Shown here one piece after another: positions 1 to 64,000 of a stretch of 64,000 nucleotides of DNA (positions are counted from its first letter, which is position 1; each line of letters starts with the position of its first letter). Under the pieces are notes generated by a model. That model saw only the letters and a program-made list of their open reading frames with translations. It made no database searches and had not been told where the DNA came from. The DNA is from a plasmid: the sequence record NZ_CP029448.1, one strand, 5' to 3'. Position numbers and translations under genes: made by a program.

Positions 1-29
1 TAAGCCGAGCGAAAAGTTTTTATTATCAA

Positions 30-224
30 ATGGAAAAGCTTATTTCTCCGCTTTGTTCTGAGGCTATTATTAGAGGATTGCCTTCACAATGGTGTTCTAA
101 TCCTCTTCGGGAGCGTTTACCCGAGTTAAGAAAAGAGTTAGGAAGGGTCCTTCATTCTGCGAAAAAGACATATCAACCAAAACAGGATGATACGTCTAAG
201 TATTTCCTTGATGAATCGGTATAA
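30..224 (+). CDS. hypothetical small protein (64 aa)
   Basis: ORF followed by a hairpin terminator at 227-250; no recognisable similarity. Confidence 0.2.
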   Translation: MEKLISPLCSEAIIRGLPSQWCSNPLRERLPELRKELGRVLHSAKKTYQPKQDDTSKYFLDESV

Positions 225-226
225 AA

Positions 227-250
227 AATGGGGCTGCCATGCCCCATTTA
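227..250 (+). terminator. putative rho-independent terminator
   Basis: stem atggggc/gccccat with 6-nt loop, followed by a T-rich tract. Confidence 0.4.
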
Positions 251-420
251 TAATTCACCACGGTGCAAAGATTTTATTTTTCATGCCAAAAAGTGCCTTC
301 ATAATATTACAATTGCAATTATTGTTGCAACTAATTAGAACTGTAAAATAACAAATTCATTAGAAATGGCCGCTGAGTTATTATCTTCTGGAGCGGCCTC
401 TTTGGCATAACTTTATTATG

Positions 421-1165
421 CTAACCAATTCTGGTATTGGCACAGATACCGGTGATGTTCAGCTCGTTCATGGCACGGCCGAACTGAGTCTGGCCATCTC
501 CGCCGGTGGCCTGCTTGTTGTTGATCCTGAAGACGCTGGCCTTGTCGCTGTAGAACGCCACAGGCTTACCGTAACGTTCCAGATAACCGCGGGTGGCTTC
601 AAAATAGGTGAAAGTGGATTCAGAACTGACGTACAGAAGCTGCATCAGCCGGCTCGTCGCATCATCAACGTAAACGAGCAGTGTGCACGCCGGACCACGA
701 TCCTCGAACCAGCGATGCTCACAGCCATCAATCTGGATGAGTTCTCCGCGTGGGCGTGGCTGATGTACACGCGGCGGCCGCAGCTTGCGGGGGGATCCAT
801 AAACCGGCCTGTGTCATCAGCTTGCGTACCGTCTCTTTGGCCAGATACAGCCCATGAACCTCGGCGAGCTTCTCACAGGCTAAAGTGGGACCAAAATCAG
901 CGTAGCGTTCGCGGATAATACGTAGTGCTCGTTCAGCGAGGCCCGGCATGAGTTGCCGGTTGCCAGGCTGGCCACGACGACGGTTAACAAGTGAAAGCGG
1001 CCCATGTTCACGATAGCGCTCCAGCAACCGTCGGCAGTGTCTGTCAGATATCTCAAGCCGGTTTGCTGCAAGACGTGTGGTAAGACGGCGGTCGATAACA
1101 TCCTGAAGGATCCTGAGTCGGTTTACATCGTTCATTGAGAAAAACTCCGTTCCGTATGCCGTCAT
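421..1165 (-). pseudogene. IS481-family transposase, frameshifted and 3'-truncated
   Basis: N-terminal HTH segment (728..1165 frame) carries the GPxxLxxRRRGxPGNxQL motif shared with the intact IS481-like Tnp at 5466..6917. A second frame (421..645) encodes the 'GKPVAFYSDK...FRV' DDE-core segment and ends prematurely. Confidence 0.6.
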
Positions 1166-1209
1166 GAGTCTCATCCTTTGAAAGCAGTGATCGCTGTGGT
1201 GAGACTGTA

Positions 1210-1247
1210 GGGGTCGGTTCCGGCTGAGGGCGAAATGACACCCTAAG
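1210..1247. repeat. Tn3-family 38-bp terminal inverted repeat (tnpA-proximal end)
   Basis: starts GGGG, ends CCTAAG; tnpA stop codon lies inside the IR, as in Tn3-family elements. Confidence 0.8.
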
Positions 1248-4140
1248 CTTTCGGTTCCTTGGGCCAAAGATATTCGCCAGTCAGTAGAATGTGCGCCCAG
1301 CCCAATGGGGATATGTGGGGAAGAAATTCAGGGGGAACATCCAACCCTTCGTTCCGCCGCTCCGTGACGGCATGACCAAGATGGACGGTATTCCAGTAAA
1401 TGATCACCGCAGTCAATAAATTGAGCCCAGCGATTCGGTAGTGCTGCCCCTCTGTCGTGCGATCGCGAATTTCCCCCTGCCTCCCGATACGGAGCGCATT
1501 TTTGAGCGCATGGTGGGCCTCTCCCTTGTTAAGACCGATCTGAGCACGCCGCTGCATGTCCGTATCCAGGATCCACTCAATAATGAAAAGGGTCCGTTCA
1601 ATACGACCAACTTCACGAAGCGCAACTGCAAGGTTGTTTTGTCGTGGGTAAGAAGCGAGCTTGCGCAGGAGTTGGCTGGGCCTGATTTTGCCAGCGGTCA
1701 TCGTCGCGGCACAACGGAAAATATCAGGCCAGTTCGCAACGATAAGATCCTCCCGGGCTTTTCCACCTACCAACTTGCGTAACTCCCTGGGGGTCGTATC
1801 GGGATTAAATACGTACAACCGCTTCGATGGCAGATCCCTGATTCGCAGAACGAGATTGTAGCCGAGCAGGCTACTGGCTCCGAACAAATGGTCGGTGAAT
1901 CCTGCTGTATCGGCATACTGTTCGCGAACATGGCGACCGACCTCGTTCATCAGTAGTCCATCGAGAATATACGGTGCCTCGCTCACGGTCGCCGGGATCG
2001 ACTGACAAGCGAATGGCGCGAACTGGTCGCTTACGTGAGTATACGCTTTGAGGCCGGGAACAGAACCATATTTGGCATTGACCATGTTCATGGCTTCGCC
2101 ATGCCGCGCTGTCGGGAAAAACTGACCATCGCTCGATGCTGACGTGCCCATCCCCCAGACGCGTGACATCGGCAGTTTACCCTGCGCGGCCACCACAATT
2201 GCCAATGCCTGGTTCATGGCTTCGCTTTCAACATGCCAGCGGGCAAGGCGTGAGAGCTGCCAGTAATCATGCGTGTTTGTAGCTTCCGCCATCTTACGCA
2301 GGCCCAGATTGAGCCCTTCAGCGAGCAGGACGTTGAGCAGACCGATCCGGTCGCGACATGGAGCCCCGGTTCTCAGATGGGTAAACGCATCTGTGAAACC
2401 AAGGGCTGCATCAACTTCAAGCAGCATGTCGGTAATCCGAACGGACGGCATTCGGCGATACAGATCCAGTATGAGTGCCTCGGCACCATCCGGCACGTCT
2501 GCTGTCAACCTGTCGATCCGCAACGTTCCATCTTCTATGCTACCGTGCGGAATAGTGCCGTTACGGGCAGCCCGGGCCAGCCGCTTAAGAGCGATCGTGA
2601 GTCGCGCCTTTCTGTCTGCCAGCCAATCCTGTGGGTTGGAAGGCACGGCCAGTTTTGCATTTTCCTGCGCCGCGATCATCGGCACCAGTACCTGCTTGAG
2701 GTCACCATAGCGGCGCGAATGAGCGAGCCAGACATCTCCGGAACGAAAAGCATCCCGGAGGTGAAAGAGTACCGCCACTTCCCAAAGACGGGTATCTCCT
2801 TTTTCCTGAGCTCGTAAATGACGGTTCCATTTGGAGCTGGGCCGCAGGAAACGCCTTTCTGGCGATGCAACACCTTTCATCTCTCCGATCGACAAAGCTG
2901 CTGCTACCAATGGTCCGGCGACCGGCGCGGCTTCGAGCTTCAGACAGCGCAACATGCGGGGCGCATAACGACGAAAGCGATGGTATCCCTGCCCGACATA
3001 TGCAAGAGGCTCATCGGCTAGCGTGTTGCTGAGTTGAGTCCCTGTCGCTACCAGTTGAGCGAGCCGGTCCCATGCAACCGAACTGGCGACAGCCATCTCC
3101 AGCGGGGTTCCGTCACTGCGGGCCTCAAGCAACGAAGCTCCCAGCGCGGTGAAGGTACGGATCGTATCCGCGAGTGTGGCTTTAGAGCCGGAAATTGTTT
3201 CGTCATGCTGGCGCTTCGCTTCCCGCCAGGTTTTTCCTACGATCCTGTCATGGGTTTCGACTATGGCATCAGCAATCGCCGCTTCCCACTCCACAACACA
3301 GACGGCAAGGATCGCCCAGCGGCGGTCCGAAGTGATGTCACGCAAACCGTCGGTGAAGTAGCGTTCACCCTGCCGACGCAGCCGGGCAATGCGATGGGCA
3401 GGTATGCTGGCCAAAGCACTATGATTGATATTCAGGGTACGCAGAAATTCGAGCCTGTCGAGCAAACGGTTAGCAGCAGCCGAGTTGTTACCAACCTCGA
3501 AGTTGCGAAGCCAGATGAAACGACTGATATTGCCGGCGAGCATTTCACTCAGAAGTTTGTCCAGGTGATCGCGAACATCCGCTGTTAAATTTTCCACAAT
3601 CCGCGTTTCAATCCGCCGCTCAGCGGCGACCAGAGCATCCGCGCACAAGCGCTCGATTGTCGATACTGCGGGCAGAATGGTGGAAGTTTCCCGACACCGC
3701 ACAATAAAACGATGAGCAAGATCCTCGTTTGATCTGGCATCTTCGGCCTGGCCGAAAGTCCACTCCCGCAGATCACGGGCACCACGGCCCGTGAAGGTCT
3801 TGTAGCCGTAAATTTCGCGCAGCGTGTCCATGTGCTGCTGACGGGTTTGGCGCCGTGTGGCATAAGTGAGAAGCGCATCAGCCGGAACTCCAAGCTGAGC
3901 ACCGACGAAGGAAAGGATTTCACGCGGGATCATCTCACCAGGAGCCAGTGCACGGCCCGGATATCGTAAGGCACAAAGTTGCAGGGCAAAGCCAATCCTG
4001 TTTTCCGGTCTGCGGCGCTGCCTAATGTTTTCCAGGTCATCATCGCCCAGCGTGTAGAACTTCAGTAGCGACAGTTCGTCCGTGGGCAGATCGAACAGCG
4101 CTGCTCGCTGCCGTTCGGTGAAAATATGGCGTCGTGACAT
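1243..4140 (-). CDS. tnpA: Tn3-family transposase TnpA (965 aa)
   Basis: N-terminal 'RIGFALQLCALRY' DUF4158-like region and large DDE Tn3 transposase body; divergent from the resolvase gene. Confidence 0.9.
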   Translation of the reverse strand: MSRRHIFTERQRAALFDLPTDELSLLKFYTLGDDDLENIRQRRRPENRIGFALQLCALRYPGRALAPGEMIPREILSFVGAQLGVPADALLTYATRRQTRQQHMDTLREIYGYKTFTGRGARDLREWTFGQAEDARSNEDLAHRFIVRCRETSTILPAVSTIERLCADALVAAERRIETRIVENLTADVRDHLDKLLSEMLAGNISRFIWLRNFEVGNNSAAANRLLDRLEFLRTLNINHSALASIPAHRIARLRRQGERYFTDGLRDITSDRRWAILAVCVVEWEAAIADAIVETHDRIVGKTWREAKRQHDETISGSKATLADTIRTFTALGASLLEARSDGTPLEMAVASSVAWDRLAQLVATGTQLSNTLADEPLAYVGQGYHRFRRYAPRMLRCLKLEAAPVAGPLVAAALSIGEMKGVASPERRFLRPSSKWNRHLRAQEKGDTRLWEVAVLFHLRDAFRSGDVWLAHSRRYGDLKQVLVPMIAAQENAKLAVPSNPQDWLADRKARLTIALKRLARAARNGTIPHGSIEDGTLRIDRLTADVPDGAEALILDLYRRMPSVRITDMLLEVDAALGFTDAFTHLRTGAPCRDRIGLLNVLLAEGLNLGLRKMAEATNTHDYWQLSRLARWHVESEAMNQALAIVVAAQGKLPMSRVWGMGTSASSDGQFFPTARHGEAMNMVNAKYGSVPGLKAYTHVSDQFAPFACQSIPATVSEAPYILDGLLMNEVGRHVREQYADTAGFTDHLFGASSLLGYNLVLRIRDLPSKRLYVFNPDTTPRELRKLVGGKAREDLIVANWPDIFRCAATMTAGKIRPSQLLRKLASYPRQNNLAVALREVGRIERTLFIIEWILDTDMQRRAQIGLNKGEAHHALKNALRIGRQGEIRDRTTEGQHYRIAGLNLLTAVIIYWNTVHLGHAVTERRNEGLDVPPEFLPHISPLGWAHILLTGEYLWPKEPKA

Positions 4141-4234
4141 ACAAATTCGTCCCTTTTGAAGTATAGTCTGTTTTGGACAACAGCCAGCCCATATAAATCA
4201 GGGCGTTCCGATACAAAAATCCAGGAGGGTTCAA

Positions 4235-4840
4235 TTGGGACATCGTGCCGCCATTTACTGCCGGGTTTCAACAGCGGATCAGTCTTGTGAACGCCAGGAA
4301 TTTGATCTGCGAGCCTTCGCCGGCCGTGCCGGCTACGACGTGGTGGGAATATTTAAGGAAACAGGTTCAGGAACTAAACTCGACCGGGCCGAGCGAAAGA
4401 AAGTCCTGGCGCTTGCCCAGTCCAGACAAATTGATGCAATCCTGGTCACTGAGCTTTCCCGGTGGGGGCGCTCGACGCTCGATCTGCTCAATACGCTACG
4501 TGAACTGGAGAACTGGAAGGTTTCCGTGATAGCCATGAATGGAATGGCGTTCGATCTTTCGTCGCCGTATGGACGAATGCTGGCGACGTTTCTTTCCGGC
4601 ATTGCGGAGTTTGAGCGGGATCTCATCAGCGAGCGGGTCAAGTCAGGCCTTGCTGTTGCGAAGGCACGTGGTAAGAGGCTTGGTCGTCAGGCCGGAGTGC
4701 GACCAAAATCAGACCGACTTTTGCCTAAGGTGGTTGCGATGAGGGCCGAGGGACGCAGCTATCGCTGGATCGCACGCGAGCTCGGTATCAGCAAGAATAC
4801 CGTCGCTGACATCGTGCAACGACACAGAGCTAACGCTTAG
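4235..4840 (+). CDS. tnpR: serine recombinase / resolvase TnpR (201 aa)
   Basis: N-terminal 'YCRVSTADQ' catalytic serine motif and C-terminal HTH; divergent from tnpA with a 94-bp res-containing spacer. Confidence 0.9.
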   Translation: MGHRAAIYCRVSTADQSCERQEFDLRAFAGRAGYDVVGIFKETGSGTKLDRAERKKVLALAQSRQIDAILVTELSRWGRSTLDLLNTLRELENWKVSVIAMNGMAFDLSSPYGRMLATFLSGIAEFERDLISERVKSGLAVAKARGKRLGRQAGVRPKSDRLLPKVVAMRAEGRSYRWIARELGISKNTVADIVQRHRANA

Positions 4841-4873
4841 GGTGTCATTTCGCCCTCAGCCGGAACCGACCCC
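4836..4873. repeat. Tn3-family 38-bp terminal inverted repeat (tnpR-proximal end)
   Basis: reverse complement of the 1210-1247 repeat. Confidence 0.8.
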
Positions 4874-5021
4874 CTGTAGCGCGGACATGTCTATTTGGTC
4901 AGAGACGGACATCTCAAATTAGCTACTACAACGATGTCTAGCCAATGTTGAAATGTCGTGCTGAAAACAAAGCTGACCTGACGTCAGTGGAGAGTCTGGA
5001 CAATGCCTTTTTAAGGTTGAG

Positions 5022-5450
5022 TCAGGCTTTGGAGGAAGAACGTGGTTGCCAGGTTTTCTCGGCTATCATCAGTTTACGTACGGTCTCTTTTGAAATCCGG
5101 ACACCGTATTCTGTGGTCAGAATTCGCCAGATGGCTGACGGATTCATACCCCGGCCGCGTGAGCGAATAAGCTGCAGTGCCTGATCTCTGATGGTGGTGT
5201 TTAACTGATGATTGCCGGGCTTTCCACGGCGCCGGCTGACCAGACCGGCTGGCCCCAGCTCGCGATAGCGCTTAATCAGGCGGGAGCACTGACGACGGGT
5301 GAGCTCCATGGACTCTGCCACTTCTGCCAGCGTGATTTCCCGCGCCATATAGGCTTCAATCAAATCCAGGCGTAGCGCTTCGTGAAGTGTCAGGAGCACT
5401 GGTTTGTTGTCGTCCATTTTTCTCTCATCTGTCGGCCATATCAGATCCAC
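5022..5450 (-). pseudogene. IS481-family transposase N-terminal fragment (142 aa, HTH only)
   Basis: 'RRRGKPGNHQL' motif like the other IS481-like genes; catalytic domain missing. Confidence 0.5.
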
Positions 5451-5465
5451 AGGTGAGGGAAGGGC

Positions 5466-6917
5466 TCATCGCTTCAGGCTGGGGATAAAATCCTGCGGAC
5501 TGGCCAGCACCGGGTTGATCGCCCTGAGCTCTTCCAGTGCACGCTCCTGAGCGCGCCTGCGGGGCATTTTTGTACTGCGCATTCGCTTTCCTTCAGCCTC
5601 CAGCTCGTCCTGTTTCTGCTGTGCCAGCCTCAGAACGGCACCCAGTCGTTTGTTATCAACAACCGCCCCCTGATCAACGCAGGTCAGTTTATCGAAAATC
5701 TTATAACCCAGTGGCCGGTGCTGATGCCGGAAAGTAATGCTTCCGTCAGGGTAATCATAAACGGTAATTTTTTCACCTGCTATGCGCGTATTTTGTTCGG
5801 TGGGTTCAATGATATACATGACTTTATCATACTGAAAAGTCAGTGCTTTCGATAAGGTCCGCAGCTCCTGCCAGGCGAAGATATCATTCAGCTCCAGTGG
5901 ACTCTGTGTGACCGCACGGTGCAGATCTTTAGGGTATTTTGCCGGCCGGGAGAAACGACGGTTAAAATCAGACATGAAATGTTCAATCCACTGATTGGCT
6001 TCAGCAACCGAGCTGATGTTCTGCAGGCGCATCTCTTTAATCAGTCGATCCTGGAGCGTTTTATTTACCCGTTCCACGCGACCTTTTGCCTGGCTGCTGT
6101 TGGCACAAATCAATTCGATCGCCAGTTCCCGGAGAGCCCGTCCGAACTGGGTTGTGCCGGTACGTCGGCTCTCGGGTCCGCTGACCCTGAACACCGCATG
6201 CTTGTCGCTGTAAAATGCGACAGGTTTACCATGTTTATCAATGTATTGCCGGGTAGCCATCATGTAGTCAAACGCGTTTTCTGAATCACAGAATCGCAGG
6301 TGCATCAGGCGACCTGTGGCGTCATCCATGAAGACCAGAAGACAGCATTTTGGGGCTCTTCCTTCGAACCAGTCATGGTGAGAGCCATCGATCTGAACCA
6401 GTTCGCCGAAACAGTCGCGACGATAGCGCGGCTGGTAAACCCGGGTTCGCCGGCGGGAATGAGGACGCCAGAGACCGTCGGCTGTCATCCAGTTACGGAT
6501 GGTTTCAACGGAGAGATATATATGATGGCGTTCAGCCAGTTTTTCGGTTGCGAGCGTTGGGCCAAAATCTGAATAGTGGCACCGGATCAAATCCAGGGCT
6601 TTACAGCGTGTTTCTTCATCGATCCGGTTGTTTGCAGGACGTCCACGGCGGGAAGATGCAAATGCGGTTGCGCCATCTGTCCGGTACAGACGCACAAGAC
6701 GCTGCACCTGACGAACACTGAGCTTAAGTATGTCTGCTGCGTCGCGCTGAAGCAAAGCCCGGTCAAATACTCGCTGAATGATGCCAAGCCGGTAAAGTTC
6801 TTTGTCTGTCATAGTCACCAACATAAGATCGCGGTCCTGTGCTGAGCAAAATGAAGGCTTAGCGTACACGACGCGTGTGAATTGTGCTGAGACGACAATA
6901 ACGCTTTGTGCTGACAA
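5466..6917 (-). CDS. IS481-family transposase (483 aa, apparently intact)
   Basis: HTH N-terminus plus rve/DDE integrase core ('GKPVAFYSDKHAVFRV', 'VERVNKTLQDRL'). Confidence 0.8.
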   Translation of the reverse strand: MSAQSVIVVSAQFTRVVYAKPSFCSAQDRDLMLVTMTDKELYRLGIIQRVFDRALLQRDAADILKLSVRQVQRLVRLYRTDGATAFASSRRGRPANNRIDEETRCKALDLIRCHYSDFGPTLATEKLAERHHIYLSVETIRNWMTADGLWRPHSRRRTRVYQPRYRRDCFGELVQIDGSHHDWFEGRAPKCCLLVFMDDATGRLMHLRFCDSENAFDYMMATRQYIDKHGKPVAFYSDKHAVFRVSGPESRRTGTTQFGRALRELAIELICANSSQAKGRVERVNKTLQDRLIKEMRLQNISSVAEANQWIEHFMSDFNRRFSRPAKYPKDLHRAVTQSPLELNDIFAWQELRTLSKALTFQYDKVMYIIEPTEQNTRIAGEKITVYDYPDGSITFRHQHRPLGYKIFDKLTCVDQGAVVDNKRLGAVLRLAQQKQDELEAEGKRMRSTKMPRRRAQERALEELRAINPVLASPQDFIPSLKR

Positions 6918-7020
6918 CGCAACTTCGCTTAATGCGTTTTATGTTAAATATCAACAACTTAGCGTCAAATTACAGCTGTTCTTCTGCAATGGCCTGCTCA
7001 CTATCACTGCCAGCACGGCT

Positions 7021-7293
7021 TCAGTCGGGATAGATGGATTCTTTTCTGGCATTAATGCCATAAAGACAAACACGTTTTTTTTCAGGCAAATGGATACCCA
7101 TCAGGCGAAGAATAAAGCCGCGCCACCCCCGGTTAACCTGACGGTTATAGTCATACAGGTCTGCATTTTCTTTTTTAAGCTTTGACCATTCATGCATGAG
7201 TGTTAGTGCATCGAGCTCGGTGATGTGCTTCACTTCATCACCGATACGTACTGTGTTAATGCCTCTTCCCGTCATGATGATCCCCTCCGGCAA
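7021..7293 (-). CDS. hypothetical protein (90 aa)
   Basis: ORF only. Confidence 0.25.
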   Translation of the reverse strand: MPEGIIMTGRGINTVRIGDEVKHITELDALTLMHEWSKLKKENADLYDYNRQVNRGWRGFILRLMGIHLPEKKRVCLYGINARKESIYPD

Positions 7294-7350
7294 TATCAGT
7301 TTCAGATTAACGCTGTTGTGATGATGATTTAACTACACACTAAAGGCAAT

Positions 7351-7608
7351 CTAACGTTTAATCATACCCCTGATAATAAAGAACATCATGGTTAATGAAA
7401 ACACAATCAGAAGCCAGCCAAAGGGTTTGGCATCAAAAACAGTAGTGATGCAATCATTAGTACAGGTAACCACCTTCGGGGTGACAATAGAAATTCCCCA
7501 TCCAAGAATAACTACCATAGTGCCTGCTACTGCGGCTAAGAAAAAAGTGGTGAAGAATGCGCATCCGACTACCAGTAACAATCCAATCAGTTCAAATATC
7601 ATATTCAT
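7351..7608 (-). CDS. small hydrophobic membrane protein (85 aa)
   Basis: two or three predicted TM helices. Confidence 0.35.
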   Translation of the reverse strand: MNMIFELIGLLLVVGCAFFTTFFLAAVAGTMVVILGWGISIVTPKVVTCTNDCITTVFDAKPFGWLLIVFSLTMMFFIIRGMIKR

Positions 7609-7656
7609 GATTGCGCTCCAGGTGAGATAACTGCGAACAGACTGATGCTGGCTGTA

Positions 7657-7860
7657 TTATTTAACATATTTCCAGACGCCTGCAGGTATTTTATCATAAA
7701 ACTTCCCCATTGCCATTTCCGCCAGCCGGTGATCCACTGCGGCATTAAAGTGCTCAAGTTCGTCATCCGTCAGGGAATATTTATTTTTTTCTATTATCCT
7801 TTCCAGAGTTTCCTGTGATGTACAGCGGCGTAGTCGTAAAATCCATTCCTGTTTCGTCAT
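7657..7860 (-). CDS. hha: Hha/YmoA-family nucleoid-associated expression modulator
   Basis: 'LRLRRC...LERIIEKNKY.L.D.EL..F..A.DHRLAE....K.YDKIP..VWK' matches the Hha/YmoA fold signature; typical of IncH-type plasmids. Confidence 0.8.
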   Translation of the reverse strand: MTKQEWILRLRRCTSQETLERIIEKNKYSLTDDELEHFNAAVDHRLAEMAMGKFYDKIPAGVWKYVK

Positions 7861-7893
7861 TAGTTTTATATATCCTGAGGTGTCCCGGTAATA

Positions 7894-8265
7894 TCATTCT
7901 GGAAGATGCTTTTCTTTCAGTCGGTTATGAGTGAACCATTTTGCATATGTAATGTAAACCACAAAAGTTAAGAGTGCGGACAGACTATATATCCAGAGAA
8001 CAGGCACTACGTGATGAAAACGTATCATCTGACCGGATTCATCTGCCATACTCATTAATGCATTGCTGTATGTTTCAGTCTGAATAAACTCGTAGTAAGG
8101 TACCATCACAACATGAAGAAAAAATAAATTAAGCAGATACGTCAGAGAAAACGCGTGTTCCTGCCCGTTATAGGGCGCATACTGCGCAAAGGCGAACATC
8201 CATCCTGTGAAAAGCAGAAAACACATCGCGAAATACACCACCACCCATACCGCTGTTTTCATCAC
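7894..8265 (-). CDS. hypothetical membrane protein (123 aa) upstream of hha
   Basis: multi-TM hydrophobic ORF; not TomB-like. Confidence 0.35.
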   Translation of the reverse strand: MMKTAVWVVVYFAMCFLLFTGWMFAFAQYAPYNGQEHAFSLTYLLNLFFLHVVMVPYYEFIQTETYSNALMSMADESGQMIRFHHVVPVLWIYSLSALLTFVVYITYAKWFTHNRLKEKHLPE

Positions 8266-8305
8266 TGCCCTCAGTTATATAATTTGTCTGTAACGAAAAT
8301 GGCAT

Positions 8306-8800
8306 TCAGGCGTTCAGGTCCGTGCCGTTCTGCTTCAGATAATCACTGATGCTCAGGCCGGACAAGCGAATGTTATCCGAAATCTCCCTGAACTGCTCCT
8401 CCCAGCCGTCCTGCAACTCCCTGATTGCCGCGATCTGGAAAGCAACACTGAAAGGCGTTCTGCCCAGTTTCTCGGACAGCCAGAAAAGATGCCTGCCAAT
8501 CTCTTCGTCCGGTACCGAATCGAGCGCATCACTCAGAAAGGTTTTTTCGTCTTCCTGCCAGGGATGACCGGCTCGCGGGAACCGCGGATCAGACTGGCGG
8601 TCTTTTTTCTCCCTTTTTTCCCGTCTGGCAACGGTCGGCGCATCGCCTTTTTTCAAGCCGACGCGCGCTTTCATGGCGCCGATAGCGGCGACGGCCAGTA
8701 CCAGCGTTTCACGCTCCTGGCGCGTGAGCAGGCTGTCCTCGCAAATCAGGGTGTTCAGGTTATCGATCAGCTTATTCAGCCCGGGTTCAGTGACTTTCAT
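8306..8800 (-). CDS. hypothetical protein (164 aa), charged/basic central region
   Basis: ORF in operon-like array with 8831..9397 and 9394..9774. Confidence 0.35.
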   Translation of the reverse strand: MKVTEPGLNKLIDNLNTLICEDSLLTRQERETLVLAVAAIGAMKARVGLKKGDAPTVARREKREKKDRQSDPRFPRAGHPWQEDEKTFLSDALDSVPDEEIGRHLFWLSEKLGRTPFSVAFQIAAIRELQDGWEEQFREISDNIRLSGLSISDYLKQNGTDLNA

Positions 8801-8830
8801 TTTATGCTCCTGTTCCTTGTGTGGTGGCGA

Positions 8831-9397
8831 TCAGTCCCGGCTCTCATTCACCTGGACGGTGACCGGCAGGCCTGCATCAAAACAGGCCTGATACCAGCTG
8901 GCCACCTGCAGGGGATCGCCCTCTTTTATCCGGCGTATGCCGCCGGCATCCGTCAGCTGCAGGCAGGTGGTACCGTCCAGACGGATCACGTAGGCCGCTT
9001 CCCTGATGGTGTAATGGCCGTCATCCAGCTGCAGCTCCACCGCGTCACCGGCAGCCGTCTGGCGTAACGGCAGACGCCGGACGTCTGTCAGTCGTTTTCG
9101 TGCCGTTTCAGCCTCGCGTTCTGCCTGGAAGAGCGGTTCTGCAATGCAGCGACCGTCCTGCGTCAGCTCGACGGCCAGCTGCAGGTTCGGGGCGCGCAGG
9201 GTGCGCAGCCAGCCCGCGGCTTCCATGCGCCGGCAGGAGGCGCGCAGGTTCGGCCCGTACACCGGGGCGTCCCCGCCCTGCTCCAGCACCCGCTCGATAT
9301 CCCGCGTCGCCACCGGGCCCGGCCGTTTCGCATCGAGGGCGGCCAGCACAATCAGCACCCGCCGCTGCAGCGGCGATGGTCGGCGCGCCTGAGTCAT
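8831..9397 (-). CDS. hypothetical protein with putative N-terminal winged-HTH (188 aa), high GC
   Basis: ORF; 'RRVLIVLAAL...RDIERVL' HTH-like segment. Confidence 0.35.
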   Translation of the reverse strand: MTQARRPSPLQRRVLIVLAALDAKRPGPVATRDIERVLEQGGDAPVYGPNLRASCRRMEAAGWLRTLRAPNLQLAVELTQDGRCIAEPLFQAEREAETARKRLTDVRRLPLRQTAAGDAVELQLDDGHYTIREAAYVIRLDGTTCLQLTDAGGIRRIKEGDPLQVASWYQACFDAGLPVTVQVNESRD

Positions 9398-9774
9398 TGC
9401 TTGTCCGCCTCCGGCCAGATGAGTTTTCTGAGGCGCAGGTGATCGGCGTCTATGAGCTCTTGCCTCTTTATGGCATTCACTGAGGCATAGCCATTTATGG
9501 CCAGTTCATACCAATAGCTCAGCACGGCACCGGCCTTGGCTGACTCGCTGATGTAAATCGCGCCCTGGCTGTCCAGATTGCACTCACGGATACGCTCTTC
9601 CGCTATCCGGGTCAGCTGCTCATAGCTGAGTGAAAAATTCACTTCTTTCTCATCCATCCTGCACGCTCCGTCTGATAATGTCCGGTTAGGTAAAAAATCA
9701 TACCTCGAATGATTTATATCGCATTGAGCAAACATCATATCAGATATTATATTGTGATTTATGATAAATATCAC
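9394..9774 (-). CDS. hypothetical protein (126 aa; likely true start near 9657)
   Basis: ORF, overlaps upstream gene by 4 nt. Confidence 0.3.
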   Translation of the reverse strand: MIFIINHNIISDMMFAQCDINHSRYDFLPNRTLSDGACRMDEKEVNFSLSYEQLTRIAEERIRECNLDSQGAIYISESAKAGAVLSYWYELAINGYASVNAIKRQELIDADHLRLRKLIWPEADKQ

Positions 9775-9970
9775 ATTAAGAATGACTTTATGTGTTTAGG
9801 ACGATTATCATATCAATGGCAGGTTTCCCGCCGTGCAGATCCGAAAAGATGCTAAGTCGGATCTCCATACTACTGCAGTGTTGTTTTGGCTAAAATTCGG
9901 GAGATGGAAGCGGGGGAGTAAGCTGATATAATGATGTAAGAACTAATCTTACATAAGAAGCGGAGGGGTT

Positions 9971-10231
9971 ATGGCCCGTACGATGACGGTGGACGTGGGT
10001 GATGAGCTGCGTGAATTTATCGATTCCCTGGTTAAGGCCGGTGATTACCGTACCCAGAGCGAGGTCATGCGTGACGCGCTGCGTCTACTGCGCGAGAAGC
10101 AGGCTGAATCACGCCTTCAGGAACTCCGCGATCTGCTGGCCGAAGGAATCAGCAGCGGCGAGGCGAAACCATGGAACAAGGATGCATTCCTGAAGAATGT
10201 CAGGGCCAGGGTGGCAAATGAAAGAGATTGA
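9971..10231 (+). CDS. parD: ParD-family type II antitoxin (RHH/CopG-like)
   Basis: 86 aa 'YRTQSEVMRDALRLLRE' ribbon-helix-helix antitoxin motif; immediately upstream of and overlapping the ParE-like gene. Confidence 0.75.
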   Translation: MARTMTVDVGDELREFIDSLVKAGDYRTQSEVMRDALRLLREKQAESRLQELRDLLAEGISSGEAKPWNKDAFLKNVRARVANERD

Positions 10232-10514
10232 GCTGACACCAAAAGCAGAAGAGGATCTGGAGGCCATCTGGGACTACAGCTTCAGAGAGTTCGGGGTTGT
10301 TCAGGCGGATGCATACATCGGCCGTATAGCTGCAGTGTTTGATGTGCTGGCCATGCATGATATCGGCACGCATCGTGCAGAGCTGGGAGACGATATCTGC
10401 ACACTGCCGGTGGAACAGCACATGATCTATTTTGTATCATCACATTCTATGGTTACGGTCATTCGTATTCTCAGCCAGTCTCAGGATACGGCGCGGCATG
10501 AACCCTGGAGATGA
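10218..10514 (+). CDS. parE: ParE/RelE-family type II toxin
   Basis: about 98 aa, 'IELTPKAEEDLEAIWDY' ParE N-terminus; ORF 10197..10514, internal start at 10218. Confidence 0.75.
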   Translation: MKEIELTPKAEEDLEAIWDYSFREFGVVQADAYIGRIAAVFDVLAMHDIGTHRAELGDDICTLPVEQHMIYFVSSHSMVTVIRILSQSQDTARHEPWR

Positions 10515-10624
10515 CTGGGGAACAGGATTCTCAAACAACATAAGTTAATTGTAAGGTCGGCATGACCAAAAAAGACATTGTGTATGGACTCTTTCATTAT
10601 TATTCATTTCGCTTATAAAAAAAA

Positions 10625-10642
10625 CGCTCCCGGACGGGAGCG
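10625..10642 (-). terminator. rho-independent terminator downstream of pcoE
   Basis: cgctcccg-gac-cgggagcg hairpin preceded on the + strand by an A10 run (T-run on the minus strand). Confidence 0.6.
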
Positions 10643-10693
10643 TAAGCCAGTGACTTCGGCGTCAAATCAGGGTCTGACAAGTGGAGCTGCGGG

Positions 10694-11128
10694 TTAATTC
10701 TGGGTGATCTGGCTGCGATGCTTTTCCGCCTGTTGCTGATGAATAACGGAAGACTGACCATTATTCGCCTTCTCATGCACAACAGCGGCTTTCTCATGCT
10801 CGCTCATTTCGGAAAATGGCTTAGCATTTTTTTGGGTGTTCTCAGGTTTGGCTTTCATCATTTTTTTATGCATTTCAGCCATGTCCTGATGGGCAGCAGA
10901 ATTGCCGTTTTGCATCATTTCATGGGACATTGCGGCCTGATCGTGACCGCTCATATCCATCATTTTCATGCTCTCCCCCTGAACTGCACTTTTTTCAGCG
11001 GATGATTGCATCTGATGGGCAGGCGCCTGGGCATTATTTACCTGGTCATGCATGTTCATTGTCTCTGCAGCCCAGGCAGATGAAGCGACAGCCATCATGG
11101 CAATAAAGGATACAAGGATCTTTTTCAT
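10694..11128 (-). CDS. pcoE: PcoE periplasmic Met/His-rich copper-binding protein
   Basis: signal peptide 'MKKILVSFIAMMAVASSAWA', then SilE/PcoE-type MxxH/HxxM repeats. Confidence 0.85.
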   Translation of the reverse strand: MKKILVSFIAMMAVASSAWAAETMNMHDQVNNAQAPAHQMQSSAEKSAVQGESMKMMDMSGHDQAAMSHEMMQNGNSAAHQDMAEMHKKMMKAKPENTQKNAKPFSEMSEHEKAAVVHEKANNGQSSVIHQQQAEKHRSQITQN

Positions 11129-11300
11129 GGTTGGGTCTCCGGTGTTTTCATACCCGAACAATCAATGCTTATAACAGAGAAAGCATTTGATCTCAGGGCT
11201 GGTTGATCATCACGCCAGGAACCGGGCGATTGAATTATCACGCTGTCCTGATTTATGGCTGATTATAAAAAACCGCCTCTGTTTATCGCGTGACTGAACG

Positions 11301-11316
11301 ATGACATTTTTGTCAC
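11301..11316. promoter_or_regulatory. cop-box-like palindrome ATGACATTTTTGTCAC upstream of pcoE
   Basis: TGACAnnnnnnTGTCA inverted repeat typical of CusR/PcoR/SilR binding sites. Confidence 0.45.
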
Positions 11317-11343
11317 CTTCCGGGTTTCTCCTGAATAACGGTA

Positions 11344-12744
11344 TTAATCCATTAACAGACGCACACTGAACACAATTTCCCGCCCCTGCTGTTCTGCTGA
11401 CAGCTCGCCGCCGTGAGCATGAATGATCGACCTTGTAATTGATAATCCCAGCCCCGCGCCTTCCGTGTTGTAGAACCTTGATGAGTCTGCGCGATAGAAC
11501 CGGTCAAACAAACGTTCCAGATTAGCGGGAACCTGGCCGGACATCGTATTCGTAATCATCACGTTCACACAGTCACTGTCACGCTCAAGGTGTATCGCTG
11601 TACAGGTGTTATCGGGAGAATACTTGATTGCATTGGAAAGCAGGTTACTGAAAGCACGTCGGAGCATATCGCTGTCTCCGGCAACAACGCCCTCTCCTTC
11701 AACCGTGATTGTCTTTCCTGTTTCGTCTGCCAGGGGCTCGAACAACTCACGTAATTCATTCAGTTCGGCTGCCAGATCCACATCATGTTTATCCAGCCGC
11801 AGCAGACCATGCTCTGAACGTGCCAGAAAAAGCATGTCACTGGTCATTCGTGACAACCTTTTCAGTTCTTCCAGGTTAGCGAATAAAATTTCGCGGTAAT
11901 GCGAAACATCCCTTTCCTTAGCCAGTGCAAACTGCGTCTGCATCATCAGATTACTGACTGGTGTGCGCAGCTCATGCGCGATGTCAGACGAGAAATCTGA
12001 CAGTTTCCGGAATGCCCCCTCCAGGCGATCAAACATATTATTGAACTCCTGCATGGTCTCAGAGATTTCCGGCGGAGCCAGATCGGGATTTAGACGCTGA
12101 TCCAGGCTGTGTACGGTCATGGAGGAAGCCAGACTGGTCATTTCCCGTAGCGGTTTCAGACCAATACGTGTGGTCAGCCAGCCCAGAAAAACAGAAATAA
12201 AGACCAGACCGATATTGAACCAGAACAGCCAGGTACTGAGTTTGTCCATAAACAGGGTGTGATACCCAGTATCCGTGGCAACCGTAATGATGACATGTTT
12301 GCTTTTACCCTGTTCCGGCGTCACGGCAACCCGCCGCGAGATACTGCGGTACACGGTGTTATTTTCTTCCGTCTGGATCATATAGTCGAGAATATCACCC
12401 GACTTATTAAGCAGGACCGCTGGAACAACAGAATTTTTGGCATAGAGTTCAACAATTTTTTCATTTTCCATGTTTTTTATAGAAATGAATAAGCCATTGT
12501 GCCCCACCATCGCATCGTTTATTTTTTCTGATAATGACTTAATATCCGTTTTGTTCCTGAACGTCTCTGTTTTAAGAAACTCTTCGGTGAGCTGAAGTTT
12601 ACCTGTCAGAAAATCGCGGTCCTGATTATCGAAATAGCCATTCAGGGTGCTAATCAGGATAAAACTTGATAACCACCATACCGTAAGCATCACCGCAGAA
12701 AAAATCAGGCTCAGGCGTGTGGTCAGGGAAATTTTGAACCTCAC
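11344..12744 (-). CDS. pcoS: copper-sensing histidine kinase PcoS
   Basis: two TM segments, HAMP, HisKA 'HELRTP' and HATPase_c; translationally coupled to pcoR. Confidence 0.9.
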
Positions 12745-13427
12745 TCTTCTCTGATCTCCAGGACATATCCGGCACCGCGAACGGTATGGATCAGTTTTGG
12801 CTCAAAGTCATCATCAATTTTACTTCTCAGACGTCTCACGGCGACATCAATCACATTCGTATCACTGTCAAAATTCATGTTCCAGACCAGGGACGAGATA
12901 AGACTCCTGGGTAACACTTCTCCGGTGCGTTGCAGCAGCAACTCAAGCAGAACGTATTCTTTACCGGTGAGATGGATCTTCTTCCCCGAACGGATCACGG
13001 TCCGGCGCACCATATCAACGGTCATATCGGCGATGGTGCAGACTGTTGCGGCCTGCGAGCGTGCCCGGCGCAGTAGGGTTCTTACACGTGCAACCAGCTC
13101 CGTAAAATCAAAGGGCTTAATCAGGTAGTCATCTGCGCCAAGCTCCAGTCCTTTCACTTTGTCCCGCACGTTGTCCTTTGCGGTTAAAAACAGGACCGGT
13201 TCTTCGTGCCCGGACTCCCTCAGTGCGCTGATGATTTGCCACCCGTCGAGGAAAGGCAGCATCACGTCCAGTATTATCAAATCATACTGTCCCTTCGACG
13301 CGGCCCCGAGACCATCGCGGCCATTATTAAAGAGATCGGCCTGATAGCCTTCCTCAACCAGTCCCTGCTGCAGGTAACGACCTGTTTTTTGTTCGTCTTC
13401 AACGATTAAAATACGCTGCATGGTCAA
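12741..13427 (-). CDS. pcoR: OmpR-family response regulator PcoR
   Basis: receiver domain 'LIVEDE...[10 protein letters not shown]' plus winged-helix output domain. Confidence 0.9.
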
Positions 13428-13475
13428 CTCGCTGATATGAAAGTAAAAATCTCACGCATGAGCTTTGGCTGTCCC

Positions 13476-14405
13476 CTAGCTGATCTGAGACGGAGCAAGC
13501 ATTCCAAGCCACGCTACGGCGCCCAGAATGATAATCGCAACAACGAATTCTGTCAGGATGCTGTTTCGCATCAGGGCAACGCTGCGATCATAATTCCCTT
13601 CCCTGACCATAACTTCAAGCCGGGGACCCAGGTGAAACCGGTTTGCTGCAGCCAGAAGAAGCATCAGAACAAACAGAGCCGTCTTGGCAAGCAATATCCT
13701 CCCCCAGGAACTGTTGAATAAGGGAGTTAAGTTACCCTCAGCAATATACAGATAGTTGACCAGCGCACTCAGGATCAGGGCTACAACAATCACCGTTCCT
13801 GCCGTGGCAAATTTTGCCAGGGAGTCAGATATCACAATGACGCTCTGTGCATTATGCTCGTTTCTGCGCATCAGCAGGATAGCAAATGCAACCAGAGCAC
13901 CTGTCCAGGCACCTGCAGCGCCGAGATGGGTCAGATCGCTCAGTAAATGGAGATAGTAATGCAGACCGTCATGCATAACGGCGTGTCCTCCCCAGGCAAG
14001 TGTAGCCAGCGCCACGCCCCCACTCATCGTCATCAGCAGGCAGGACAATACTCTCTTATTAGTGTAAAGGAACAAAGCACCGAGTGTGGTAAACAGGGCA
14101 CAGAGCCTGACAATCCAGCTAATACCCACATCAGTTTCTTCTATCACCATCTCGATAACATGGATGGATAATTCTCTGAGGTCAGTTACTCCACTCATGG
14201 CATTAGATACCAGGAGCATATTAATGCCAGTAAGAATGATGCCTGTAACAACAGCAAAGGTTATAAACGACCTGAAATTAGTCAGGTTATAGGTTTCATG
14301 TCTGACACCGCTTATTCCATATATCTGAAAAAATGGCAATCCAAATATTACCATCAAATCCAGATAAAGAAGAAAACGAATAACAATCATAATCAGGTCG
14401 TTCAT
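13476..14405 (-). CDS. pcoD: copper resistance inner-membrane protein PcoD (CopD family)
   Basis: 309 aa polytopic membrane protein in the pcoABCD position. Confidence 0.85.
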
Positions 14406-14409
14406 AATA

Positions 14410-14790
14410 TTACTTCACTGTAAAGGTGTAATTACCGGTAATAGGGTGCGTATCTGAAGAAACCGCGCGCCAGTCAACACGATAAGTGCCAGCGGGTAAA
14501 GGCTCTCGCGGAATAATGACCATCGATTTAGGGTCAGCGCCTGGCGCCACTTTTGCCGCGACCGGCATCGGAGAATGTGATGACATGCCTTTCATACCCG
14601 TCATCGTTAATTTTGCACCTGAGAATTTCACGGTCAGATTTTCCGAGAAATTAAGCTGAATCTTTTCCGGGGCCGCTACGGCTGAATCAGCCTGTGGCAC
14701 AGAGCTTTTTAATTCCGGATGGGCCATAGCAGAGAAAGCAACGCCCATAACGAGGCCACCTGTAAGAATGGCTTTATTTAAAATCGACAT
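14410..14790 (-). CDS. pcoC: periplasmic copper-binding protein PcoC (CopC family)
   Basis: 126 aa with signal peptide and Met-rich loop '[13 protein letters not shown]'. Confidence 0.9.
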
Positions 14791-14829
14791 TTTATTTACC
14801 TGTTTAGTTGAGTGTTTTATATCAGTGCG

Positions 14830-15729
14830 TTAAAACCAGATTCTGGCTCCCGCCAGGAATACTACCTGATGGTCTTTCTCACCTTCTCTTTTCGCCATAT
14901 CGGATGTTTTCCCGTAAAGTTGATTCCAGGAAACGCCTATATAGGGTGCAAACTCACGGCGTATTTCATAGCGCAGCCGGAGCCCCAGCTCTGTGTCAGT
15001 CAGTCCCCTGCCGCGACCCCGCGATTCATCATCCTGACTGTAGAAATTCACCTCATAGGATGGCTGGAGTATGAGCCGGTTAGTCAGTAAAACGTCGTAT
15101 TCTCCTCCCAGACGAAGGGCTGCTTTTCCGCCATTACTGACAAAACCCGTAATTTCAGACTCAAAATTATAGAGTGCCAGCCCCTGAAAACCGACAGCAG
15201 CCCAGGTCCGGGCAGAAGCAGGTCTGAAATCCTGCCTGACACCCGCAACCAAATCCCACCATGGGCCAACCGCATGTCCCCAGAGTAACTGCGCTTCAGC
15301 CGCCTCCGTTTCCCCATTGCTTCGTTCACCTTCACTCTTTAGCCAAATCCGATCTGTGTCGCCTCCAATCCAGCTGTTAACACTCCAGCTGAAATTGTTG
15401 GTGTTATCCGACCGTTGCCATTCCAGTTGATCCAGCAGAACCAGATAATTAATCGCACTGTCGTGAATCGCATGCCCCTGTAAATTGCCGAATGCAGCCT
15501 TCCGGTCGGCATCGGTAACAGGCGGAATTGGCGTTCTGCTCTCAGTTACAATGGGCTCCATTGACGTCATCTCAGTGAAATTCTCATCTGCTGGCATCTG
15601 CATGGCAGACATGTCGTGCCCGGCGTGGGGATCTGCAGAGACGGAGCCCGCCGCAATAGAAAGCTGTGAGGTAAACAAACCGGCGACCAGAACAGGTATG
15701 GCCTTCAAATTTCTCTTCATTCGCATCAT
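14830..15729 (-). CDS. pcoB: outer-membrane copper resistance protein PcoB (CopB family)
   Basis: 299 aa, signal peptide, Met/His-rich N-terminal region, beta-barrel-like C-terminus ending in F. Confidence 0.9.
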
Positions 15730-17549
15730 TCCTCCACCCGGACTTCACGAAACATTCCCATTTCCATGTGATAGAGCAAATGGCAGTGATACGCCCAGCG
15801 GCCAAGCGCATCTGCTGTCACTCTGTAACTGCGTTTTGTACCAGGGGGAACATCTATTGTGTGTTTACGAACCATGAAATTACCGTTTTCATCTTCCAGA
15901 TCGCTCCACATACCATGCAGGTGAATGGGGTGAGTCATCATGGTATCGTTGATCAGCGTGATCCTGAGCCGCTCACCGTATTTCAGCAGCACCGGTGCGG
16001 CATCTGAAAACTTGATTCCGTTAAATGACCAGGCAAACTTTTCCATGTGGCCGGTTAAATGCAGTTCTATGGTACGGCCAGGTTCACGTCCGTCAGGATC
16101 CTCAAAGCGGCTTTTCAAATCCGCGTACGTGAGAACCTTTCTTCCGTTATTTCGAAGACCAATACCCGGATCATTTAATTTCGGAGAGACGCTCATCGCC
16201 TGCATATCAACCAGTGGGTTATCCGTTTCTGACGCAGGATGACTTTGCATACCCGGCATTCCGGCCATCCGGGAATGATCCATACCGGCCATGCTGCTGT
16301 GATCCATGGGCGCGGAGGATGTCCCGCTATCCGGAAGGTCAGCACCGTCCATAGACATCATCTCTCCGCTGTTATCCATGCCTCCCATCTGGCTGTGGTC
16401 CATTCCTGCCATATCATGTCCCATTCCCCCCATACCCATATCTTCCATGGTCAACAGAGGACGGGGATCGAGGGGGGGAACGGCAGCACTTAACCCCTCT
16501 CTCGTGGCCAGTGTCCCTCGAGCGTAACCGGTCCTGTCCATGGATTGTGCGAAGATGGTATAGGCCTCACCCTGAGGCTCCACAATGACATCATAGGTTT
16601 CGGCAACGGCAATCCTGAATTCGTCAACGGTAACCGGGTTTACATACTGGCCATCTGCAGCCACGACCGTCATTTTCAGCCCGGGGATACGGATATCGAA
16701 ATAGGTCATTGCCGAGCCGTTGATAAACCGTAAGCGTATCTTTTCACCGGGACGGAACAGTCCGGTCCAGTTTTTCAGCGGGGCCTGCCCGTTCATGAGA
16801 TAGGTGTAGGTGTAGCCACTGACATCCGCGAGGTCAGTCGGATTCATTTTCATTTCAGCCCACATTTTCCGATCGGCAATGGTGGCTGACAGCCCCCTGG
16901 TATTCACGTCGCGGAAAAAAGAGCCAACGGTTGGTTTATTGAAATTGTAGTAATCCGACTGTTTTTTTAATTTTTTCAGCAGGCTGTGAGGATTTTCATC
17001 GGTCCAGTCAGACAACATGACCACATGCTCACGATCGTAAGCAAACGGTTCTGGCTCCCTGGCATCGATGATAATGGCACCGTATACCCCCTCCTGTTCC
17101 TGCAGACCGGAATGGCTGTGGTACCAGTAAGTCCCGTTCTGCTTAACCTTAAAGGTGTAAACGTAGGTATCATCAGGCTCTATGCCCATAAAACTCAGCC
17201 CCGGAACACCATCCATATTGGCCGGAAGAATAATGCCGTGCCAGTGAATGGACGTCTGTTCATTAAGACGGTTTTTGACCTTCAGGGTAATGGTGTCACC
17301 TTCTTTCCAGCGAAGAACGGGCCCCGGCAGGCCTCCATTGATTGTTTTGGCCTGACGCTCACTGCCCGTGATATTGACGGCCGTTTCACCAATGGTCAGG
17401 TCAAACTGAGTACCCTGCAGGGATGCGGCAACTGGCAGGCTCAGACTGGAACGCGCATTGAAACTCCATACGCCAAGACTTCCGGCTACGCCAGAGAGGG
17501 TTAACCCCTTCAGGAAAGTTCGTCGAGACGTTTTCAACAGCATGCGCAT
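15726..17549 (-). CDS. pcoA: multicopper oxidase PcoA
   Basis: Tat-like signal 'SRRTFLKG', cupredoxin His motifs ([13 protein letters not shown]), Met-rich insert. Confidence 0.95.
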
Positions 17550-17660
17550 TCCCTTATTTAAAGTATGGTTACTGACAGAATTCGAGAACCGATTTAAATT
17601 AAATTACTGGTTCATCCACTTACAATGAAATGAATCTAGCACACCTTAAGAAACAAATTC

Positions 17661-17676
17661 ATTACAATCGTGTAAT
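17661..17676. promoter_or_regulatory. cop box ATTACAATCGTGTAAT in the divergent pcoA / pcoE-like promoter region
   Basis: perfect ATTACA-N4-TGTAAT palindrome; a second TGTATTACA half-site at 17687-17697. Confidence 0.6.
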
Positions 17677-17777
17677 GTACATAGCTGTATTACATTTACG
17701 TCATCTTCCCCACAGGTTGATTATTTTTATATATGATCATAAGGACATCTTTTATGTACCTCAGAAGGTAATTACAC

Positions 17778-18227
17778 ATGAATATATTAATCACGACCAC
17801 TGCGTTTACAGCTTTATTTTGTGGGGCAGCTTTTGCTCAGTCCAGTGATATTGCCCATGAAGCACATCGATTTGTTAATAATGCCTCAGCCGTCAGTCAT
17901 GTGAACTCCTCGACGCATGAAAACTTACCGGACAGGGTTAATAAAAACAACACGCCCTCATTCTCTGAAATGAATGAACATGAAAGGGCCATTGTTGCTC
18001 ATTCATTTATGAACAACAGCGCGTCCTATGCGCATCAGAAAATGATTGAGGAACATAAAAAAATGCTGTCCGGCAGTGATGCAAATTCAAAGACCTCGTC
18101 TTCTTCTTTTAACGAACTGAATGCCGGAGAAAAAGCCGCTCTCGTGCATGAGCAGGTCAATAATGCCGGTGCGGAAGCACATCAGACGCAGGCAAGAAAG
18201 CTTCGCGGGCTGTATTCGACCAGGTAA
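17778..18227 (+). CDS. PcoE/SilE-like periplasmic metal-binding protein paralog (149 aa)
   Basis: signal peptide plus repeated 'MNEHERAIVAH / LNAGEKAALVHE' motifs resembling PcoE. Confidence 0.6.
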   Translation: MNILITTTAFTALFCGAAFAQSSDIAHEAHRFVNNASAVSHVNSSTHENLPDRVNKNNTPSFSEMNEHERAIVAHSFMNNSASYAHQKMIEEHKKMLSGSDANSKTSSSSFNELNAGEKAALVHEQVNNAGAEAHQTQARKLRGLYSTR

Positions 18228-18515
18228 CTGCAGGCGGGTTAGTGCTTAGCGTCAGGTGCGCAGCAGGGCTTTACTGACGGGTTACGTAGCAGGACATGAG
18301 CCCCATATTGCTCTGCCGTAACCTGTTTCAGTCCCGTTAATCATCACCGTCGGGCTGGTCATACAGTTCCCAGAGCTTCAGGAGCAAACGGGAAACAAGA
18401 TATGTTACAAAAATGACGACCATCAACGGTGCTCCCGATTAACTGACAGATGACACGCCTCCTGAAAACCCCTAGCATACGCCGCAGTGTTCATGCTAAC
18501 GGCGAATTCCAGTAA

Positions 18516-19253
18516 ATGTATTCTACCGATGTCGTAAAAGAAAATGCCTACCTTTCAGCCACCCGCTCGGGGCTGGAATCGAACGAGATCGCTACTCTTC
18601 AGCGCTCCTTGCCTTCCCGGTTTAATCTGCGGCATTTGAAAAAAAATGAATCATTAAAACTCGTACTGCAAAAGAAAGCGGGAAAATCACGTGTCGTGGC
18701 CTATAAATTTACGTCCGGTTCATTTAATTACACGGCGTATCGTATATCAGATAAAAAGTTCTATAACCTTTCCGATACTTCCGGGAAAGGCAGTCTCGAT
18801 TATCCGTTACCGGCCACAGCAAGACTCAGTTCGCCTTTCAATCCTGCAAGACTTAACCCGGTATCGGGAAAAGTGAGTCCCCATAATGGCATTGATTATT
18901 CCATGCCCATGAACACGAAAATAGTCAGCGTCATCGACGGAAAAATCACCCGGGCCGAATACAACAGTACCATGGGATATTTTGTTGAAGTAACGGGAAA
19001 AGCCGGTGTTAAAACTCGCTATCTCCACCTCAATAAAATACTCGTTACTAAAGGGGCCAGGGTTACCCGGGGAGACGCTATTGCGTTATCCGGTAACAGC
19101 GGACGTTCATCCGGTCCTCATCTGCATTACGAGCTGGTCATCAATAACAATCCTGTTAACTCACTGGCGTTCCGGGCAGCGGCACCCGCTGATAACAAAC
19201 TTGAACAGCATGCCTTTGCGCATGCCAGAGACTACGAACGATACCTGGACTGA
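18516..19253 (+). CDS. M23-family metallopeptidase (often annotated pcoG in sil-pco islands)
   Basis: 'HNGIDY...GNSGRSSGPHLHYE' LytM/M23 catalytic motifs. Confidence 0.75.
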   Translation: MYSTDVVKENAYLSATRSGLESNEIATLQRSLPSRFNLRHLKKNESLKLVLQKKAGKSRVVAYKFTSGSFNYTAYRISDKKFYNLSDTSGKGSLDYPLPATARLSSPFNPARLNPVSGKVSPHNGIDYSMPMNTKIVSVIDGKITRAEYNSTMGYFVEVTGKAGVKTRYLHLNKILVTKGARVTRGDAIALSGNSGRSSGPHLHYELVINNNPVNSLAFRAAAPADNKLEQHAFAHARDYERYLD

Positions 19254-19286
19254 TAACGGGGCCGCGACGCGGCCCCGTCTGCCGGA

Positions 19287-19484
19287 TTAATTTTTTTTAT
19301 CGTTTTCACTTCCTTGATGTTGATGATCTCCATGCCCTCCGTGGCCGTGGAAAAGATGCATGAGCGGGCAGACCAGCAATAACAGATATGGCCAGTAACC
19401 TGCCACATGTGACCAGTGTTCGCGCAGGAGGGCAAATGCCGCGATCGCGGCGACAGCAATAAGCGCATAGGTGGTACTTTTCAT
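19287..19484 (-). CDS. DUF2933-like small His-rich membrane protein
   Basis: 65 aa, one TM segment, 'HLFHGHGGHGDHQHQG' C-terminus; commonly found next to silP. Confidence 0.55.
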   Translation of the reverse strand: MKSTTYALIAVAAIAAFALLREHWSHVAGYWPYLLLLVCPLMHLFHGHGGHGDHQHQGSENDKKN

Positions 19485-19524
19485 ACTGGACTCCTTCTGT
19501 TCGTAACAGCCCCTTCACTCAGTG

Positions 19525-21996
19525 TTATTTCCCGAGCCTGACACTTTTCAGACGCAACGCATTCACAATGACGCTGACGGAGGAAAGAGCCATGGCCGCC
19601 GCCGCAATAACTGGCGACAGCAGTATTCCATACACAGGATAAAGCAGACCTGCAGCCACAGGCACGCCAAGTGCGTTGTAGATAAATGCAAAAAACAGAT
19701 TCTGTCGGATATTTTTCATGGTGATTTCTGACAGATGACGGGCCCTGTTCAGTATCATCAAGTCGCCTTTGAGAAGGGTGACTCCGGCACTTTCAATTGC
19801 CACATCTGTACCCGTTCCCATGGCTATACCCACGTCAGCCGCTGCCAGCGCCGGGGCATCATTCACACCGTCTCCGGCCATCGCAACCACATGGCCAGAC
19901 GCTTTCAGTCGGGTTATCACTGCTTTTTTGCCATCCGGCAGAATCCCGGCTTCAACCTCATCTATTCCCAGTTTCCGTGCGACTGCTTCAGCGGTAAGCT
20001 GGTTATCCCCGGTGAGCATAACGATGCGGATCCCCGCCTGACGCAAAGCTTTAAGCGCATCCGGCGTGGTTGCTTTCACGGGATCCGAGATAGCTATCAG
20101 GCCTGCAAGGTGCCCGTCTGTGGCCACATAGATAACGGTAGCACCTTCCATCCGCAACGTATCCGCAACGGCCTTTTGATTATCAATAACGATACTGTTT
20201 TCCTGCATAGCCAGTTCATTACCAATAACAACCCGTTGACCTTCGACATCGCCTGAGACACCTTTACCCGACGGCGCATTGAAATGAGTGACTGCGGGTA
20301 TTGCGATCCCCTTTTCCTGTGCTGCTTTAACTACTGCCATACCCAGCGGATGCTGCGAGCCTTTTTCCACTGCGGCCGTTACACGCAAAAGAGATGTTTC
20401 CCCACCCGGATTGAGACTGATAATCCCTGTCACCGTCGGCGAACCTTCCGTGAGCGTGCCTGTTTTGTCGACAACCAGCGTGTCCACTTTTTCAAGACGC
20501 TCAAGGGCTTCGGCATTCTTAATTAACACCCCGGCCTGGGCTCCTTTGCCCACCCCCACCATTATCGACATCGGCGTGGCCAGCCCCAGCGCGCAGGGAC
20601 AGGCAATAATCAGGACCGACACAGCCGCAATGAGACCGTGCGCCATCCTGGGCTCGGGCCCCCAGACAGACCAGATCATGAAAGCAACAACCGCGATAAG
20701 TATCACCAGAGGAACAAACCAGCCTGAAACGCTGTCAGCCATTCTCTGGATGGGGGCCCGCGAACGCTGTGCATCAGCGACCATCTGAACAATTCGTGAG
20801 AGCATCGTTTCATCACCGACTTTCTCTGCACGGATGATAAGACTACCTGTCTGATTAATCGTCCCCCCAATGACGGGTTCACCCTCCGTTTTGGTAACCG
20901 GCATAGACTCCCCGGTCACCATCGATTCATCCACGGTTGTTTTGCCTTCGACCACGATACCGTCGACCGGAATACTCTCTCCAGGTCTGATGCGGAGCTT
21001 ATCGCCAGGCAGGACATCTTCCGCATTAATATCCGTTTCATGACCGTCATGATCCAGCCGCCTGGCGGTTTTGGGGGCAAGGTTCAGAAGTGCAGTAATG
21101 GCACCTGAGGTTTGTTCCCTTGCCCGCAATTCAAGGACCTGTCCCAGCAGAACAAGCACCGTAATAACAGCTGCGGCTTCAAAATAAATGGCCACCAGGC
21201 CATCCATGTTTCTGAACGATGCAGGAAACCAGGAGGGGAAGACGGTTGCAATGACGCTGTAAACCCAGGCTACGCCGGTCCCCATTGCAACAAGGGTAAA
21301 CATATTCAGGGAGCGGTTACGTAACGACATTCCGGCCCGGGCGAAGAATGGCCAGCCACACCACAAAACGACAGGAGAGGCCAGAAGTAACTGCAGCCAT
21401 GTGTTGTACTGTGGCGGTACTGTATTCCTCAAAGCGGGAAACAGATGAGAACCCATTTCGAGTATCAGAACCGGAAACGCCAGCAACAACCCCAGCCAGA
21501 AGCGTCTTGTCATGTCGCGAAGTTCATCACTCGTCCCCGTGGATGCCGTAGCTACGAGCGGCTCCAGTGCCATTCCACAGACAGGACAGCTTCCGGGACC
21601 ACTACGGCGTATCTCCGGATGCATCGGACATGTCCACACACCTTCAGAAATCTCTTTCTCCGCCTGGCGGTGAGACTGTTTTATCTTATCAGGGCTGACT
21701 TCATGGTGGTCGTGGTGATGGTGATGTTCACTGGCATCTTCGGTAAAATAATGATCGGGATGGGCTTTAAATTTGCTCTCACAGCTGGCGGAGCAGAAAT
21801 AAAGCTGATGGTCCTGGTATCGAATGCTGCTGTGCGCCTTGTCAGGCAGGATGACCATCCCGCACACGGGATCTCTCACCTTCTGCACTACGTGACTCTC
21901 GTCCGGGGATGATGTCTGCTCAGAAGCAGTCTGGTTGTTATGTTCCACTGCATTGTCATTTTTCACAGTAACTCTCCTTATGCATATCTGAAGCAT
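19525..21996 (-). CDS. silP: P1B-type Cu+/Ag+ exporting ATPase SilP
   Basis: CPC motif, DKTGT phosphorylation site, GDGVNDAP, N-terminal His-rich and CxxC metal-binding regions. Confidence 0.9.
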   Translation of the reverse strand: MLQICIRRVTVKNDNAVEHNNQTASEQTSSPDESHVVQKVRDPVCGMVILPDKAHSSIRYQDHQLYFCSASCESKFKAHPDHYFTEDASEHHHHHDHHEVSPDKIKQSHRQAEKEISEGVWTCPMHPEIRRSGPGSCPVCGMALEPLVATASTGTSDELRDMTRRFWLGLLLAFPVLILEMGSHLFPALRNTVPPQYNTWLQLLLASPVVLWCGWPFFARAGMSLRNRSLNMFTLVAMGTGVAWVYSVIATVFPSWFPASFRNMDGLVAIYFEAAAVITVLVLLGQVLELRAREQTSGAITALLNLAPKTARRLDHDGHETDINAEDVLPGDKLRIRPGESIPVDGIVVEGKTTVDESMVTGESMPVTKTEGEPVIGGTINQTGSLIIRAEKVGDETMLSRIVQMVADAQRSRAPIQRMADSVSGWFVPLVILIAVVAFMIWSVWGPEPRMAHGLIAAVSVLIIACPCALGLATPMSIMVGVGKGAQAGVLIKNAEALERLEKVDTLVVDKTGTLTEGSPTVTGIISLNPGGETSLLRVTAAVEKGSQHPLGMAVVKAAQEKGIAIPAVTHFNAPSGKGVSGDVEGQRVVIGNELAMQENSIVIDNQKAVADTLRMEGATVIYVATDGHLAGLIAISDPVKATTPDALKALRQAGIRIVMLTGDNQLTAEAVARKLGIDEVEAGILPDGKKAVITRLKASGHVVAMAGDGVNDAPALAAADVGIAMGTGTDVAIESAGVTLLKGDLMILNRARHLSEITMKNIRQNLFFAFIYNALGVPVAAGLLYPVYGILLSPVIAAAAMALSSVSVIVNALRLKSVRLGK

Positions 21997-22093
21997 TTTC
22001 TGTCTTCAGGATATGTCATGGATGCGATTACCACGAATGCCGCCGGCATAAGAGTGCCTGCTGCCGGCGTCCCGTTATCAGCCGTTCCGCTGA

Positions 22094-22534
22094 CTATTCG
22101 ATTCGCTGGAAGACTTTTTTACTGCCCTCCGGTGAGAATGCGATAACATCGTAAGCCTCTTTTCGGGCCCCCATCTCCATTCCCGGACTTCCTGCTGGCA
22201 TACCGGGGGTGGCGAGACCGTATATACCCGAACCAGACTGCATGGCCTTATGTATCGTTGCCGCAGGCACATGGCCTTCAATGATCAAATTACCTACAAC
22301 CGCGGTATGACAACTTCGTAGTCCAGCAGGAACAGCATGCTTTTCTTTCAGGGCTGACAGCGCCTGATCATTCATGACGTGAGTTCGCACTTCGAACCCG
22401 TCTTTTTCCATCGCTTTGCCCCACAGGGAACAACAGCCACAGTTTTCAGATTTGTACATATCAATGACTTTTTCACTCGCCATTGCAGGCAGTGACAGGC
22501 CGAGAGCCAGGGCCACCAGGACCACTTTTTTCAT
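22094..22534 (-). CDS. DUF411 (CopG-like) periplasmic protein, 'ORF105/silG'
   Basis: signal peptide plus 'CGCCSLW' cysteine motif. Confidence 0.7.
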   Translation of the reverse strand: MKKVVLVALALGLSLPAMASEKVIDMYKSENCGCCSLWGKAMEKDGFEVRTHVMNDQALSALKEKHAVPAGLRSCHTAVVGNLIIEGHVPAATIHKAMQSGSGIYGLATPGMPAGSPGMEMGARKEAYDVIAFSPEGSKKVFQRIE

Positions 22535-22620
22535 ACTCACCTCTGTATATTATCGATATAAACCCTGACGTCAGGGTGAATCAGTGCAGAAGGACGCCCA
22601 CTGGGGGCGCCCTTTCAGGG

Positions 22621-25600
22621 TTATGACACGCTTTTTTTATGTCTGCGCAGCCAGATTAATTTGTAGGCGGCAGGAATAATGAACAGGGACAGCAGCGGAG
22701 CCGTGATCATCCCACCAATCATTGGCGCAGCAATACGGCTCATGACTTCTGAACCTGCGCCGGTTCCCCAGAGTATTGGCAGCAGACCCGCAATGATCAC
22801 CGCCACGGTCATGGCTTTCGGCCGGACACGCAGTACGGCACCATGATAGAGGGCTTCATCAAGACCTTCCGGTGTGAACGTCTCTTTACGGGACAATTCC
22901 GGGTGCGCTTCAATGGCATGACGCAGATACATCAGCATGACCACGCCAAACTCTGCTGCCACCCCGGCCAGGGCGATAAACCCGGTTCCGGTCGCCACTG
23001 ACATATGGAAGCCCTGCCAGTACAGGAACCATATTCCGCCAACCAGGGCGAACGGCAGGCTCATCAGGATCAGCAGGGCTTCGTCAACCCGGCGGAATGC
23101 CAGATACAACAGGATGAAAATGATCATCACCGTCATCGGCACCATCAGCTTCAGTTTCTTGTTGGCATGCTCAAGCAGTTCAAACTGTCCGGAGAATGCC
23201 ACACTGGTTCCCGGTCTCAGTTTCACTTTCTCGCTGATGGCCGTCTTAATGTCGTTAACCACCGACACCATGTCCCTGCCGCGGGCATCAACATAAATCC
23301 AGCTGGCTGGCCGGGCATTTTCGGTTTTCAGCATGGTTGGTCCAGAAACGACGTTAATATCCGCGACATCGCCCAGCGTGATCTGCTGCTTCATCGGGGT
23401 CAGGATCGGCATCTGTTTCAGCGCCTGCGGACTGTTCCGGTAATCCTGCGGGTAGCGAATGTTAATAGGGTACCGGGCCACCCCTTCAACCGTCTCACCC
23501 ACCATAGCTCCTCCGATTGCTGAAGAGACGAACAGCTGGACATCACCTACCGTCATCCCGTAGCGGGAGGCTTTCTCCCGGTTGATATCGATATCGATGT
23601 AGCGCCCGCCCTCAAGTCGCTCAGCCAGGACAGACACCACGCCAGGCACGGTTTTGGCTACCGCCTCGATACTCTGCGCCGTCGCGTCGATATCGGACAG
23701 AACAGTCCCGGACACTTTGATACCTATCGGGCTTTTGATCCCGGTTGAGAGCATATCAATACGGTTACGGATAGGCGGCACCCAGAGGTTTGCCAGACCC
23801 GGTAAACGGACTGTCCTGTCGAGTTCATCAATAATCTTGTCAATTGTCATGCCGGGACGCCACTGATCCTCAGGTTTGAGCTGGATCGTGGTTTCCACCA
23901 TTTCGAGCGGCGCGGAATCCGTTGCGGTCTCTGCTTTACCGGTCTTGCCAAATACAGAAGCCACTTCAGGAACGCTTTTGATTAACTTGTCTGTTGTCTG
24001 CAGGAGCGCTGCAGCTTCTGCCGGAGAGACGCCAGGCAAGGTCGACGGCATATACAGCAGATCGCCCTCGTTAATCTTCGGCAGAAATTCACCGCCCACC
24101 TGACTCAGTGGCCAGATAACCGTGAAAATGGACAAGGCCGCAACCAGCAGGGTTGTTTTTGGCCAGTGGAGGACCCGCAGCAGCAAAGGATGATACGCTT
24201 TGATCAGCACCCGGTTCAGGGGGTTACTTGTCTCGGCAGGAATTTTCCCCCGGATCCAGAATCCCATCAGAATAGGAATGACGATGATGGCCAGTGCGGC
24301 CGCTCCCGCCATGGAGTACGTTTTCGTGAATGCCAGCGGGCCAAACAGACGTCCTTCCTGACCTTCCAGGGTAAAGATAGGAATAAAGGACAGGGTGATG
24401 ATCAGCAGGCTGATAAACAGTGCGGGTCCCACTTCAACGGAGGCATCGGTAATCACCTTCCAGCGGGTGGCGTTGTCAATCTGCTCACCCGGATGCTGAT
24501 GATCCCACTCCTCAAGCCGCTTATGCGCATTCTCAATCATCACAATGGCGGCATCCACCATCGCACCGACGGCAATCGCTATCCCTCCCAGCGACATGAT
24601 ATTGGCGTTCAGTCCCTGGAAGTGCATGACGATAAAGGCGATACACAGACCAAGCGGCAGAGAGATAATCGCCACCAGGGCAGAACGTACGTGCCACAGG
24701 AACAGGGCACAGACGATGGCCACCACGATAAACTCTTCCAGAAGTTTGGAACTGAGGTTATCAATCGCCCGGTCGATGAGCTGGCTGCGATCGTAGGTGG
24801 TCACGATTTCAACGCCTTCCGGCAGGCTGGCCTTCAGCGTCTCAAGTTTATCCCTCACTGCCGTGATAACGTCGCGTGCATTTTTACCCGACCGCAGGAT
24901 CACCACGCCGCCAGCGACTTCGCCCTGGCCGTTCAGCTCGGCAATACCACGCCGCATTTCAGGCCCGGTCTGCACGCGGGCAACATCCCGCAGATAAACC
25001 GGCACGCCGTTCTCGCCTGTTTTCAGGACGATGTTATTAAAATCATCAATGCTCTGAAGATAACCGCTGGCACGGACCATATACTCAGCTTCGGCCATTT
25101 CAACGGATGAGCCACCGGCCTCCTGGTTAGACGATTCAAGGGCCTGTTTCACTTCGGGCAGGCTGATACCATACTGAGACAGTTTTACCGGATTGACCTG
25201 AATCTGGTACTGTTTCACCACGCCGCCAACCGAAGCGACCTCAGCCACGTTCGGGATGGTTTTCAGCTCAAATTTCAGGAACCAGTCCTGCAGAGAACGC
25301 AGTTCTGAAAGGTCGTGTTTTCCGCTGCGATCGACAAGGGCATATTCAAAAATCCAGCCCACACCCGTGGCATCCGGACCGATTTCAGAACTCACCCCGG
25401 CGGGCAGTTTTCCCTGAACCTGATTCAGATATTCCAGCACGCGGGAACGGGCCCAGTACAGATCGGTGCCGTCTTCAAAAATGACATATACATACGAATC
25501 ACCGAACTGTGAAAAACCACGCACAGTTTTTGCGCCAGGTACGGAGAGCATGGTGGTGGTAAGTGGATAGGTGACCTGGTTTTCTACAATCTGCGGGGCC

Positions 25601-25767
25601 TGGCCGGGATAGCTGGTTTTAATAATGACCTGCACATCTGACAGGTCAGGCAAGGCATCGACCGGCGTGTTAATAATCGTCCATGTACCCCAGATGCTGA
25701 GAAACAGGGCCCCCATCATGACCAGGAAACGGTTGGCGACAGAGCGCCGGATAATCCATTCAATCAT
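22621..25767 (-). CDS. silA: RND heavy-metal efflux pump SilA (CusA family)
   Basis: 1048 aa, 12 TM segments; HME-RND organisation. Confidence 0.95.
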
Positions 25768-25777
25768 CGTCGTCTCC

Positions 25778-27070
25778 TCAGTGCCCTGAATGCATATTTA
25801 CAGGCTGGTCAGACATTGCTGGCATACTGCTTTCTGTTTTTTCAGGATGGCGCATACGTTCCAGCGCGCCCGTAATATTGGCTTCGGAGTCAATGAGGAA
25901 CAGACCACTGACCACCACGGTATCGCCTTCATTCAGGCCGGAGCCGATGCCGGACTGTTGTTGTGATTCATGCAGAACGTGGATCTGTTTCGGCACAAAC
26001 TTGCCTTCATCATCAACAGTAATCACGCGCTGTTCTTTGCCGGTATCGATAACGGCCTGGCTTGGTATCAGCAGCATCTCCTGGCTCTTGGTATTGAGTT
26101 TCAGATAGGCATTCATGCCCGGCTTGAGAAACTCATCCTTATTAGAAACCTGGAGACGGACCTGAAGCGTACGGGTTGTCTGATCCACGCTGGGAAGAAT
26201 GTTCCATTTTTCGACATGGAATGTTTTATCCGGATAAGCCGGTACCGAAATTTCAAACTGCGACGTATCTTTCAGCAGATAGGCGATAGATTCCGGCACT
26301 GCAGCGCTGATCCAGACCGGGTCCATCCCCTGAATCTGAGCCACCACCTTATCTTTCGAAATATTCATGCCGGTGCGCAGGTCAAATGCAGTAATGACAC
26401 CATCAATAGGTGCTTTAATGGTAAAACGGGTCTGGATTGTGCGGGTTGAACGCAGTCTTTGAATATCCTCTTCCGGCATACCAGCCAGACGAAGTCGCTC
26501 CAGAACCCCTTTTATCTGGGTTGGCGTACCGCCTGTACCGGATAGCAGCAGGAACTCACTTTGTGCCTCAACCCATTCAGGAATGGTGATATCGATAAGC
26601 GGAGTGCCTTTCTTCACATGATCGCCAGTAGTCAGGGGATACACTTTTTCGACGAAACCGTCAGAGCGCGCCTGCACAATGACAAACTGATACTCGTTGT
26701 AACTGACATTAGCCGGGATTGTCTGAGAATAATTCAGCATTCCTCGCGTGACATTTTGCGTTTTTAATCCCAGATTCTGAACCTGGGTTGGATCGATACG
26801 GATCCCGCCATTGCTTTTATCGCCACTTTCATCAGCATATTTTGGCACAAGGTCCATATCCATAAAGGGAGATTTTCCGGGTTTATCAAATTTGGTATCC
26901 GGTTTCATCGGGTCATACCAGAAAAGTACCTTTTTCTCCGGTGCCTTTTGTTCTGTTTGTACTGTTTTTTGTGATGAGTTTACATACTGCCAGGCAGTAA
27001 CCGATATCAGCCCTCCTGCTATGAGGCTGCTGATAATTATTGCAGCATATTTTATCTTTAAAGAAGCCAT
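25778..27070 (-). CDS. silB: membrane fusion protein SilB (CusB family)
   Basis: 430 aa periplasmic adaptor with N-terminal anchor. Confidence 0.9.
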
Positions 27071-27183
27071 ACAATTTCTCGCTGAAAAATCAAAACACCT
27101 GGCATATGCGGCCGATCATTCATTCACAGTAATCCCTTAATGAATGTTCAGACGCACTGGATGTATTCGCTCCGGACAGTCAA

Positions 27184-27537
27184 TCAGGATTGCGTAACGT
27201 TAATGCTTTTGAGTAAGGAGATATTGCCCTGCTGAATAAACGAGAAATCGACATGGTTGCCGGTTTTCAGGGCATTGATAGCGTCGTCTGCATTAACAAA
27301 AGTGAAGCGCATGGTCATTGCAGGCCAGCCCACCGCAGGGATTGCTTCGTGCGAAATGGTGATCTTTTTACTATTTATATCAATTTCTTTAACGACACCG
27401 GTGCCCTTGATAACCTGCTGTACCGAAGCATCACTGGCAGTATTCATATCGCCATGCTGATGTGTTTCAGCATGAAGACCGGCAGAAAACATGACAGAGA
27501 AGGCACCAAATAAAACAGCTTTAAGTGAATTACGCAT
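27184..27537 (-). CDS. silF: periplasmic metallochaperone SilF (CusF family)
   Basis: 117 aa, signal peptide, CusF-type H..M..M binding-site residues. Confidence 0.85.
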   Translation of the reverse strand: MRNSLKAVLFGAFSVMFSAGLHAETHQHGDMNTASDASVQQVIKGTGVVKEIDINSKKITISHEAIPAVGWPAMTMRFTFVNADDAINALKTGNHVDFSFIQQGNISLLKSINVTQS

Positions 27538-27565
27538 TTTTAATTTCCTGATTAATTAAATAAAT

Positions 27566-28951
27566 TTATTCTACCCAACCGCCACCCAGCGCAGTAAACA
27601 GATTAATTTCGTTAACCTGTCGGGAATAGGTAAGATCGAGAATGGTTTGCTGCGTAGCGAAGAGGGAACGTTCTGCATCCAGCACTTCGATGTAACTGAC
27701 AGCACCACTTGCATACAATCCTCTGGCTCGCTGGAGAGTTATCTGAAGTGAATCAAGATAACGCTGCTGTGACTCAAGTTGCTGGCTAAGGCTGTCGCGC
27801 AGCGCAAGCGTGTCGGAAACATCCTTAAAGGCTGACTGAATTTTTTGTTCGTAATTAACCACCGACTGTTGCTGGCGAATTTCAGCCAGCTTCAGATTGG
27901 CTTTATTCCTGCCAGCATTAAATATAGGAATTTCAATTTTAGGGATAAAATTCCACATTCCACTTCCTGACGTAAACAGGCTGGACAGCTCCGTACTGCT
28001 TGCGGAAAGGCCACTGGTCAGGGTAATGGACGGGAAAAAGGCCGCCCGCGCTGCGCCAATATTCGCATCAGCCGCTTTCAGCTGGTATTCCGCCTCCATA
28101 ATATCCGGTCGCTGCAGCAAAATTTGTGACGACAGGTTTGATGGCAGTTTAACTGGCGCGATCTCACCGCCTTTCATCCCTTTTTCTGGCGGCAGTGCAC
28201 GGTACGTTCCCAGCACCAGTTGCAGGGCATTGTTTGCCTGAGCCAGATCGCCTTCTCGTTTGGCTATCTCAGCGCGGGTACTTTCGATTTGTCCCCTGGC
28301 CTGTTCAAGCGCCAGCACATTCGTACTCCCGGTCACGAGCTGTTGCTCAACGAAAGCATAGGACTGTTCGTAATTTTTCAGCGTTTCCCGCGCGATACGG
28401 AGTTGTTCATACGCCAGTTGCTGGCTGAAATAGCTTTGTGAAACGCTGGAGACCAGCAGGATATGTACAGCCCGACGGGCTTCTTCGCTGGCAAAGTAGT
28501 TCTGGCGATCAGCGTCACTCATGTTCTTGAGCTTGCCGAAAAAATCGAGCTCATAGCGGAGTTCCAGACCCGCGTCGTACTCCTGTGTGGTCGGCTTGTC
28601 GCCTTTCAGACCACCGCTGTAGGTGATCCCGGATGAGGCATTCAGCTGGGGATAACGATCTGCATCCGTGACGTTGAACTGGGCCCGGGCCTCTTCAACC
28701 TTCAGGGCAGCCATTCTCAAATTACGGTTATTAGCAAGGGCTTCCCCGATCAGCCGGGTAACCTGGGGATCGACAAAAAAGTTACGCCAGCCCGTATCCT
28801 GATAACCATTCACTGCTGGCGTCAGGCTGTTTCGGGACAGTGAAAACTGCTGGGGTACCGGTGCTGCCGGGCGCTGATATTCAGGTGCCAGAGAGACACA
28901 ACCAGCCAGGATGAATATCGTGCTGATGCTGAGTAATTTTAATTTGAACAT
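27566..28951 (-). CDS. silC: outer-membrane factor SilC (CusC family)
   Basis: lipoprotein signal 'LAGC'; ORF extends to 29107 but internal start at 28951 gives the expected roughly 461 aa. Confidence 0.9.
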   Translation of the reverse strand: MFKLKLLSISTIFILAGCVSLAPEYQRPAAPVPQQFSLSRNSLTPAVNGYQDTGWRNFFVDPQVTRLIGEALANNRNLRMAALKVEEARAQFNVTDADRYPQLNASSGITYSGGLKGDKPTTQEYDAGLELRYELDFFGKLKNMSDADRQNYFASEEARRAVHILLVSSVSQSYFSQQLAYEQLRIARETLKNYEQSYAFVEQQLVTGSTNVLALEQARGQIESTRAEIAKREGDLAQANNALQLVLGTYRALPPEKGMKGGEIAPVKLPSNLSSQILLQRPDIMEAEYQLKAADANIGAARAAFFPSITLTSGLSASSTELSSLFTSGSGMWNFIPKIEIPIFNAGRNKANLKLAEIRQQQSVVNYEQKIQSAFKDVSDTLALRDSLSQQLESQQRYLDSLQITLQRARGLYASGAVSYIEVLDAERSLFATQQTILDLTYSRQVNEINLFTALGGGWVE

Positions 28952-29051
28952 AACGCTTCTCGTCCAGGCAGACCTGGTAAATGGTTCAAATGAAGTCCAG
29001 AGTATTGATAGGGATACTTTACCGAACGCTCTCTGTTTGCCGGGTGACAGG

Positions 29052-29073
29052 ATAATGACAATGTTGTCATTAT
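29052..29073. promoter_or_regulatory. CusR/SilR box ATAATGACAATGTTGTCATTAT in the silC / silRS divergent promoter
   Basis: TGACAA-N2-TTGTCA perfect palindrome. Confidence 0.65.
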
Positions 29074-29140
29074 TGCTGTAATCCGTTGATAACGATCGTG
29101 AGCGCAATAGAATGACCGTAGCAGCCGACCGGGGAGCAAG

Positions 29141-29821
29141 ATGAAAATATTGATCGTCGAAGACGAAATTAAAACAGGTGAATATCTCAGCAAGGGACTG
29201 TCAGAGGCAGGGTTCGTGGTGGATCACGCCGATAATGGTCTTAGCGGATACCATCTCGCCATGACTGCCGAGTATGATTTAATCATTCTGGACATCATGC
29301 TGCCTGATGTGAACGGCTGGGACATCATCCGTATGCTGCGCTCGGCCGGAAAGGGGATGCCGGTCTTGCTGCTGACGGCCCTTGGCACGATTGAACACCG
29401 GGTCAAAGGACTGGAACTGGGAGCGGACGATTATCTGGTTAAACCCTTCGCGTTTGCCGAACTGCTCGCCCGGGTAAGGACCCTACTGAGGCGGGGAAAC
29501 ACGCTGATCACGGAAAGTCAGTTTAAGGTGGCTGACCTCTCGGTTGATCTCGTCTCCAGAAAAGTCAGTCGCGCCGGAAACCGCATTGTGCTCACCAGTA
29601 AAGAGTTCAGCCTGCTGGAATTTTTCATTCGCCATCAGGGTGAAGTGCTACCCCGCTCCCTGATTGCCTCTCAGGTCTGGGACATGAATTTTGACAGCGA
29701 CACTAACGCGATTGATGTCGCCGTAAAGCGACTTCGCGCGAAAATAGACAACGATTACGGGACAAAGCTGATCCAGACAGTCCGGGGCGTGGGCTACATG
29801 CTGGAGGTCCCGGATGCATAG
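29141..29821 (+). CDS. silR: response regulator SilR (CusR family)
   Basis: receiver plus OmpR winged-helix; overlaps silS start. Confidence 0.9.
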
Positions 29822-31289
29822 CAAACCGTCCAGACGCCCGTTCTCGCTCGCGCTGCGGCTGACCTTTTTTATCAGCCTGTCCACGATACTGGCTTTTATC
29901 GCCTTCACCTGGTTTATGCTGCATTCGGTTGAAAATCATTTTGCCGAGCAGGATGTCAGCGATCTGCAGCAAATCAGTACCACACTGAATCGTATAATGC
30001 AGTCCCCGGCGGATCCGGATGAAAAAAAAATAAGCAAAATAAAGGAGTCGATTGCCAGCTACCGCAACGTTGCCTTTTTGCTCCTCAACCCCAGGGGGGA
30101 GGTGCTCTTCAGTTCAGCGCAGGGGGCAGCACTACGCCCGGCCGTGAATTCAGCAGATTTTAACGAGCACAGCCGCGCACGGGATGTCTTTCTCTGGACG
30201 GTGGAAGAGCCTGCGGGTCCGATGCACGCCGAATCCGGAATGAAAATGGACACCTACCGGATTATCGCCTCCTCTGGTCAGGCGATTTTTCAGGGTAAAC
30301 AGCAGAACTATGTCATGCTGACTGGCCTCTCCATAAATTTCCATCTCCACTATCTCGATGCGCTGAAAAAGAATCTGATTGCGATTGCCGTCGTGATAAG
30401 CCTGCTGATTGTTCTGATCATTCGTATCGCCGTCCGGCAGGGACATCTGCCCCTTCGTAATGTCAGCACGGCCATTAAAAACATCACTTCCGAGAATCTT
30501 GATGCGCGGCTGGAATCGACACGCGTTCCCATTGAGCTGGAGCAGCTGGTTATCTCGTTCAATCATATGATTGGAAAGATTGAGGATGTCTTTACCCGCC
30601 AGGCCAATTTCTCTGCCGATATCGCCCACGAGATCAGAACGCCCATCACCAATCTGGTGACGCAGACTGAGATCGCACTGAGTCAGGACCGGACGCAGAA
30701 GGAGCTCGAGGATGTCCTCTACTCCAGTCTTGAAGAGTATAACCGGATGACCAAAATGGTCAGCGATATGCTGTTTCTGGCCCAAGCGGACAATAACCAG
30801 CTGATACCTGACAGGGTCAGATTTGATCTCAGAGCGGAAGTCCTGAAAGTCTTCGAATTTTTCGAAGCCTGGGCCGAAGAACGCAATATCACGCTCAGGT
30901 TTAACGGGATGCCCTGTCTGGTTGAGGGCGATCCACAAATGTTCAGAAGAGCAATCAATAACCTGCTGTCCAATGCCCTGCGTTATACCCCGGAGGGACA
31001 GGCCATCACCGTCGCCATCAAAGAACAGGAAAATGTTTTTGACCTGGTGATTGAAAATCCGGGAAAACCTATCCCTGAGGAGCATTTATCAAGGCTGTTT
31101 GACCGTTTTTATCGGGTGGATCCGTCCAGGCAACGAAAAGGAGAAGGCAGCGGCATCGGTCTTGCTATCGTGAAGTCCATTGTGGAAGCACATCACGGAA
31201 GAGTAAATGTGGAATCAGACGTACGCTCCACGCGTTTTATCTTATCCGTGCCCAGACTGGAGAAAATGATCCCGGAAACCCAATGCTGA
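29814..31289 (+). CDS. silS: sensor histidine kinase SilS (CusS family)
   Basis: TM-periplasmic-TM-HAMP-HisKA('HEIRTP')-HATPase_c. Confidence 0.9.
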
Positions 31290-31300
31290 AAATAAAGATG

Positions 31301-31320
31301 TAAATGACAAAGATGTCATT
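31301..31320. promoter_or_regulatory. cop box TAAATGACAAAGATGTCATT upstream of silE
   Basis: TGACA-N4-TGTCA palindrome. Confidence 0.6.
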
Positions 31321-31539
31321 AGCCTGTCATGCAGCAAACAGAAGCCATTCGATATAATTAGTGCAACTTATCAGGAAGGCTGGATTGCTTCATCAATACC
31401 CGGCGTCAGAGTACGCCAGGAAATGAATATCCAGCCCTCTTCCGGAGAAATAAATGCTGCCGAACTTGTTTCAGTTATGGAACTGAAAACACCGGTTGTA
31501 CTTCCCCGGACATCACTAATTCAGAAATGGAGAGTTATC

Positions 31540-31971
31540 ATGAAAAATATCGTATTAGCATCTTTGCTGGGCTTTGGTTTAATTTCATCGGCCTGGGCCA
31601 CTGAAACCGTGAATATCCATGATCGCGTCAACAATGCACAGGCTCCTGCTCACCAGATGCAGTCTGCTGCGGCTCCTGTCGGGATCCAGGGGACTGCTCC
31701 TCGTATGACCGGTATGGACCAGCATGAACAGGCCATTATTGCTCATGAAACCATGACGAACGGCTCGGCGGATGCGCACCAGAAAATGGTGGAAAGTCAT
31801 CAGAAGATGATGGGAAATAACACGGTATCCACGACCGTCCCGTCAACGTCTTACGCGGCGATGAATGAGCATGAAAGAGCAGCGGTTGCCCATGAATTCA
31901 TGAATAACGGGCAATCCGGCCCACATCAGGCCATGGCCGAAGCGCACCGCCGCATGATCAATGCAGGCTGA
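31540..31971 (+). CDS. silE: periplasmic silver/copper-binding protein SilE
   Basis: 'MKNIVLASLLGFGLISSAWA' signal peptide and SilE-type H/M-rich repeats; ORF 31423.. with internal start. Confidence 0.9.
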   Translation: MKNIVLASLLGFGLISSAWATETVNIHDRVNNAQAPAHQMQSAAAPVGIQGTAPRMTGMDQHEQAIIAHETMTNGSADAHQKMVESHQKMMGNNTVSTTVPSTSYAAMNEHERAAVAHEFMNNGQSGPHQAMAEAHRRMINAG

Positions 31972-32042
31972 ATGCGACGGTAGTATCCGTGCTGTTACCT
32001 TTTCCCTGATAGATTTTCCTGAAACAACGTTGCTACATTTTT

Positions 32043-32066
32043 GCCCCCCGTCAGGGGGCTTTTTTG
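32043..32066 (+). terminator. rho-independent terminator after silE
   Basis: gcccccc-gtca-gggggc hairpin followed by TTTTTT. Confidence 0.65.
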
Positions 32067-32114
32067 TCTGACTCAGCTACACTTAACCGGTACCTGTCTG
32101 AAAGGAATTATTAT

Positions 32115-32456
32115 ATGAAAATCAAAAACACCCTTTTTGTAATATTAATGTTATCCCTGCCAGCCATTTCTGCTGAACATTCTGAAATGAACATGTCAGA
32201 TATGACCTCATCAGCATCGTCACAGGAATACATGGCGGGGATGAAAGATATGCATGACAAAATGATGGCCGCCGTTAATGAGCCAGATCCCGACAAGGCC
32301 TTTGCAAAAGGCATGGTTGCACACCATGAAGGGGCAATAGCAATGGCTGAAACCGAGCTGAAGTATGGAAAAGATCCCGAAATGAGAAAACTCGCACAGG
32401 ACATTATTAAAGCTCAAAAAGGTGAAATTGAGCAGATGAATAAATGGCTTGACTGA
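32115..32456 (+). CDS. DUF305-family periplasmic protein
   Basis: signal peptide plus 'HHEGAIAMAE' DUF305 His motif; common terminal gene of sil islands. Confidence 0.65.
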   Translation: MKIKNTLFVILMLSLPAISAEHSEMNMSDMTSSASSQEYMAGMKDMHDKMMAAVNEPDPDKAFAKGMVAHHEGAIAMAETELKYGKDPEMRKLAQDIIKAQKGEIEQMNKWLD

Positions 32457-32510
32457 ATCGCCACGGGTTTAACAGACACCTCAGAGTCATTTAAGATGGC
32501 TTAAAGAGAG

Positions 32511-32795
32511 GTGCCCATGAGCGGTAAGCGTTATCCCGAAGAGTTTAAAACTGAAGCAGTTAAACAGGTTGTTGATCGCGGTTATTCTGTTGCCAGCGTT
32601 GCAACACGTCTCGATATCACCACCCACAGCCTTTATGCCTGGATAAAGAAGTACGGTCCGGATTCTTCCACTAATAAAGAACAGTCAGATGCTCAGGCCG
32701 AGATCCGCCGTCTCCAGAAAGAGCTGAAACGGGTTACCGACGAACGGGACATATTAAAAAAAGCTGCGGCGTACTTCGCAAAGCTGTCCGACTGA
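32511..32795 (+). CDS. IS3-family transposase OrfA (HTH, leucine zipper)
   Basis: 'EFKTEAVKQV...YAWIKKY' IS3 OrfA motifs. Confidence 0.8.
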   Translation: MPMSGKRYPEEFKTEAVKQVVDRGYSVASVATRLDITTHSLYAWIKKYGPDSSTNKEQSDAQAEIRRLQKELKRVTDERDILKKAAAYFAKLSD

Positions 32796-32851
32796 GGTAC
32801 GCCTTTATCCGTGACAACTCCTGTTGCTGGCCTGTTCGCCTGCTCTGTCGG

Positions 32852-33664
32852 GTGCTGGATGTTCATCCCAGTGGTTTTTACGCCTGGCTTCAGCAGCCGC
32901 ATTCACAACGCCATCAGGCAGACCTGAGACTGACAGGACAGATTAAACAGTTCTGGCTGGAATCGGGATGCGTCTATGGTTATCGCAAAATCCATCTGGA
33001 TCTGCGTGACAGCGGGCAACAGTGCGGAGTAAACAGAGTCTGGAGACTGATGAAACGTGTCGGAATAAAGGCTCAGGTCGGATACCGAAGCCCGCGGGCA
33101 CGTAAAGGCGAGGCCAGTATCGTGTCACCCAACAGGCTCCAGCGACAGTTCAATCCGGATGCTCCTGATGAGCGTTGGGTAACGGACATAACCTACATCA
33201 GGACCCACGAAGGCTGGCTGTATCTTGCCGTTGTTGTTGATCTGTTCTCACGCAAAATTATCGGCTGGTCCATGCAATCCCGGATGACAAAGGACATTAT
33301 CCTGAACGCACTGCTGATGGCTGTATGGCGGCGTAATCCCGAAAAACAGGTGCTGGTTCATTCGGATCAGGGCAGTCAGTACACAAGCCATGAGTGGCAG
33401 TCGTTCCTGAAATCACACGGCCTGGAGGGTAGCATGAGCCGTCGCGGTAACTGCCATGATAATGCGGTTGCAGAAAGTTTTTTCCAGTTGTTGAAACGTG
33501 AACGGATAAAGAAAAAGATCTACGGAACGCGGGAAGAAGCCCGCAGTGATATTTTTGATTACATCGAAATGTTTTATAACAGTAAGCGTCGGCATGGTTC
33601 TAGCGATCAGATGTCACCGACAGAATATGAAAACCAGTATTATCAACGGCTCGGAAGTGTCTAG
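32852..33664 (+). CDS. IS3-family transposase OrfB (DDE integrase core)
   Basis: 'WVTDITYI...SDQGSQYTS' rve core; would be fused to OrfA by -1 frameshifting. Confidence 0.8.
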   Translation: MLDVHPSGFYAWLQQPHSQRHQADLRLTGQIKQFWLESGCVYGYRKIHLDLRDSGQQCGVNRVWRLMKRVGIKAQVGYRSPRARKGEASIVSPNRLQRQFNPDAPDERWVTDITYIRTHEGWLYLAVVVDLFSRKIIGWSMQSRMTKDIILNALLMAVWRRNPEKQVLVHSDQGSQYTSHEWQSFLKSHGLEGSMSRRGNCHDNAVAESFFQLLKRERIKKKIYGTREEARSDIFDYIEMFYNSKRRHGSSDQMSPTEYENQYYQRLGSV

Positions 33665-33837
33665 ATTATCCGTGGCGATTCAGGTAAGTGACTAACTTTT
33701 GCTTTGATGAGGGAATCGAACATCATAAAAAGTAACTTTCTTCGCCTTCTGGTGAACCAATACCGATATTATTGCCTGAATGGTATAGTGTTACCTGTTG
33801 GGAGCAGTTCCCCCATTTTTCCAGGAAGAACATTACG

Positions 33838-34488
33838 ATGAATGTCATTCAGCCCCGCATGCTCTCTGTATTTGATTTTGACGGTACGTTAACGCGGCAT
33901 GACAGCTTTATCCCTTTTCTGCGGTTTGCCTTTGGCAATCGAGCTTTTTCCCGTCGTATCGTCACCATGGCTCTTCCCACGTTACGCTGTATGGGGAAGA
34001 AGATGACACGTGATGAACTGAAAGAAATTCTCATCACAACCTTCCTTACTGGGGTTGACGAGAAATGGCTATCCAAAAATGCTGAGAAATTTTGCCAGGT
34101 CTACTGGAGTCGGCTTATGCGTCCTGCAGGCCTGATGGCCGTGGCGAATGAAGTGACTTCCGGCGCGGAAGTGACATTATGTTCTGCTTCACCAGAAATG
34201 GTACTCAGGCCATTTGCCGACAGGCTGGGCATCAAAGTGATAGGCACGCAGCTTGAGGTCAAAGAAGGGATACTTACCGGGCGTATCAGTGGGCATAACT
34301 GCCGGTGTAGCCAGAAAATTATCCGGCTGGAAAAAGAGTATGGTCCTCTGAAAGATTATCATCTGCGGGCATGGGGAGACACACGAGGGGATTACGAACT
34401 CCTGTCAGCTGCAACTGATCCACACTGGCGGCACTTCCATTCAACCTGGCGTCGGGGAAAAGTACCTTTCGAACTGACTATCCGGTAA
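33838..34488 (+). CDS. HAD-IB family hydrolase (phosphoserine-phosphatase-like)
   Basis: 'FDFDGTLT' motif I near the N-terminus; ORF 33772.. with start at 33838. Confidence 0.65.
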   Translation: MNVIQPRMLSVFDFDGTLTRHDSFIPFLRFAFGNRAFSRRIVTMALPTLRCMGKKMTRDELKEILITTFLTGVDEKWLSKNAEKFCQVYWSRLMRPAGLMAVANEVTSGAEVTLCSASPEMVLRPFADRLGIKVIGTQLEVKEGILTGRISGHNCRCSQKIIRLEKEYGPLKDYHLRAWGDTRGDYELLSAATDPHWRHFHSTWRRGKVPFELTIR

Positions 34489-34515
34489 ATTATCGCCCCT
34501 TTCCGGGGCGAAGGC

Positions 34516-35757
34516 TCACAGAATACCCGCTATTTTTGCCTGCTCCAGCCAGTCTTTAAACTCTTCCAGCAGTTGCTCGTACAGTACCTCATCCTTCACC
34601 GTTGCGAAGTTATCGATGGCAAAGAAGTTGCTGTTATCGATTCGCCGATCGCTAAAGGTATCCAGTTTTTCGAGAATACCGTAATTCGAGCCTCCGAGGC
34701 CCACAAATTTCCAGAAAATGGGGTAGTTGGCCGAGCGGCGTATGGCTTCTTTGATTTCACGGGTTTTACTAATCCCACCATCCGTAATGCAGACAACATA
34801 GACCGGCAGTGTGCTGTCCTTGAAGAAGTCGATCACCTCATTCATAACCGGCGGCTCGTTGTTCGTCCCGCCCAGGCCCGGAAGAATTTCCCAGGCAGAG
34901 CGTTTACCCGTGTTCTGGATAGCAGCAATATATCCGTCAAGATTGTCCAGGGTGACGTCAGGGTATTTCTTGTGACGCTCAGCAAAGCCCCATACATCCA
35001 TCGTGCCGTCATCGTCGAACTGGACTGACAGGACAGCTATACGGTCGAGAACGGACTGCACATGTCCCTTTTTAAACTGGCCGGTCATAGAGCCTGAGGC
35101 ATCGAGAACAAAAGCCACTCGGGCTGCAACGGTATCCAGCTTATGCTTGGCAAGAGAAACACTGGCTTTTTTTGCCAGGCTGATAAGCGCGGGGGCTTTC
35201 CCTTCCAGCTTCTTCTCCAGACTGATACGGGAAGCCTGTGGCGGTGTATCAACTGGCTGTGCAACATCAACACCATAGCTGACAGCGAGCGGCTCCAGTC
35301 CGCCGTTAAACCCCTGCCCCTGTGCTCGGAGTTTCCAGCTGTCCTTGTGTCGATAAATCTCGCCCATAATCACCGCTTTCTCACTGCGGCCATTAAGATC
35401 GACATTAAATTCAGCTGTTCCGGTTGCCGTTAGCCTGAGTTGTGACAGTGCGCTGATCGTGTCATTTCCGTCAATCACAAGGGTTATCGCGATTTTCTGT
35501 ATGGTGACAGGAATACGGTCAAGTTCAATATGCACGTTCGCATGCTGGTGGCCGGGAGATAGTCTTACACCACCACCAGCTGCACTCAGATTGTTATAGA
35601 AGATAAAGTCAGCATCGCCGGTAACCTTACCCTCTGCATTCAGCATAAATATGCATATTTCAGGTTCACTACGAAAACCGGATGATGCCGGATAGTCAAG
35701 CCTGAGGTCCAGAGTCGATGTATGAAGCGGGATATTCTGTCCTGATTGTAATTGCAT
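34516..35757 (-). CDS. terF: tellurium resistance protein TerF (TerD-like domain plus vWA domain)
   Basis: N-terminal TerD-like fold, C-terminal vWA 'DASGSM' MIDAS motif; ORF to 35832, probable start 35757. Confidence 0.8.
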   Translation of the reverse strand: MQLQSGQNIPLHTSTLDLRLDYPASSGFRSEPEICIFMLNAEGKVTGDADFIFYNNLSAAGGGVRLSPGHQHANVHIELDRIPVTIQKIAITLVIDGNDTISALSQLRLTATGTAEFNVDLNGRSEKAVIMGEIYRHKDSWKLRAQGQGFNGGLEPLAVSYGVDVAQPVDTPPQASRISLEKKLEGKAPALISLAKKASVSLAKHKLDTVAARVAFVLDASGSMTGQFKKGHVQSVLDRIAVLSVQFDDDGTMDVWGFAERHKKYPDVTLDNLDGYIAAIQNTGKRSAWEILPGLGGTNNEPPVMNEVIDFFKDSTLPVYVVCITDGGISKTREIKEAIRRSANYPIFWKFVGLGGSNYGILEKLDTFSDRRIDNSNFFAIDNFATVKDEVLYEQLLEEFKDWLEQAKIAGIL

Positions 35758-35844
35758 CTTTTCTCTCTGTGATGATGAGCAATACAAGTGTGTAAGCAGA
35801 TACAAGAAACCCCGGGCAGGCCGGGGTTTCATATGCGCTATTTG

Positions 35845-36420
35845 TCAGATGTTGATGCCGTGCTGTTTAGCCAGCGCACCCAGACCGCCAGCAAACCCCT
35901 GACCAACGGCTTTGAATTTCCATTCAGTACCGTGGCGATAGAGTTCGCCGAAGATCATCGCGGTCTCTGTTGATGCGTCTTCAGACAGGTCAAAACGTGC
36001 AATCTCAGCGCCGTTATCGTTGTTCACAACACGCATGTAGCTGTTGCTGACCATACCGAAGTTCTGTTTACGGGCTTCAGCTTCATGAATAGTGACAGCA
36101 AACACCAGTTTTTTGACTTCAGCACCGACTTTAGCCAGTTCGATTTTGACCTGTTCATCATCGCCGTCGCCTTCGCCGGTACGGTTGTCACCCTGATGCT
36201 GGACCGCGCCGTCCGGGCTGGTGGTGTTGTTATAGAAAACGAAATGAGAGTCAGACAATACTTTACCATCGTCACCGACCAGAAAAACGGAGGCGTCAAG
36301 GTCAAACGCCTGACCATCGGTGACTCGTGCATCCCAGCCAAGGCCTACAAGCGCCACATTCATGGAAGGGGCTTCTTTGGTCAGAGAAACATTACCGCCT
36401 TTTACGAGAGAAACTGCCAT
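35845..36420 (-). CDS. terE: TerD-family protein TerE
   Basis: 191 aa, '[13 protein letters not shown]' Ca-binding TerD signature. Confidence 0.9.
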
Positions 36421-36500
36421 TTTATTGCTCCTGCTAATCGTTGTCGTCCGGGGTGGTTAATCACCCCGGAGTGAAAAAGAGTGTGAAAAGTTACTTTTTA

Positions 36501-37082
36501 TCAGGACGCGTTAATGCCGTACTGCGCACAAACGGAAGCCAGACCACCGGCATAACCCTGTCCGACCGCGCGGAATTTCCATTCCGCGTTGTGGCGATAC
36601 AGTTCGCCAAACAGCATGGCGGTTTCGGTAGAGGCATCTTCAGTCAGGTCATAGCGGGCGACTTCTGTCTGATTGTCATCATTCACCAGGCGGATGAATG
36701 CACCGGATACCTGACCGAAGCTTTGACGACGAGCCTGAGCATCGTGAATGGTCACGACGAAAATGATTTTGTCCACATCAGCCGGGACTGCATCCAGTTT
36801 GATTTTCAGGGACTCATCATCGCCATCGCCTTCACCGGTACGGTTGTCACCGGTGTGAGTGACTGAACCGTCGACAGATTTCAGGTTGTTATAGAAAATA
36901 AAATCGGCATCACCACGAACCTTACCATTTGCGGCCAGCAGGAAGGCGGAAGCGTCGAGGTCAAAGTCCTGACCATCGGTAGAACGGGCATCCCAGCCAA
37001 GACCGATCAGAACGTTTTTCATCGTCGGGGCTGCTTTGCTCAGAGAGACGTTGCCGCCTTTGGATAGTGAAACACTCATCAA
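36501..37082 (-). CDS. terD: TerD
   Basis: 193 aa TerD-family protein with the same signature. Confidence 0.9.
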
Positions 37083-37117
37083 TTTATCCTCTTTCGTTAA
37101 TCATTAATCAGCTGAAA

Positions 37118-38158
37118 TCAGCTCTCTTTGTTTTCTGCTTCCGGTTTTTCCGGGAAGATGACGCTGGCAAGAATCCCCAGTGCCAGCACACCTAATACAA
37201 CATACAAACTGGTGGTCGCGGACAGACTGTAGCCATGATGCCAGATATGATCTGAGGCATTGAGTCCCAGCTTAATCGCGATAAAGAACAGCAGGACGAT
37301 AACGGCCTTTTCCAGCTGAGACAGATACTGCTTCAGGGCTTCCAGGACAAAATACAGGGTACGAAGGCCAAGGATGGCAAACATCATCGCGCTGTAGACA
37401 ATCAGAGGTTCACGGCTGACCGCAATGATTGCCGGGACGGAGTCGAAGGCAAACATGACGTCAGAGAGTTCCACAACCGCCACGCACAGCATAAGCGGCG
37501 TCGCATATAAGGCCGCTTTTTTTACCCGACCCACAGTGACATCGTTGTTTTCGGGCTTAGACAGCTCTGCATCCACCTCTTTTTGCGTTAACAGGAACGC
37601 ATGCCCGGACAATTTCGGCCAGATGGGGAAGAAGCGTTTGACCAGACGATAGGCGAGGTGCTGGGAATAATCCTCAATTTCATCACCGTCATCACCACTT
37701 TTCAGCATCATAACGGCAGTCCAGGCGACAACCACAGCAAAGACCAGTTCTACGTAAGGTCCAAGGCTGAGGAGTCCGGTACCAATGGCAACGAAGATCC
37801 CCCTGAAGACAATCGCTCCAATGATCCCCCAGTACAGCACACGGTGACGATAACGGTCAGGCACTGAGAACCATGAGAAGATAGCCATCATGACGAAAAG
37901 GTTATCAACTGACAGCACTTTTTCCAGGGCATAACCTGTAACAAACAGGCTGGCAACTTCTGCACCGTGATGAACATAGAGGAAACCGGCAAATGCCATC
38001 GCAACGATAACCCAGAAAACGGACCATAAGGCCGCGCTCTTAAGGGAAATTGGCTTGTCATGCCGGTGCATGAACAGGTCAATAAAGATGGCACCGACTG
38101 ACAGCGCAATAAAAACAATCACTGTTTCAGTCGGGAAACCGATGTGTGTTGAAACCAT
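37118..38158 (-). CDS. terC: integral membrane protein TerC
   Basis: 346 aa, about 9 TM segments, TerC family. Confidence 0.9.
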   Translation of the reverse strand: MVSTHIGFPTETVIVFIALSVGAIFIDLFMHRHDKPISLKSAALWSVFWVIVAMAFAGFLYVHHGAEVASLFVTGYALEKVLSVDNLFVMMAIFSWFSVPDRYRHRVLYWGIIGAIVFRGIFVAIGTGLLSLGPYVELVFAVVVAWTAVMMLKSGDDGDEIEDYSQHLAYRLVKRFFPIWPKLSGHAFLLTQKEVDAELSKPENNDVTVGRVKKAALYATPLMLCVAVVELSDVMFAFDSVPAIIAVSREPLIVYSAMMFAILGLRTLYFVLEALKQYLSQLEKAVIVLLFFIAIKLGLNASDHIWHHGYSLSATTSLYVVLGVLALGILASVIFPEKPEAENKES

Positions 38159-38181
38159 AATGTACCCTTAACGGATGTTTA

Positions 38182-38637
38182 TCAGAGGCCGAATTCAGCC
38201 GGGTCGAAGCCAAGAGCACGTGCAATTTCGCGAACGGCATTTTGTTCATCTGCGTCAAAGTTACCGTCACTCTTGGCAACCGCAATCCCGACACGCAGAG
38301 CCAGTTGCGCCGCTTCTGGCTGGTCTTTCAGGGCGAGGATATACTTCATGGTCTCCCCTTTGCCGATTTCCAGATCAAAGTCGAAGCTGGTCACCAGTTT
38401 GTTGAAAAACTCGATAACCTCAGTCGTTTCGAAGACTTTCAGTTCTTCTGACGCCCGCAGAAATCCAATCATCTTCTGTTTTTCTTCTGCGCTGACGCCG
38501 TCGCTGGCAACCGCGATACGGGCGCATACAGCAACAGTACCCTGCATAAATTTCTTGTTTTTGTAACGGCCAACCTGGCGGGTCAGTTCCTCGCGCCCTG
38601 AGGTCAGCGCCCCTTTTACTTTGTCAAAAAAGCTCAT
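38182..38637 (-). CDS. terB: TerB
   Basis: 'MSFFDKVKGAL...' TerB N-terminus; ORF to 38697 gives N-extension overlapping terA. Confidence 0.8.
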   Translation of the reverse strand: MSFFDKVKGALTSGREELTRQVGRYKNKKFMQGTVAVCARIAVASDGVSAEEKQKMIGFLRASEELKVFETTEVIEFFNKLVTSFDFDLEIGKGETMKYILALKDQPEAAQLALRVGIAVAKSDGNFDADEQNAVREIARALGFDPAEFGL

Positions 38638-38659
38638 TTTCACATCCTCAATAGTTCGG

Positions 38660-39817
38660 TTATTTGGAACCTTTAGACCAGCGAAATCCCCAGCCAAATG
38701 CCTTATCCATCTCCTCCTGACCTCTGAAGAACTGGTTAATGCGTTCTACCCGGATGGACCCGTTGTCATTTACCAGACGGGCAATCGCACACAGCGTTCG
38801 TTTGTTATCACCTTCGGTCAGACGGGTTTCAATGGGGGGCTGGTCCGGTACATGGAGAGTCACAACACCGTCGGTTTTATCCCAGCTGGGGACACCCTGA
38901 TAAATGAAGGCATATATCAGTACCTGACTGATTTCCTTCCACTCCCGACCATTAATATGCATCCATTCGCCATCCGAGGCCTCCCCGGTACGATCATCGC
39001 CCTGCAGCTGAACAAAAGGTTCGTGATGATAGTTGCCAAAGGCATTGCCAAGAGCCTGGACCACGGATTTGTAACCGCCCTGAAGCTCCACGAACGCCCC
39101 CAAATCAAGATCGATCGCTTTGTTAGAGCCGAACATCCCACCGAGTAAACCACCGGAGTTGCTTCCGCGATGCCAGTTAAGGTTGATGCGGATCTCACCA
39201 AAGTTATCCTTCTTGGCAAGACTGATAGCCGGTTTTTCTTTGGTTAACGACACCTTACTCAGGCTCACTTTATTTGGAGCTGGGGGCGGTGTGGTCGGCG
39301 GTTGTGTGGACGGTGGAGGTTCATCAGAGACATTGACGCCAAAGTGTTCAGCCAGTGGCTTGAGCCCACCATTAAACCCCTGGGCAATAAACCGGAACTT
39401 CCATTCAGCGTTACGCCGATAGAATTCACCGAGGATAAGAGCAGCTTCCTGCCGTCCGGTCAGTTCGACCTGCCCGCTTATCAGTTGAGAAGCACCACTT
39501 TCAACCAGGATAGAAAGATTATTCAGAGCCGAGACGGTGTGGCTGCCGTCACAGGTCACCGTAAAAGCGACTTTCTGTACCTCTGATTTGAGGCGGCTAA
39601 GGTCAACGATAAAAGCGCTGTTATTTCCCTCGGCATGAAAACTGACAGAGTTATCGTCGTTGCGGGGCTGTCCGTAGAAGACCATATCGGTGTCTCCCTG
39701 CACTTTTCCATCGGCGAACAGACGGAAAGCTGAGGCATCGACAGAGCCACCGGAGAGGATCCGCACGCGGAGTTCCTGAGCGGGAACGGGGGCATTTCCC
39801 CCTGGAGTCAGGTTCAT
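38660..39817 (-). CDS. terA: TerA (tandem TerD-like domains)
   Basis: 385 aa with two TerD-like repeats and a Pro-rich linker. Confidence 0.9.
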   Translation of the reverse strand: MNLTPGGNAPVPAQELRVRILSGGSVDASAFRLFADGKVQGDTDMVFYGQPRNDDNSVSFHAEGNNSAFIVDLSRLKSEVQKVAFTVTCDGSHTVSALNNLSILVESGASQLISGQVELTGRQEAALILGEFYRRNAEWKFRFIAQGFNGGLKPLAEHFGVNVSDEPPPSTQPPTTPPPAPNKVSLSKVSLTKEKPAISLAKKDNFGEIRINLNWHRGSNSGGLLGGMFGSNKAIDLDLGAFVELQGGYKSVVQALGNAFGNYHHEPFVQLQGDDRTGEASDGEWMHINGREWKEISQVLIYAFIYQGVPSWDKTDGVVTLHVPDQPPIETRLTEGDNKRTLCAIARLVNDNGSIRVERINQFFRGQEEMDKAFGWGFRWSKGSK

Positions 39818-40404
39818 GAGCTAACAACCGTACTGACAATGTCCGCGTGCATATCATCAATTGTACGGCCAGTACTGGCTTTACCATGGGCAGTAAAGTC
39901 CCAGTTGCCGTTATTGCGTCGCAGTGAGGCGATAATGATCCCGGTATGTGAACCCTGTTCGGTGAGTTTGTATCGGGCCAGTTCTTTATTGGTCTGGTCT
40001 ACTACGCGGCAGAAGGCGTTATCCACATCGTTGAAGGTCTGTCCACGGAAACTGTTAACCGTAAAAGCCAGGTATTCAACTTTTGCAGGCAATTTGCTGA
40101 GATAGACGTTGATGACTTCATCGTCACCATCACCGTCACCCGTCAGGTTATCGCCGGTATGCACCACTGAGCCGCAGGTCGATTTCAGTTTACGAAACCA
40201 GATTGTGTCAATTTTATTACCGGCACTGTCCAACAGAACGCAACCAGCGTCCAGATCGATAGAATCATTGCCGCCAAATAGGCCCCCGAAAATCCCTTTC
40301 TTCTTTAGCGGATCCCATCCAAGACCAAACTGAAGTTGACTGAGAGCAGTAGAGTGTTTGCTGAGTGATACCGTCTGGTTTTTACTTAAAGAAACCATAT
40401 TCAT
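39814..40404 (-). CDS. terZ: TerZ (TerD family)
   Basis: 196 aa, 'GDNLTGDGDGDDE'; first gene of terZABCDEF. Confidence 0.9.
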   Translation of the reverse strand: MNMVSLSKNQTVSLSKHSTALSQLQFGLGWDPLKKKGIFGGLFGGNDSIDLDAGCVLLDSAGNKIDTIWFRKLKSTCGSVVHTGDNLTGDGDGDDEVINVYLSKLPAKVEYLAFTVNSFRGQTFNDVDNAFCRVVDQTNKELARYKLTEQGSHTGIIIASLRRNNGNWDFTAHGKASTGRTIDDMHADIVSTVVSS

Positions 40405-40574
40405 TCCTTAAAAGGTATTGACTGAGACAATGGGTATTTAATAGTTAATTTGGTACAATGAAAATCATATCATGACAAAGTTCTCTCGCAAGGTAAAAAA
40501 TGGTAGGTTTTCGATATTTACCTTTCATTACATTGCCATCAAGGCATTAAATGATGGGTAACATGTTGTATATA

Positions 40575-40860
40575 GGGGTCCGCTTGGAAAAGGGAAAATA
40601 ACCTACGCTAAGACTACTTTTTAACCAATCGGCTATTGGATATCACTCGGTTCGCGGGGCTACAGCGTTTCTGTGTCCGAAACCGAACGATTGCGTACAC
40701 CATGCCAATAACATGTACGAAAGTAAGCAAAACTGTTAACGGACAGTCAGATCGTTCCGTACATCCCTTACGGTCAGGGGTTCGCGCTCAATGGAACGAA
40801 ATCACTCGTTAAGCTCAAAACGCTTAACGTAGGAAAATTTCCGTTTTCCAAGCGGACCCC
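40575..40860. mobile_element. 286-bp Tn3-derived miniature inverted-repeat element (TIME-like MITE) in the terZ / ATP-grasp divergent promoter region
   Basis: 38-bp terminal inverted repeats GGGGTCCGCTTGGAAAAGGGAAAATAACCTACGCTAAG (40575-40612) and the reverse complement of 40823-40860 = GGGGTCCGCTTGGAAAACGGAAATTTTCCTACGTTAAG. Both have the Tn3-family GGGG...ACGYTAAG ends. Flanked by TA-rich TATAT/ATATA; no ORF inside. Confidence 0.6.
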
Positions 40861-41003
40861 TATATATTGAATTATATATAAGTTTGCGCCATTTCAAAAT
40901 CAGCCAGTGTTTATCATATTATGATTGACATGAAGCGGGTGGGTTCATAGACTCATTAATCAGAAATACACTCCCTTTCGTCTTCAGGAAAACTCAATAA
41001 AAG

Positions 41004-42062
41004 ATGAAAAAGAAAATTTGGTTTATGGAAGGTTTGTCATCCCAGCGAGACATTATTCTCGCTGTTAAATCTTTTGCAGAAAAAAATAAAACAGACATTC
41101 AGGTTATTTCTTCTCACCGTAATGAAAGAAATGAAATTCTCTCTGTTTCAGATCTCTCATTAATCGAACCTAAAAATGAAGATGACCGTCTTTCTTTCAT
41201 TCACTCCGTCACGATGAACCATGGCATTAATGCGATTCATACCGGGCGAAACTGTAAATGGTTTGAAAGTCAGCGAGATGCCATTCAATCCCCGTCCGTG
41301 AGTCTGACAACAGGCGCGACCGGGACTGAATGGTTCGAGCTCGCTGACGAAAAAGTTACTTTTTCGGAGTTCATGGCAAAAAAAGGTCTCCCGGTTGTAC
41401 CATCTGTTCGGGTCACCTCTCTCGACGAACTTCGCAATTTGCTGAGTCACTCGCCGTTTCCTTCTGATTGTCTCTGCATTAAGCCCGTGACCGGCATTTA
41501 TGGCATGGGATTCTGGCGTTTTGATGACAATGTTTCCCCTGTTGCATTTCTGAATAATCCCGACAGCCGTGTTATCCGCCCGTCACAGTATCTGTCTGCA
41601 CATGCCGAAATGGAGACCTTTACACCTCAGGTGCTGATGCCTTATTTATCCGGGCCAGAATATTCCGTGGATATGGTGGTCAGTCAAGGGACGGTCCTGG
41701 CCGCTATCGGGCGGCGTAAGGAAGGCGTGCTTCAGTATCTGGAGAATGAAGGGGAAGCGATTGAACTTGCCATCGACTGCGCCCGCTTAATGAACGCAGA
41801 CGGCCTGGTTAATGTTCAGACCCGCCATAATGCCGAAGGCAAACCACTGTTGCTGGAAATTAACATGCGACCATCAGGTGGTATCGGTTATACGCAGCAC
41901 AGTGGCGTGAATCTGCCGGGTCTGTATGCCTTCCATACACTGGGGTTGATGGATGAGGATCAGATCAGGCAGTCAGCGAAAACTGATTTTTCGCCTGCAG
42001 TCGTCCGCTCTGTCACCGACGTCATTCGCTACCCGGCATTATTGACCAACAGAATAGATTAA
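41004..42062 (+). CDS. ATP-grasp domain protein (ter-associated biosynthetic module)
   Basis: 352 aa; ATP-grasp fold motifs ('EYSVD', 'LLEINMRPSGG'). Confidence 0.75.
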   Translation: MKKKIWFMEGLSSQRDIILAVKSFAEKNKTDIQVISSHRNERNEILSVSDLSLIEPKNEDDRLSFIHSVTMNHGINAIHTGRNCKWFESQRDAIQSPSVSLTTGATGTEWFELADEKVTFSEFMAKKGLPVVPSVRVTSLDELRNLLSHSPFPSDCLCIKPVTGIYGMGFWRFDDNVSPVAFLNNPDSRVIRPSQYLSAHAEMETFTPQVLMPYLSGPEYSVDMVVSQGTVLAAIGRRKEGVLQYLENEGEAIELAIDCARLMNADGLVNVQTRHNAEGKPLLLEINMRPSGGIGYTQHSGVNLPGLYAFHTLGLMDEDQIRQSAKTDFSPAVVRSVTDVIRYPALLTNRID

Positions 42063-43216
42063 TGGAGATAAATATGTCAGTAATGGATGGATGTTCCGTT
42101 TATCAAAAGACATTATCTTGTGGGCGGATTGAGGTAAGCAGCCAGGTGACCGATTATCCTCTTACTGATCTCTTTGATATCGCCGAACGGCGGAATCCTA
42201 AACGCGCATTTCTGTTTGTCAGTAAAGTGCTGGGTCGCCATATTCCTGTCTCGCCTCAGGTCATGCGCAATGTTTACACACAGCTGGCGGAGCAGTTCCT
42301 TGGGACACTGGACGGGCCTGTGGTCTTTATCGGGATGGCCGAGACGGCTGTCGGCCTTGGGGCGGGAGTGTTTGATGAGGTGCGTAAGCATCACCCTGAT
42401 TGTGTCTATCTGACATCAACACGCCATCCGGTCGATGGCGAACTGCTGTGCGAGTTTAAAGAAGAGCACAGTCATGCCACTGACCACCTGATCTACTGTC
42501 CCTCCACACCGGATATGCGGCGCACAGTGGCAGAAGCTCAGACGCTGGTGCTGGTGGATGATGAAGCCACGACGGGAAAAACGTTTCTCAATCTTCTGGC
42601 CTCATTACGTGCATCGGGTGCACTCCGGCAGGTACGACGGGTTATTGCTGTCACGCTGACTGACTGGAGCGGAGAGGCCCTCAGTCAGAACAGCCCCCTG
42701 CCTGTTCACGCTGTATCGCTCATCTCAGGCAACTGGCGCTGGACACCCGAACCGGATGCCCCGCTGCCCGTCATGCCCCCGGTTAATGTGACCTCCAGGG
42801 GGAACATCCCGATCACCGGCAAACAATCCTGGGGGCGACTCGGGATGCAGATACCGGCCAGTGACCTGGGCCTTAAGGTGAAGGTTTCGCACGGGGAAAA
42901 CATTCTGGTGCTGGGCACCGGCGAATTCGTCTGGGAACCGTTCCTGCTGGCTGAACGTTTGGGATCGGCGGGCGCTCAGGTCCTTTACAGTTCCACCACC
43001 CGATCACCGATTTCAACCGGCTTTGCAATCCAGTCCGCCATTGCTTTCAGCGATAATTACGGCCTGGGTATCCCGAATTTTGTCTATAACGTCGCCCACC
43101 AGCGGTTTGACCGCATCCTGCTTTGCACAGAAACTCCGGCGTCGAGCGTGGACCCCCGCCTGCTTGAGGCGCTTTCCGCCGTCGCTCCTGCCGTAGAGGT
43201 GATTACCTATGAATAA
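42062..43216 (+). CDS. phosphoribosyltransferase (PRTase) domain protein
   Basis: 'VLVDDEATTGKT' PRPP-binding loop. Confidence 0.75.
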   Translation: MEINMSVMDGCSVYQKTLSCGRIEVSSQVTDYPLTDLFDIAERRNPKRAFLFVSKVLGRHIPVSPQVMRNVYTQLAEQFLGTLDGPVVFIGMAETAVGLGAGVFDEVRKHHPDCVYLTSTRHPVDGELLCEFKEEHSHATDHLIYCPSTPDMRRTVAEAQTLVLVDDEATTGKTFLNLLASLRASGALRQVRRVIAVTLTDWSGEALSQNSPLPVHAVSLISGNWRWTPEPDAPLPVMPPVNVTSRGNIPITGKQSWGRLGMQIPASDLGLKVKVSHGENILVLGTGEFVWEPFLLAERLGSAGAQVLYSSTTRSPISTGFAIQSAIAFSDNYGLGIPNFVYNVAHQRFDRILLCTETPASSVDPRLLEALSAVAPAVEVITYE

Positions 43217-43982
43217 GCCCGTCGTATTCAGCGACCTCGATGACACCCTGTTCCAGACCCGCCGAAAAATGGTGGATGAACTTGCCCTTGAACCCTTCCG
43301 GACCGGCGCACTGGATCGCAGTCTCACACCTCGCAGCTTTATGACCGAAGAGCAGGCCATGCTGGTGGACTGGTTGCTGGAGCATGCGGATCTCATTCCG
43401 GTGACGGCCAGAGGAACGGAAGAAATCAGCCGGGTGCAGATCCCCTTCCGTTCCTGGGCCGTAACCACTCATGGTGCGGTGATCCTTCGTCCTGATGGTA
43501 CGCCAGACCGCGACTGGAAAGCCCATATGCTGGAGAGCCTGTCCTCCTACGCCGACCGCTTAACGTCAATGCAACATATCATTACCGAACTCATGGAAGC
43601 ACGGGGCATCAATGCCTGGGCACGGCTCAACTACGAATATGATGGTACGCCGGTGTATCTGGTCATGAAGCACTGCGACAGCACGAAGCTTGATGAACTG
43701 AACGCTATCGGGGATGAGATCGAGCGCGTCTTTTCGACCGAAGGGTTTTACATCCACCGCAACAGCAACAACATTGCCTGGTTACCCTGCCCGGTAGAAA
43801 AAGGACTGGCCGTTTCCTGGTTGCTGGAAAAACTCCGTCAGGAGCGCGGGGTTTTCCCGGTGATAGGGCTGGGTGACAGCCTGAGTGACCATCGGTTCAT
43901 GAAACTGTGCAGCTGGTTTGGTCTCCCACGCCAGAGCCAGTTTGCTGAGGCTATTTCACAGCATATTTTTGGAGAGCAATAA
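43209..43982 (+). CDS. HAD-superfamily hydrolase
   Basis: 'VFSDLDDTLF' motif I, 'GLGDSLSD' motif IV. Confidence 0.7.
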   Translation: MNKPVVFSDLDDTLFQTRRKMVDELALEPFRTGALDRSLTPRSFMTEEQAMLVDWLLEHADLIPVTARGTEEISRVQIPFRSWAVTTHGAVILRPDGTPDRDWKAHMLESLSSYADRLTSMQHIITELMEARGINAWARLNYEYDGTPVYLVMKHCDSTKLDELNAIGDEIERVFSTEGFYIHRNSNNIAWLPCPVEKGLAVSWLLEKLRQERGVFPVIGLGDSLSDHRFMKLCSWFGLPRQSQFAEAISQHIFGEQ

Positions 43983-43983
43983 C

Positions 43984-45063
43984 ATGTCTCACATCACTTC
44001 GTTTTCTGGTTCGTATCAACCGGACGATGTTCAGTTTTTGCTGAAACCCATTGCTATGGAGATGACGCCGGTTGACCTGAAGGAAGAACTGATTCAGTCA
44101 GGGAAAATGCATTACTCCGACATGCTGAGTCAGGAGCCTGAGCCAACCCGCTGGCATCTGGATCTTTTCACCCGTGCGCTGGACGCGGGGGCAGCACGGC
44201 TGGCGCGGGAGGTCTCTCAGCTTAGCCGTGAACTGGCCTTACGCGCCGGTGATGACCCCGTGGTTCTGGTCAGTCTGGTCAGAGCCGGTGTCCCTCTTGG
44301 TGTGATGCTCCATCAGGCGCTACGGGCAATGGGAAAACGGTCTTACCATTACGGTATCAGCATTATCCGCGATCGGGGTATTGACGCTGCGGCGCTTGAC
44401 TACATCGAATCACGTCATGGCACAAAGGGCATTGTGTTTGTCGACGGCTGGACGGGAAAAGGAGCCATTACCGGCGAATTGTCACGCACGCTGAAGGACC
44501 GCCCCGGCTACCCGGTACAACCTCGTCTGGTTGTGCTGGCAGATCCCTGCGGATGTGCCTGGCTTGCCGCCAGTGACGATGACTGGTTGATCCCATTCGG
44601 TATCATGGGTGCTCCTGTATCAGGTCTGATTTCGCGCTCTGTCTGGACTGAAGAAGGCCTGCATGGCTGCGTGGTCTGCGATCACCTTCAGTCTTTTGAA
44701 TGTAGCCAGATGCTAGTGAATACGGTAGCGCATTTCCGCGAACAACTTGACGGTCGAGACCTTCCCGCTTCAGGTTGGGACGCCGGGCACAATGCCGCAC
44801 GCTGGCAGCTGAGCCGGGACGTCATCGGAGGGTTGGCCGAACGTTATGAGGTGGACAGCATTAACCGGATTAAACCGGGCATTGCTGAAGCGACACGGGC
44901 AGTTCTGCGCCGTGTGCCCGATCATGTGTTTGTCCGGCAGATGGATGACCCGGATGTCGCTCTTCTGGTCGGTCTGGCAAAAGAGAAAGGTATCGCGGTG
45001 ACGGAAGCCGGGGACGCTCTCGGCCAGTATCGTGCAGTTACCATCATCAAAAAGGTACGCTGA
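43984..45063 (+). CDS. ter-associated StiP-like (cysteine protease / TRSP-like) protein
   Basis: about 360 aa protein in the conserved position between the HAD and HpcH genes; ORF 43918.. with start at 43984. Confidence 0.5.
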   Translation: MSHITSFSGSYQPDDVQFLLKPIAMEMTPVDLKEELIQSGKMHYSDMLSQEPEPTRWHLDLFTRALDAGAARLAREVSQLSRELALRAGDDPVVLVSLVRAGVPLGVMLHQALRAMGKRSYHYGISIIRDRGIDAAALDYIESRHGTKGIVFVDGWTGKGAITGELSRTLKDRPGYPVQPRLVVLADPCGCAWLAASDDDWLIPFGIMGAPVSGLISRSVWTEEGLHGCVVCDHLQSFECSQMLVNTVAHFREQLDGRDLPASGWDAGHNAARWQLSRDVIGGLAERYEVDSINRIKPGIAEATRAVLRRVPDHVFVRQMDDPDVALLVGLAKEKGIAVTEAGDALGQYRAVTIIKKVR

Positions 45064-46019
45064 TGAAAAAACAATTCACTCCCTGGGATCTCGGTGCAAC
45101 GCTGTATATGCCAGCAACCCGTATGGATCTTGCCGAAGTTGTGCTGGAAGGGAAAATACCCGGTCTGCGGTCTCTGGTGGTCTGTCTGGAAGATGCGGTC
45201 AGTGAGCATGATGTTCCCTTTGCTCTTCAGAATCTCTCACTGTTTTTGCAAAGGCTGAATGACGCGAAATTCCAACATGGAGACGACGAGTGGCCGCTGG
45301 TTTTTATTCGCCCCCGTCATCCGGACATGGGGCGATGGCTGACTGAAAACATGGAGCTGAGTGCAGTTGATGGGTTTGTGCTACCGAAATTCACCCGTTC
45401 CACGTTGCCGGTATGGTGGGACATCATGGCCGGTACCCGGTTGAGCATGATGCCGACGCTTGAAACAGAAGAGGTCTATGACGTTCTGAAAATGCAGGCG
45501 CTGGCTTCTGAACTGTCGGACCATGACTGCCGGGAACGTATTATTGCGCTGCGCATCGGGGGGAACGACCTGATGAACGTGGTCTCTCTGCGACGGCCAC
45601 GGGATCTGACTCTCTACGACACGCCAATGGGCTATGTCATTAAAATGCTGGTTTCGGTTTTTGCACCCCGTGATTTTGCGCTGACTGCTCCGGTATGCGA
45701 ACACATTGATGACCATGGCGTCATGGAGCGCGAGCTGGCGATGGATATCGCTCACGGGCTGGTGGGAAAAACCGCGATCCATCCGGAGCAGATCAGTGTG
45801 ATTGAGGGGGCACTGAAGGTCTCGCCTGGCGAGCATTCAGATGCGCTGCGTATTCTGAACTCCACACAGGCAGTCTTTAAATCTCAGGGGGCGATGTGCG
45901 AACCGGCGACCCACCGGCGGTGGGCTCAGGGGATCCTGGCCCGGGGCCAGGTTTACGGACTGACGACAGGACAGAAAACGGACGGGATGAGGCTGATCCC
46001 GTTCTCTCAGCAGCAATAA
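45063..46019 (+). CDS. HpcH/HpaI aldolase / citrate-lyase beta-like protein
   Basis: 318 aa; CitE-like 'LRIGGNDL' region. Confidence 0.7.
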   Translation: MKKQFTPWDLGATLYMPATRMDLAEVVLEGKIPGLRSLVVCLEDAVSEHDVPFALQNLSLFLQRLNDAKFQHGDDEWPLVFIRPRHPDMGRWLTENMELSAVDGFVLPKFTRSTLPVWWDIMAGTRLSMMPTLETEEVYDVLKMQALASELSDHDCRERIIALRIGGNDLMNVVSLRRPRDLTLYDTPMGYVIKMLVSVFAPRDFALTAPVCEHIDDHGVMERELAMDIAHGLVGKTAIHPEQISVIEGALKVSPGEHSDALRILNSTQAVFKSQGAMCEPATHRRWAQGILARGQVYGLTTGQKTDGMRLIPFSQQQ

Positions 46020-46029
46020 GGGGCAGAGC

Positions 46030-47253
46030 ATGGGATTCAGATTCAGGAAGTCGATAAGCATTATTCCCGGCGTCAGGATAAACCTGAGCAATGGAGCCCC
46101 CAGCCTGAGTGTTGGACCCCGGGGGGCGTCACTGTCTTTTGGGAAGCGCGGGACCTATGCCAATCTGGGGTTGCCGGGCACTGGACTGAGTTATCGGACC
46201 CGTATTGACCGGATAGTACGGGAGCGACAGAACAACAGAGCTCAGGCTAATCCGGGACTGAGGGAAGAGCTGGAGCAGGAAGTGGAAAGTCTGATGTCCG
46301 CTATAACGGCCATTTCCAGTATTCATGAGCTTTCCCCTTCACCTGTGGGAGGGAACACATGGGCATCGCTCGAATCACATTATCTTGAGCTCCACCAGAG
46401 GACGTTCGACCGGCCCGCGCCTGTTCGTCCTGCCAAACCTGAATACAGTCCTCTCCCGTCCGCACCAGACGAACGTAGCGGTCGTGGTTTTCTGGGGGGA
46501 TGGTTCGAAACCGATGCGGCTCGCACCGAACGACAGAATGAGAACCAGCGACAGTGGCAACAGCAAGTAGCGGACGTTGAACGCGAAAACACACTGCTTA
46601 AACAACGGTATGAGAAACAACGTGTCGCCTGGGCTGAACAGTATGCAAACTGGCAGTATGAAGCTCAGGAACATGAAAAAAACTCTTCTCTCACTGCTGA
46701 CGTTGCACGCGAGCAGTTCCGATCGGATGCCCGTTACTTTGAAGATTGCCTGGCAGAGGTGCTCTCACAAACGGAATGGCCGCGTGAAACGCTTGTGACT
46801 TTTGAAGTCAGGCCTGACGAATCAATGGTCTGGCTTGATGTTGATTTACCTGAGATTGAGGATATGCCTGATAAGGTATATGTCGTCAATGCAAAGGGAA
46901 CGGATATCACTGAAAAAACGATGACACAGAAAGCGGTCCGGGAGAGTTATGCAAGACACGTCCACGGTTGCCTGATGCGATTAGCTGCCATCGTATTTCA
47001 GACGCTTCCGTTTGAACACGCCGTGCTTTCCGGCTTTACTCAGCGGATCAGCAAACAAACGGGTTACCTTGAAGATGAGTACATTCTTTCCTGCAGGATA
47101 GACCGCCATCATATGGAAAAAATAAACTACACGAACCTTAAAGATGTGGACCCTATCACGGTGCTGAGTGTTCAGGCGTTGGTCCGAAAAATGAGCGCAA
47201 CTTTCCTGTTTCAGGCTATTGACCCTATTATGATAACTGCAGGCACCAGCTGA
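46030..47253 (+). CDS. DUF4236-domain protein
   Basis: N-terminal 'GFRFRKSISIIPGVRINLS' DUF4236 signature, coiled-coil middle. Confidence 0.55.
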   Translation: MGFRFRKSISIIPGVRINLSNGAPSLSVGPRGASLSFGKRGTYANLGLPGTGLSYRTRIDRIVRERQNNRAQANPGLREELEQEVESLMSAITAISSIHELSPSPVGGNTWASLESHYLELHQRTFDRPAPVRPAKPEYSPLPSAPDERSGRGFLGGWFETDAARTERQNENQRQWQQQVADVERENTLLKQRYEKQRVAWAEQYANWQYEAQEHEKNSSLTADVAREQFRSDARYFEDCLAEVLSQTEWPRETLVTFEVRPDESMVWLDVDLPEIEDMPDKVYVVNAKGTDITEKTMTQKAVRESYARHVHGCLMRLAAIVFQTLPFEHAVLSGFTQRISKQTGYLEDEYILSCRIDRHHMEKINYTNLKDVDPITVLSVQALVRKMSATFLFQAIDPIMITAGTS

Positions 47254-47255
47254 CT

Positions 47256-47729
47256 ATGCAACTAAATACCCGACAGGAACGAATTTATACTCTGGCGAGC
47301 TTACTGGGTACGGGAAAACCCGTTTCTGCGGCAAAAATCATCAGCATTCTTGACTGTTCTGAACCTACCCTCAGTCGTGCGCTGAAGGAGCTTCGGGAGT
47401 CCTATGCAGCTGAAATAAAATACAGTAAAGCCGGTCATTCCTATCAGTTAGTTAGTCCCGGGCAGCTCGATAAAAAAACTTTGCGCCGAATGAATGAAGC
47501 ACTCACTCAAAACGCTGAACAGAAAGCGCAGGATATTTCGACGAAAGTGGTGCTGGATAAAGATCTGAAGACGGCAGTCTCTTTATCAATCCGACGCCGG
47601 GTACTCCGGAAAATAGACAAACTGGCCGAACTTACCGGCACGTCCCGAAGTGAGGCGGTAGAGACTCTCGCTGAAATGAAGGTCGAGGACTTTATTAAGG
47701 TAGTTCAGTTGAAAAACAAGCCGGAATAA
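47256..47729 (+). CDS. terW: TerW HTH transcriptional regulator
   Basis: 157 aa wHTH protein immediately after the biosynthetic module, as in ter islands. Confidence 0.75.
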   Translation: MQLNTRQERIYTLASLLGTGKPVSAAKIISILDCSEPTLSRALKELRESYAAEIKYSKAGHSYQLVSPGQLDKKTLRRMNEALTQNAEQKAQDISTKVVLDKDLKTAVSLSIRRRVLRKIDKLAELTGTSRSEAVETLAEMKVEDFIKVVQLKNKPE

Positions 47730-47740
47730 CAGCATTCCAG

Positions 47741-47767
47741 GGGTACCGACAGAAAGGGCCCCTTTTT
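47741..47767 (+). terminator. putative terminator after terW
   Basis: aaaggggcccctttttac palindrome with T-run. Confidence 0.4.
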
Positions 47768-47886
47768 ACTTGTAGGTAAAGTCGCCCACACGTGCCTTAC
47801 AGTCAGAGATATTCTCCTTCCGTATTTCCCATTTTGCCGTTGGACAAAAGAACGATGGCCGATCACCTATACTGTTTCTACAGGTT

Positions 47887-48468
47887 TTACCTAGCGGAGC
47901 AACTTCCGTAAATCACATTCCGGTGTAGGTAGATGTCTGCTACGGATTTTCCACCCAATTTCTTCAGCACGCGATTTATATGGTCCTGAGAAGACCGCTT
48001 TGTGATTGACAATACAGTGGCTATGTCTTCATCTGAACGACCACAAAGAACCAGACGCGCTACCGTAAATTCCCTGTCAGTCAGCCGTACAGTATTTGCT
48101 GCAGGCAGATTTGCACTGCCAGATATAGTTTTCAACACGGTATAGGTAAAAATATTTAACCGTGTCGTGATGTCGATAAACTGTGTGTCATCATTTCTGA
48201 CACTCTCTATCGCATGTTGCAGTAAAAAGCAGAAACGCGCACCTGAACGGTAGAGTTTACTCAGAAATTGGACGTTTTCCTCATGGAGAGGACGTTCAAT
48301 GAAGTAAATATTATCCTTGCATATCACATGGTTGGAGAGGTGGTTCACCGATAGTCGCGAAGCAGCTATCTCATGCTTGCAAAGAAGTAACTCAATTCCT
48401 ACGTACAGAAACTGGTTGTCCGTAATGACGTAAATCATCCTGTCTATCGCTCCAGGTATCCTACCCAC
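47887..48468 (-). CDS. LuxR-family (C-terminal HTH) transcriptional regulator
   Basis: 'LTDREFTVARLVLCGRSDEDIATVLSITKRS' GerE/LuxR HTH. Confidence 0.7.
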   Translation of the reverse strand: MGRIPGAIDRMIYVITDNQFLYVGIELLLCKHEIAASRLSVNHLSNHVICKDNIYFIERPLHEENVQFLSKLYRSGARFCFLLQHAIESVRNDDTQFIDITTRLNIFTYTVLKTISGSANLPAANTVRLTDREFTVARLVLCGRSDEDIATVLSITKRSSQDHINRVLKKLGGKSVADIYLHRNVIYGSCSAR

Positions 48469-48559
48469 TGCGTCTCTGAATGCTTTTCTGACCTGCTCCC
48501 CGTTGATTAGTACACCCCGATGTTAGTAATGTCTTCATAAGCCACATGAGGACATCCCC

Positions 48560-48823
48560 ATGAAGAAGCGTTTTTCCGACGAACAGATCATCAGTATTCT
48601 CCGCGAAGCCGAAGCTGGGGTACCCGCCCGTGAACTCTGCCGCAAGCATGCCATTTCCGATGCCACGTTTTACACCTGGCGTAAGAAGTATGGCGGTATG
48701 GAGGTGCCTGAAGTTAAGCGCCTGAAGTCGCTTGAGGAAGAGAACACCAGACTCAAGAAGCTGCTTGCCGAAGCCATGCTGGATAAAGAGGCGCTTCAGG
48801 TGGCTCTTGGGCGAAAGTACTGA
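48560..48823 (+). CDS. IS3/IS407-group transposase OrfA
   Basis: '[16 protein letters not shown]...[10 protein letters not shown]'. Confidence 0.8.
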
Positions 48824-48846
48824 CGACAGACCAGAAGCGGGAAGCC

Positions 48847-49680
48847 GTGATGTTGATGTGTGATGCGACCGGTCTGTCGCAACGTCGTGCCTGCAGGCTT
48901 ACAGGTTTATCCCTGTCGACCTGCCGCTATGAGGCTCACCGTCCGGCTGCTGATGCGCATTTATCAGGGCGCATCACTGAGCTGGCACTGGAGCGCAGGC
49001 GTTTTGGCTACCGTCGTATTTGGCAGTTGCTGCGCCGTGAAGGGCTTCATGTTAATCATAAGCGCGTGTACCGGCTTTATCACCTCAGTGGCCTGGGCGT
49101 AAAACGCAGAAGACGTCGTAAAGGGCTGGCAACAGAACGTCTGCCGCTGCTCCGTCCGGCGGCGCCCAATCTGACCTGGTCGATGGATTTCGTCATGGAC
49201 GCACTTTCCACCGGTCGCAGGATCAAGTGTCTTACCTGCGTCGATGATTTCACAAAGGAATGCCTGACGGTCACTGTTGCCTTTGGGATTTCAGGCGTTC
49301 AGGTCACGCGTATTCTGGACAGCATTGCACTGTTTCGAGGCTATCCGGCGACGATAAGAACTGACCAGGGGCCGGAGTTCACTTGCCGTGCACTGGATCA
49401 ATGGGCCTTTGAGCATGGTGTTGAGTTGCGCTTAATCCAGCCGGGCAAGCCAACGCAGAACGGATTTATTGAGAGCTTTAACGGACGATTTCGCGATGAA
49501 TGTTTGAATGAGCACTGGTTCAGCGATATCGTTCATGCCAGGAAAATTATTAATGACTGGCGGCAGGATTATAACGAATGCCGCCCGCACTCCACGCTGA
49601 ATTATCAGACACCGTCTGAATTTGCAGCGGGCTGGAGAAAGGGTCATTCTGAGAATGAAGATTCCGACGTTACTAACTGA
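48847..49680 (+). CDS. IS3/IS407-group transposase OrfB (DDE)
   Basis: rve core '[10 protein letters not shown]...TDQGPEFT'. Confidence 0.8.
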
Positions 49681-49907
49681 GTGTTGTATCTAATCGTGGG
49701 GGCAGGTCAGTGGTAACTGTCAATTTTTTCATATTCTGTTAAGAATAAATTAATGTTTAAAAATTATGATAAATGAATGTCATCACAAACATGGCACGTC
49801 CTTTACAGGAATAAATCTCACCAATTATTATATTTTCGCCACAGAACCTGTCCGGGAAGGATAGTCTGTTTAGTATTAACTGTTGATGCTGTTATAAGGA
49901 GTTTCTG

Positions 49908-50861
49908 ATGCAGGTAAACAAATTTACGGATGATATTGATATTAGTTCTCATGAGCGTTTCATCGCGGCCCGTAAAAGTACGTGGGTTAGTGTGCTTGTT
50001 AATTGTTTTCTGACATCCGGGCAGGTGATTACTGGTATATTTTCTGGATCTCAGGGACTTATCGCGGATGGTATTCATTCCCTGTCTGATTTAGTCTCAG
50101 ACTTTGTTGTACTCATTGCAAACCATAAAAGTAAAAAAAATCCCGATGATGACCATCACTACGGTCATCATCGTTATGAAAATGGTGCATCATTAATTCT
50201 GGGGACAATTTTATTTATTGTTGGCATCGGCATGTTATGGTCAGCAGTAAATAAAATGAAACAACCAGATGATATTCCTCAGGTACATATTGTTGCTCTG
50301 TGGGTGGCTTTAGCCGCACTGGTTATCAAAGAGCTTCTTTTTCGCTATATGCTTGCCGTAGCAACCCGAGTAAAATCCACTATGCTGGTCGCTAATGCCT
50401 GGCATGCACGCTCTGATGCCGCTTCGTCTTTGGTTGTGGCTATTGGTATTATTGGGAACTTATCAGGTTTTAAATTACTCGACCCAGTTGCTGCAATGGT
50501 TGTCGGACTGATTGTAACCAGAATGGGATATTCATTTATGTCAGATTCGCTTCATGACTTGATGGACAGATCCGTGGATATTGAAACTGAAAATAAAATA
50601 AAAACCACATTATTGTCAACGCCTGGAGTTGAAGGTATCCATGATCTCAAAACCCGTAAAATGGGAGATCTTGTTGTTGTTGATGTTCATCTGGAAATTA
50701 ATGGTAATTTATCAGTGAAAGTAGGGCATGACATTGCTGTTTTAGCCAGGAAATCAGTTTTAGATAATCATCATGTATTAAATGTCATGACGCATGTTGA
50801 CCCTTTTTTTAAGGAGGTAAGTGGCCTTGATTATGGAAGTGTAAATAATCATAAACAATAA
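49908..50861 (+). CDS. cation diffusion facilitator (CDF) family metal efflux transporter
   Basis: 317 aa, 6 TM segments, 'HSLSDL' and C-terminal cytoplasmic domain. Confidence 0.8.
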   Translation: MQVNKFTDDIDISSHERFIAARKSTWVSVLVNCFLTSGQVITGIFSGSQGLIADGIHSLSDLVSDFVVLIANHKSKKNPDDDHHYGHHRYENGASLILGTILFIVGIGMLWSAVNKMKQPDDIPQVHIVALWVALAALVIKELLFRYMLAVATRVKSTMLVANAWHARSDAASSLVVAIGIIGNLSGFKLLDPVAAMVVGLIVTRMGYSFMSDSLHDLMDRSVDIETENKIKTTLLSTPGVEGIHDLKTRKMGDLVVVDVHLEINGNLSVKVGHDIAVLARKSVLDNHHVLNVMTHVDPFFKEVSGLDYGSVNNHKQ

Positions 50862-50960
50862 TTTTAATGCTGATTTTCTTCGGGGAAATTGGCAAATAAT
50901 TATTTTCTTTGCTCAATGTTACGTCTTCGGATTGTGATTTTTTTAAATGATAGTAAACAA

Positions 50961-51347
50961 TGTGGGGTTATTATGAGAAAAATTATGCATAGTGTTATAA
51001 TAGGAACAGCCCTTGTTTTATCTACCAGTGTAATAGCTGGTTCTGACGGTGTTGAACATGCCATGAAGATGATGAATAAAAGCTACCGCGCAGCACTTAA
51101 GGAGGAGGACGTTACATCTTTCAGGAAAGATATGCAGGATCTGAAATCAACAGCAGAGTCCATCTTGAACGGCCCGGTAGAGGGGTATGACAGGGAAACG
51201 TATGTTGCAGGTATGTCACTTCTGATTGATGAGGTAACTGCTGTTGAAAGTACCGCTGAAAAGGAAGGTCTTGACGCTGGGAAAATTGCAGCACAGAAAC
51301 TGGGCAGTATGATGAGAAAATACCATAATAAACTTGGCGTTGACTGA
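50961..51347 (+). CDS. cytochrome b562-like periplasmic four-helix-bundle protein
   Basis: signal peptide and b562-like length/pattern with C-terminal 'RKYHNKLG'; ORF 50889.. with start at 50961. Confidence 0.5.
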   Translation, partial: CGVIMRKIMHSVIIGTALVLSTSVIAGSDGVEHAMKMMNKSYRAALKEEDVTSFRKDMQDLKSTAESILNGPVEGYDRETYVAGMSLLIDEVTAVESTAEKEGLDAGKIAAQKLGSMMRKYHNKLGVD

Positions 51348-51784
51348 ACCGGGAACTATCAGGAGAAAGTAGATATGCTGGAAAGATATCCCGGAACTGA
51401 CATGATATAGCTGCTTGTATTAGAATGGATAGTTATGCCCTGGTGAAGAAATTATAATACGTTATCTTATCTGCTCAGTACATATAAAAATGTTGGGGTC
51501 GCAAACATGCTTACCGATGCTACATTGCCTCAACATAAGCTAAGTCCTATTGATGTTGCACGGGGCGGATATACCCGCTTCGTGCTTCACTGAAACATAC
51601 TGATGATCTCTTGGCTGGAAAAACACTTCTTCATGGTAATCTCTTCATATTACTGATGTGATGTACTATAGGTTTAGATACCATTCTCTGATTAAAGAGT
51701 ATTGTTTAGTTCCGATAAGTTAAGGTTTCGTTAATAAAAAGGCATGTTGATTTGGTCAACCACCCCTAACAAAGTGGCTAAATT

Positions 51785-52061
51785 ATGAATGAAAATTTAC
51801 GTAATGCTCTCCCTCACAAAGACACACCATTTCTACGTGTGCTTCATATCATCTTAGCTGTATTGATTTTATTGCAGATTGTTAGTTCAAATCTTACCGA
51901 AAGCGATGCTCTCAGTGACTATACTCTCACAGGGTTCGTTACATGGTTCCATGTTATCACTGGATTATCACTGATTGTTCTTGGGTTAATCATGCTTGCA
52001 TGGATGCTAACACAACGAGGATTTCATTACTATTTTGCTTGGCTGACTCTTGATTTTCGAG
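51785..52061 (+). pseudogene. cytochrome b561-family protein, 3'-truncated by IS5
   Basis: N-terminal TM helices of b561 type; reading frame runs straight into the IS5 inverted repeat at 52062. Confidence 0.5.
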
Positions 52062-53256
<1,195 letters not shown>

Positions 53257-53462
53257 CCTAGCGCTCTGAGCGAACTGGCAAAACAGTTTTGGGAAAAACG
53301 AGGATAACGCTTTTCAGTATCTCGACAGGGATAACTTACTTTACCATCGGTATCCCTTTTAGCCGCACAAATTTTAGCCATGGCTTTTCAGGAAGTCAGG
53401 GCTATCAGAATGGCCTTAGAAAGCCTAGTCAAAGAGCTGTCACGAGAACACCGTTAGCTTAG

Positions 53463-53969
53463 CGTACGATTTTTTCCGAATTCTGCGGTTCCCCCTACTG
53501 GGTCAATGGCCCTCGCGCGGTCGATCAGGCTGGCTGGAAGAAAATTATCGGGGACAAACCGACCCTGATCATGCTCGATGAGTTGCCGCCCTACCTTGAA
53601 AACGCGAGCACTACTGTCATCGGCGGCGGTACGCTGGCTACCGTGAGCACCTACACACTCAGCTGCCTGATGAGCGCCGCTCTGGAGTTACCGCGTTGCT
53701 GCATTGTGATTGCCAACCTATCCGGCAGCTATGTGGCTCAGACCAAGGCAATTGCCGAAGCAATCTCTAACCTCCAGCAAGAAGCCAGTCGCCAAGCGAG
53801 CACCATCACCCCCGTGCAGTTGGCGGGTACCTGTTCATCCCTAGCGCCTCTCCGCCTTGATGCTGGCAGATTCAGTCTGGCCTCGCGGTTCGACCTACCG
53901 AAATATCGGCGGTTACATTGTCCCCAGAGCTTCAGACCCGGCTGTTACCGGCCACGCCTGTCTGGGTAG
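53463..53969 (+). pseudogene. remnant of a P-loop NTPase gene (no start codon until 53571)
   Basis: open frame '...KIIGDKPTLIMLDELPPYLEN...' Walker-B-like 'LIMLDE'; lacks N-terminus. Confidence 0.25.
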
Positions 53970-54567
53970 GGAACGAGTGGTGGAACAGTCGGTTCCGTCG
54001 GGCGTTAACCTGCGGAACAGAAACCCATGCGACTTTCAGGTCGCACTGCCGAAATAATACTGGTTTCCCTTCTTGGTCTGGTGCATTTCCGGGTCGCGCT
54101 TGCCGTCCTTGTTCTTGGTCGAACTGGGCGCATTGATCAGCGTTGCATCGACGATGGTGCCCTGGCGCAGCGACAGGCCGCGGTCGCCCAGAGCCATTGA
54201 TGACAGCGAGGATGCCGGCCGCCAGCTCGTGTTTCTCCAGCAAGCGGCGGAAGTTGAGAATGGTGGTTTCGTCGGGGATGCGCTCCAGGTTCAGCCCGGC
54301 AAACTGGCGCAGGATCGTGGTTTCGTACAGCGCTTCCTCCATCGCTGGATCGCTGTAGCCGAACCAGTTCTGCAGCAGATGCACACGCAGCATCGCCATC
54401 AACGGGTAGGCCGGACGGCCACCTTCACCCTTCGGATAATGTGGCTCGATCAAAGCAATCAAGCCCTTCCACGGCACCACCCGATCCATCTCGATCAGGA
54501 ACAACTCCTTGCGGGTTTGCTTGCGCTTGCCAGCGTACTCGGCGTCGGCGAAGGTCATCTGCTTCAT
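53932..54567 (-). pseudogene. IS5-family (ISKpn26-like) transposase, frameshifted and truncated
   Basis: first roughly 118 aa match the IS5-family Tnp N-terminus ('MKQMTFADAEYAGKRKQTRKE...'), then the frame is lost near 54165, consistent with a 2-bp deletion. Confidence 0.65.
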
Positions 54568-54639
54568 CGGGAAACTCGGTGGGTGGAATCCGGGTATTTT
54601 GCCAAAATCTGGAAGTCTTCTTCAGAGTTTCCCTAGTGT

Positions 54640-54677
54640 GGGGTTTGAGGGCCAACGATGTAAAAAACCACGTTAAT
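54640..54677. repeat. Tn3-family IRL (38 bp)
   Basis: see transposon entry. Confidence 0.8.
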
Positions 54678-54837
54678 AGGTTAACCTATTGTTTTATTTT
54701 AATTATTAGGTGCTGCATTTACAGCTACTCCAATGATCATGGGGCTGATGGTCGATGGAACGCAATACCAAGTAGATTGATTGCATAAAGTTCCTTCAAT
54801 TCCGATCTGCCCTCCCGTTTTCACATCCTACTTCAGT

Positions 54838-56904
54838 TCAATTTTGTTGCCATTCCTTTACAACAGCTTCCCAATTGGCCGTTCTCTCGACCAATTTCCC
54901 ATCAGCATCCTTTCTTGTCCAAACATCCCAGAAATCAGGGTCATCAGAATGGGGTTGCTGCTCTTTCGTCAAATTTTTCATTTTAACTAAGACAGGAAGT
55001 TCAGATGCCCAGCCCATCAGTATTGCATGTTGAGATGGCAATGAAGGCAATTCACGGAGTAATCCTCGCAAATTGTCGGGTACCATTTTATGAACTTGCT
55101 CCTGATCTTTGTCATTGCTAATTCGATGCAGAAGAAAAGTATTACATTGAGATAAAACTGTAGGTGATAATTCTGATGGTCGTTGCGAAGAAATAACCAT
55201 ACCGAGACCAAATTTCCTGCCTTCTCGTGCAATTTTCTCAAATACTTGACAGCAAACAGCTGCGACATCCTGATTTTCACTGTCCTCACGATACCGTTTA
55301 ATAAATGTATGTGCTTCTTCAGCAACAAGTACCGTAGGTAAAGATTTGTTATATAGTCGTCTATAACGTTGCAATGATTCAAAAATAATTCTTGAAATGA
55401 CAGCTGTCACAAGATGAGTAATTTCAGTTGGTACTAAAGAAAGATCAATAATTGAAACGCAGCTATCACCATCACCATCTTTCCCAATATATGTTTCTAA
55501 CCAATTAGCCAAGTCAACTCTATGCTCTGAGTCATTGGTTATGGGTTTCATTCTTGTATCCGCAAGCATTGTGCGTATTCTAGCTACTAGATATTCAACA
55601 TATTGCTCGCTACCATTTTCTTGTGCTAACGCCTCTAAATAGGAGACTAAATTATTTCCGTCAAAAGGGACGGGGATATCCTCGTTTTTAGGAAGGAGTT
55701 CACACTCATCGCCTCCAAGGCTCTGAAATGAAGATAACACTCCATTTATGATGTTATCAACTGCGCTAACTTTAGCATTGTAATCTGGATATCTGCCTTC
55801 TCTTTGCCCACAAAAATCTTGAATAGAGATGATTAATTTATCTAGCTCAGGGCATGGTGTAGTTAATCTCGCTTTGTATTCTTCCAGACTCTGACGCCAA
55901 ATATTAATTTTAGCCAAAAGATTTTTGGCTCCAGGGAAATCATTAAGTGCCGCTGCTCCTTTAGATTTATCCGCTTTTAAAGAAACCAAAATTGTACCTA
56001 GGTATTTTTTAACTTCTATATCTATATTCTTTTGTAAATCAAATTCTTCATTTCTCATTGCTCTCAAGGAGCGTTTTAGTAATGGAAGTTGTGCTTTAGG
56101 ACTTGCTTGCGTGAATGATGCCCACTCCGAACTATTCCAAAACCATGAGGGTACTTGTAATTGGTTTTCACTGCCTTCAGCCTCAACCTTAAATACTCTA
56201 CCTTTAAATTTCGTCGTTGGCCCCAAAGCACGTGCATACTCGCCGTTGGGGTCTAGGATGATAAATCTGGCATTTGGTTTTATTTGTGATTCCAATGCAG
56301 ATTCGAGTGACCACTGGATTAATCCAGATACAGAGCAAGACTTACCGCTACCAGTATTTCCGAGCACTGCTATATGACGACCAAATAATCTATCAGGATC
56401 TACAGCTACATTTGCATTGTTCGCAAGTGGACTTTGTCCAATGATCACTCGCCTATTATTTCCAGATTCGACTATTGATCTAAGTTGTAAATCTGTCGGT
56501 AGTAAAATAGCAGCCCCAATAGAAGGAAACGATTCAGAACCTCGTTGAAATCTGAAATAATCAGTACCATCTTTGGACAAACGTTTAAGCATTCCCACCG
56601 GATTCAAACTTATTTTTTTTCGGGGGAATGGTAGATTTACTAAACCAAATTCTTGAACATCTCTTTGTTTTGGATAAGGCGAATGTTCTACAGCAAGCCA
56701 CTCTATTTGCCCAACTAAGTAACCATTATCACATGATATTAATACATAACTGTTTACTCTTGGAAAGTTTCTAGGCGTTCCTGCATTCAAAGCAACAGTA
56801 TCAGGTGAGTCAATCTCTAATATTGCTCTAATTTCATTAGGTGAAACAAAATCTACAGTGCCGACCCTGAGTTGCTCACCTTGTTCAATCGGAAATGAGT
56901 TCAT
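54838..56904 (-). CDS. herA: HerA-like (DUF87 / FtsK-HerA superfamily) ATPase, 688 aa
   Basis: Walker A 'GNTGSGKS', Walker B 'FIILDPNGEY'; start ATG overlaps the sir2 stop (ATGA). Confidence 0.8.
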   Translation of the reverse strand: MNSFPIEQGEQLRVGTVDFVSPNEIRAILEIDSPDTVALNAGTPRNFPRVNSYVLISCDNGYLVGQIEWLAVEHSPYPKQRDVQEFGLVNLPFPRKKISLNPVGMLKRLSKDGTDYFRFQRGSESFPSIGAAILLPTDLQLRSIVESGNNRRVIIGQSPLANNANVAVDPDRLFGRHIAVLGNTGSGKSCSVSGLIQWSLESALESQIKPNARFIILDPNGEYARALGPTTKFKGRVFKVEAEGSENQLQVPSWFWNSSEWASFTQASPKAQLPLLKRSLRAMRNEEFDLQKNIDIEVKKYLGTILVSLKADKSKGAAALNDFPGAKNLLAKINIWRQSLEEYKARLTTPCPELDKLIISIQDFCGQREGRYPDYNAKVSAVDNIINGVLSSFQSLGGDECELLPKNEDIPVPFDGNNLVSYLEALAQENGSEQYVEYLVARIRTMLADTRMKPITNDSEHRVDLANWLETYIGKDGDGDSCVSIIDLSLVPTEITHLVTAVISRIIFESLQRYRRLYNKSLPTVLVAEEAHTFIKRYREDSENQDVAAVCCQVFEKIAREGRKFGLGMVISSQRPSELSPTVLSQCNTFLLHRISNDKDQEQVHKMVPDNLRGLLRELPSLPSQHAILMGWASELPVLVKMKNLTKEQQPHSDDPDFWDVWTRKDADGKLVERTANWEAVVKEWQQN

Positions 56905-58292
56905 TCAGCATCCTCGCTATTATTTGAAATTGTTGTACGATATAAACCCCTTGATTTCAATAGTTCTGCCATACGAATTGATGATCTGTCTATCGCTGCT
57001 TTAGGAAGATAAAAATCCACTAAATTCTTGATATCTCCAAAGTGGTCACCAAGTAATAAAGATATTTGAGCTTTTCTTCCACTTTCGTTTACAAAGCGCA
57101 TAATTCTACCGAGTGGATCGCCGTAGGCAATTATTACTATATGCGTTGAGGGTATTGTCAGCATGTCAATAATAACACGGTTTATATGTTCATCTCCAAA
57201 ACTATAACCATATGTTACCAAAGTACTATTAGGACGACATGTTGCAGATGCTAAGTCTCTGAATAGTTCAACATAAGGGTATTCTGATGTTTCTCGGTCT
57301 TTAACCGAGTTTGGATAAATCATTAATTGATGATAGTTCGCTGCTCCAGCAGCCTCCACTTGTAAAAAGGGTTCCACCGAACTCGCACCAAAAGGTAATC
57401 CAAATCGCCTTATGGCTCCTTCGGTAGTATACCAGTCCAATGAGCCATGTAATTTAGTAAAGCGCGCCACACCTTCCAAATATCTTGGTTCACCACGAAT
57501 ACCCGGTGGATTATAATGATAGTCGACTTCTAGTCGCGAAGATCTGAAAATAGGCGCTATAGTACCAACAAATCTGTCAATTAGTCGAATACCTGCTATT
57601 TCAGCTCCTGCTTCAATTATCCTGTCGTAATTCGTCGTGAAAATATGTAATCGATCCCTTGTCGCTGTTCGACTTGAAAAACTCATCAAAAAACTTACTA
57701 AATAATTAAACGTTTGTGTTTTTAAATCGTTTTTTGCATCGCGAATTAACTTTTCCCCATTACTAACTGAATCTGAGAATAATTTCAAACATCTTGTTAG
57801 CTCATTATTTAACTCAACTAACTCACTTTTTAAATTTCGATATGGGAGAGCACCAGGAGGCGGTTCTGGAAGTGGGAGATTTTGCGCAGTTAAAATCTCT
57901 AATCCTTTAATTAACTCATTAATTGAACGGATTTGGTCTTCAATATTACCTCTTCCTCTTCCTGAGGCTTCAGCTGTTTTAGCTACATAACTATCTATTT
58001 CAGCCTTGCAAACTTTGAGATCATTAATCCATCCCATGCCTTGAGGTTTCGTGCCTGTCGCTGACTCTTGGATTGCTGAACTAAGTCCCGCGCCAATAAG
58101 TATATTTAGGTGTTCAGACTGAAAAAGAGCAGTTAACCAAGGTTCTATTCTTAAACGCAAAAAATCAGGAGTGATTTTATCTCCTGGTTTTGCCCATGAG
58201 CAGTGTCCAACAACTTTAAATGCACCAACTTCGCTGTGTGGATCCAACTGAACCGGAGACTGGTCATCTCCAAGCTTTAAGTATTGACTCAC
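56901..58292 (-). CDS. SIR2-like domain protein (predicted NAD+ hydrolase), 463 aa
   Basis: sirtuin-type motifs 'NILIGAGLS' (GAGxS), 'FTTNYDRIIE' (TxNxD), 'LHGSLDW' (catalytic His); no Zn-ribbon cysteines, as in defense-type SIR2. Confidence 0.75.
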   Translation of the reverse strand: MSQYLKLGDDQSPVQLDPHSEVGAFKVVGHCSWAKPGDKITPDFLRLRIEPWLTALFQSEHLNILIGAGLSSAIQESATGTKPQGMGWINDLKVCKAEIDSYVAKTAEASGRGRGNIEDQIRSINELIKGLEILTAQNLPLPEPPPGALPYRNLKSELVELNNELTRCLKLFSDSVSNGEKLIRDAKNDLKTQTFNYLVSFLMSFSSRTATRDRLHIFTTNYDRIIEAGAEIAGIRLIDRFVGTIAPIFRSSRLEVDYHYNPPGIRGEPRYLEGVARFTKLHGSLDWYTTEGAIRRFGLPFGASSVEPFLQVEAAGAANYHQLMIYPNSVKDRETSEYPYVELFRDLASATCRPNSTLVTYGYSFGDEHINRVIIDMLTIPSTHIVIIAYGDPLGRIMRFVNESGRKAQISLLLGDHFGDIKNLVDFYLPKAAIDRSSIRMAELLKSRGLYRTTISNNSEDAE

Positions 58293-58299
58293 TTTGAAT

Positions 58300-58869
58300 T
58301 CATCCTTCGTTAGAGTTAATAGCTGTTTTTCTTTTCAGCCTAAAATAGGTCGCCCTTGATATACCCGTTTTTTCCATTACTTCCTTAACTTGTACGTCCT
58401 TATTAATCAATTCATTAGCTAATTCAGCCTTCTTGTGAGGCTTTCTTCCGAATTTGACCCCCTTAATCATAGCGGTCTTCCGCCCATCGTTAGTTCGCTC
58501 CAAGATCCTTTCTCGTTCCGCCTCGGCAACAGCTGCTAGTATCTGGATAACCATTTTTCCCATTGTGCCTTCAGTACTAAGACCATTCTCTAGAAATCGG
58601 ATAGCGATGCCTTTTTTATAGCAAGTATCCACAATACGAATCATATCAGCGGTATTACGTCCTAGACGATCCATTTTAGTACAGAGGATGATGTCATCTT
58701 TCTCCGCTCTGGCAAGGAGTCTCTGTAGCCCTGCACGCTCATCAGTTGCTCCTGACATCATGTCAGTAAATACACGATCATCCCTCACTCCCGCTGTTTT
58801 GAGTTCAGTAATCTGGCTCGTCAGTTTCTGATGGCTGGTTGATACTCTTGCATATCCTAATAATGCCAT
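58300..58869 (-). CDS. tnpR: serine resolvase TnpR
   Basis: 'GYARVSTSHQ' catalytic Ser motif, C-terminal HTH 'ISRATYFRL'. Confidence 0.9.
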   Translation of the reverse strand: MALLGYARVSTSHQKLTSQITELKTAGVRDDRVFTDMMSGATDERAGLQRLLARAEKDDIILCTKMDRLGRNTADMIRIVDTCYKKGIAIRFLENGLSTEGTMGKMVIQILAAVAEAERERILERTNDGRKTAMIKGVKFGRKPHKKAELANELINKDVQVKEVMEKTGISRATYFRLKRKTAINSNEG

Positions 58870-59028
58870 TTTGGTCTCATAAATCGATATTGATACTGCG
58901 TAGTATCATAAGGTATAAATCGCGATTTTTGATACTAATGTATGATGCCGTTTTGAGCAGTCTCACAATTTATAATATTTGAGACGGTTAAAAAAAGGAC
59001 AGAACTCCCGTTTACGAAAGGATGCGCA
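58870..59028. promoter_or_regulatory. res site / divergent tnpR-tnpA promoter region
   Basis: AT-rich 159-bp spacer with perfect palindrome TGATACTGCGTAGTATCA (58891-58908) and related half-site TGATACTAATGTATGA (58930-58945). Confidence 0.6.
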
Positions 59029-62000
59029 ATGAGTGATGACTTTCTTACCAGCGAACAGACAGAAAACTACGGTCGCTATGTGGCAGACCCAAATGAGGTT
59101 CAGCTGGCTCGGTATTTTCATCTGGATGAGCGTGACCTTGCTTTTATTAATCAGCGACGGGGAAAACATAACCGGCTGGGGATTGCACTTCAGCTGACTA
59201 CGGCGCGCTTTCTGGGAACGTTTCTTCCTGATCCCCTTCAAATTCCCTCATTCATCCGTTTTTACATTGCGGCACAGTTGAACATCAGCCGACCAGAGAT
59301 CCTTTCCCGGTATGCTGAAAGAGAAAATACCCGCTGGGAGCATCAGGGGCTTATCAAGCTCTATTATGATTATCATGATTTTGGTGATTTCCCCTGGACA
59401 TTCAGACTGAAGCGTTTGCTCTATACTCGCGCCTGGCTCAGCAATGAGCGTCCAGGTCTGCTGTTTGATTTTGCTACCGCATGGTTGCTGCAAAATAAGA
59501 TCCTGCTACCCGCAGCCTCGACTCTGACAAGGCTGATTGGCGAAGTACGCGAACGGGCAAGTCGACGATTATGGCGAAGGCTGGCTTTGTTGCCTGACAG
59601 CTGGCAGAAAACACAACTGGACGGTTTACTTGAAATACCTGAAGGGCAGCGTATATCGGTGCTGGAGGAGATGCGAAAAGGTCCTGTCACTATCAGTGGG
59701 CCGTCATTTACAGACGCCCTGGAGCGATATACCCGACTGCGTAGCATGGAGTTTTCCCGGTTGAATTTCTCCGGTCTGCCTGCCATCCAGCTGCGGAATT
59801 TGGCCCGTTATGCCGGAATGGCTTCGGTGAAATACATTTCAAGAATGCCTGACGAACGGCGACTGGCCGTGCTTACTGCGTTTGTGAAAGCACAGGAAAT
59901 TTCGGCGCTTGACGAGGCCGTGGATGTGCTGGATATGCTTATTCTGGATATCACGCGTTCTGCAAAAAATATCGGGCAGAAAAAGCGGCTCAGGACCCTG
60001 AAAGATCTTGATCGTGCCGCGCTATTACTGGCACGGGCATGCACGTTATTACTTGATGAGAACACCGATGAAGCAGCTCTGCGGCAGGCTATTTTTCGCC
60101 GCATACCAAAGGACAAACTGGCTGAATCCGTCGGCAAGGTAAATGAGCTGGCGCGCCCGCAAGATACTCAGTTTCAGGATGAAATGGTGGAACAATATGG
60201 ACGGGTGAAGCGTTTCCTGTCCGCGATGTTGCGTGACTTACACTTTCAGGCCGCCCCGGCCGGGGAGCTCACGTTGTCAGCAATCCATTATCTGGCCGAA
60301 CTGAGTGGCTCAAAAAAGCGAATTCTCGACGATGCACCAGAGCAAATCATTTCCGGCCCATGGAAACGTCTGGTCTACGACAGAGATGGTAGGATTCTAC
60401 GAGCGGGTTACTCGCTGTGTCTTCTCGAGCGCCTTCAAGATTCTTTGCGCCGTCGTGATCTCTGGCTGGAGAACAGTGATCGGTGGGGGGACCCGCGTCA
60501 AAAATTGCTTCAGGGAGCTGAATGGCAGGCACAACGCATCCCGGTATGTCGGGCGCTGGGTCATCCATCAGACGGAACTAAAGCAGCAGAACAACTGGCT
60601 ACGCGGCTTGATGACACATGGAAATCAGTGGCTTCACGTTTTGCCTGCAACGCAGCGGTCAGCATAAGCAATGAAGGTAAGCATCCCTCACTGACGATTA
60701 GCAGTCTGGATAAACTGGATGAGCCACCGGCACTGATACAATTGAATCGTCGGGTAAGAGAATTGATCCCTCCGGTTGATCTGACGGAGCTGTTGCTTGA
60801 AATAGATGCCCGAACCGGTTTTACCCGCGAATTCAGCCACGTCAGTGAATCAGGTGCTCGGGCGCAGGATCTCCAGGTCAGTCTGTGCGCAACACTGCTG
60901 GCAGAAGCCTGCAATATAGGGCATGAACCCCTGATAAAGCATAATATTCCCGCGCTTACTCGCCATCGTCTGAGCTGGGTTAAACAAAATTATCTCAGGG
61001 CAGAAACGCTGGTCACCGCTAATGCACGGCTGGTTGATTTTCAGTCCACGCTGCCGCTCGCGGGGTACTGGGGAGGTGGTGAGGTTGCCTCCGCAGATGG
61101 TATGCGTTTTGTCACACCGGTTAAAACGGTTAATTCCGGACCAAATCGTAAATACTTTGGTTCAGGACGCGGTATCACCTGGTACAACTTCGTCTCCGAT
61201 CAATACTCCGGTTTCCATGGCATTGTAGTTCCCGGGACGCTTCGTGATTCCATCTTTGTACTGGAAGGGCTTCTGGAGCAGCAGACCGGGCTGAATCCGG
61301 TAGAAATTATGACGGACACGGCAGGATCCAGCGATATCATTTTTGGCCTGTTCTGGTTACTGGGCTACCAGTTTTCCCCTCGTCTGGCCGATGCAGGCGG
61401 GGCGATATTCTGGCGGGCAGATAAAACGGCACATTATGGTGCCCTGAATGAGCTGGCCCGGGGATGTGTTGAACTGTCAAAAATAGAATCCCAATGGGAT
61501 GAAATGATGCGAATGGCGGGCTCACTGAAGCTTGGGACCATCCATGCATCAGAGCTTATTCGTTCACTGTTGAGAAGTAGCCGACCATCTGGTCTGGCTC
61601 AGGCGATTATGGAAGTGGGCCGGGTCAACAAGACGTTGTATCTTCTCAACTATATCGATGATGAGGATTACCGGCGTCGGATCCTCACTCAGCTCAACCG
61701 GGGAGAAGGACGCCATGCAGTGGCTCGAGCCATTTGCTACGGACAACGTGGTGAGATTAGAAAACGCTACCGTGAAGGGCAGGAAGATCAACTCGGTGCT
61801 CTGGGTCTGGTGACCAATGCGGTTGTGCTGTGGAATACACTTTACATGCAGGAGGCGTTGTCACATCTTCGCAAATCGGGGGAAACACCTGAAGAGGAGC
61901 ATCTGGCAAGATTATCGCCGCTGATACATGGCCATATAAATATGCTGGGACATTATACGTTTTCGTTACCGGAAGATATTCTGAAGGGCGAGTTAAGACC

Positions 62001-62037
62001 ATTAAATTTGAATACAAACAATGAATTAACCTCTTAG
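59029..62037 (+). CDS. tnpA: Tn3-family transposase TnpA (1002 aa)
   Basis: DUF4158 N-terminus 'RLGIALQLTTARFLG', Tn3 DDE catalytic body; stop codon inside IRR. Confidence 0.95.
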   Translation: MSDDFLTSEQTENYGRYVADPNEVQLARYFHLDERDLAFINQRRGKHNRLGIALQLTTARFLGTFLPDPLQIPSFIRFYIAAQLNISRPEILSRYAERENTRWEHQGLIKLYYDYHDFGDFPWTFRLKRLLYTRAWLSNERPGLLFDFATAWLLQNKILLPAASTLTRLIGEVRERASRRLWRRLALLPDSWQKTQLDGLLEIPEGQRISVLEEMRKGPVTISGPSFTDALERYTRLRSMEFSRLNFSGLPAIQLRNLARYAGMASVKYISRMPDERRLAVLTAFVKAQEISALDEAVDVLDMLILDITRSAKNIGQKKRLRTLKDLDRAALLLARACTLLLDENTDEAALRQAIFRRIPKDKLAESVGKVNELARPQDTQFQDEMVEQYGRVKRFLSAMLRDLHFQAAPAGELTLSAIHYLAELSGSKKRILDDAPEQIISGPWKRLVYDRDGRILRAGYSLCLLERLQDSLRRRDLWLENSDRWGDPRQKLLQGAEWQAQRIPVCRALGHPSDGTKAAEQLATRLDDTWKSVASRFACNAAVSISNEGKHPSLTISSLDKLDEPPALIQLNRRVRELIPPVDLTELLLEIDARTGFTREFSHVSESGARAQDLQVSLCATLLAEACNIGHEPLIKHNIPALTRHRLSWVKQNYLRAETLVTANARLVDFQSTLPLAGYWGGGEVASADGMRFVTPVKTVNSGPNRKYFGSGRGITWYNFVSDQYSGFHGIVVPGTLRDSIFVLEGLLEQQTGLNPVEIMTDTAGSSDIIFGLFWLLGYQFSPRLADAGGAIFWRADKTAHYGALNELARGCVELSKIESQWDEMMRMAGSLKLGTIHASELIRSLLRSSRPSGLAQAIMEVGRVNKTLYLLNYIDDEDYRRRILTQLNRGEGRHAVARAICYGQRGEIRKRYREGQEDQLGALGLVTNAVVLWNTLYMQEALSHLRKSGETPEEEHLARLSPLIHGHINMLGHYTFSLPEDILKGELRPLNLNTNNELTS

Positions 62038-62068
62038 CGTGGTTTTTTACATCATTGGACCTCGAACC
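62031..62068. repeat. Tn3-family IRR (38 bp)
   Basis: see transposon entry. Confidence 0.8.
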
Positions 62069-62345
62069 CCAGTGTGCGCTCTCTTGCTTGGATGGCATTA
62101 CGTTCTGGCCCAACGTTACTGTAGCGAATCCGCAGCAGTATCAATCAAAGCCTCCTGTATCCCGCGTGAAGAAAGACGCTACGTTGCGCCCGTTCTTCCA
62201 CGGCTTCGCTTGCCGCCCCGCTACGGCAGATTCGAAGTATTCATCGAAATGTCATCCTTTAGAAGCAGTGCGGTAACAAGGAATTTCTATCCTTTGCATC
62301 GCGAACCGCAATTGTGCGGCCAGCAATATTGCGAAAGGTGATCAA

Positions 62346-64000
<1,655 letters not shown>

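Follow-up and report, generated by a model that had tools for sequence, protein, structure and literature searches.

A probable Tn3-derived miniature element (TIME) with a putative res site between the divergent ter operons of a plasmid

The plasmid stretch analysed here (64 kb, hereafter the window) contains at 40575-40860 a 286-bp segment that is very probably a TIME, that is, a deletion derivative of a Tn3-family transposon which kept the terminal repeats and the res site and lost tnpA and tnpR. Its boundaries, an empty site at the same locus, the target duplication, copies at multiple sites, the homology of repeats and interior to an autonomous transposon family and the existence of mosaic variants were each read directly from the sequences compared. 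The copy in the window is a very recent insertion into a ter plasmid backbone of Raoultella type.

The element and its insertion at the ter locus

The element begins with GGGGTCCGCTTGG and ends with CCAAGCGGACCCC, and its 38-bp inverted repeats terminate in ACGCTAAG and ACGTTAAG. Read along the + strand, it runs from the tnpA-side end to the tnpR-side end. The following features were assigned.

40569..40574, no strand: left copy of the 6-bp target-site duplication TATATA, from comparison with the empty site
40575..40860, + strand: complete TIME (non-autonomous Tn3-family miniature element), 286 bp; absent from p602815-NR, with identical copies elsewhere
40575-40612, + strand: left 38-bp terminal inverted repeat GGGGTCCGCTTGGAAAAGGGAAAATAACCTACGCTAAG, presumed TnpA binding and cleavage site
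40823-40860, - strand: right 38-bp terminal inverted repeat GGGGTCCGCTTGGAAAACGGAAATTTTCCTACGTTAAG, matching the left repeat at 33/38 positions
40861..40866, no strand: right copy of the 6-bp target-site duplication TATATA, from comparison with the empty site

A preliminary description of the window, made from the sequence alone, had proposed a 286-bp segment without an ORF between Tn3-type terminal repeats, and this was borne out. An ORF scan found no frame of 60 aa or more inside the element, the longest being 58 and 38 aa, both with a TTG start; at 286 bp and without a transposase gene, the element lies within the 50-500 bp range of miniature elements. The 38-bp length given for the repeats was also correct, while the identity between them was recounted as 33 of 38 positions in place of 32. 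A repeat finder returned the two repeats as the top and longest inverted pair of the region, at a reported length of 44 nt, the extra bases coming from the palindromic TATATA flanks. Both repeats have the length (∼38 bp) and the GGGG...ACGNTAAG form of Tn3-type repeats. A generic Tn3-family repeat pattern matched 7 sites in the window (0.94 expected by chance), among which only the two repeats of the element matched with 0 mismatches. Against the Tn21 repeat they were identical at 27-30 of 38 positions.

A 1286-bp query centred on the element was used to look for the empty site that the preliminary description had proposed as a check. The ter island of p602815-NR, a Raoultella ornithinolytica plasmid (NZ_MN310380.1), was matched in two pieces; the flanks were 100% identical and exactly 292 bp were missing. 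The missing bases correspond to the 286-bp element plus the 6-bp TATATA: the empty site reads GTTG-TATATAT-TGAA and the filled site GTTG-TATATA-[286 bp]-TATATAT-TGAA. Because the ends of the element are set at GGGG/CCCC by other copies, the duplication is 6 bp, TATATA. The pentamers ATATA (left) and TATAT (right), earlier taken for a 5-bp duplication, are not direct repeats of each other and were rejected in favour of the hexamer, which fits the empty site.

The element was found at the ter site of no plasmid in PLSDB, where no record covered 80% or more of the junction query. The nearest relatives of the window backbone were Raoultella plasmids. Since the flanks are 100% identical to those of the empty-site plasmid, the insertion was judged to be recent and private to the source of the window.

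The segment could instead be a non-coding RNA, or a structured regulatory region conserved among ter islands, as its regulatory intergenic position and several dyad symmetries might suggest. It is, however, missing from p602815-NR, whose ter island is otherwise identical, and from all other ter plasmids in PLSDB, and identical copies occur in unrelated contexts. An Rfam search of the element gave no match at E≤1 and the folding of the interior was not superior to that of shuffled sequence (z = 0.27 and -1.22), so the RNA explanation was rejected. This reading, the probability of which is negligible, is already refuted by the empty site and by the presence of copies elsewhere than in ter islands; with no PLSDB plasmid carrying the element at the ter site, a conserved and unique part of all ter islands, which the preliminary description had named as the outcome that would count against it, is excluded. 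The insertion is no regulatory feature of ter islands.

The element is flanked on one side by a TerD-domain gene that occupies the terZ position (39814-40404, - strand), on the other by a Ter-associated ATP-grasp gene (41004-42062, + strand) followed by a PRTase gene (42062-43216, + strand). A consensus scan predicted a core promoter for each of the divergent operons.

40464..40491, - strand: predicted terZ core promoter, TTGCGA-16-TATGAT with extended TG, outside the insert and intact
40925..40953, + strand: predicted core promoter of the ATP-grasp operon, TTGACA-17-TAGACT, 10/12 matches, outside the insert and intact

The -35 elements of these two predicted promoters are separated from the insert, which is upstream of both, by 78 and 64 bp, and the consensus scan found no promoter-like site inside the element. 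The intergenic region minus the insert was aligned to ter islands of ∼80-90% identity. Both promoter blocks were conserved in these diverged islands, each with a near-palindromic box ATCATAT(C/T)ATGA, and the insertion point fell in the AT-rich, least conserved centre of the spacer. The centre-to-centre distance of the two boxes increases from 157 to 449 bp upon insertion. A TATAAT upstream of tnpR was found in most parental transposons and is kept in no TIME variant. Outward promoters were therefore rejected, none being detected in the element and the parental TATAAT being replaced. As the predicted promoters are conserved and intact, the insert sits in the unconserved centre, no internal promoter-like site was seen and the TATAAT is lost, the insertion is most likely neutral or nearly so for ter expression.

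That it alters expression of terZABCDEF and/or the ATP-grasp/PRTase operon, by added spacing or by outward reading, and was selected for that effect, is considered unlikely. In Tn3-type parents the promoters of tnpA and tnpR are located in the res region, and in the window the former tnpA side faces terZ and the former tnpR side the ATP-grasp gene, both in sense. One Pseudomonas TIME has weak promoter activity in one orientation (PMC4133298), and the change in spacing between the conserved boxes at the two promoters may matter for a common regulator. Against this stand the predicted core promoters and boxes, intact at 64-78 bp from an insert that fell where the spacer is least conserved, the element itself without a promoter-like site and, in all TIME variants, with the parental TATAAT replaced; moreover, there is no sign that the ter-site insertion has spread, because it is absent from all PLSDB plasmids. 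The literature on TerW and the terZ promoter yielded nothing directly usable. The preliminary description had thus placed the insert correctly between the divergent ter operons, but its suggestion of altered expression found no positive evidence, the predicted promoters being intact and none lying inside. The insertion at the ter locus is a recent, probably neutral marker that sets this replicon apart from its closest relatives.

The putative res site and the cognate transposon family

In at least 12 autonomous relatives, the region between tnpA and tnpR aligned collinearly with element positions 96-205. TGTMCG half-sites were located at element positions 100, 125, 140, 171 and 189, with order and spacing as in the relatives. 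Three subsites with paired half-sites, arranged as in the res of an autonomous serine-resolvase transposon, were assigned.

40674-40699, + strand: putative res site I TGTCCGAAACCGAACGATTGCGTACA, the tnpA-adjacent subsite in relatives, presumed crossover site, with its centre at 40684-40689
40714-40745, + strand: putative res site II TGTACGAAAGTAAGCAAAACTGTTAACGGACA, 32 bp, with inverted half-sites TGTMCG, from alignment with relatives
∼40750-40774 (boundaries approximate), + strand: putative res site III GATCGTTCCGTACATCCCTTACGGT, the tnpR-adjacent subsite in relatives

The order of the subsites, with site I towards the former tnpA end of the element and site III towards the former tnpR end, is the classical one of the Tn3 and gamma-delta res. 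In the relatives the gene adjoining the intergenic region encodes Resolvase and HTH_7 domains. Conservation was measured across 11 aligned full-length members of the family (73-100% identity). Mean pairwise identity was 0.86, 0.81 and 0.85 for sites I, II and III and 0.86 and 0.89 for the repeats, against 0.49 for the spacer between sites I and II and 0.66 for element positions 39-99. The subsites are thus conserved to the same degree as the repeats. The interior hairpins of the preliminary description exist as inverted motifs (gtacg...cgtac and others); they are best accounted for as the dyad half-sites of the res subsites and not as RNA structure. With the same high probability as the TIME explanation of which it forms part, the interior is the parental three-subsite res, and homology suggests that it functions as one.

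Over its first 48 bases the element was 87-92% identical to sequences that, in many plasmids, abut a Tn3-family tnpA at its 3' end. When species-representative genomes were scanned with GGGGTCCGCTTGGAAAANGGAAA, 112 loci were obtained from across Enterobacterales, at many of which the repeat was directly adjoined by a tnpA 85-97% identical to the Tn3-family transposase with abutting repeats. A complete example of this cognate transposon is 5476 bp long (L060, 427-5902) and consists of IR, two-ORF cargo, tnpR, intergenic region, divergent tnpA and IR. Repeats of the cognate family matched those of the element at 32-36 of 38 positions (2-6 positions differ). The tnpR-res-tnpA module was detected in 197 PLSDB plasmids (coverage ≥80%), which come from the same genera, Raoultella included, and it occurs together with a copy of the TIME on one Salmonella plasmid. 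In Enterobacter ludwigii (NZ_CP116351.1) the module spans 9244-12963. NCBIfam and RefSeq give only generic names to the cognate genes ('Tn3 family transposase', 'recombinase family protein'). An 852-bp IR-res-tnpR-IR element of the E. coli plasmid pLH50-c-A (L003, 6001-6852), the resolvase of which has Resolvase and HTH_7 domains, looks like a halfway stage from the full transposon to the TIME.

Homology to this family suggests that the element is mobilised in trans. A cognate TnpA would bind the repeats of the element, and its likely source would be the cognate Tn3-family transposon, which is widespread in enterobacteria and arranged as IR-(cargo)-tnpR<-res->tnpA-IR. Replicative transposition by this TnpA into AT-rich DNA would give a duplication of 5, occasionally 6 bp. 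The cointegrate would then be resolved at the element's own res by a cognate serine resolvase supplied in trans, or else by homologous recombination. The present copy would in this way have landed in the AT-rich, unconserved centre of the terZ/ATP-grasp region, between the core promoters, with duplication of TATATA.

Neither a cognate transposase nor a further cognate-type repeat was found in the 64-kb window. The window does contain the two Tn3-family transposase genes that the preliminary description had listed, and these (TnpA at 1243-4140 and 59029-62037) belong to resident transposons with repeats of their own.

1210-4873: resident 3.66-kb Tn3-family element with perfect repeats
53458-53495: solo Tn21-like repeat
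54640-62070: resident 7.4-kb Tn3-family transposon with an intact repeat pair

Either resident could be thought to have moved the element in trans, as had been suggested: both have full-length Tn3-family transposases and intact repeat pairs, and Tn3-family transposases sometimes act on related repeats (PMC4133298). The repeats were compared, as had also been proposed. Those of the residents matched the TIME repeats at just 18-23 of 38 positions, mostly in the family-wide GGGG and ACGNTAAG motifs, as opposed to 32-36 of 38 for the cognate family; the solo repeat matched at 24-25 of 38. The resident TnpA proteins were 36% and 30% identical to cognate-type TnpA and the resident resolvases ∼35% identical to cognate TnpR, and TGTMCG half-sites were absent from the res regions of the resident transposons. 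Because repeats, TnpA and TnpR are all divergent, the residents were rejected as partners, and mobilisation by a window-resident transposon is very unlikely. The Tn3-family transposase of plasmid pKpnC22 was likewise rejected as a partner, being unrelated (28% identity over a partial alignment).

Copies on other plasmids and mosaic variants

The search for further copies, another check that had been proposed, gave 60 PLSDB records with a copy at ≥99% identity, at least 35 of them with a copy identical at 100%. The plasmids with identical copies came from at least 8 genera, and the copies occupied many sites unrelated to one another. Full-length 100% copies were present in Pantoea, Lelliottia, Enterobacter, Citrobacter, Klebsiella, Escherichia and Salmonella. 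These full-length copies were carried by IncN, IncX5, IncHI2, IncF and ∼5-kb mobilisable Col-type plasmids, and copies were present on metagenome contigs too. The IncN plasmid pKpnC22 carries two copies of the TIME. Among 5426 complete E. coli genomes, 554 contained relatives at ∼70% identity or more (72-94%) with coverage of the element of ≥80%. None of the copies inspected was annotated as a TIME; they were either unannotated or overlaid by a 'hypothetical protein'.

The flanks of 28 full-length copies were surveyed, and direct repeats of 5 or 6 bp, usually AT-rich, were identified at several sites in addition to the ter locus.

L120: 5-bp duplication TTCTT
L131: 5-bp duplication TATAA
L134: 5-bp duplication TTATA
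L145: 5-bp duplication AAGAA
L146: 5-bp duplication ATTAT
Window copy: 6-bp duplication TATATA
L118 and L142, one common IncN plasmid site: 6-bp duplication TACGTT

The sites with 5-bp duplications fix the ends of the element exactly at GGGG...CCCC. Duplications of 5 and sometimes 6 bp, AT-rich, are those of TIMEs and of Tn3-family transposons (PMC4133298; PMC13367494). The same element is thus found at different sites, with its own duplications, and an empty site is known. The core of the preliminary description, a non-autonomous Tn3-derived miniature element in the terZ/ATP-grasp divergent region, is upheld by the empty site together with the many identical copies.

These copies also bear on whether the element could be the remnant, decayed in situ, of a full transposon that once occupied the ter site. 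TIMEs do originate through internal deletion of full transposons, and the parental res and repeats are kept here. The 100% identical 286-bp sequence is nevertheless present at many other sites with site-specific duplications, therefore the deletion predates both the spread of the element and its insertion at ter. Decay in place was accordingly regarded as extremely improbable, and insertion of a ready-made TIME is preferred.

In about half of the copies surveyed no flanking duplication was found, and several groups of copies share a single flank (L143/L147; L135/L140/L129; L126/L123). The missing duplications and the one-sided sharing of flanks fit recombination at the element after insertion, although they are not proof of it. 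Post-insertion recombination has likewise been remarked for the TIMEs of Pseudomonas (PMC4133298).

Three variants of the element are mosaic. Variants L123 (94% identity) and L133 (91%) match the window copy without a difference in positions 1-118; beyond that point L123 has 19 differences and L133 has 27. Variant L103 (92%) has 20 differences within positions 1-89 and only 2 thereafter. From where the variants switch between identical and divergent sequence, all three breakpoints are confined to element positions 90-118, which comprise the left half and the centre of site I. Breakpoints at site I match the outcome that resolvase-mediated exchange would produce. Homologous recombination in a conserved block could give the same mosaics, because site I is also the best-conserved stretch of the interior.

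A broader reading was considered, by which the element belongs to an undescribed, very common family of res-carrying TIMEs of Enterobacterales plasmids and acts chiefly as a portable res site. This is put forward tentatively, its chances being judged slightly short of even. If it is true, halves of the element would be swapped at site I, replicons fused and resolved and flanks exchanged wherever a cognate resolvase is present, and the family would be an overlooked driver of plasmid mosaicism. The retained res, the mosaics and the many copies without a duplication make it a natural case for the shuffling of plasmid segments by non-autonomous Tn3 derivatives. TIMEs are missed by standard annotation, and a named reference sequence would help the annotation of plasmids and of resistance contexts.

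Comparison with named TIMEs

The empty-site proof, the 6-bp duplication, the cognate family, the res and site I mosaics and the non-cognate nature of the resident transposons are new here. The kind of element is well known from IS101 and TIME244, yet this version of it seems to be unnamed. The repeat string GGGGTCCGCTTGGAAAA was found in no paper of the searchable literature, which also gave nothing specific on a 286-bp Tn3 MITE. Reference sequences of TIME244, IS101, IMU and MITESen1 were taken from Table S2 of Gomi and Yano 2026 (PMC13367494). By every sequence criterion the element would be classed as a TIME, but identity with any of these four was rejected: global identity was 50-57% in either orientation and the likeness was limited to repeat motifs. 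On comparison with these four named TIMEs, the family of the 286-bp element appears to be unnamed though common.

IS101 (TIME-IS101, 209 bp, from pSC101) is similarly gene-less, with Tn3-family repeats and a res of its own, so that the design IR-res-IR is common to both. Transposase and resolvase are both supplied to IS101 in trans, from Tn1000 (gamma-delta) (PMC13367494; PMC4133298). The two sequences are unrelated beyond generic repeat motifs, with ∼50% global identity and repeats that match those of the 286-bp element at 20-22 of 38 positions. IS101 originated from the Tn3/Tn1000 subgroup, whereas the 286-bp element would derive from a different, unnamed enterobacterial transposon. The res of IS101 is experimentally functional; that of the 286-bp element is putative, on the strength of its homology.

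TIME244 is also a TIME of enterobacterial plasmids with a putative three-subsite res, recognised by homology to the parental res, and with 5- and 6-bp duplications (PMC13367494). It is known within composite structures that bear resistance genes (PMC13367494). It differs from the 286-bp element in sequence (53-54% global identity), and its repeats are of Tn21 type and its res of Tn21/Tn1721 type.

MITESen1 (256 bp) and IMU (288 bp) are enterobacterial TIMEs of comparable size. The named repeat nearest to the right repeat of the element was the right repeat of MITESen1, at 32 of 38 positions. The global identity of 56-57% is nevertheless background outside the repeats, and the interiors of MITESen1 and IMU have no similarity to characterised res sites (PMC13367494).

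The TIME family was defined by Szuplewska et al. 2014 (PMC4133298), with TIME1-4 and TIME-RES of Pseudomonas. The Pseudomonas TIMEs resemble the present element in their AT-rich 5- and 6-bp duplications, in the many database copies without a duplication and in their mosaic derivatives; they are mostly plasmid-borne and usually single-copy (PMC4133298). TIME1-4 differ in length (262 bp) and in origin (Tn5563/Tn5044 subgroup), and a res was merely speculated for them. TIME-RES, with the structure IR-tnpR-res-IR, is the Pseudomonas parallel of the 852-bp element in E. coli pLH50-c-A.

Tn3-family elements in the window

The window carries a 3.66-kb Tn3-family element at 1210-4873, which is bounded by perfect 38-bp repeats (GGGGTCGGTTCCGGCTGAGGGCGAAATGACACCCTAAG), and a 7.4-kb Tn3-family transposon at 54640-62070, the terminal repeats of which agree at 33 of 38 positions. 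Two genes of the latter, encoding a SIR2-like protein and a HerA/DUF87 ATPase, are cargo and look like a transposon-borne SIR2-HerA anti-phage defence pair. A solo terminal repeat of Tn21/Tn1721-like sequence was located at 53458-53495 and is probably the leftover of a third Tn3-family element; it is adjoined by a fragment of an IS5-family transposase gene (53932-54567).

Features of the Tn3-family elements (window coordinates)
1243-4140, minus strand, TnpA of the 3.66-kb element, 965 aa
4235-4840, plus strand, serine recombinase of the 3.66-kb element, 201 aa
53458-53495, minus strand, solo Tn21/Tn1721-like terminal repeat (GGGGGAACCGCAGAATTCGGAAAAAATCGTACGCTAAG)
54838-56904, HerA/DUF87 ATPase, cargo of the 7.4-kb transposon
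56901-58292, SIR2-like protein, cargo of the 7.4-kb transposon
58300-58869, minus strand, tnpR of the 7.4-kb transposon
59029-62037, plus strand, tnpA of the 7.4-kb transposon

A box common to the divergent ter promoters

Near-palindromic boxes were found on both promoter sides.

Promoter boxes (window coordinates)
40464-40475, terZ promoter side, ATCATATCATGA
40913-40924, ATP-grasp operon promoter side, ATCATATTATGA

The first overlaps the predicted terZ -10 and the second abuts the -35 of the predicted ATP-grasp operon promoter. As both are kept in ter islands of only ∼80% overall identity, the boxes are probably an operator common to the two promoters, at which a regulator would act.

Copies and relatives of the 286-bp element

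The IncN plasmid pKpnC22 (NZ_MH713705.1, locus L118) contains two 100% identical 286-bp copies in inverted relative orientation.

Copies on pKpnC22 (coordinates local to L118)
5553-5838, 286-bp copy
27403-27688, 286-bp copy

One of these is flanked by a 6-bp TACGTT duplication; the other is without a duplication and adjoins the qacEdelta1 / blaPER-2 region. On a Lelliottia amnigena plasmid (NZ_CP077333.1, L148 ∼1501-1825) a further, incomplete copy of the element's own repeat end (...CCTACGCTAAGA) stands immediately before it. This points to an insertion that was tandem or abortive, or to a scar left by recombination.

Relatives with 72-74% identity (database loci L152, 2501-2786, and L153, 2499-2782) retain the two repeats, and their res subsites are conserved. 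Of 5426 complete E. coli genomes, 554 contain relatives at a query coverage of at least 80%; these are nearly always plasmid-borne and often adjacent to colicin or cvi genes, and none of the copies inspected was annotated. A truncated relative (82.5% identity) lies downstream of IncFII repA in pKpQIL-type KPC plasmids (pKpQIL, NC_014016.1 5589-5777; L149 5001-5189), comprising element positions 1-189 and stopping just past res site III.

An 852-bp element (6001-6852 of locus L003) on the E. coli plasmid pLH50-c-A (NZ_CP100501.1) consists of an IR, a resolvase gene (196 aa), res and a second IR. The 286-bp element can be aligned to it at its res and at its left junction, and on this alignment the 852-bp element is likely an evolutionary intermediate. 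It is similar to 'TIME-RES' of Pseudomonas.

What the first reader, a model, noticed from the sequence alone, without database searches (positions are those of the whole stretch)
54640..62068. Tn3-family transposon whose only passenger is a SIR2-like + HerA-like defense operon, with intact 38-bp inverted repeats and a clean 5-bp target duplication (AGTGT)
Element structure:
- Both 38-bp ends have the Tn3-family GGGG...ACGYTAAG architecture.
- The tnpA stop lies inside IRR.
- tnpR and tnpA are divergent around an AT-rich res region.
- Identical AGTGT pentamers at 54635-54639 and 62069-62073 show a complete, probably recent, transposition event rather than a decayed relic.

Cargo: a tightly packed, co-oriented tnpR-sir2-herA array. 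The tnpR-sir2 gap is 7 bp and sir2/herA overlap as ATGA. The cargo is much more AT-rich than tnpA or the surrounding high-GC phn DNA, so it is foreign.

Anti-phage SIR2/HerA pairs are known. A Tn3-family transposon dedicated to carrying one, with the cargo possibly transcribed from the res/tnpR promoter, would be an unusual vehicle and would allow conjugative-plasmid spread of the system.
Basis: partly seen in the sequence, partly recalled or inferred. Interest (0 to 1): 0.85.

Follow-up and report, generated by a model that had tools for sequence, protein, structure and literature searches.

The report
Tn3-family transposon carrying SIR2-HerA defence
This is an intact, recently inserted 7.4-kb jumping gene of the Tn3 family whose only cargo is a two-gene SIR2-HerA anti-phage system; it is real but not rare, because identical copies already sit on many plasmids of gut bacteria.

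Summary
The element spans 54640-62070 (7,431 bp), not 54640-62068. The right AGTGT duplication is at 62071-62075.

- **Transposon:** it has 38-bp GGGG-type inverted repeats (33/38 identical), a 1002-aa Tn3 DDE transposase and a divergent 189-aa serine resolvase. The two genes flank a 159-bp AT-rich res region.
- **Cargo:** a tnpR-sir2-herA array, with a 7-bp tnpR-sir2 gap and an ATGA overlap between sir2 and herA.
- **Clean insertion:** the reconstructed empty site, with a single AGTGT, occurs uninterrupted and 100% identical in 10 plasmids.
- **Active spread:** copies with 0-1 SNP sit at other sites in Klebsiella, Enterobacter and Citrobacter plasmids, several with their own 5-bp duplications.
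- **Distribution:** the cargo is in 200 PLSDB plasmids and 32 of 5,426 complete E. coli genomes.
- **Variant forms:** at least four forms exist. They are hybrids whose junction lies in res site I.
- **Function:** the cargo carries intact SIR2 and HerA catalytic motifs and matches PADLOC SIR2-HerA models end to end. By residue numbering it appears to belong to the subfamily recently tested as "type III Sir2-HerA".
- **Novelty:** I found no paper describing this transposon. Its components and the idea of defence genes on transposons are both known, so it is a new member of a known kind, of moderate interest.

The parts
54635..54639 (.). Left copy of the 5-bp target-site duplication AGTGT
   Evidence: The empty site with a single AGTGT is found in 10 plasmids.
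54640..54677 (.). Cargo-side 38-bp terminal inverted repeat (GGGG...ACGTTAAT)
   Evidence: It is 33/38 identical to the other end.
54838..56904 (-). herA, 688 aa. Walker A GNTGSGKS (K188), ILDPNGEY (D218), Walker B-like VLVAEEAH, SQRP motif.
   Evidence: PADLOC HerA PDLC04098 3.6e-247 over 5-687. Pfam DUF87 3.5e-22. PDB 8wiv_A 7e-49. Motifs.
56901..58292 (-). sir2, 463 aa, GTG start. GAGLS, TTNYD (N221), HGS (H282), GYSFGDEHIN. Overlaps herA by ATGA.
   Evidence: PADLOC SIR2 PDLC04079 7e-156. Pfam SIR2_2 1.3e-7. PDB 8j4u_A 9.6e-22, or 6.8e-28 with a profile. Overlap.
58300..58869 (-). tnpR, a 189-aa serine resolvase (MALLGYARVS, presumed catalytic S10). Its TGA stop overlaps the sir2 ribosome-binding site AAGGATGA.
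   Evidence: Pfam Resolvase 2.9e-39. Sequence.
58870..59028 (.). res region, 35% GC. Contains palindrome TGATACTGCGTAGTATCA (58891-58908), a further TGATACT (58930-58936), and the direct repeat ATAAATCG.GATT (58879 and 58915).
58960..58985 (.). Putative res site I (crossover site): GTCTCA-N14-TGAGAC centred on TTATAA
   Evidence: Sequence. The switch from about 90% to about 99% identity between transposon forms falls between 58970 and 58995.
59029..62037 (+). tnpA, a 1002-aa Tn3-family DDE transposase. Its stop codon lies inside the right inverted repeat.
   Evidence: NCBIfam transpos_Tn3 1122.7 bits. Pfam DDE_Tnp_Tn3 9.7e-153 and DUF4158 7.9e-54. 64% aa identity to Tn3 TnpA and about 82% to ISEc63 TnpA.
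62033..62070 (.). tnpA-side 38-bp terminal inverted repeat (reverse complement GGGG...ACGCTAAG)
62071..62075 (.).

Best explanation
**What it is.** A functional 7,431-bp Tn3-family (Tn3-subgroup) replicative transposon.

**Transposition (inferred from family knowledge).** TnpA recognises the 38-bp ends and makes a cointegrate with a 5-bp target duplication. TnpR then resolves the cointegrate at res site I, between tnpR and tnpA.

**Cargo.**
- The only passenger is a two-gene SIR2-HerA abortive-infection system, sitting directly behind tnpR on the same strand.
- By analogy with tested SIR2-HerA systems, SIR2 and HerA should form one large complex. A phage cue would switch on SIR2 NAD+ hydrolysis, and in the type III relatives a HerA nickase/ATPase checkpoint as well. 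The infected cell would then stop growing before the phage matures.

**Expression (inferred).**
- The cassette brought no promoter of its own. In this form its ribosome-binding site overlaps the tnpR stop codon.
- It is therefore most likely transcribed as tnpR-sir2-herA from the res-embedded tnpR promoter, and so under TnpR autorepression.

**Shown here:** the element's anatomy, the clean insertion, repeated independent insertions, arm exchange at res, intact catalytic motifs, and wide spread on conjugative plasmids.

**Inferred:** transposition chemistry, anti-phage activity, NADase activity, and co-transcription.
For: **Anatomy and family assignment**
-.

**Insertion and mobility**
- The empty site is 100% identical in 10 plasmids.
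- Copies in C. freundii (China), E. roggenkampii (Canada) and K. michiganensis (UK) plasmids have 0 differences over 7,431 bp. Five other copies differ by 1 SNP.
- Independent 5-bp duplications: TTTAT, TATTA and GTATA for this form; TTATG, GTATT and TACAC for sister forms. One of these is a chromosomal E. coli insertion.

**Resolvase activity over evolutionary time**
- Window versus L009: the tnpA arm is 99.2% identical, but the cargo arm is 83-93% identical.
- L009 versus the E. coli form L021: the cargo arm is 100% identical, but the tnpA arm is 70-83% identical.
- Both switches fall in res site I.

**Cargo identity**
-.

**Subfamily**
- Zhang et al. 2026 (PMC13434337) show anti-phage activity for type III Sir2-HerA. 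They map HerA K188 (ATPase), HerA D218 (nickase) and Sir2 N238 (NADase).
- The window HerA has K188 and D218 at exactly those positions.
- The 480-aa relative P0009 (82% identical SIR2) has N238, and its partner HerA has K188 and D218.

**Co-transcription**
- Same strand, 7-bp gap, and no terminator-like site on the minus strand between 58869 and 54838.
- Homology to non-transposon cassettes starts only about 15-18 nt upstream of sir2.
- TnpR binding to res represses the transposon promoters in Tn3 (PMC7157771).
Against: - No experiment exists on this exact protein pair.
- Scores are far below the NCBIfam equivalog cut-offs for the characterised anti-phage SIR2 and HerA: 118 bits against a cut-off of 500, and 227 against 850. 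It is therefore not the Nezha or Paenibacillus type.
- The link to type III rests only on residue numbering. No accession numbers or supplements were available.
- The AlphaFold model of SIR2 was poor, with mean pLDDT 57 and the catalytic core below 50. There is no structural confirmation.
- No strong sigma-70 consensus was found for the tnpR promoter. The best candidates score 8/12.
- A weak promoter-like site lies inside tnpR (58715 to 58688, 9/12).
- Sister forms have a 76-bp tnpR-sir2 spacer that could hold a promoter of their own.
- Six of 13 copies examined lack matching duplications. This fits later rearrangement but was not analysed further.
Confidence: 0.85

Rival explanations
1. The SIR2-HerA pair serves mainly the transposon or plasmid itself. 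It would act as an addiction or stabilisation module, or as an anti-competitor module against other plasmids or transposons, like the toxin-antitoxin pairs embedded next to res in other Tn3-family members. Phage defence would be secondary.
For: - The cargo abuts the transposition module and sits in the tnpR operon. It has stayed linked to tnpR through at least two arm exchanges.
- Lima-Mendez et al. 2020 (PMC7157771) note that module-embedded passengers such as TA pairs differ from ordinary passengers and may be co-regulated with tnpR and tnpA.
- SIR2-HerA is a potentially toxic NADase.
Against: - Close relatives of the same cassette (78-85% identity) sit in classic defence hotspots with no Tn3 module: an SXT/R391-like ICE, a P2-like prophage hotspot, and integrase islands.
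- Tested SIR2-HerA systems, including the apparently same subfamily, are phage-triggered abortive-infection systems (PMC13434337).
- No antitoxin-like labile partner is present.
Confidence: 0.1
2. The element is an immobile relic or a chance juxtaposition. On this reading the sir2-herA genes lie next to a Tn3 remnant, and the AGTGT repeats and IR-like ends are coincidental.
For: - The two inverted repeats differ at 5 of 38 positions, and the cargo-side repeat ends in TAAT instead of TAAG.
- Several copies elsewhere lack matching duplications.
Against: - The empty site is found at 100% identity in 10 plasmids.
- The identical 7,431-bp unit, bounded by exactly these ends, is found at many different sites.
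- Three other copies of this form have matching 5-bp duplications.
- All four reading frames are intact.
Confidence: 0.01
3. The cargo is expressed from its own promoter, either inside the 3' part of tnpR or in the spacer of the sister forms. Its position behind tnpR would then have no regulatory meaning, and the transposon would be only a vehicle.
For: - A weak promoter-like site lies within tnpR (58715 to 58688, TTGCCA-16-CATCAT with a TG extension, 9/12).
- Sister forms carry a 76-bp spacer between tnpR and sir2.
- Zhang et al. cloned their systems with a 'native promoter'.
Against: - In this form the spacer is deleted, and the tnpR stop codon overlaps the sir2 ribosome-binding site.
- No sequence upstream of the ribosome-binding site is shared with non-transposon cassettes.
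- No terminator-like site follows tnpR.
Confidence: 0.3

Closest known systems
Tn3 / gamma-delta subgroup of the Tn3 family. The nearest named relative is ISEc63, at about 82% TnpA identity. Tn3 TnpA itself is 64% identical.
   Same: - A DDE transposase of about 1000 aa.
- 38-bp GGGG...TAAG ends and a 5-bp duplication.
- A divergent tnpR and tnpA with res between them, and site I on the tnpA side.
- A serine resolvase with an N-terminal serine at position 10.
   Different: - The passenger is an anti-phage operon, not a resistance, catabolic or virulence gene.
- It sits directly behind tnpR as an apparent operon rather than at a distance.
- PGAP gives the transposase no named sub-family.
Tn3-family transposons with embedded toxin-antitoxin pairs (Lima-Mendez et al. 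2020, PMC7157771)
   Same: A small, potentially toxic two-gene module lies next to the resolvase/res module and is probably co-regulated with it. It is inherited together with the transposition module.
   Different: - Those TA pairs lie upstream of tnpR, abutting res. Here the cargo is downstream of tnpR.
- The cargo is a 3.5-kb NADase/ATPase defence system, not a type II TA pair.
SIR2-HerA (Nezha) anti-phage systems: E. coli 8J4U/8SU9, Paenibacillus sp. 453MF 8W9L/8WIV, and the type I-III classification of Zhang et al. 2026 (PMC13434337)
   Same: - Adjacent, translationally coupled sir2 and herA genes.
- SIR2 Asn/His catalytic pair, and HerA Walker A/B motifs.
- PADLOC SIR2-HerA models are matched end to end.
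- HerA K188 and D218 are at the positions mutated in type III.
   Different: - Only distant from the solved representatives (SIR2 E=1e-21, HerA E=7e-49) and below the NCBIfam equivalog cut-offs.
- Identity with type III is inferred from numbering only.
- None of these papers mentions a transposon context.
Defence cargo of Tn7-like transposons (Benler et al. 2021, PMC8649781), and defence hotspots of ICEs and P2-like prophages
   Same: A defence system carried as cargo of a mobile element. Relatives of this same cassette occur in an SXT/R391-like ICE and in a P2-like prophage hotspot.
   Different: - A different transposon family and mechanism: replicative Tn3-type with 5-bp duplications at many different, mostly AT-rich sites, not Tn7-type targeted insertion.
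- A single-system cargo in a minimal 7.4-kb element.

Membership tests
Tn3-family transposon | Large (about 1000 aa) DDE transposase of the Tn3 type | tested here: met
   NCBIfam transpos_Tn3 scores 1122.7 bits against a cut-off of 500. Pfam DDE_Tnp_Tn3 is matched over 1-389 of 389 positions (9.7e-153), plus DUF4158.
Tn3-family transposon | 38-40-bp terminal inverted repeats starting GGGG and ending in a TAAG-like motif | tested here: met
   33/38 identical. The tnpA-side repeat ends ACGCTAAG and the cargo-side repeat ends ACGTTAAT.
Tn3-family transposon | 5-bp target-site duplication | tested here: met
   AGTGT on both sides, and the empty site with one copy is in 10 plasmids. Six other copies have their own 5-bp duplications.
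Tn3-family transposon | Resolvase plus a res site with a crossover site | tested here: met
   Serine resolvase, Pfam 2.9e-39. Palindromic site I centred on TTATAA. Hybrid forms switch arms within it. Subsites II and III are assigned only from repeats.
Tn3-family transposon | Replicative transposition through a cointegrate, and target immunity | not testable with these tools
   Needs mating-out or cointegrate assays.
SIR2-HerA anti-phage system | Adjacent co-oriented sir2 and herA genes | tested here: met
   ATGA overlap. 78 of 79 species-level relatives keep the pair.
SIR2-HerA anti-phage system | Match to system-specific profile models | tested here: met
   PADLOC SIR2 PDLC04079 7.1e-156 and HerA PDLC04098 3.6e-247, both nearly full length.
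SIR2-HerA anti-phage system | Intact SIR2 NADase residues and HerA ATPase motifs | tested here: met
   TTNYD N221 and HGS H282 are invariant in 30 homologues. Walker A K188, VLVAEEAH and SQRP are present.
SIR2-HerA anti-phage system | Phage protection with NAD+ depletion | not testable with these tools
   Experimental. Shown only for relatives (PMC13434337, PMC11514289, PMC11472057).
Nezha / Paenibacillus-type SIR2-HerA (NCBIfam equivalogs NF042942, NF042943, NF042944) | Score above the curated equivalog cut-off | tested here: not met
   SIR2 118 bits against 500. HerA 227 against 850 and 188 against 800. It is a different subfamily.
Type III Sir2-HerA (Zhang et al. 2026) | Same protein subfamily as the tested E. 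coli type III pair | tested here: inconclusive
   HerA K188 and D218 match exactly. Sir2 N238 matches the 480-aa relative P0009 (82% identical), while the window SIR2 has N221. No accession numbers are available.

The most novel reading that the evidence does not exclude
**Proposal.** The defence operon is wired into the transposon's own regulatory circuit. It sits behind tnpR with no promoter of its own, so SIR2-HerA would be expressed from the res promoter and repressed by TnpR.

**Predicted behaviour.**
- A burst of defence expression, together with transposase, when the plasmid or transposon enters a naive cell that has no TnpR.
- Afterwards, a low, self-limited level that keeps a toxic NADase safe.

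**Why it would be new.** Both effects would come from the transposon's own regulator. This would make a defence system an integral part of a Tn3 transposition module, as proposed for TA pairs. It would also be a previously undescribed way of regulating abortive-infection immunity.
Probability: 0.25. Interest if true: 0.6.

Novelty: new member of a known kind. Interest (0 to 1): 0.4.

Why it matters
- **A compact vehicle.** It shows a self-mobilising 7.4-kb unit moving a potent abortive-infection system between conjugative and mobilizable plasmids, and into chromosomes, of Klebsiella, Enterobacter, Citrobacter, Escherichia, Salmonella, Serratia and Morganella. Copies from three continents differ by 0-1 SNP.
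- **Relevance to phage therapy.** The spread matters for phage therapy and phage ecology in clinical Enterobacterales, because these plasmids often also carry resistance and heavy-metal genes.
- **A new passenger class.** It adds anti-phage defence to the passenger repertoire of the Tn3 family as listed in the 2020 paper read here: resistance, virulence, catabolism and TA.
- **A natural experiment.** The hybrid forms document resolvase-mediated arm exchange. The cargo's position behind tnpR gives a testable link between transposon autoregulation and control of a toxic immune effector.

Tried and rejected
- Nine of them looked for a description or name of the element. They combined Tn3, SIR2, HerA, DUF87, transposon, DefenseFinder, cargo and the four RefSeq protein accessions, and none found one.
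- One candidate paper (Cronobacter) concerns an unrelated non-autonomous Tn3 element.
- The supplements of Zhang et al. 2026 are not held, so type III identity could not be checked by sequence.

**Structure.** The AlphaFold2 model of SIR2, built from a 30-sequence alignment, gave mean pLDDT 57 with the catalytic core below 50. I judged it unusable and ran no fold search. A profile search of PDB sequences was used instead.

**Other features inside the element.**
- Rfam scan at E<=0.1: no hits.
- Terminator after herA: the fold is not better than shuffled sequence, z = -1.0.
- A 41-aa ORF (54699-54824, minus strand) behind herA was rejected as a gene. This stretch is only 83% identical to the sister form and carries single-base indels.
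- The 188-aa gene upstream of the 85%-identical cassette in L011 is not a resolvase.

**Rejected readings.** A chance or relic interpretation was rejected on the empty-site and multi-copy evidence.
Full report
**1. Observation**

The region holds four long reading frames:
- herA, 54838-56904, minus strand, 688 aa.
- sir2, 56901-58292, minus strand, 463 aa, GTG start.
- tnpR, 58300-58869, minus strand, 189 aa.
- tnpA, 59029-62037, plus strand, 1002 aa.

An inverted repeat brackets them, at 54639-54694 and 62016-62071. Reading the sequence gives these boundaries:
- The 38-bp ends are 54640-54677 and 62033-62070, 33/38 identical. Both start GGGG.
- The tnpA-side end finishes ACGCTAAG. The cargo-side end finishes ACGTTAAT.
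- The flanking pentamer AGTGT is at 54635-54639 and 62071-62075.
Everything else it listed is correct.

- The tnpA stop codon TAG (62035-62037) lies inside the right repeat.
- The divergent tnpR and tnpA flank a 159-bp region of 35% GC.
- The tnpR-sir2 gap is 7 bp, and sir2 and herA overlap as ATGA.
- GC content is 38.7-38.8% for the cargo, 43% for tnpR, 51% for tnpA and 58% for the right flank.

**2. It is a real and recent insertion**

I joined 700 bp of left flank to 700 bp of right flank, keeping one AGTGT, and searched PLSDB. Ten plasmids carry this reconstructed empty site uninterrupted at 100% identity. They come from Raoultella, K. quasipneumoniae, Citrobacter and E. asburiae.

The site lies just upstream of phnC. 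It is 72 bp from the start of a truncated IS5-family ORF.

No PLSDB record carries the element at this site. The window's insertion is therefore private.

**3. The element is a widespread, active unit**

- Megablast of the element with 100-bp flanks found 79 plasmids holding at least 80% of it.
- The best hits match exactly over 54640-62070 and not into the flanks.
- I fetched eight copies. Three are identical over all 7,431 bp: C. freundii from China, E. roggenkampii from Canada and K. michiganensis from the UK. The other five differ by one SNP.
- They sit at different sites. Three have their own matching 5-bp duplications: TTTAT, TATTA (inside traX) and GTATA (on an IncX3 plasmid). Five have unmatched flanks. 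Unmatched flanks are expected after secondary rearrangements, but I did not analyse them further.
- The cargo alone is present in 200 PLSDB plasmids: Citrobacter 60, Escherichia 50, Klebsiella 38, Enterobacter 26, Salmonella 14. Of these, 152 are conjugative or mobilizable.
- It is also in 32 of 5,426 complete E. coli genomes, including chromosomal copies.

**4. Family of hybrid forms**

| Form | Where seen | Length | Cargo arm | tnpA arm |
|---|---|---|---|---|
| A | the window | 7,431 bp | reference | reference |
| B | R. terrigena L009, Morganella L010 | 7,517/7,518 bp | 83-93% identical to A | 99.2% identical to A |
| C | E. coli L021-L023 | 7,517 bp | 100% identical to B | 70-83% identical to B (250-column windows); 77% to A |
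| D | Cedecea L072 | 7,513 bp | SIR2 93%, HerA 81% (aa) to A | TnpA 94% (aa) to A |

- In the A/B comparison, dense mismatches stop at 58969 and near-identity begins by 58999. This interval contains the centre of the palindrome GTCTCA-N14-TGAGAC (58960-58985, centred on TTATAA).
- By position (tnpA-proximal) and shape, that palindrome is res site I.
- This is the classical signature of resolvase-mediated exchange of arms between related Tn3-family elements. It shows that tnpR-sir2-herA has travelled as one arm.
- Forms B and C have matching duplications TTATG, GTATT (inside ISCR1) and TACAC (in a chromosomal ddp ABC-transporter gene).
- Form A differs from B and C by an 81-bp deletion between tnpR and sir2. 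The deletion remodels the last residues of TnpR (189 versus 193 aa). It also places the tnpR TGA inside the sir2 ribosome-binding site AAGGATGA. The sir2 start is GTG in A and TTG in B.

**5. Transposition module**

- TnpA scores 1122.7 bits on NCBIfam transpos_Tn3 and matches Pfam DDE_Tnp_Tn3 end to end.
- It is 64% identical to Tn3 TnpA. The nearest named relative is ISEc63, at about 82%.
- TnpR is a serine resolvase (Pfam 2.9e-39) with the N-terminal MALLGYARVS motif.
- Besides site I, the res region contains the perfect palindrome TGATACTGCGTAGTATCA (58891-58908), a second TGATACT (58930-58936) and a direct repeat ATAAATCG.GATT. These are plausible subsites II and III.
- Consensus promoter scans give only weak candidates, 8/12.

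**6. Cargo**

Profile matches:
- PADLOC SIR2-HerA models match nearly full length: SIR2 7.1e-156 and HerA 3.6e-247.
- Pfam gives SIR2_2 (1.3e-7) and DUF87/HerA (3.5e-22).
- The only PDB sequences matched by the SIR2 protein are SIR2 subunits of SIR2-HerA complexes. These are 8J4U/8SU9 at 9.6e-22 (6.8e-28 with a 30-sequence profile), 8YHX, and 8W9L.
- HerA matches the HerA chains of the same complexes best (8WIV 7e-49).

Motifs:
- SIR2 keeps GAGLS, TTNYD (N221), HGS (H282) and GYSFGDEHIN. All are invariant across 30 homologues.
- HerA keeps Walker A GNTGSGKS (K188), VLVAEEAH and SQRP.

Subfamily:
- The pair scores far below the NCBIfam equivalog cut-offs built on the characterised systems, so it is a distinct subfamily.
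- Zhang et al. 2026 (PMC13434337) divide E. coli Sir2-HerA into Nezha and types I-III. They show that type III is the most potent.
- In their work, type III is triggered by T7 Gp2.5 and Gp5.9. It depends on HerA K188 (ATPase), HerA D218 (nickase) and Sir2 N238 (NADase).
- The window HerA has K188 and D218 at those exact positions.
- The 82%-identical 480-aa relative P0009 has N238, and its partner HerA has K188 and D218. The P2-prophage relative has N227, K186 and D216 instead.
- I infer that the cargo belongs to the type III subfamily. This rests on numbering only.

**7. Origin of the cargo**

- Of 79 species-level genome loci with SIR2 relatives (46-100% identity), 78 keep an adjacent HerA. 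Only two carry the Tn3 module, in Serratia marcescens and Cedecea.
- Relatives at 78-85% identity are mostly in marine Gammaproteobacteria such as Vibrio, Shewanella, Marinomonas and Rheinheimera.
- They sit in other mobile contexts:
  - an integrase island in Rheinheimera;
  - a Pantoea island;
  - an SXT/R391-like ICE next to traF, traH and traG in Morganella;
  - for a 70% relative, the ogr-gpD hotspot of a P2-like prophage in E. coli.
- Nucleotide homology between the transposon cargo and these cassettes begins only 15-18 nt upstream of sir2 and ends at the herA stop.
- The cassette therefore moved as two bare ORFs with a ribosome-binding site.
- The low GC of the cargo fits a foreign origin in a lower-GC host.

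**8. Mechanism**

Shown:
- The anatomy, the clean insertion and the repeated independent insertions.
- Arm exchange at res, intact catalytic motifs, and plasmid-borne spread.

Inferred from the Tn3 family:
- TnpA-mediated replicative transposition, with cointegrate resolution by TnpR at site I.
- TnpR repression of the res promoters (PMC7157771).

Inferred from SIR2-HerA studies (PMC13434337, PMC11514289, PMC11472057):
- A SIR2-HerA complex that depletes NAD+ upon phage cues and aborts infection.

Inferred from layout:
- Transcription of sir2-herA as part of the tnpR operon, under TnpR autoregulation.
- Support comes from the 7-bp gap, the stop/RBS overlap, the absence of a predicted terminator and the absence of an inherited promoter.
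- Against this stand a weak internal promoter-like site and the 76-bp spacer in the sister forms.

**9. Novelty and verdict**

- All parts are of known kinds. Defence systems on mobile elements, including Tn7-like transposons (PMC8649781), are established.
- Identical sequences are abundant in public records and are annotated gene by gene ("Tn3 family transposase", "recombinase family protein", "SIR2 family protein", "DUF87 domain-containing protein").
- None of the searches aimed at a description of the element returned a paper that describes or names it. The recent Sir2-HerA classification paper does not mention transposons.
- The 2020 paper on Tn3-family TA passengers names resistance, virulence, catabolism and TA among passenger genes, and does not name anti-phage defence.
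- I therefore file it as a new member of a known kind, of moderate interest.
- The more interesting open possibility is that the defence operon is regulated by the transposon's resolvase.

Noticed in passing
window 58960-58985; L009, L021, L072: At least four forms of the SIR2-HerA transposon exist. They are mosaics that swap the cargo arm and the tnpA arm at res site I. The same cargo arm (100% identical) is joined to tnpA genes only 70-83% identical to each other.
   Followed up: yes
window 58293-58315, compared with L009 3960-4035: The window's form has an 81-bp deletion between tnpR and sir2 relative to the sister forms. This changes the TnpR C-terminus (189 versus 193 aa) and puts the tnpR stop codon inside the sir2 ribosome-binding site.
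   Followed up: partly
L016 7001-10464 (Morganella); L026 7001-10449 (E. coli); L012 7001-10461 (Rheinheimera): Relatives of the same sir2-herA cassette (70-84% aa identity) sit in other mobile contexts. These are an SXT/R391-like ICE next to traF, traH and traG, the ogr-gpD hotspot of a P2-like prophage, and an integrase-bounded island. The cassette hops between unrelated mobile elements.
   Followed up: partly
window 61766-62037: The last 272 bp of tnpA match, at about 92% identity, an unannotated fragment present in roughly 960 plasmids, mostly from E. coli. This looks like an old relic of a related Tn3-family element.
   Followed up: no
L020 4779-5180 (ISEc63 in an IncN plasmid): In this IncN plasmid, a small PD-(D/E)XK nuclease-family ORF lies just beyond tnpR of ISEc63, the nearest named relative. 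Whether it lies inside the element, or is also a defence or anti-defence passenger, was not examined.
   Followed up: no
L023 5976-8984 (E. coli VTB97420v chromosome): A chromosomal copy inserted in a ddp ABC-transporter gene (duplication TACAC) has an internal stop in tnpA but intact tnpR, sir2 and herA. The defence cargo may be becoming fixed while the transposase decays.
   Followed up: no
window 1-54000: The surrounding replicon resembles Klebsiella and Raoultella heavy-metal plasmids. It carries sil and pco genes and a ter-associated cluster (PP2C phosphatase, StiP protease, ATP-grasp, phosphoribosyltransferase). It also holds ISKpn26 (52130-53110) and a truncated IS5-family ORF (53932-54567).
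   Followed up: partly
L024 235-9443: The 480-aa SIR2 relative whose residue numbering fits type III Sir2-HerA lies near an EptA-like phosphoethanolamine transferase with PAP2, and near umuDC-like genes. It is not in a Tn3 element. In that contig herA is split into two ORFs.
   Followed up: no

What the first reader, a model, noticed from the sequence alone, without database searches (positions are those of the whole stretch)
54838..58292. SIR2-like NADase + HerA-like ATPase pair: motif-level support and atypical features
Motif support:
- The 463-aa protein carries the sirtuin Rossmann GAGxS motif (NILIGAGLS), TxNxD (TTNYD) and the HG catalytic histidine (LHGSLDW).
- It lacks the Zn-binding Cys tetrad of deacetylase sirtuins, which is the pattern of defense NADases.
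- The 688-aa partner has Walker A GNTGSGKS and Walker B IILDPNGEY, typical of HerA/FtsK hexameric ATPases.
- The ATGA overlap implies stoichiometric co-expression, as expected for a SIR2-HerA supramolecular complex.

Atypical features:
- The SIR2 protein is longer than a minimal SIR2 domain, with roughly 100 extra N-terminal and 100 extra C-terminal residues that could be a sensor or HerA-docking region.
- The cargo is AT-rich compared with its host replicon.
Basis: partly seen in the sequence, partly recalled or inferred. Interest (0 to 1): 0.75.

Follow-up and report, generated by a model that had tools for sequence, protein, structure and literature searches.

The report
SIR2-HerA phage defence on Tn3 transposon
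The two genes are an ordinary member of the known SIR2-HerA ("Nezha") family of NAD+-depleting anti-phage systems, and their main point of interest is that they are the only cargo of an intact, recently inserted Tn3-family transposon found identical on many resistance plasmids of gut bacteria.

Summary

Two details fail:
- The SIR2 length is normal for its clade (453-496 aa). It has about 17-38 extra N-terminal residues and no C-terminal extension, not 100 at each end.
- "IILDPNGEY" is probably not Walker B. By my alignment that motif is VLVAEEAH (524-531).

It has terminal inverted repeats, tnpR, a res region, tnpA and a 5-bp target duplication (AGTGT). A related plasmid holds the exact empty site. 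Copies about 100% identical lie on dozens of Enterobacterales plasmids.

The cargo's low GC (38.7%) fits a marine gammaproteobacterial donor. dN/dS of 0.06 indicates selection to keep both proteins functional.

Verdict: a new member of a known kind, of modest interest. No function was tested here.

The parts
54635..54639 (.). Left copy of the 5-bp target-site duplication (AGTGT)
   Evidence: Identical pentamer on both sides of the element. A single copy is present in the exact empty site of NZ_CP062917.1.
54640..54677 (+). Left terminal inverted repeat of the Tn3-family transposon (GGGGTTTGAGGGCCAACGATGTAAAAAACCACGTTAAT). Similarity to the right end extends to 54694.
   Evidence: Inverted-repeat pair 54639-54694 / 62016-62071, 86% complementary. 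End sequences shown.
54838..56904 (-). HerA-family ATPase, 688 aa. Walker A lysine K188, conserved D218, Walker B E529/E530. Candidate arginine fingers are R560 and R563.
   Evidence: PADLOC HerA PDLC04098, 820 bits, residues 5-687 of 688. Pfam DUF87, 3.5e-22. PDB Paenibacillus HerA 8wiv, 7e-49. Motif positions. Sulfolobus residue equivalents from PMC4351679.
56901..58292 (-). SIR2-family NADase, 463 aa. NAD-binding loop G67-A68-G69. Predicted catalytic residues N221, D223 and H282.
58300..58869 (-). tnpR, serine resolvase, 189 aa. Its stop codon lies 7 nt upstream of the SIR2 GTG.
   Evidence: Pfam Resolvase, 2.9e-39. Junction sequence.
58870..59028 (.). tnpR-tnpA intergenic region, the putative res site. 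It includes a palindrome with a central TTATAA at about 58958-58986, a candidate crossover subsite I.
   Evidence: Sequence. Identity to the E. coli variant steps from about 90% to about 76% here. Some plasmids share only the part to the left or to the right of this region. The likeness to gamma-delta res site I is recalled from memory and was not tested.
59029..62037 (+). tnpA, Tn3-family DDE transposase, 1002 aa
   Evidence: Pfam DDE_Tnp_Tn3, 509 bits, and DUF4158, 182 bits.
62033..62070 (-). Right terminal inverted repeat
62071..62075 (.). Right copy of the 5-bp target-site duplication (AGTGT)

Best explanation
The two genes encode a SIR2-HerA (Nezha-type) abortive-infection anti-phage system.

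Mechanism, inferred by homology with the solved E. coli, Paenibacillus and S. aureus systems:
- SIR2 forms a double ring of 12 or 14 subunits.
- A HerA hexamer docks on it through its N-terminal beta-barrel domains, which clamp the N-terminal alpha1 helix of SIR2.
- On phage infection the complex releases the SIR2 NADase. The predicted catalytic residues here are N221, D223 and H282, with the NAD loop at G67-A68-G69.
- NAD+ is then depleted and phage replication stops.
- HerA ATPase/helicase activity is also required. The predicted residues are K188, E529/E530 and an arginine finger at R560 or R563.

Shown here from sequence:
- Family membership, conservation of the catalytic motifs, purifying selection and conserved gene pairing.
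- The pair is the only cargo of an intact 7431-bp Tn3-family transposon (IR - HerA <- SIR2 <- tnpR - res - tnpA -> IR).
- The cargo sits downstream of tnpR, where, from memory, bla sits in Tn3.
- The transposon inserted precisely at this site of a heavy-metal-resistance plasmid of the Klebsiella/Raoultella type.

Inferred:
- The cargo is transcribed with tnpR, because only 7 nt separate the tnpR stop from the SIR2 start.
- The cargo came from a marine gammaproteobacterium with about 40% GC.
For: Family membership:
- PADLOC SIR2 PDLC04079 scores 517 bits. PADLOC HerA PDLC04098 scores 820 bits over residues 5-687.
- PDB sequence hits are only to SIR2 and HerA chains of SIR2-HerA and related HerA defence complexes.
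- The predicted SIR2 structure (pLDDT 66.9, pTM 0.68) has 24 top Foldseek hits, all SIR2 subunits of SIR2-HerA complexes.

Catalytic residues:
- N221, D223, H282, G67 and G69 are invariant in 45 homologues down to 56% identity.
- They align with the FTTNYD and KLHGS motifs of the solved proteins.
- The equivalent residues are N163/D165/H212 in Paenibacillus SIR2 and N226/H287 in S. aureus Sir2.

Selection and gene pairing:
- dN/dS is 0.059 for both genes against the E. coli transposon variant.
- SIR2 is followed directly by a 675-697 aa DUF87 gene in Rheinheimera, Shewanella, Acinetobacter, Thermanaerovibrio and a metagenomic contig. There is a 4-nt overlap in four of these five. In Thermanaerovibrio the pair is nested inside a type I restriction-modification operon.

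Transposon:
- Inverted repeats, Tn3 transposase and resolvase, and the AGTGT target duplication.
- The exact empty site is present in NZ_CP062917.1.
- Other copies carry their own target duplications: GTATA in L008 and GTATT in L002.
- In the five identical plasmid copies read in detail the element sits next to different genes. 92 plasmid records hold the cargo and tnpR at 99% identity or more.

Origin:
- Cargo GC is 38.7%, tnpA 51.4%, and the window to the left of the transposon 50.7%.
- The closest chromosomal homologues, at 84-88% identity, are in marine Gammaproteobacteria. In Rheinheimera the pair's GC equals that of its flanks, 39.7% against 40.4%.
Against: - No experiment was done on this clade. 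No paper on it was found in the library searched.
- The proteins score far below NCBIfam's equivalog cut-offs for the tested anti-phage SIR2 and HerA families (118 against 500 bits; 227 against 850 bits). They are about 20-24% identical to the solved SIR2 proteins. Assembly state, trigger and the reported nuclease activity therefore cannot be transferred with certainty.
- The predicted structure is unreliable (pLDDT below 50) around the catalytic residues: 220-222 and 236-283.
- The HerA model was unusable, with pLDDT 46.
- The promoter scan found no more sites than chance would give, so co-transcription with tnpR is inferred from spacing only.
Confidence: 0.85

Rival explanations
1. The pair mainly serves the mobile element rather than the host cell. 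In this reading it is an addiction or stabilisation module, or it excludes competing plasmids or transposons, for instance by sensing incoming or replicating foreign DNA through HerA. Phage defence would then be secondary.
For: It is the sole cargo of a transposon and is tightly fused downstream of tnpR. The tnpR-cargo module is more conserved than tnpA and is exchanged as a unit at res. From memory, toxin-antitoxin pairs are known to be integrated into Tn3 transposition modules (Lima-Mendez et al. 2020).
Against: Close and distant homologues lie in chromosomes without any Tn3 genes, in defence-island contexts with type I restriction-modification genes, a PglY-like gene and integrases. All characterised relatives act against phages through NAD+ depletion (PMC11472057, PMC11514289, PMC11212891).
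Confidence: 0.08
2. The pair is an inactive or decaying passenger: intact ORFs without function.
For: No functional data exist. The GTG start codon and the 10-nt spacer after the AAGGA ribosome-binding sequence are not optimal.
Against: dN/dS is 0.059 for both genes over dS of about 0.5. All catalytic and nucleotide-binding motifs are intact and invariant. The same start (MSQYLKLGDD) is kept in the chromosomal Rheinheimera homologue. The proteins belong to 90%-identity clusters of about 850-870 member sequences in public assemblies.
Confidence: 0.03
3. The pair is a housekeeping module: a sirtuin protein deacylase plus a HerA DNA-repair helicase, as in archaeal HerA-NurA end resection.
For: Both superfamilies include such enzymes. 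Sulfolobus HerA (4d2i) is a detectable relative at 3e-19.
Confidence: 0.02

Closest known systems
E. coli SIR2-HerA / Nezha (PDB 8j4u, 8su9 and others; SIR2 415 aa, HerA 610 aa)
   Same: - Gene order is SIR2 then HerA.
- The FTTNYD and KLHGS catalytic motifs and the GAG loop are shared.
- It is the best SIR2 match by sequence: 107 bits with the family profile.
   Different: - Only about 21-24% identity.
- This SIR2 has about 34 more residues ahead of the GAG loop (residue 67 against about 33). They are predicted as three beta-strands at pLDDT about 80-87.
- This HerA is 78 aa longer and matches E. coli HerA less well (113 bits) than Paenibacillus HerA (170 bits).
- It falls below the NCBIfam equivalog cut-off.
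Paenibacillus sp. 453MF SIR2-HerA (PDB 8w9l, 8wiv, 8wld; SIR2 381 aa, HerA 696 aa)
   Same: - The HerA is of nearly the same length.
- It aligns over the beta-barrel and first RecA part (14-264) and over the second RecA part and arm region (458-678), at 7e-49.
- The four-domain layout described in PMC11472057 therefore probably applies here.
   Different: - SIR2 sequence similarity is weak (36 bits).
- The Paenibacillus SIR2 is 82 aa shorter.
- Its 14:6 assembly and nuclease activity are not testable here.
S. aureus Sir2-HerA (PDB 8yhx, 8yho; Sir2 428 aa, HerA 562 aa)
   Same: - The catalytic Asn and His sit at nearly the same positions: N226/H287 there, N221/H282 here.
- Residues 1-34 of S. 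aureus Sir2 are needed for NADase activity and were tested for HerA binding by pull-down (PMC11514289). That supports a docking role for the N-terminal region here.
   Different: - S. aureus Sir2 lacks the C-terminal helix used for dodecamer assembly. This protein keeps about 50 residues after the last Rossmann strand, with predicted helices at 416-447.
- S. aureus HerA is much shorter and has no ATPase activity.
Tn3-family transposons with tnpR and tnpA transcribed divergently from res, such as Tn3 and Tn1000 (gamma-delta)
   Same: - Terminal repeats of 38 bp starting GGGG.
- A DDE Tn3 transposase, a serine resolvase and a 5-bp target duplication.
- Cargo downstream of tnpR, where bla sits in Tn3 (the Tn3 layout is from memory).
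   Different: - The cargo is a phage-defence operon rather than a resistance gene.
- No name for this element was found in the records or the literature searched.
- Two variants exist that share tnpR and cargo at about 90% nucleotide identity but differ in tnpA at 77%.

Membership tests
SIR2-HerA (Nezha) defence system | Adjacent, co-oriented SIR2-domain gene followed by a HerA/DUF87 gene in one operon | tested here: met
   56901-58292(-) then 54838-56904(-), with a 4-nt overlap. The same pairing is seen in 5 unrelated genomes.
SIR2-HerA (Nezha) defence system | Both proteins match the system-specific profile models | tested here: met
   PADLOC PDLC04079, 517 bits, and PDLC04098, 820 bits over the full length.
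SIR2-HerA (Nezha) defence system | SIR2 catalytic Asn/Asp and His, and the GAG NAD-binding loop | tested here: met
   N221, D223, H282, G67 and G69 are invariant in the family and align with the motifs of solved SIR2 proteins. Functional residues are defined in PMC11472057 and PMC11514289.
SIR2-HerA (Nezha) defence system | HerA with an N-terminal beta-barrel region and a RecA-like ATPase core with Walker A and B motifs | tested here: met
   Sequence alignment to Paenibacillus HerA covers residues 14-264 and 458-678. Walker A is at 182-189 and EEAH at 529-532. This rests on sequence only, because the HerA structure model failed.
SIR2-HerA (Nezha) defence system | Equivalog of the experimentally tested proteins (NCBIfam NF042942, NF042943, NF042944) | tested here: not met
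   118 bits against a 500-bit cut-off; 227 against 850; 188 against 800. It is a different clade of the same system type.
SIR2-HerA (Nezha) defence system | SIR2 ring plus HerA hexamer supramolecular complex, HerA-dependent NADase, phage protection | not testable with these tools
   Needs biochemistry and phage assays. No multimer prediction tool was available.
Tn3-family transposon | DDE Tn3-type transposase of about 1000 aa | tested here: met
   PF01526, 509 bits, and PF13700, 182 bits.
Tn3-family transposon | Terminal inverted repeats of about 38 bp starting GGGG | tested here: met
Tn3-family transposon | 5-bp target-site duplication and a precise empty site | tested here: met
   AGTGT on both sides. 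An exact 80-nt empty site lies in L009. Other copies have GTATA and GTATT duplications.
Tn3-family transposon | Resolvase gene with an adjacent res site | tested here: inconclusive
   The serine resolvase is clear. The res subsites are proposed only from a palindrome and from recombination breakpoints.
Canonical sirtuin deacylase | Zn-binding Cys4 module in the small domain | tested here: not met
   Four scattered cysteines, none in a CxxC pair.
Thoeris ThsA, DSR2, or SIR2-APAZ (SPARSA) | SLOG domain with a ThsB neighbour; or a C-terminal sensor domain of about 600 aa; or APAZ with a pAgo neighbour | tested here: not met
HerA-NurA DNA end-resection module | NurA nuclease (and Mre11/Rad50) encoded next to HerA | tested here: not met
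   The neighbours are SIR2 and the transposon end.

The most novel reading that the evidence does not exclude
This clade may be a distinct SIR2-HerA subtype. Its clade-specific N-terminal beta-strand extension (residues about 1-40) could change how SIR2 docks on HerA or what triggers the complex. On the transposon, fusion to the 3' end of tnpR could place immunity under resolvase autoregulation at res. Expression of the defence system would then depend on the state or copy number of the transposon.
Probability: 0.12. Interest if true: 0.5.

Novelty: new member of a known kind. Interest (0 to 1): 0.3.

Why it matters
The kind of system is well known, so this adds nothing new to its mechanism.

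What is practically relevant:
- A 7.4-kb Tn3-family transposon carries an NAD+-depleting phage-defence operon as its only cargo.
- It sits, at about 100% identity, on dozens of plasmids of Klebsiella, Citrobacter, Enterobacter, Raoultella and E. coli. Among the copies read here were plasmids carrying SHV-12, TEM-1 and (for the E. coli variant) NDM.
- Phage resistance may therefore spread by the same routes as antibiotic resistance, which bears on phage therapy against these hosts.
- No paper in the library searched links SIR2-HerA with Tn3.
- This clade of SIR2-HerA appears to lack any experimental or structural study.

Tried and rejected
- **HerA structure.** The AlphaFold2 model from 33 homologues (65-88% identical) gave pLDDT 46 and pTM 0.29. 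It was not used for a fold search.
- **Promoters and terminators.** The scan of 54600-59100 found 14 promoter-like sites against 11.7 expected, and 2 terminator-like sites against 2.8 expected. It says nothing about the transcription units.
- **Literature.**
  - Searches for SIR2 + HerA + Tn3, for the RefSeq protein accessions, for Tn3 family + anti-phage + passenger, and for Gao_Her + plasmid + Klebsiella found nothing relevant.
  - The Shen et al. 2023 paper (PMC11418745) is not held.
- **V. cholerae homologue.** I first suspected that the 69%-identical V. cholerae protein (P0041) was the characterised V. cholerae Nezha SIR2.
  - That protein's active-site numbering is N168/H227 (PMC11212891).
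  - From the sequence I estimate that the TTNYD Asn and the LHG His of P0041 lie near residues 230 and 290.
  - The characterised protein is therefore more probably of the shorter E. coli-like clade. This is an inference from residue numbers, not from an alignment.
- **Other families.** Canonical sirtuin, ThsA, DSR2, SPARSA and HerA-NurA were considered and rejected (see the membership test).
- **AT-richness.** I considered whether low GC is an intrinsic property of the pair. It is not: the pair's GC roughly follows that of its surroundings in the homologues (39.7-56.1%).
Full report
**Observation**

The HerA ATG overlaps the SIR2 TGA (ATGA at 56904-56901), and a GAGGA Shine-Dalgarno sequence lies 6 nt upstream.

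The SIR2 motifs are present: GAGLS at 67-71, TTNYD at 219-223 and LHGSLDW at 281-287. SIR2 has only four scattered cysteines (31, 95, 168, 352). HerA has GNTGSGKS at 182-189 and IILDPNGEY at 215-223. The cargo is AT-rich: HerA 38.8% and SIR2 38.7% GC, against 43.2% for tnpR, 51.4% for tnpA and 50.7% for the window to the left of the transposon (1-54639).

**Identity of the proteins**

- Pfam sees only a partial SIR2_2 match (residues 216-393, E 1.3e-7) and DUF87 (E 3.5e-22).
- The system-specific PADLOC models match far better. SIR2 PDLC04079 scores 517 bits. HerA PDLC04098 scores 820 bits over residues 5-687.
- NCBIfam's equivalog models for the experimentally tested anti-phage SIR2 and HerA proteins are hit well below their cut-offs: 118 against 500 bits, and 227 against 850 bits. 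This is the same system type but a different clade.
- In the PDB the SIR2 matches only three sequences at a significant level. They are the SIR2 subunits of the E. coli (8j4u, 8su9), S. aureus (8yhx) and Paenibacillus (8w9l) SIR2-HerA complexes. I assigned organisms from PMC11472057 and PMC11514289.
- HerA matches the HerA chains of the same complexes, best of all Paenibacillus HerA (8wiv, 696 aa, E 7e-49). It also matches other HerA-family chains, including Sulfolobus HerA (4d2i).
- An AlphaFold2 model of the SIR2 reached pLDDT 66.9 and pTM 0.68. Its 24 best Foldseek hits are all SIR2 subunits of SIR2-HerA complexes (E down to 5e-10, TM 0.5-0.6), followed by SPARSA at E 0.026.
The HerA model failed (pLDDT 46), so for HerA the evidence is sequence only.

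**The 'atypical features'**

*Length.* The length is not atypical. The 120 best homologues include about ten fragments of 261-416 aa. The full-length ones are 453-522 aa, nearly all of them 453-496 aa, and they come from Gammaproteobacteria, Synergistota, Bacillota, Acidobacteriota and Bipolaricaulota.

In a 45-sequence alignment reaching down to 56% identity, both ends carry invariant residues. At the N-terminal end these include K6, R46 and the stretch E50-H61. At the C-terminal end they include P430, K431, D435, M441 and R448.

Profiles of other SIR2-HerA SIR2 clades begin to align at residues 49-58 of this protein, at their own positions 12-41. They stop at about residue 388-417, with 46-78 of their own positions still to run. 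The real surplus is thus about 17-38 residues at the N-terminus and none at the C-terminus.

In the model the extra N-terminal segment forms three beta-strands (residues 3-28, pLDDT about 80-87). It is followed by helix 42-57, strand 61-66 and the GAG loop.

In the solved complexes the N-terminal alpha1 helix of SIR2 is clamped between HerA beta-barrel domains. Deleting residues 1-34 of S. aureus Sir2 abolishes NADase activity, and the same deletion was tested for HerA binding by pull-down. A HerA-docking role for this region is therefore a reasonable inference. A sensor role has no support.

*Walker B.* 'IILDPNGEY' is a conserved HerA motif. By position it corresponds to D176 of Sulfolobus HerA, 22 residues after the Walker A lysine K154. 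The Walker B glutamate there is E356 and the arginine finger is R381 (PMC4351679).

By alignment offsets to 4d2i and to 'lvvleeah' of Paenibacillus HerA, the Walker B here is VLVAEEAH (524-531), with R560 or R563 as the candidate finger. This is my inference.

*Stoichiometry.* The ATGA overlap suggests translational coupling. It does not imply a 1:1 ratio, since the known complexes are 12:6 or 14:6.

**Context**

The pair is the only cargo of a complete Tn3-family transposon at 54640-62070 (7431 bp).

- The terminal inverted repeats start GGGG, and their similarity extends over 56 nt.
- tnpR, a serine resolvase, lies at 58300-58869(-).
- A 159-bp intergenic region follows. It holds a palindrome around a central TTATAA at about 58958-58986.
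- tnpA lies at 59029-62037(+) and matches DDE_Tnp_Tn3 at 509 bits.
- The element is flanked by a 5-bp duplication, AGTGT.
- The Raoultella terrigena plasmid NZ_CP062917.1 contains the exact 80-nt joined flanks with a single AGTGT. That is the empty site.
- Copies of the element in other plasmids sit in different places. Some have their own duplications: GTATA in an IncX3 plasmid and GTATT in an E. coli NDM plasmid, where the element splits ISCR1.
- The cargo plus tnpR is 99% identical or more on 92 plasmid records of Klebsiella, Citrobacter, Enterobacter, E. coli and others.
- The whole element is covered to 80% or more on 79 plasmid records and in 32 of 5426 complete E. coli genomes.
- RefSeq annotates the proteins only as 'SIR2 family protein' (WP_004098990) and 'DUF87 domain-containing protein' (WP_004098991).

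**Evolution of the element**

A second variant of 7517 bp is found mostly in E. coli. Its identities to the window copy are:

| Gene | Nucleotide identity | Amino-acid identity |
|---|---|---|
| HerA | 90% | 94% |
| SIR2 | 89% | 94% |
| tnpR | 93% | 96% |
| tnpA | 77% | 86% |

The drop in identity falls in the res region. dS is 0.33-0.53 for tnpR and the cargo but 1.8 for tnpA. Some plasmids share only the part to the left of res, or only tnpA. These points indicate that modules are exchanged at res.

dN/dS is 0.059 for both cargo genes, so both are under strong purifying selection.

The window variant has lost about 80 nt at the tnpR-SIR2 junction. The tnpR stop codon now lies 7 nt before the SIR2 GTG and overlaps its AAGGA ribosome-binding sequence. 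This makes co-transcription from the tnpR promoter likely. That is an inference, because the promoter scan was uninformative.

**Origin and function by association**

The nearest homologues outside transposons, at 84-88% identity, are chromosomal genes of marine Gammaproteobacteria: Rheinheimera, Shewanella, Alteromonas, Cycloclasticus, Halomonas and Vibrio. There the same overlapping pair lies without any Tn3 genes. In Rheinheimera its GC (39.7%) equals that of its flanks (40.4%). In distant homologues the pair's GC roughly follows that of its surroundings, up to 56%. The AT-richness therefore marks foreign origin.

Distant members keep the SIR2-then-HerA arrangement and sit in defence contexts. 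In Thermanaerovibrio velox the order is hsdM-SIR2-HerA-hsdS-Fic-hsdR, next to a PglY-like gene. In Acinetobacter pittii the pair lies next to an integrase.

**Mechanism (by homology; not tested here)**

SIR2 oligomerises into a double ring and a HerA hexamer docks on it. Infection then unleashes the NADase (N221, D223, H282), NAD+ collapses and the infection aborts. HerA ATPase activity is also required. This follows PMC11472057, PMC11514289 and PMC11212891. The phage counter-measures known for such systems, NAD+-rebuilding enzymes, would be expected to apply.

**Comparison and novelty**

This is a member of the known SIR2-HerA system type, in a clade that already has its own PADLOC model. I found no experimental or structural study of that clade.

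Two points are mildly new:
- The sole-cargo Tn3 vehicle and its spread on resistance plasmids. No paper in the searched library links SIR2-HerA with Tn3.
- The clade-specific N-terminal beta extension.

Verdict: a new member of a known kind, interest about 0.3.

Noticed in passing
window 54640-62070 compared with L002 1501-9017: The transposon is a mosaic. HerA, SIR2 and tnpR are 85-94% identical to an E. coli variant, but tnpA is only 69-82% identical, and the step falls in the res region. dS is 0.33-0.53 on one side against 1.8 on the other. Some plasmids hold only the left module (query 1-4250) or only tnpA. This suggests that modules are exchanged at res.
   Followed up: yes
window 58293-58310 (tnpR/SIR2 junction): Compared with the E. 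coli variant, which has a 76-nt spacer and a 193-aa TnpR, the window copy has an indel of about 80 nt. It places the tnpR stop 7 nt before the SIR2 GTG, inside the SIR2 ribosome-binding region. TnpR is 189 aa and has a different C-terminal end.
   Followed up: partly
window 58958-58986: The palindrome CGTCTCAAATATTATAAATTGTGAGACTG (minus strand) has a central TTATAA. From memory it resembles the crossover subsite I of gamma-delta/Tn3 res. Similarity between the two transposon variants decays from here towards tnpA.
   Followed up: partly
SIR2 residues 236-283 (window about 57444-57587): This is the most conserved stretch of the whole SIR2 family, with an almost continuous run of invariant residues (D239...H282), yet AlphaFold2 gives it pLDDT below 50. 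It may be a mobile active-site lid or an oligomer-dependent element.
   Followed up: no
window 1243-4840: A second, unrelated Tn3-family module is present: a 965-aa transposase that matching plasmid records annotate as Tn5403 family, and a 201-aa resolvase at 4235-4840(+).
   Followed up: partly
window about 11000-31300 and 34516-40404: The backbone is a heavy-metal-resistance plasmid of the Klebsiella/Raoultella type. It carries the sil and pco silver/copper clusters, identified from matching plasmid annotations. It also has a tellurite-resistance ter cluster, identified from Pfam TerD, TerC and vWA-TerF matches. An adjacent StiP / ATP-grasp / phosphoribosyltransferase / HpcH gene set is named in the matching plasmid records.
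   Followed up: partly
window 52130-53110 and 53932-54567: There is an intact ISKpn26 (IS5 family, 326 aa) and a truncated IS5-like transposase ORF (211 aa) just to the left of the insertion site. To the right of the transposon starts a phosphonate/phosphite cluster (phnC here; phnC-phnD-phnE-ptxD in the related plasmid).
   Followed up: partly
L010 (Thermanaerovibrio velox CM001377.1) 2977-11410: A 58%-identical SIR2-HerA pair is inserted inside a type I restriction-modification operon, in the order hsdM-SIR2-HerA-hsdS-Fic/RhuM-hsdR, next to a BrxC/PglY-like gene.
   Followed up: no
window 61766-62070 (last ~300 bp of tnpA plus the right IR): About 1000 E. coli and Salmonella plasmid records carry only a roughly 300-bp remnant, about 92% identical to this end. 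It is unannotated, and is presumably a relic of a related Tn3-family element on F-type plasmids.
   Followed up: no
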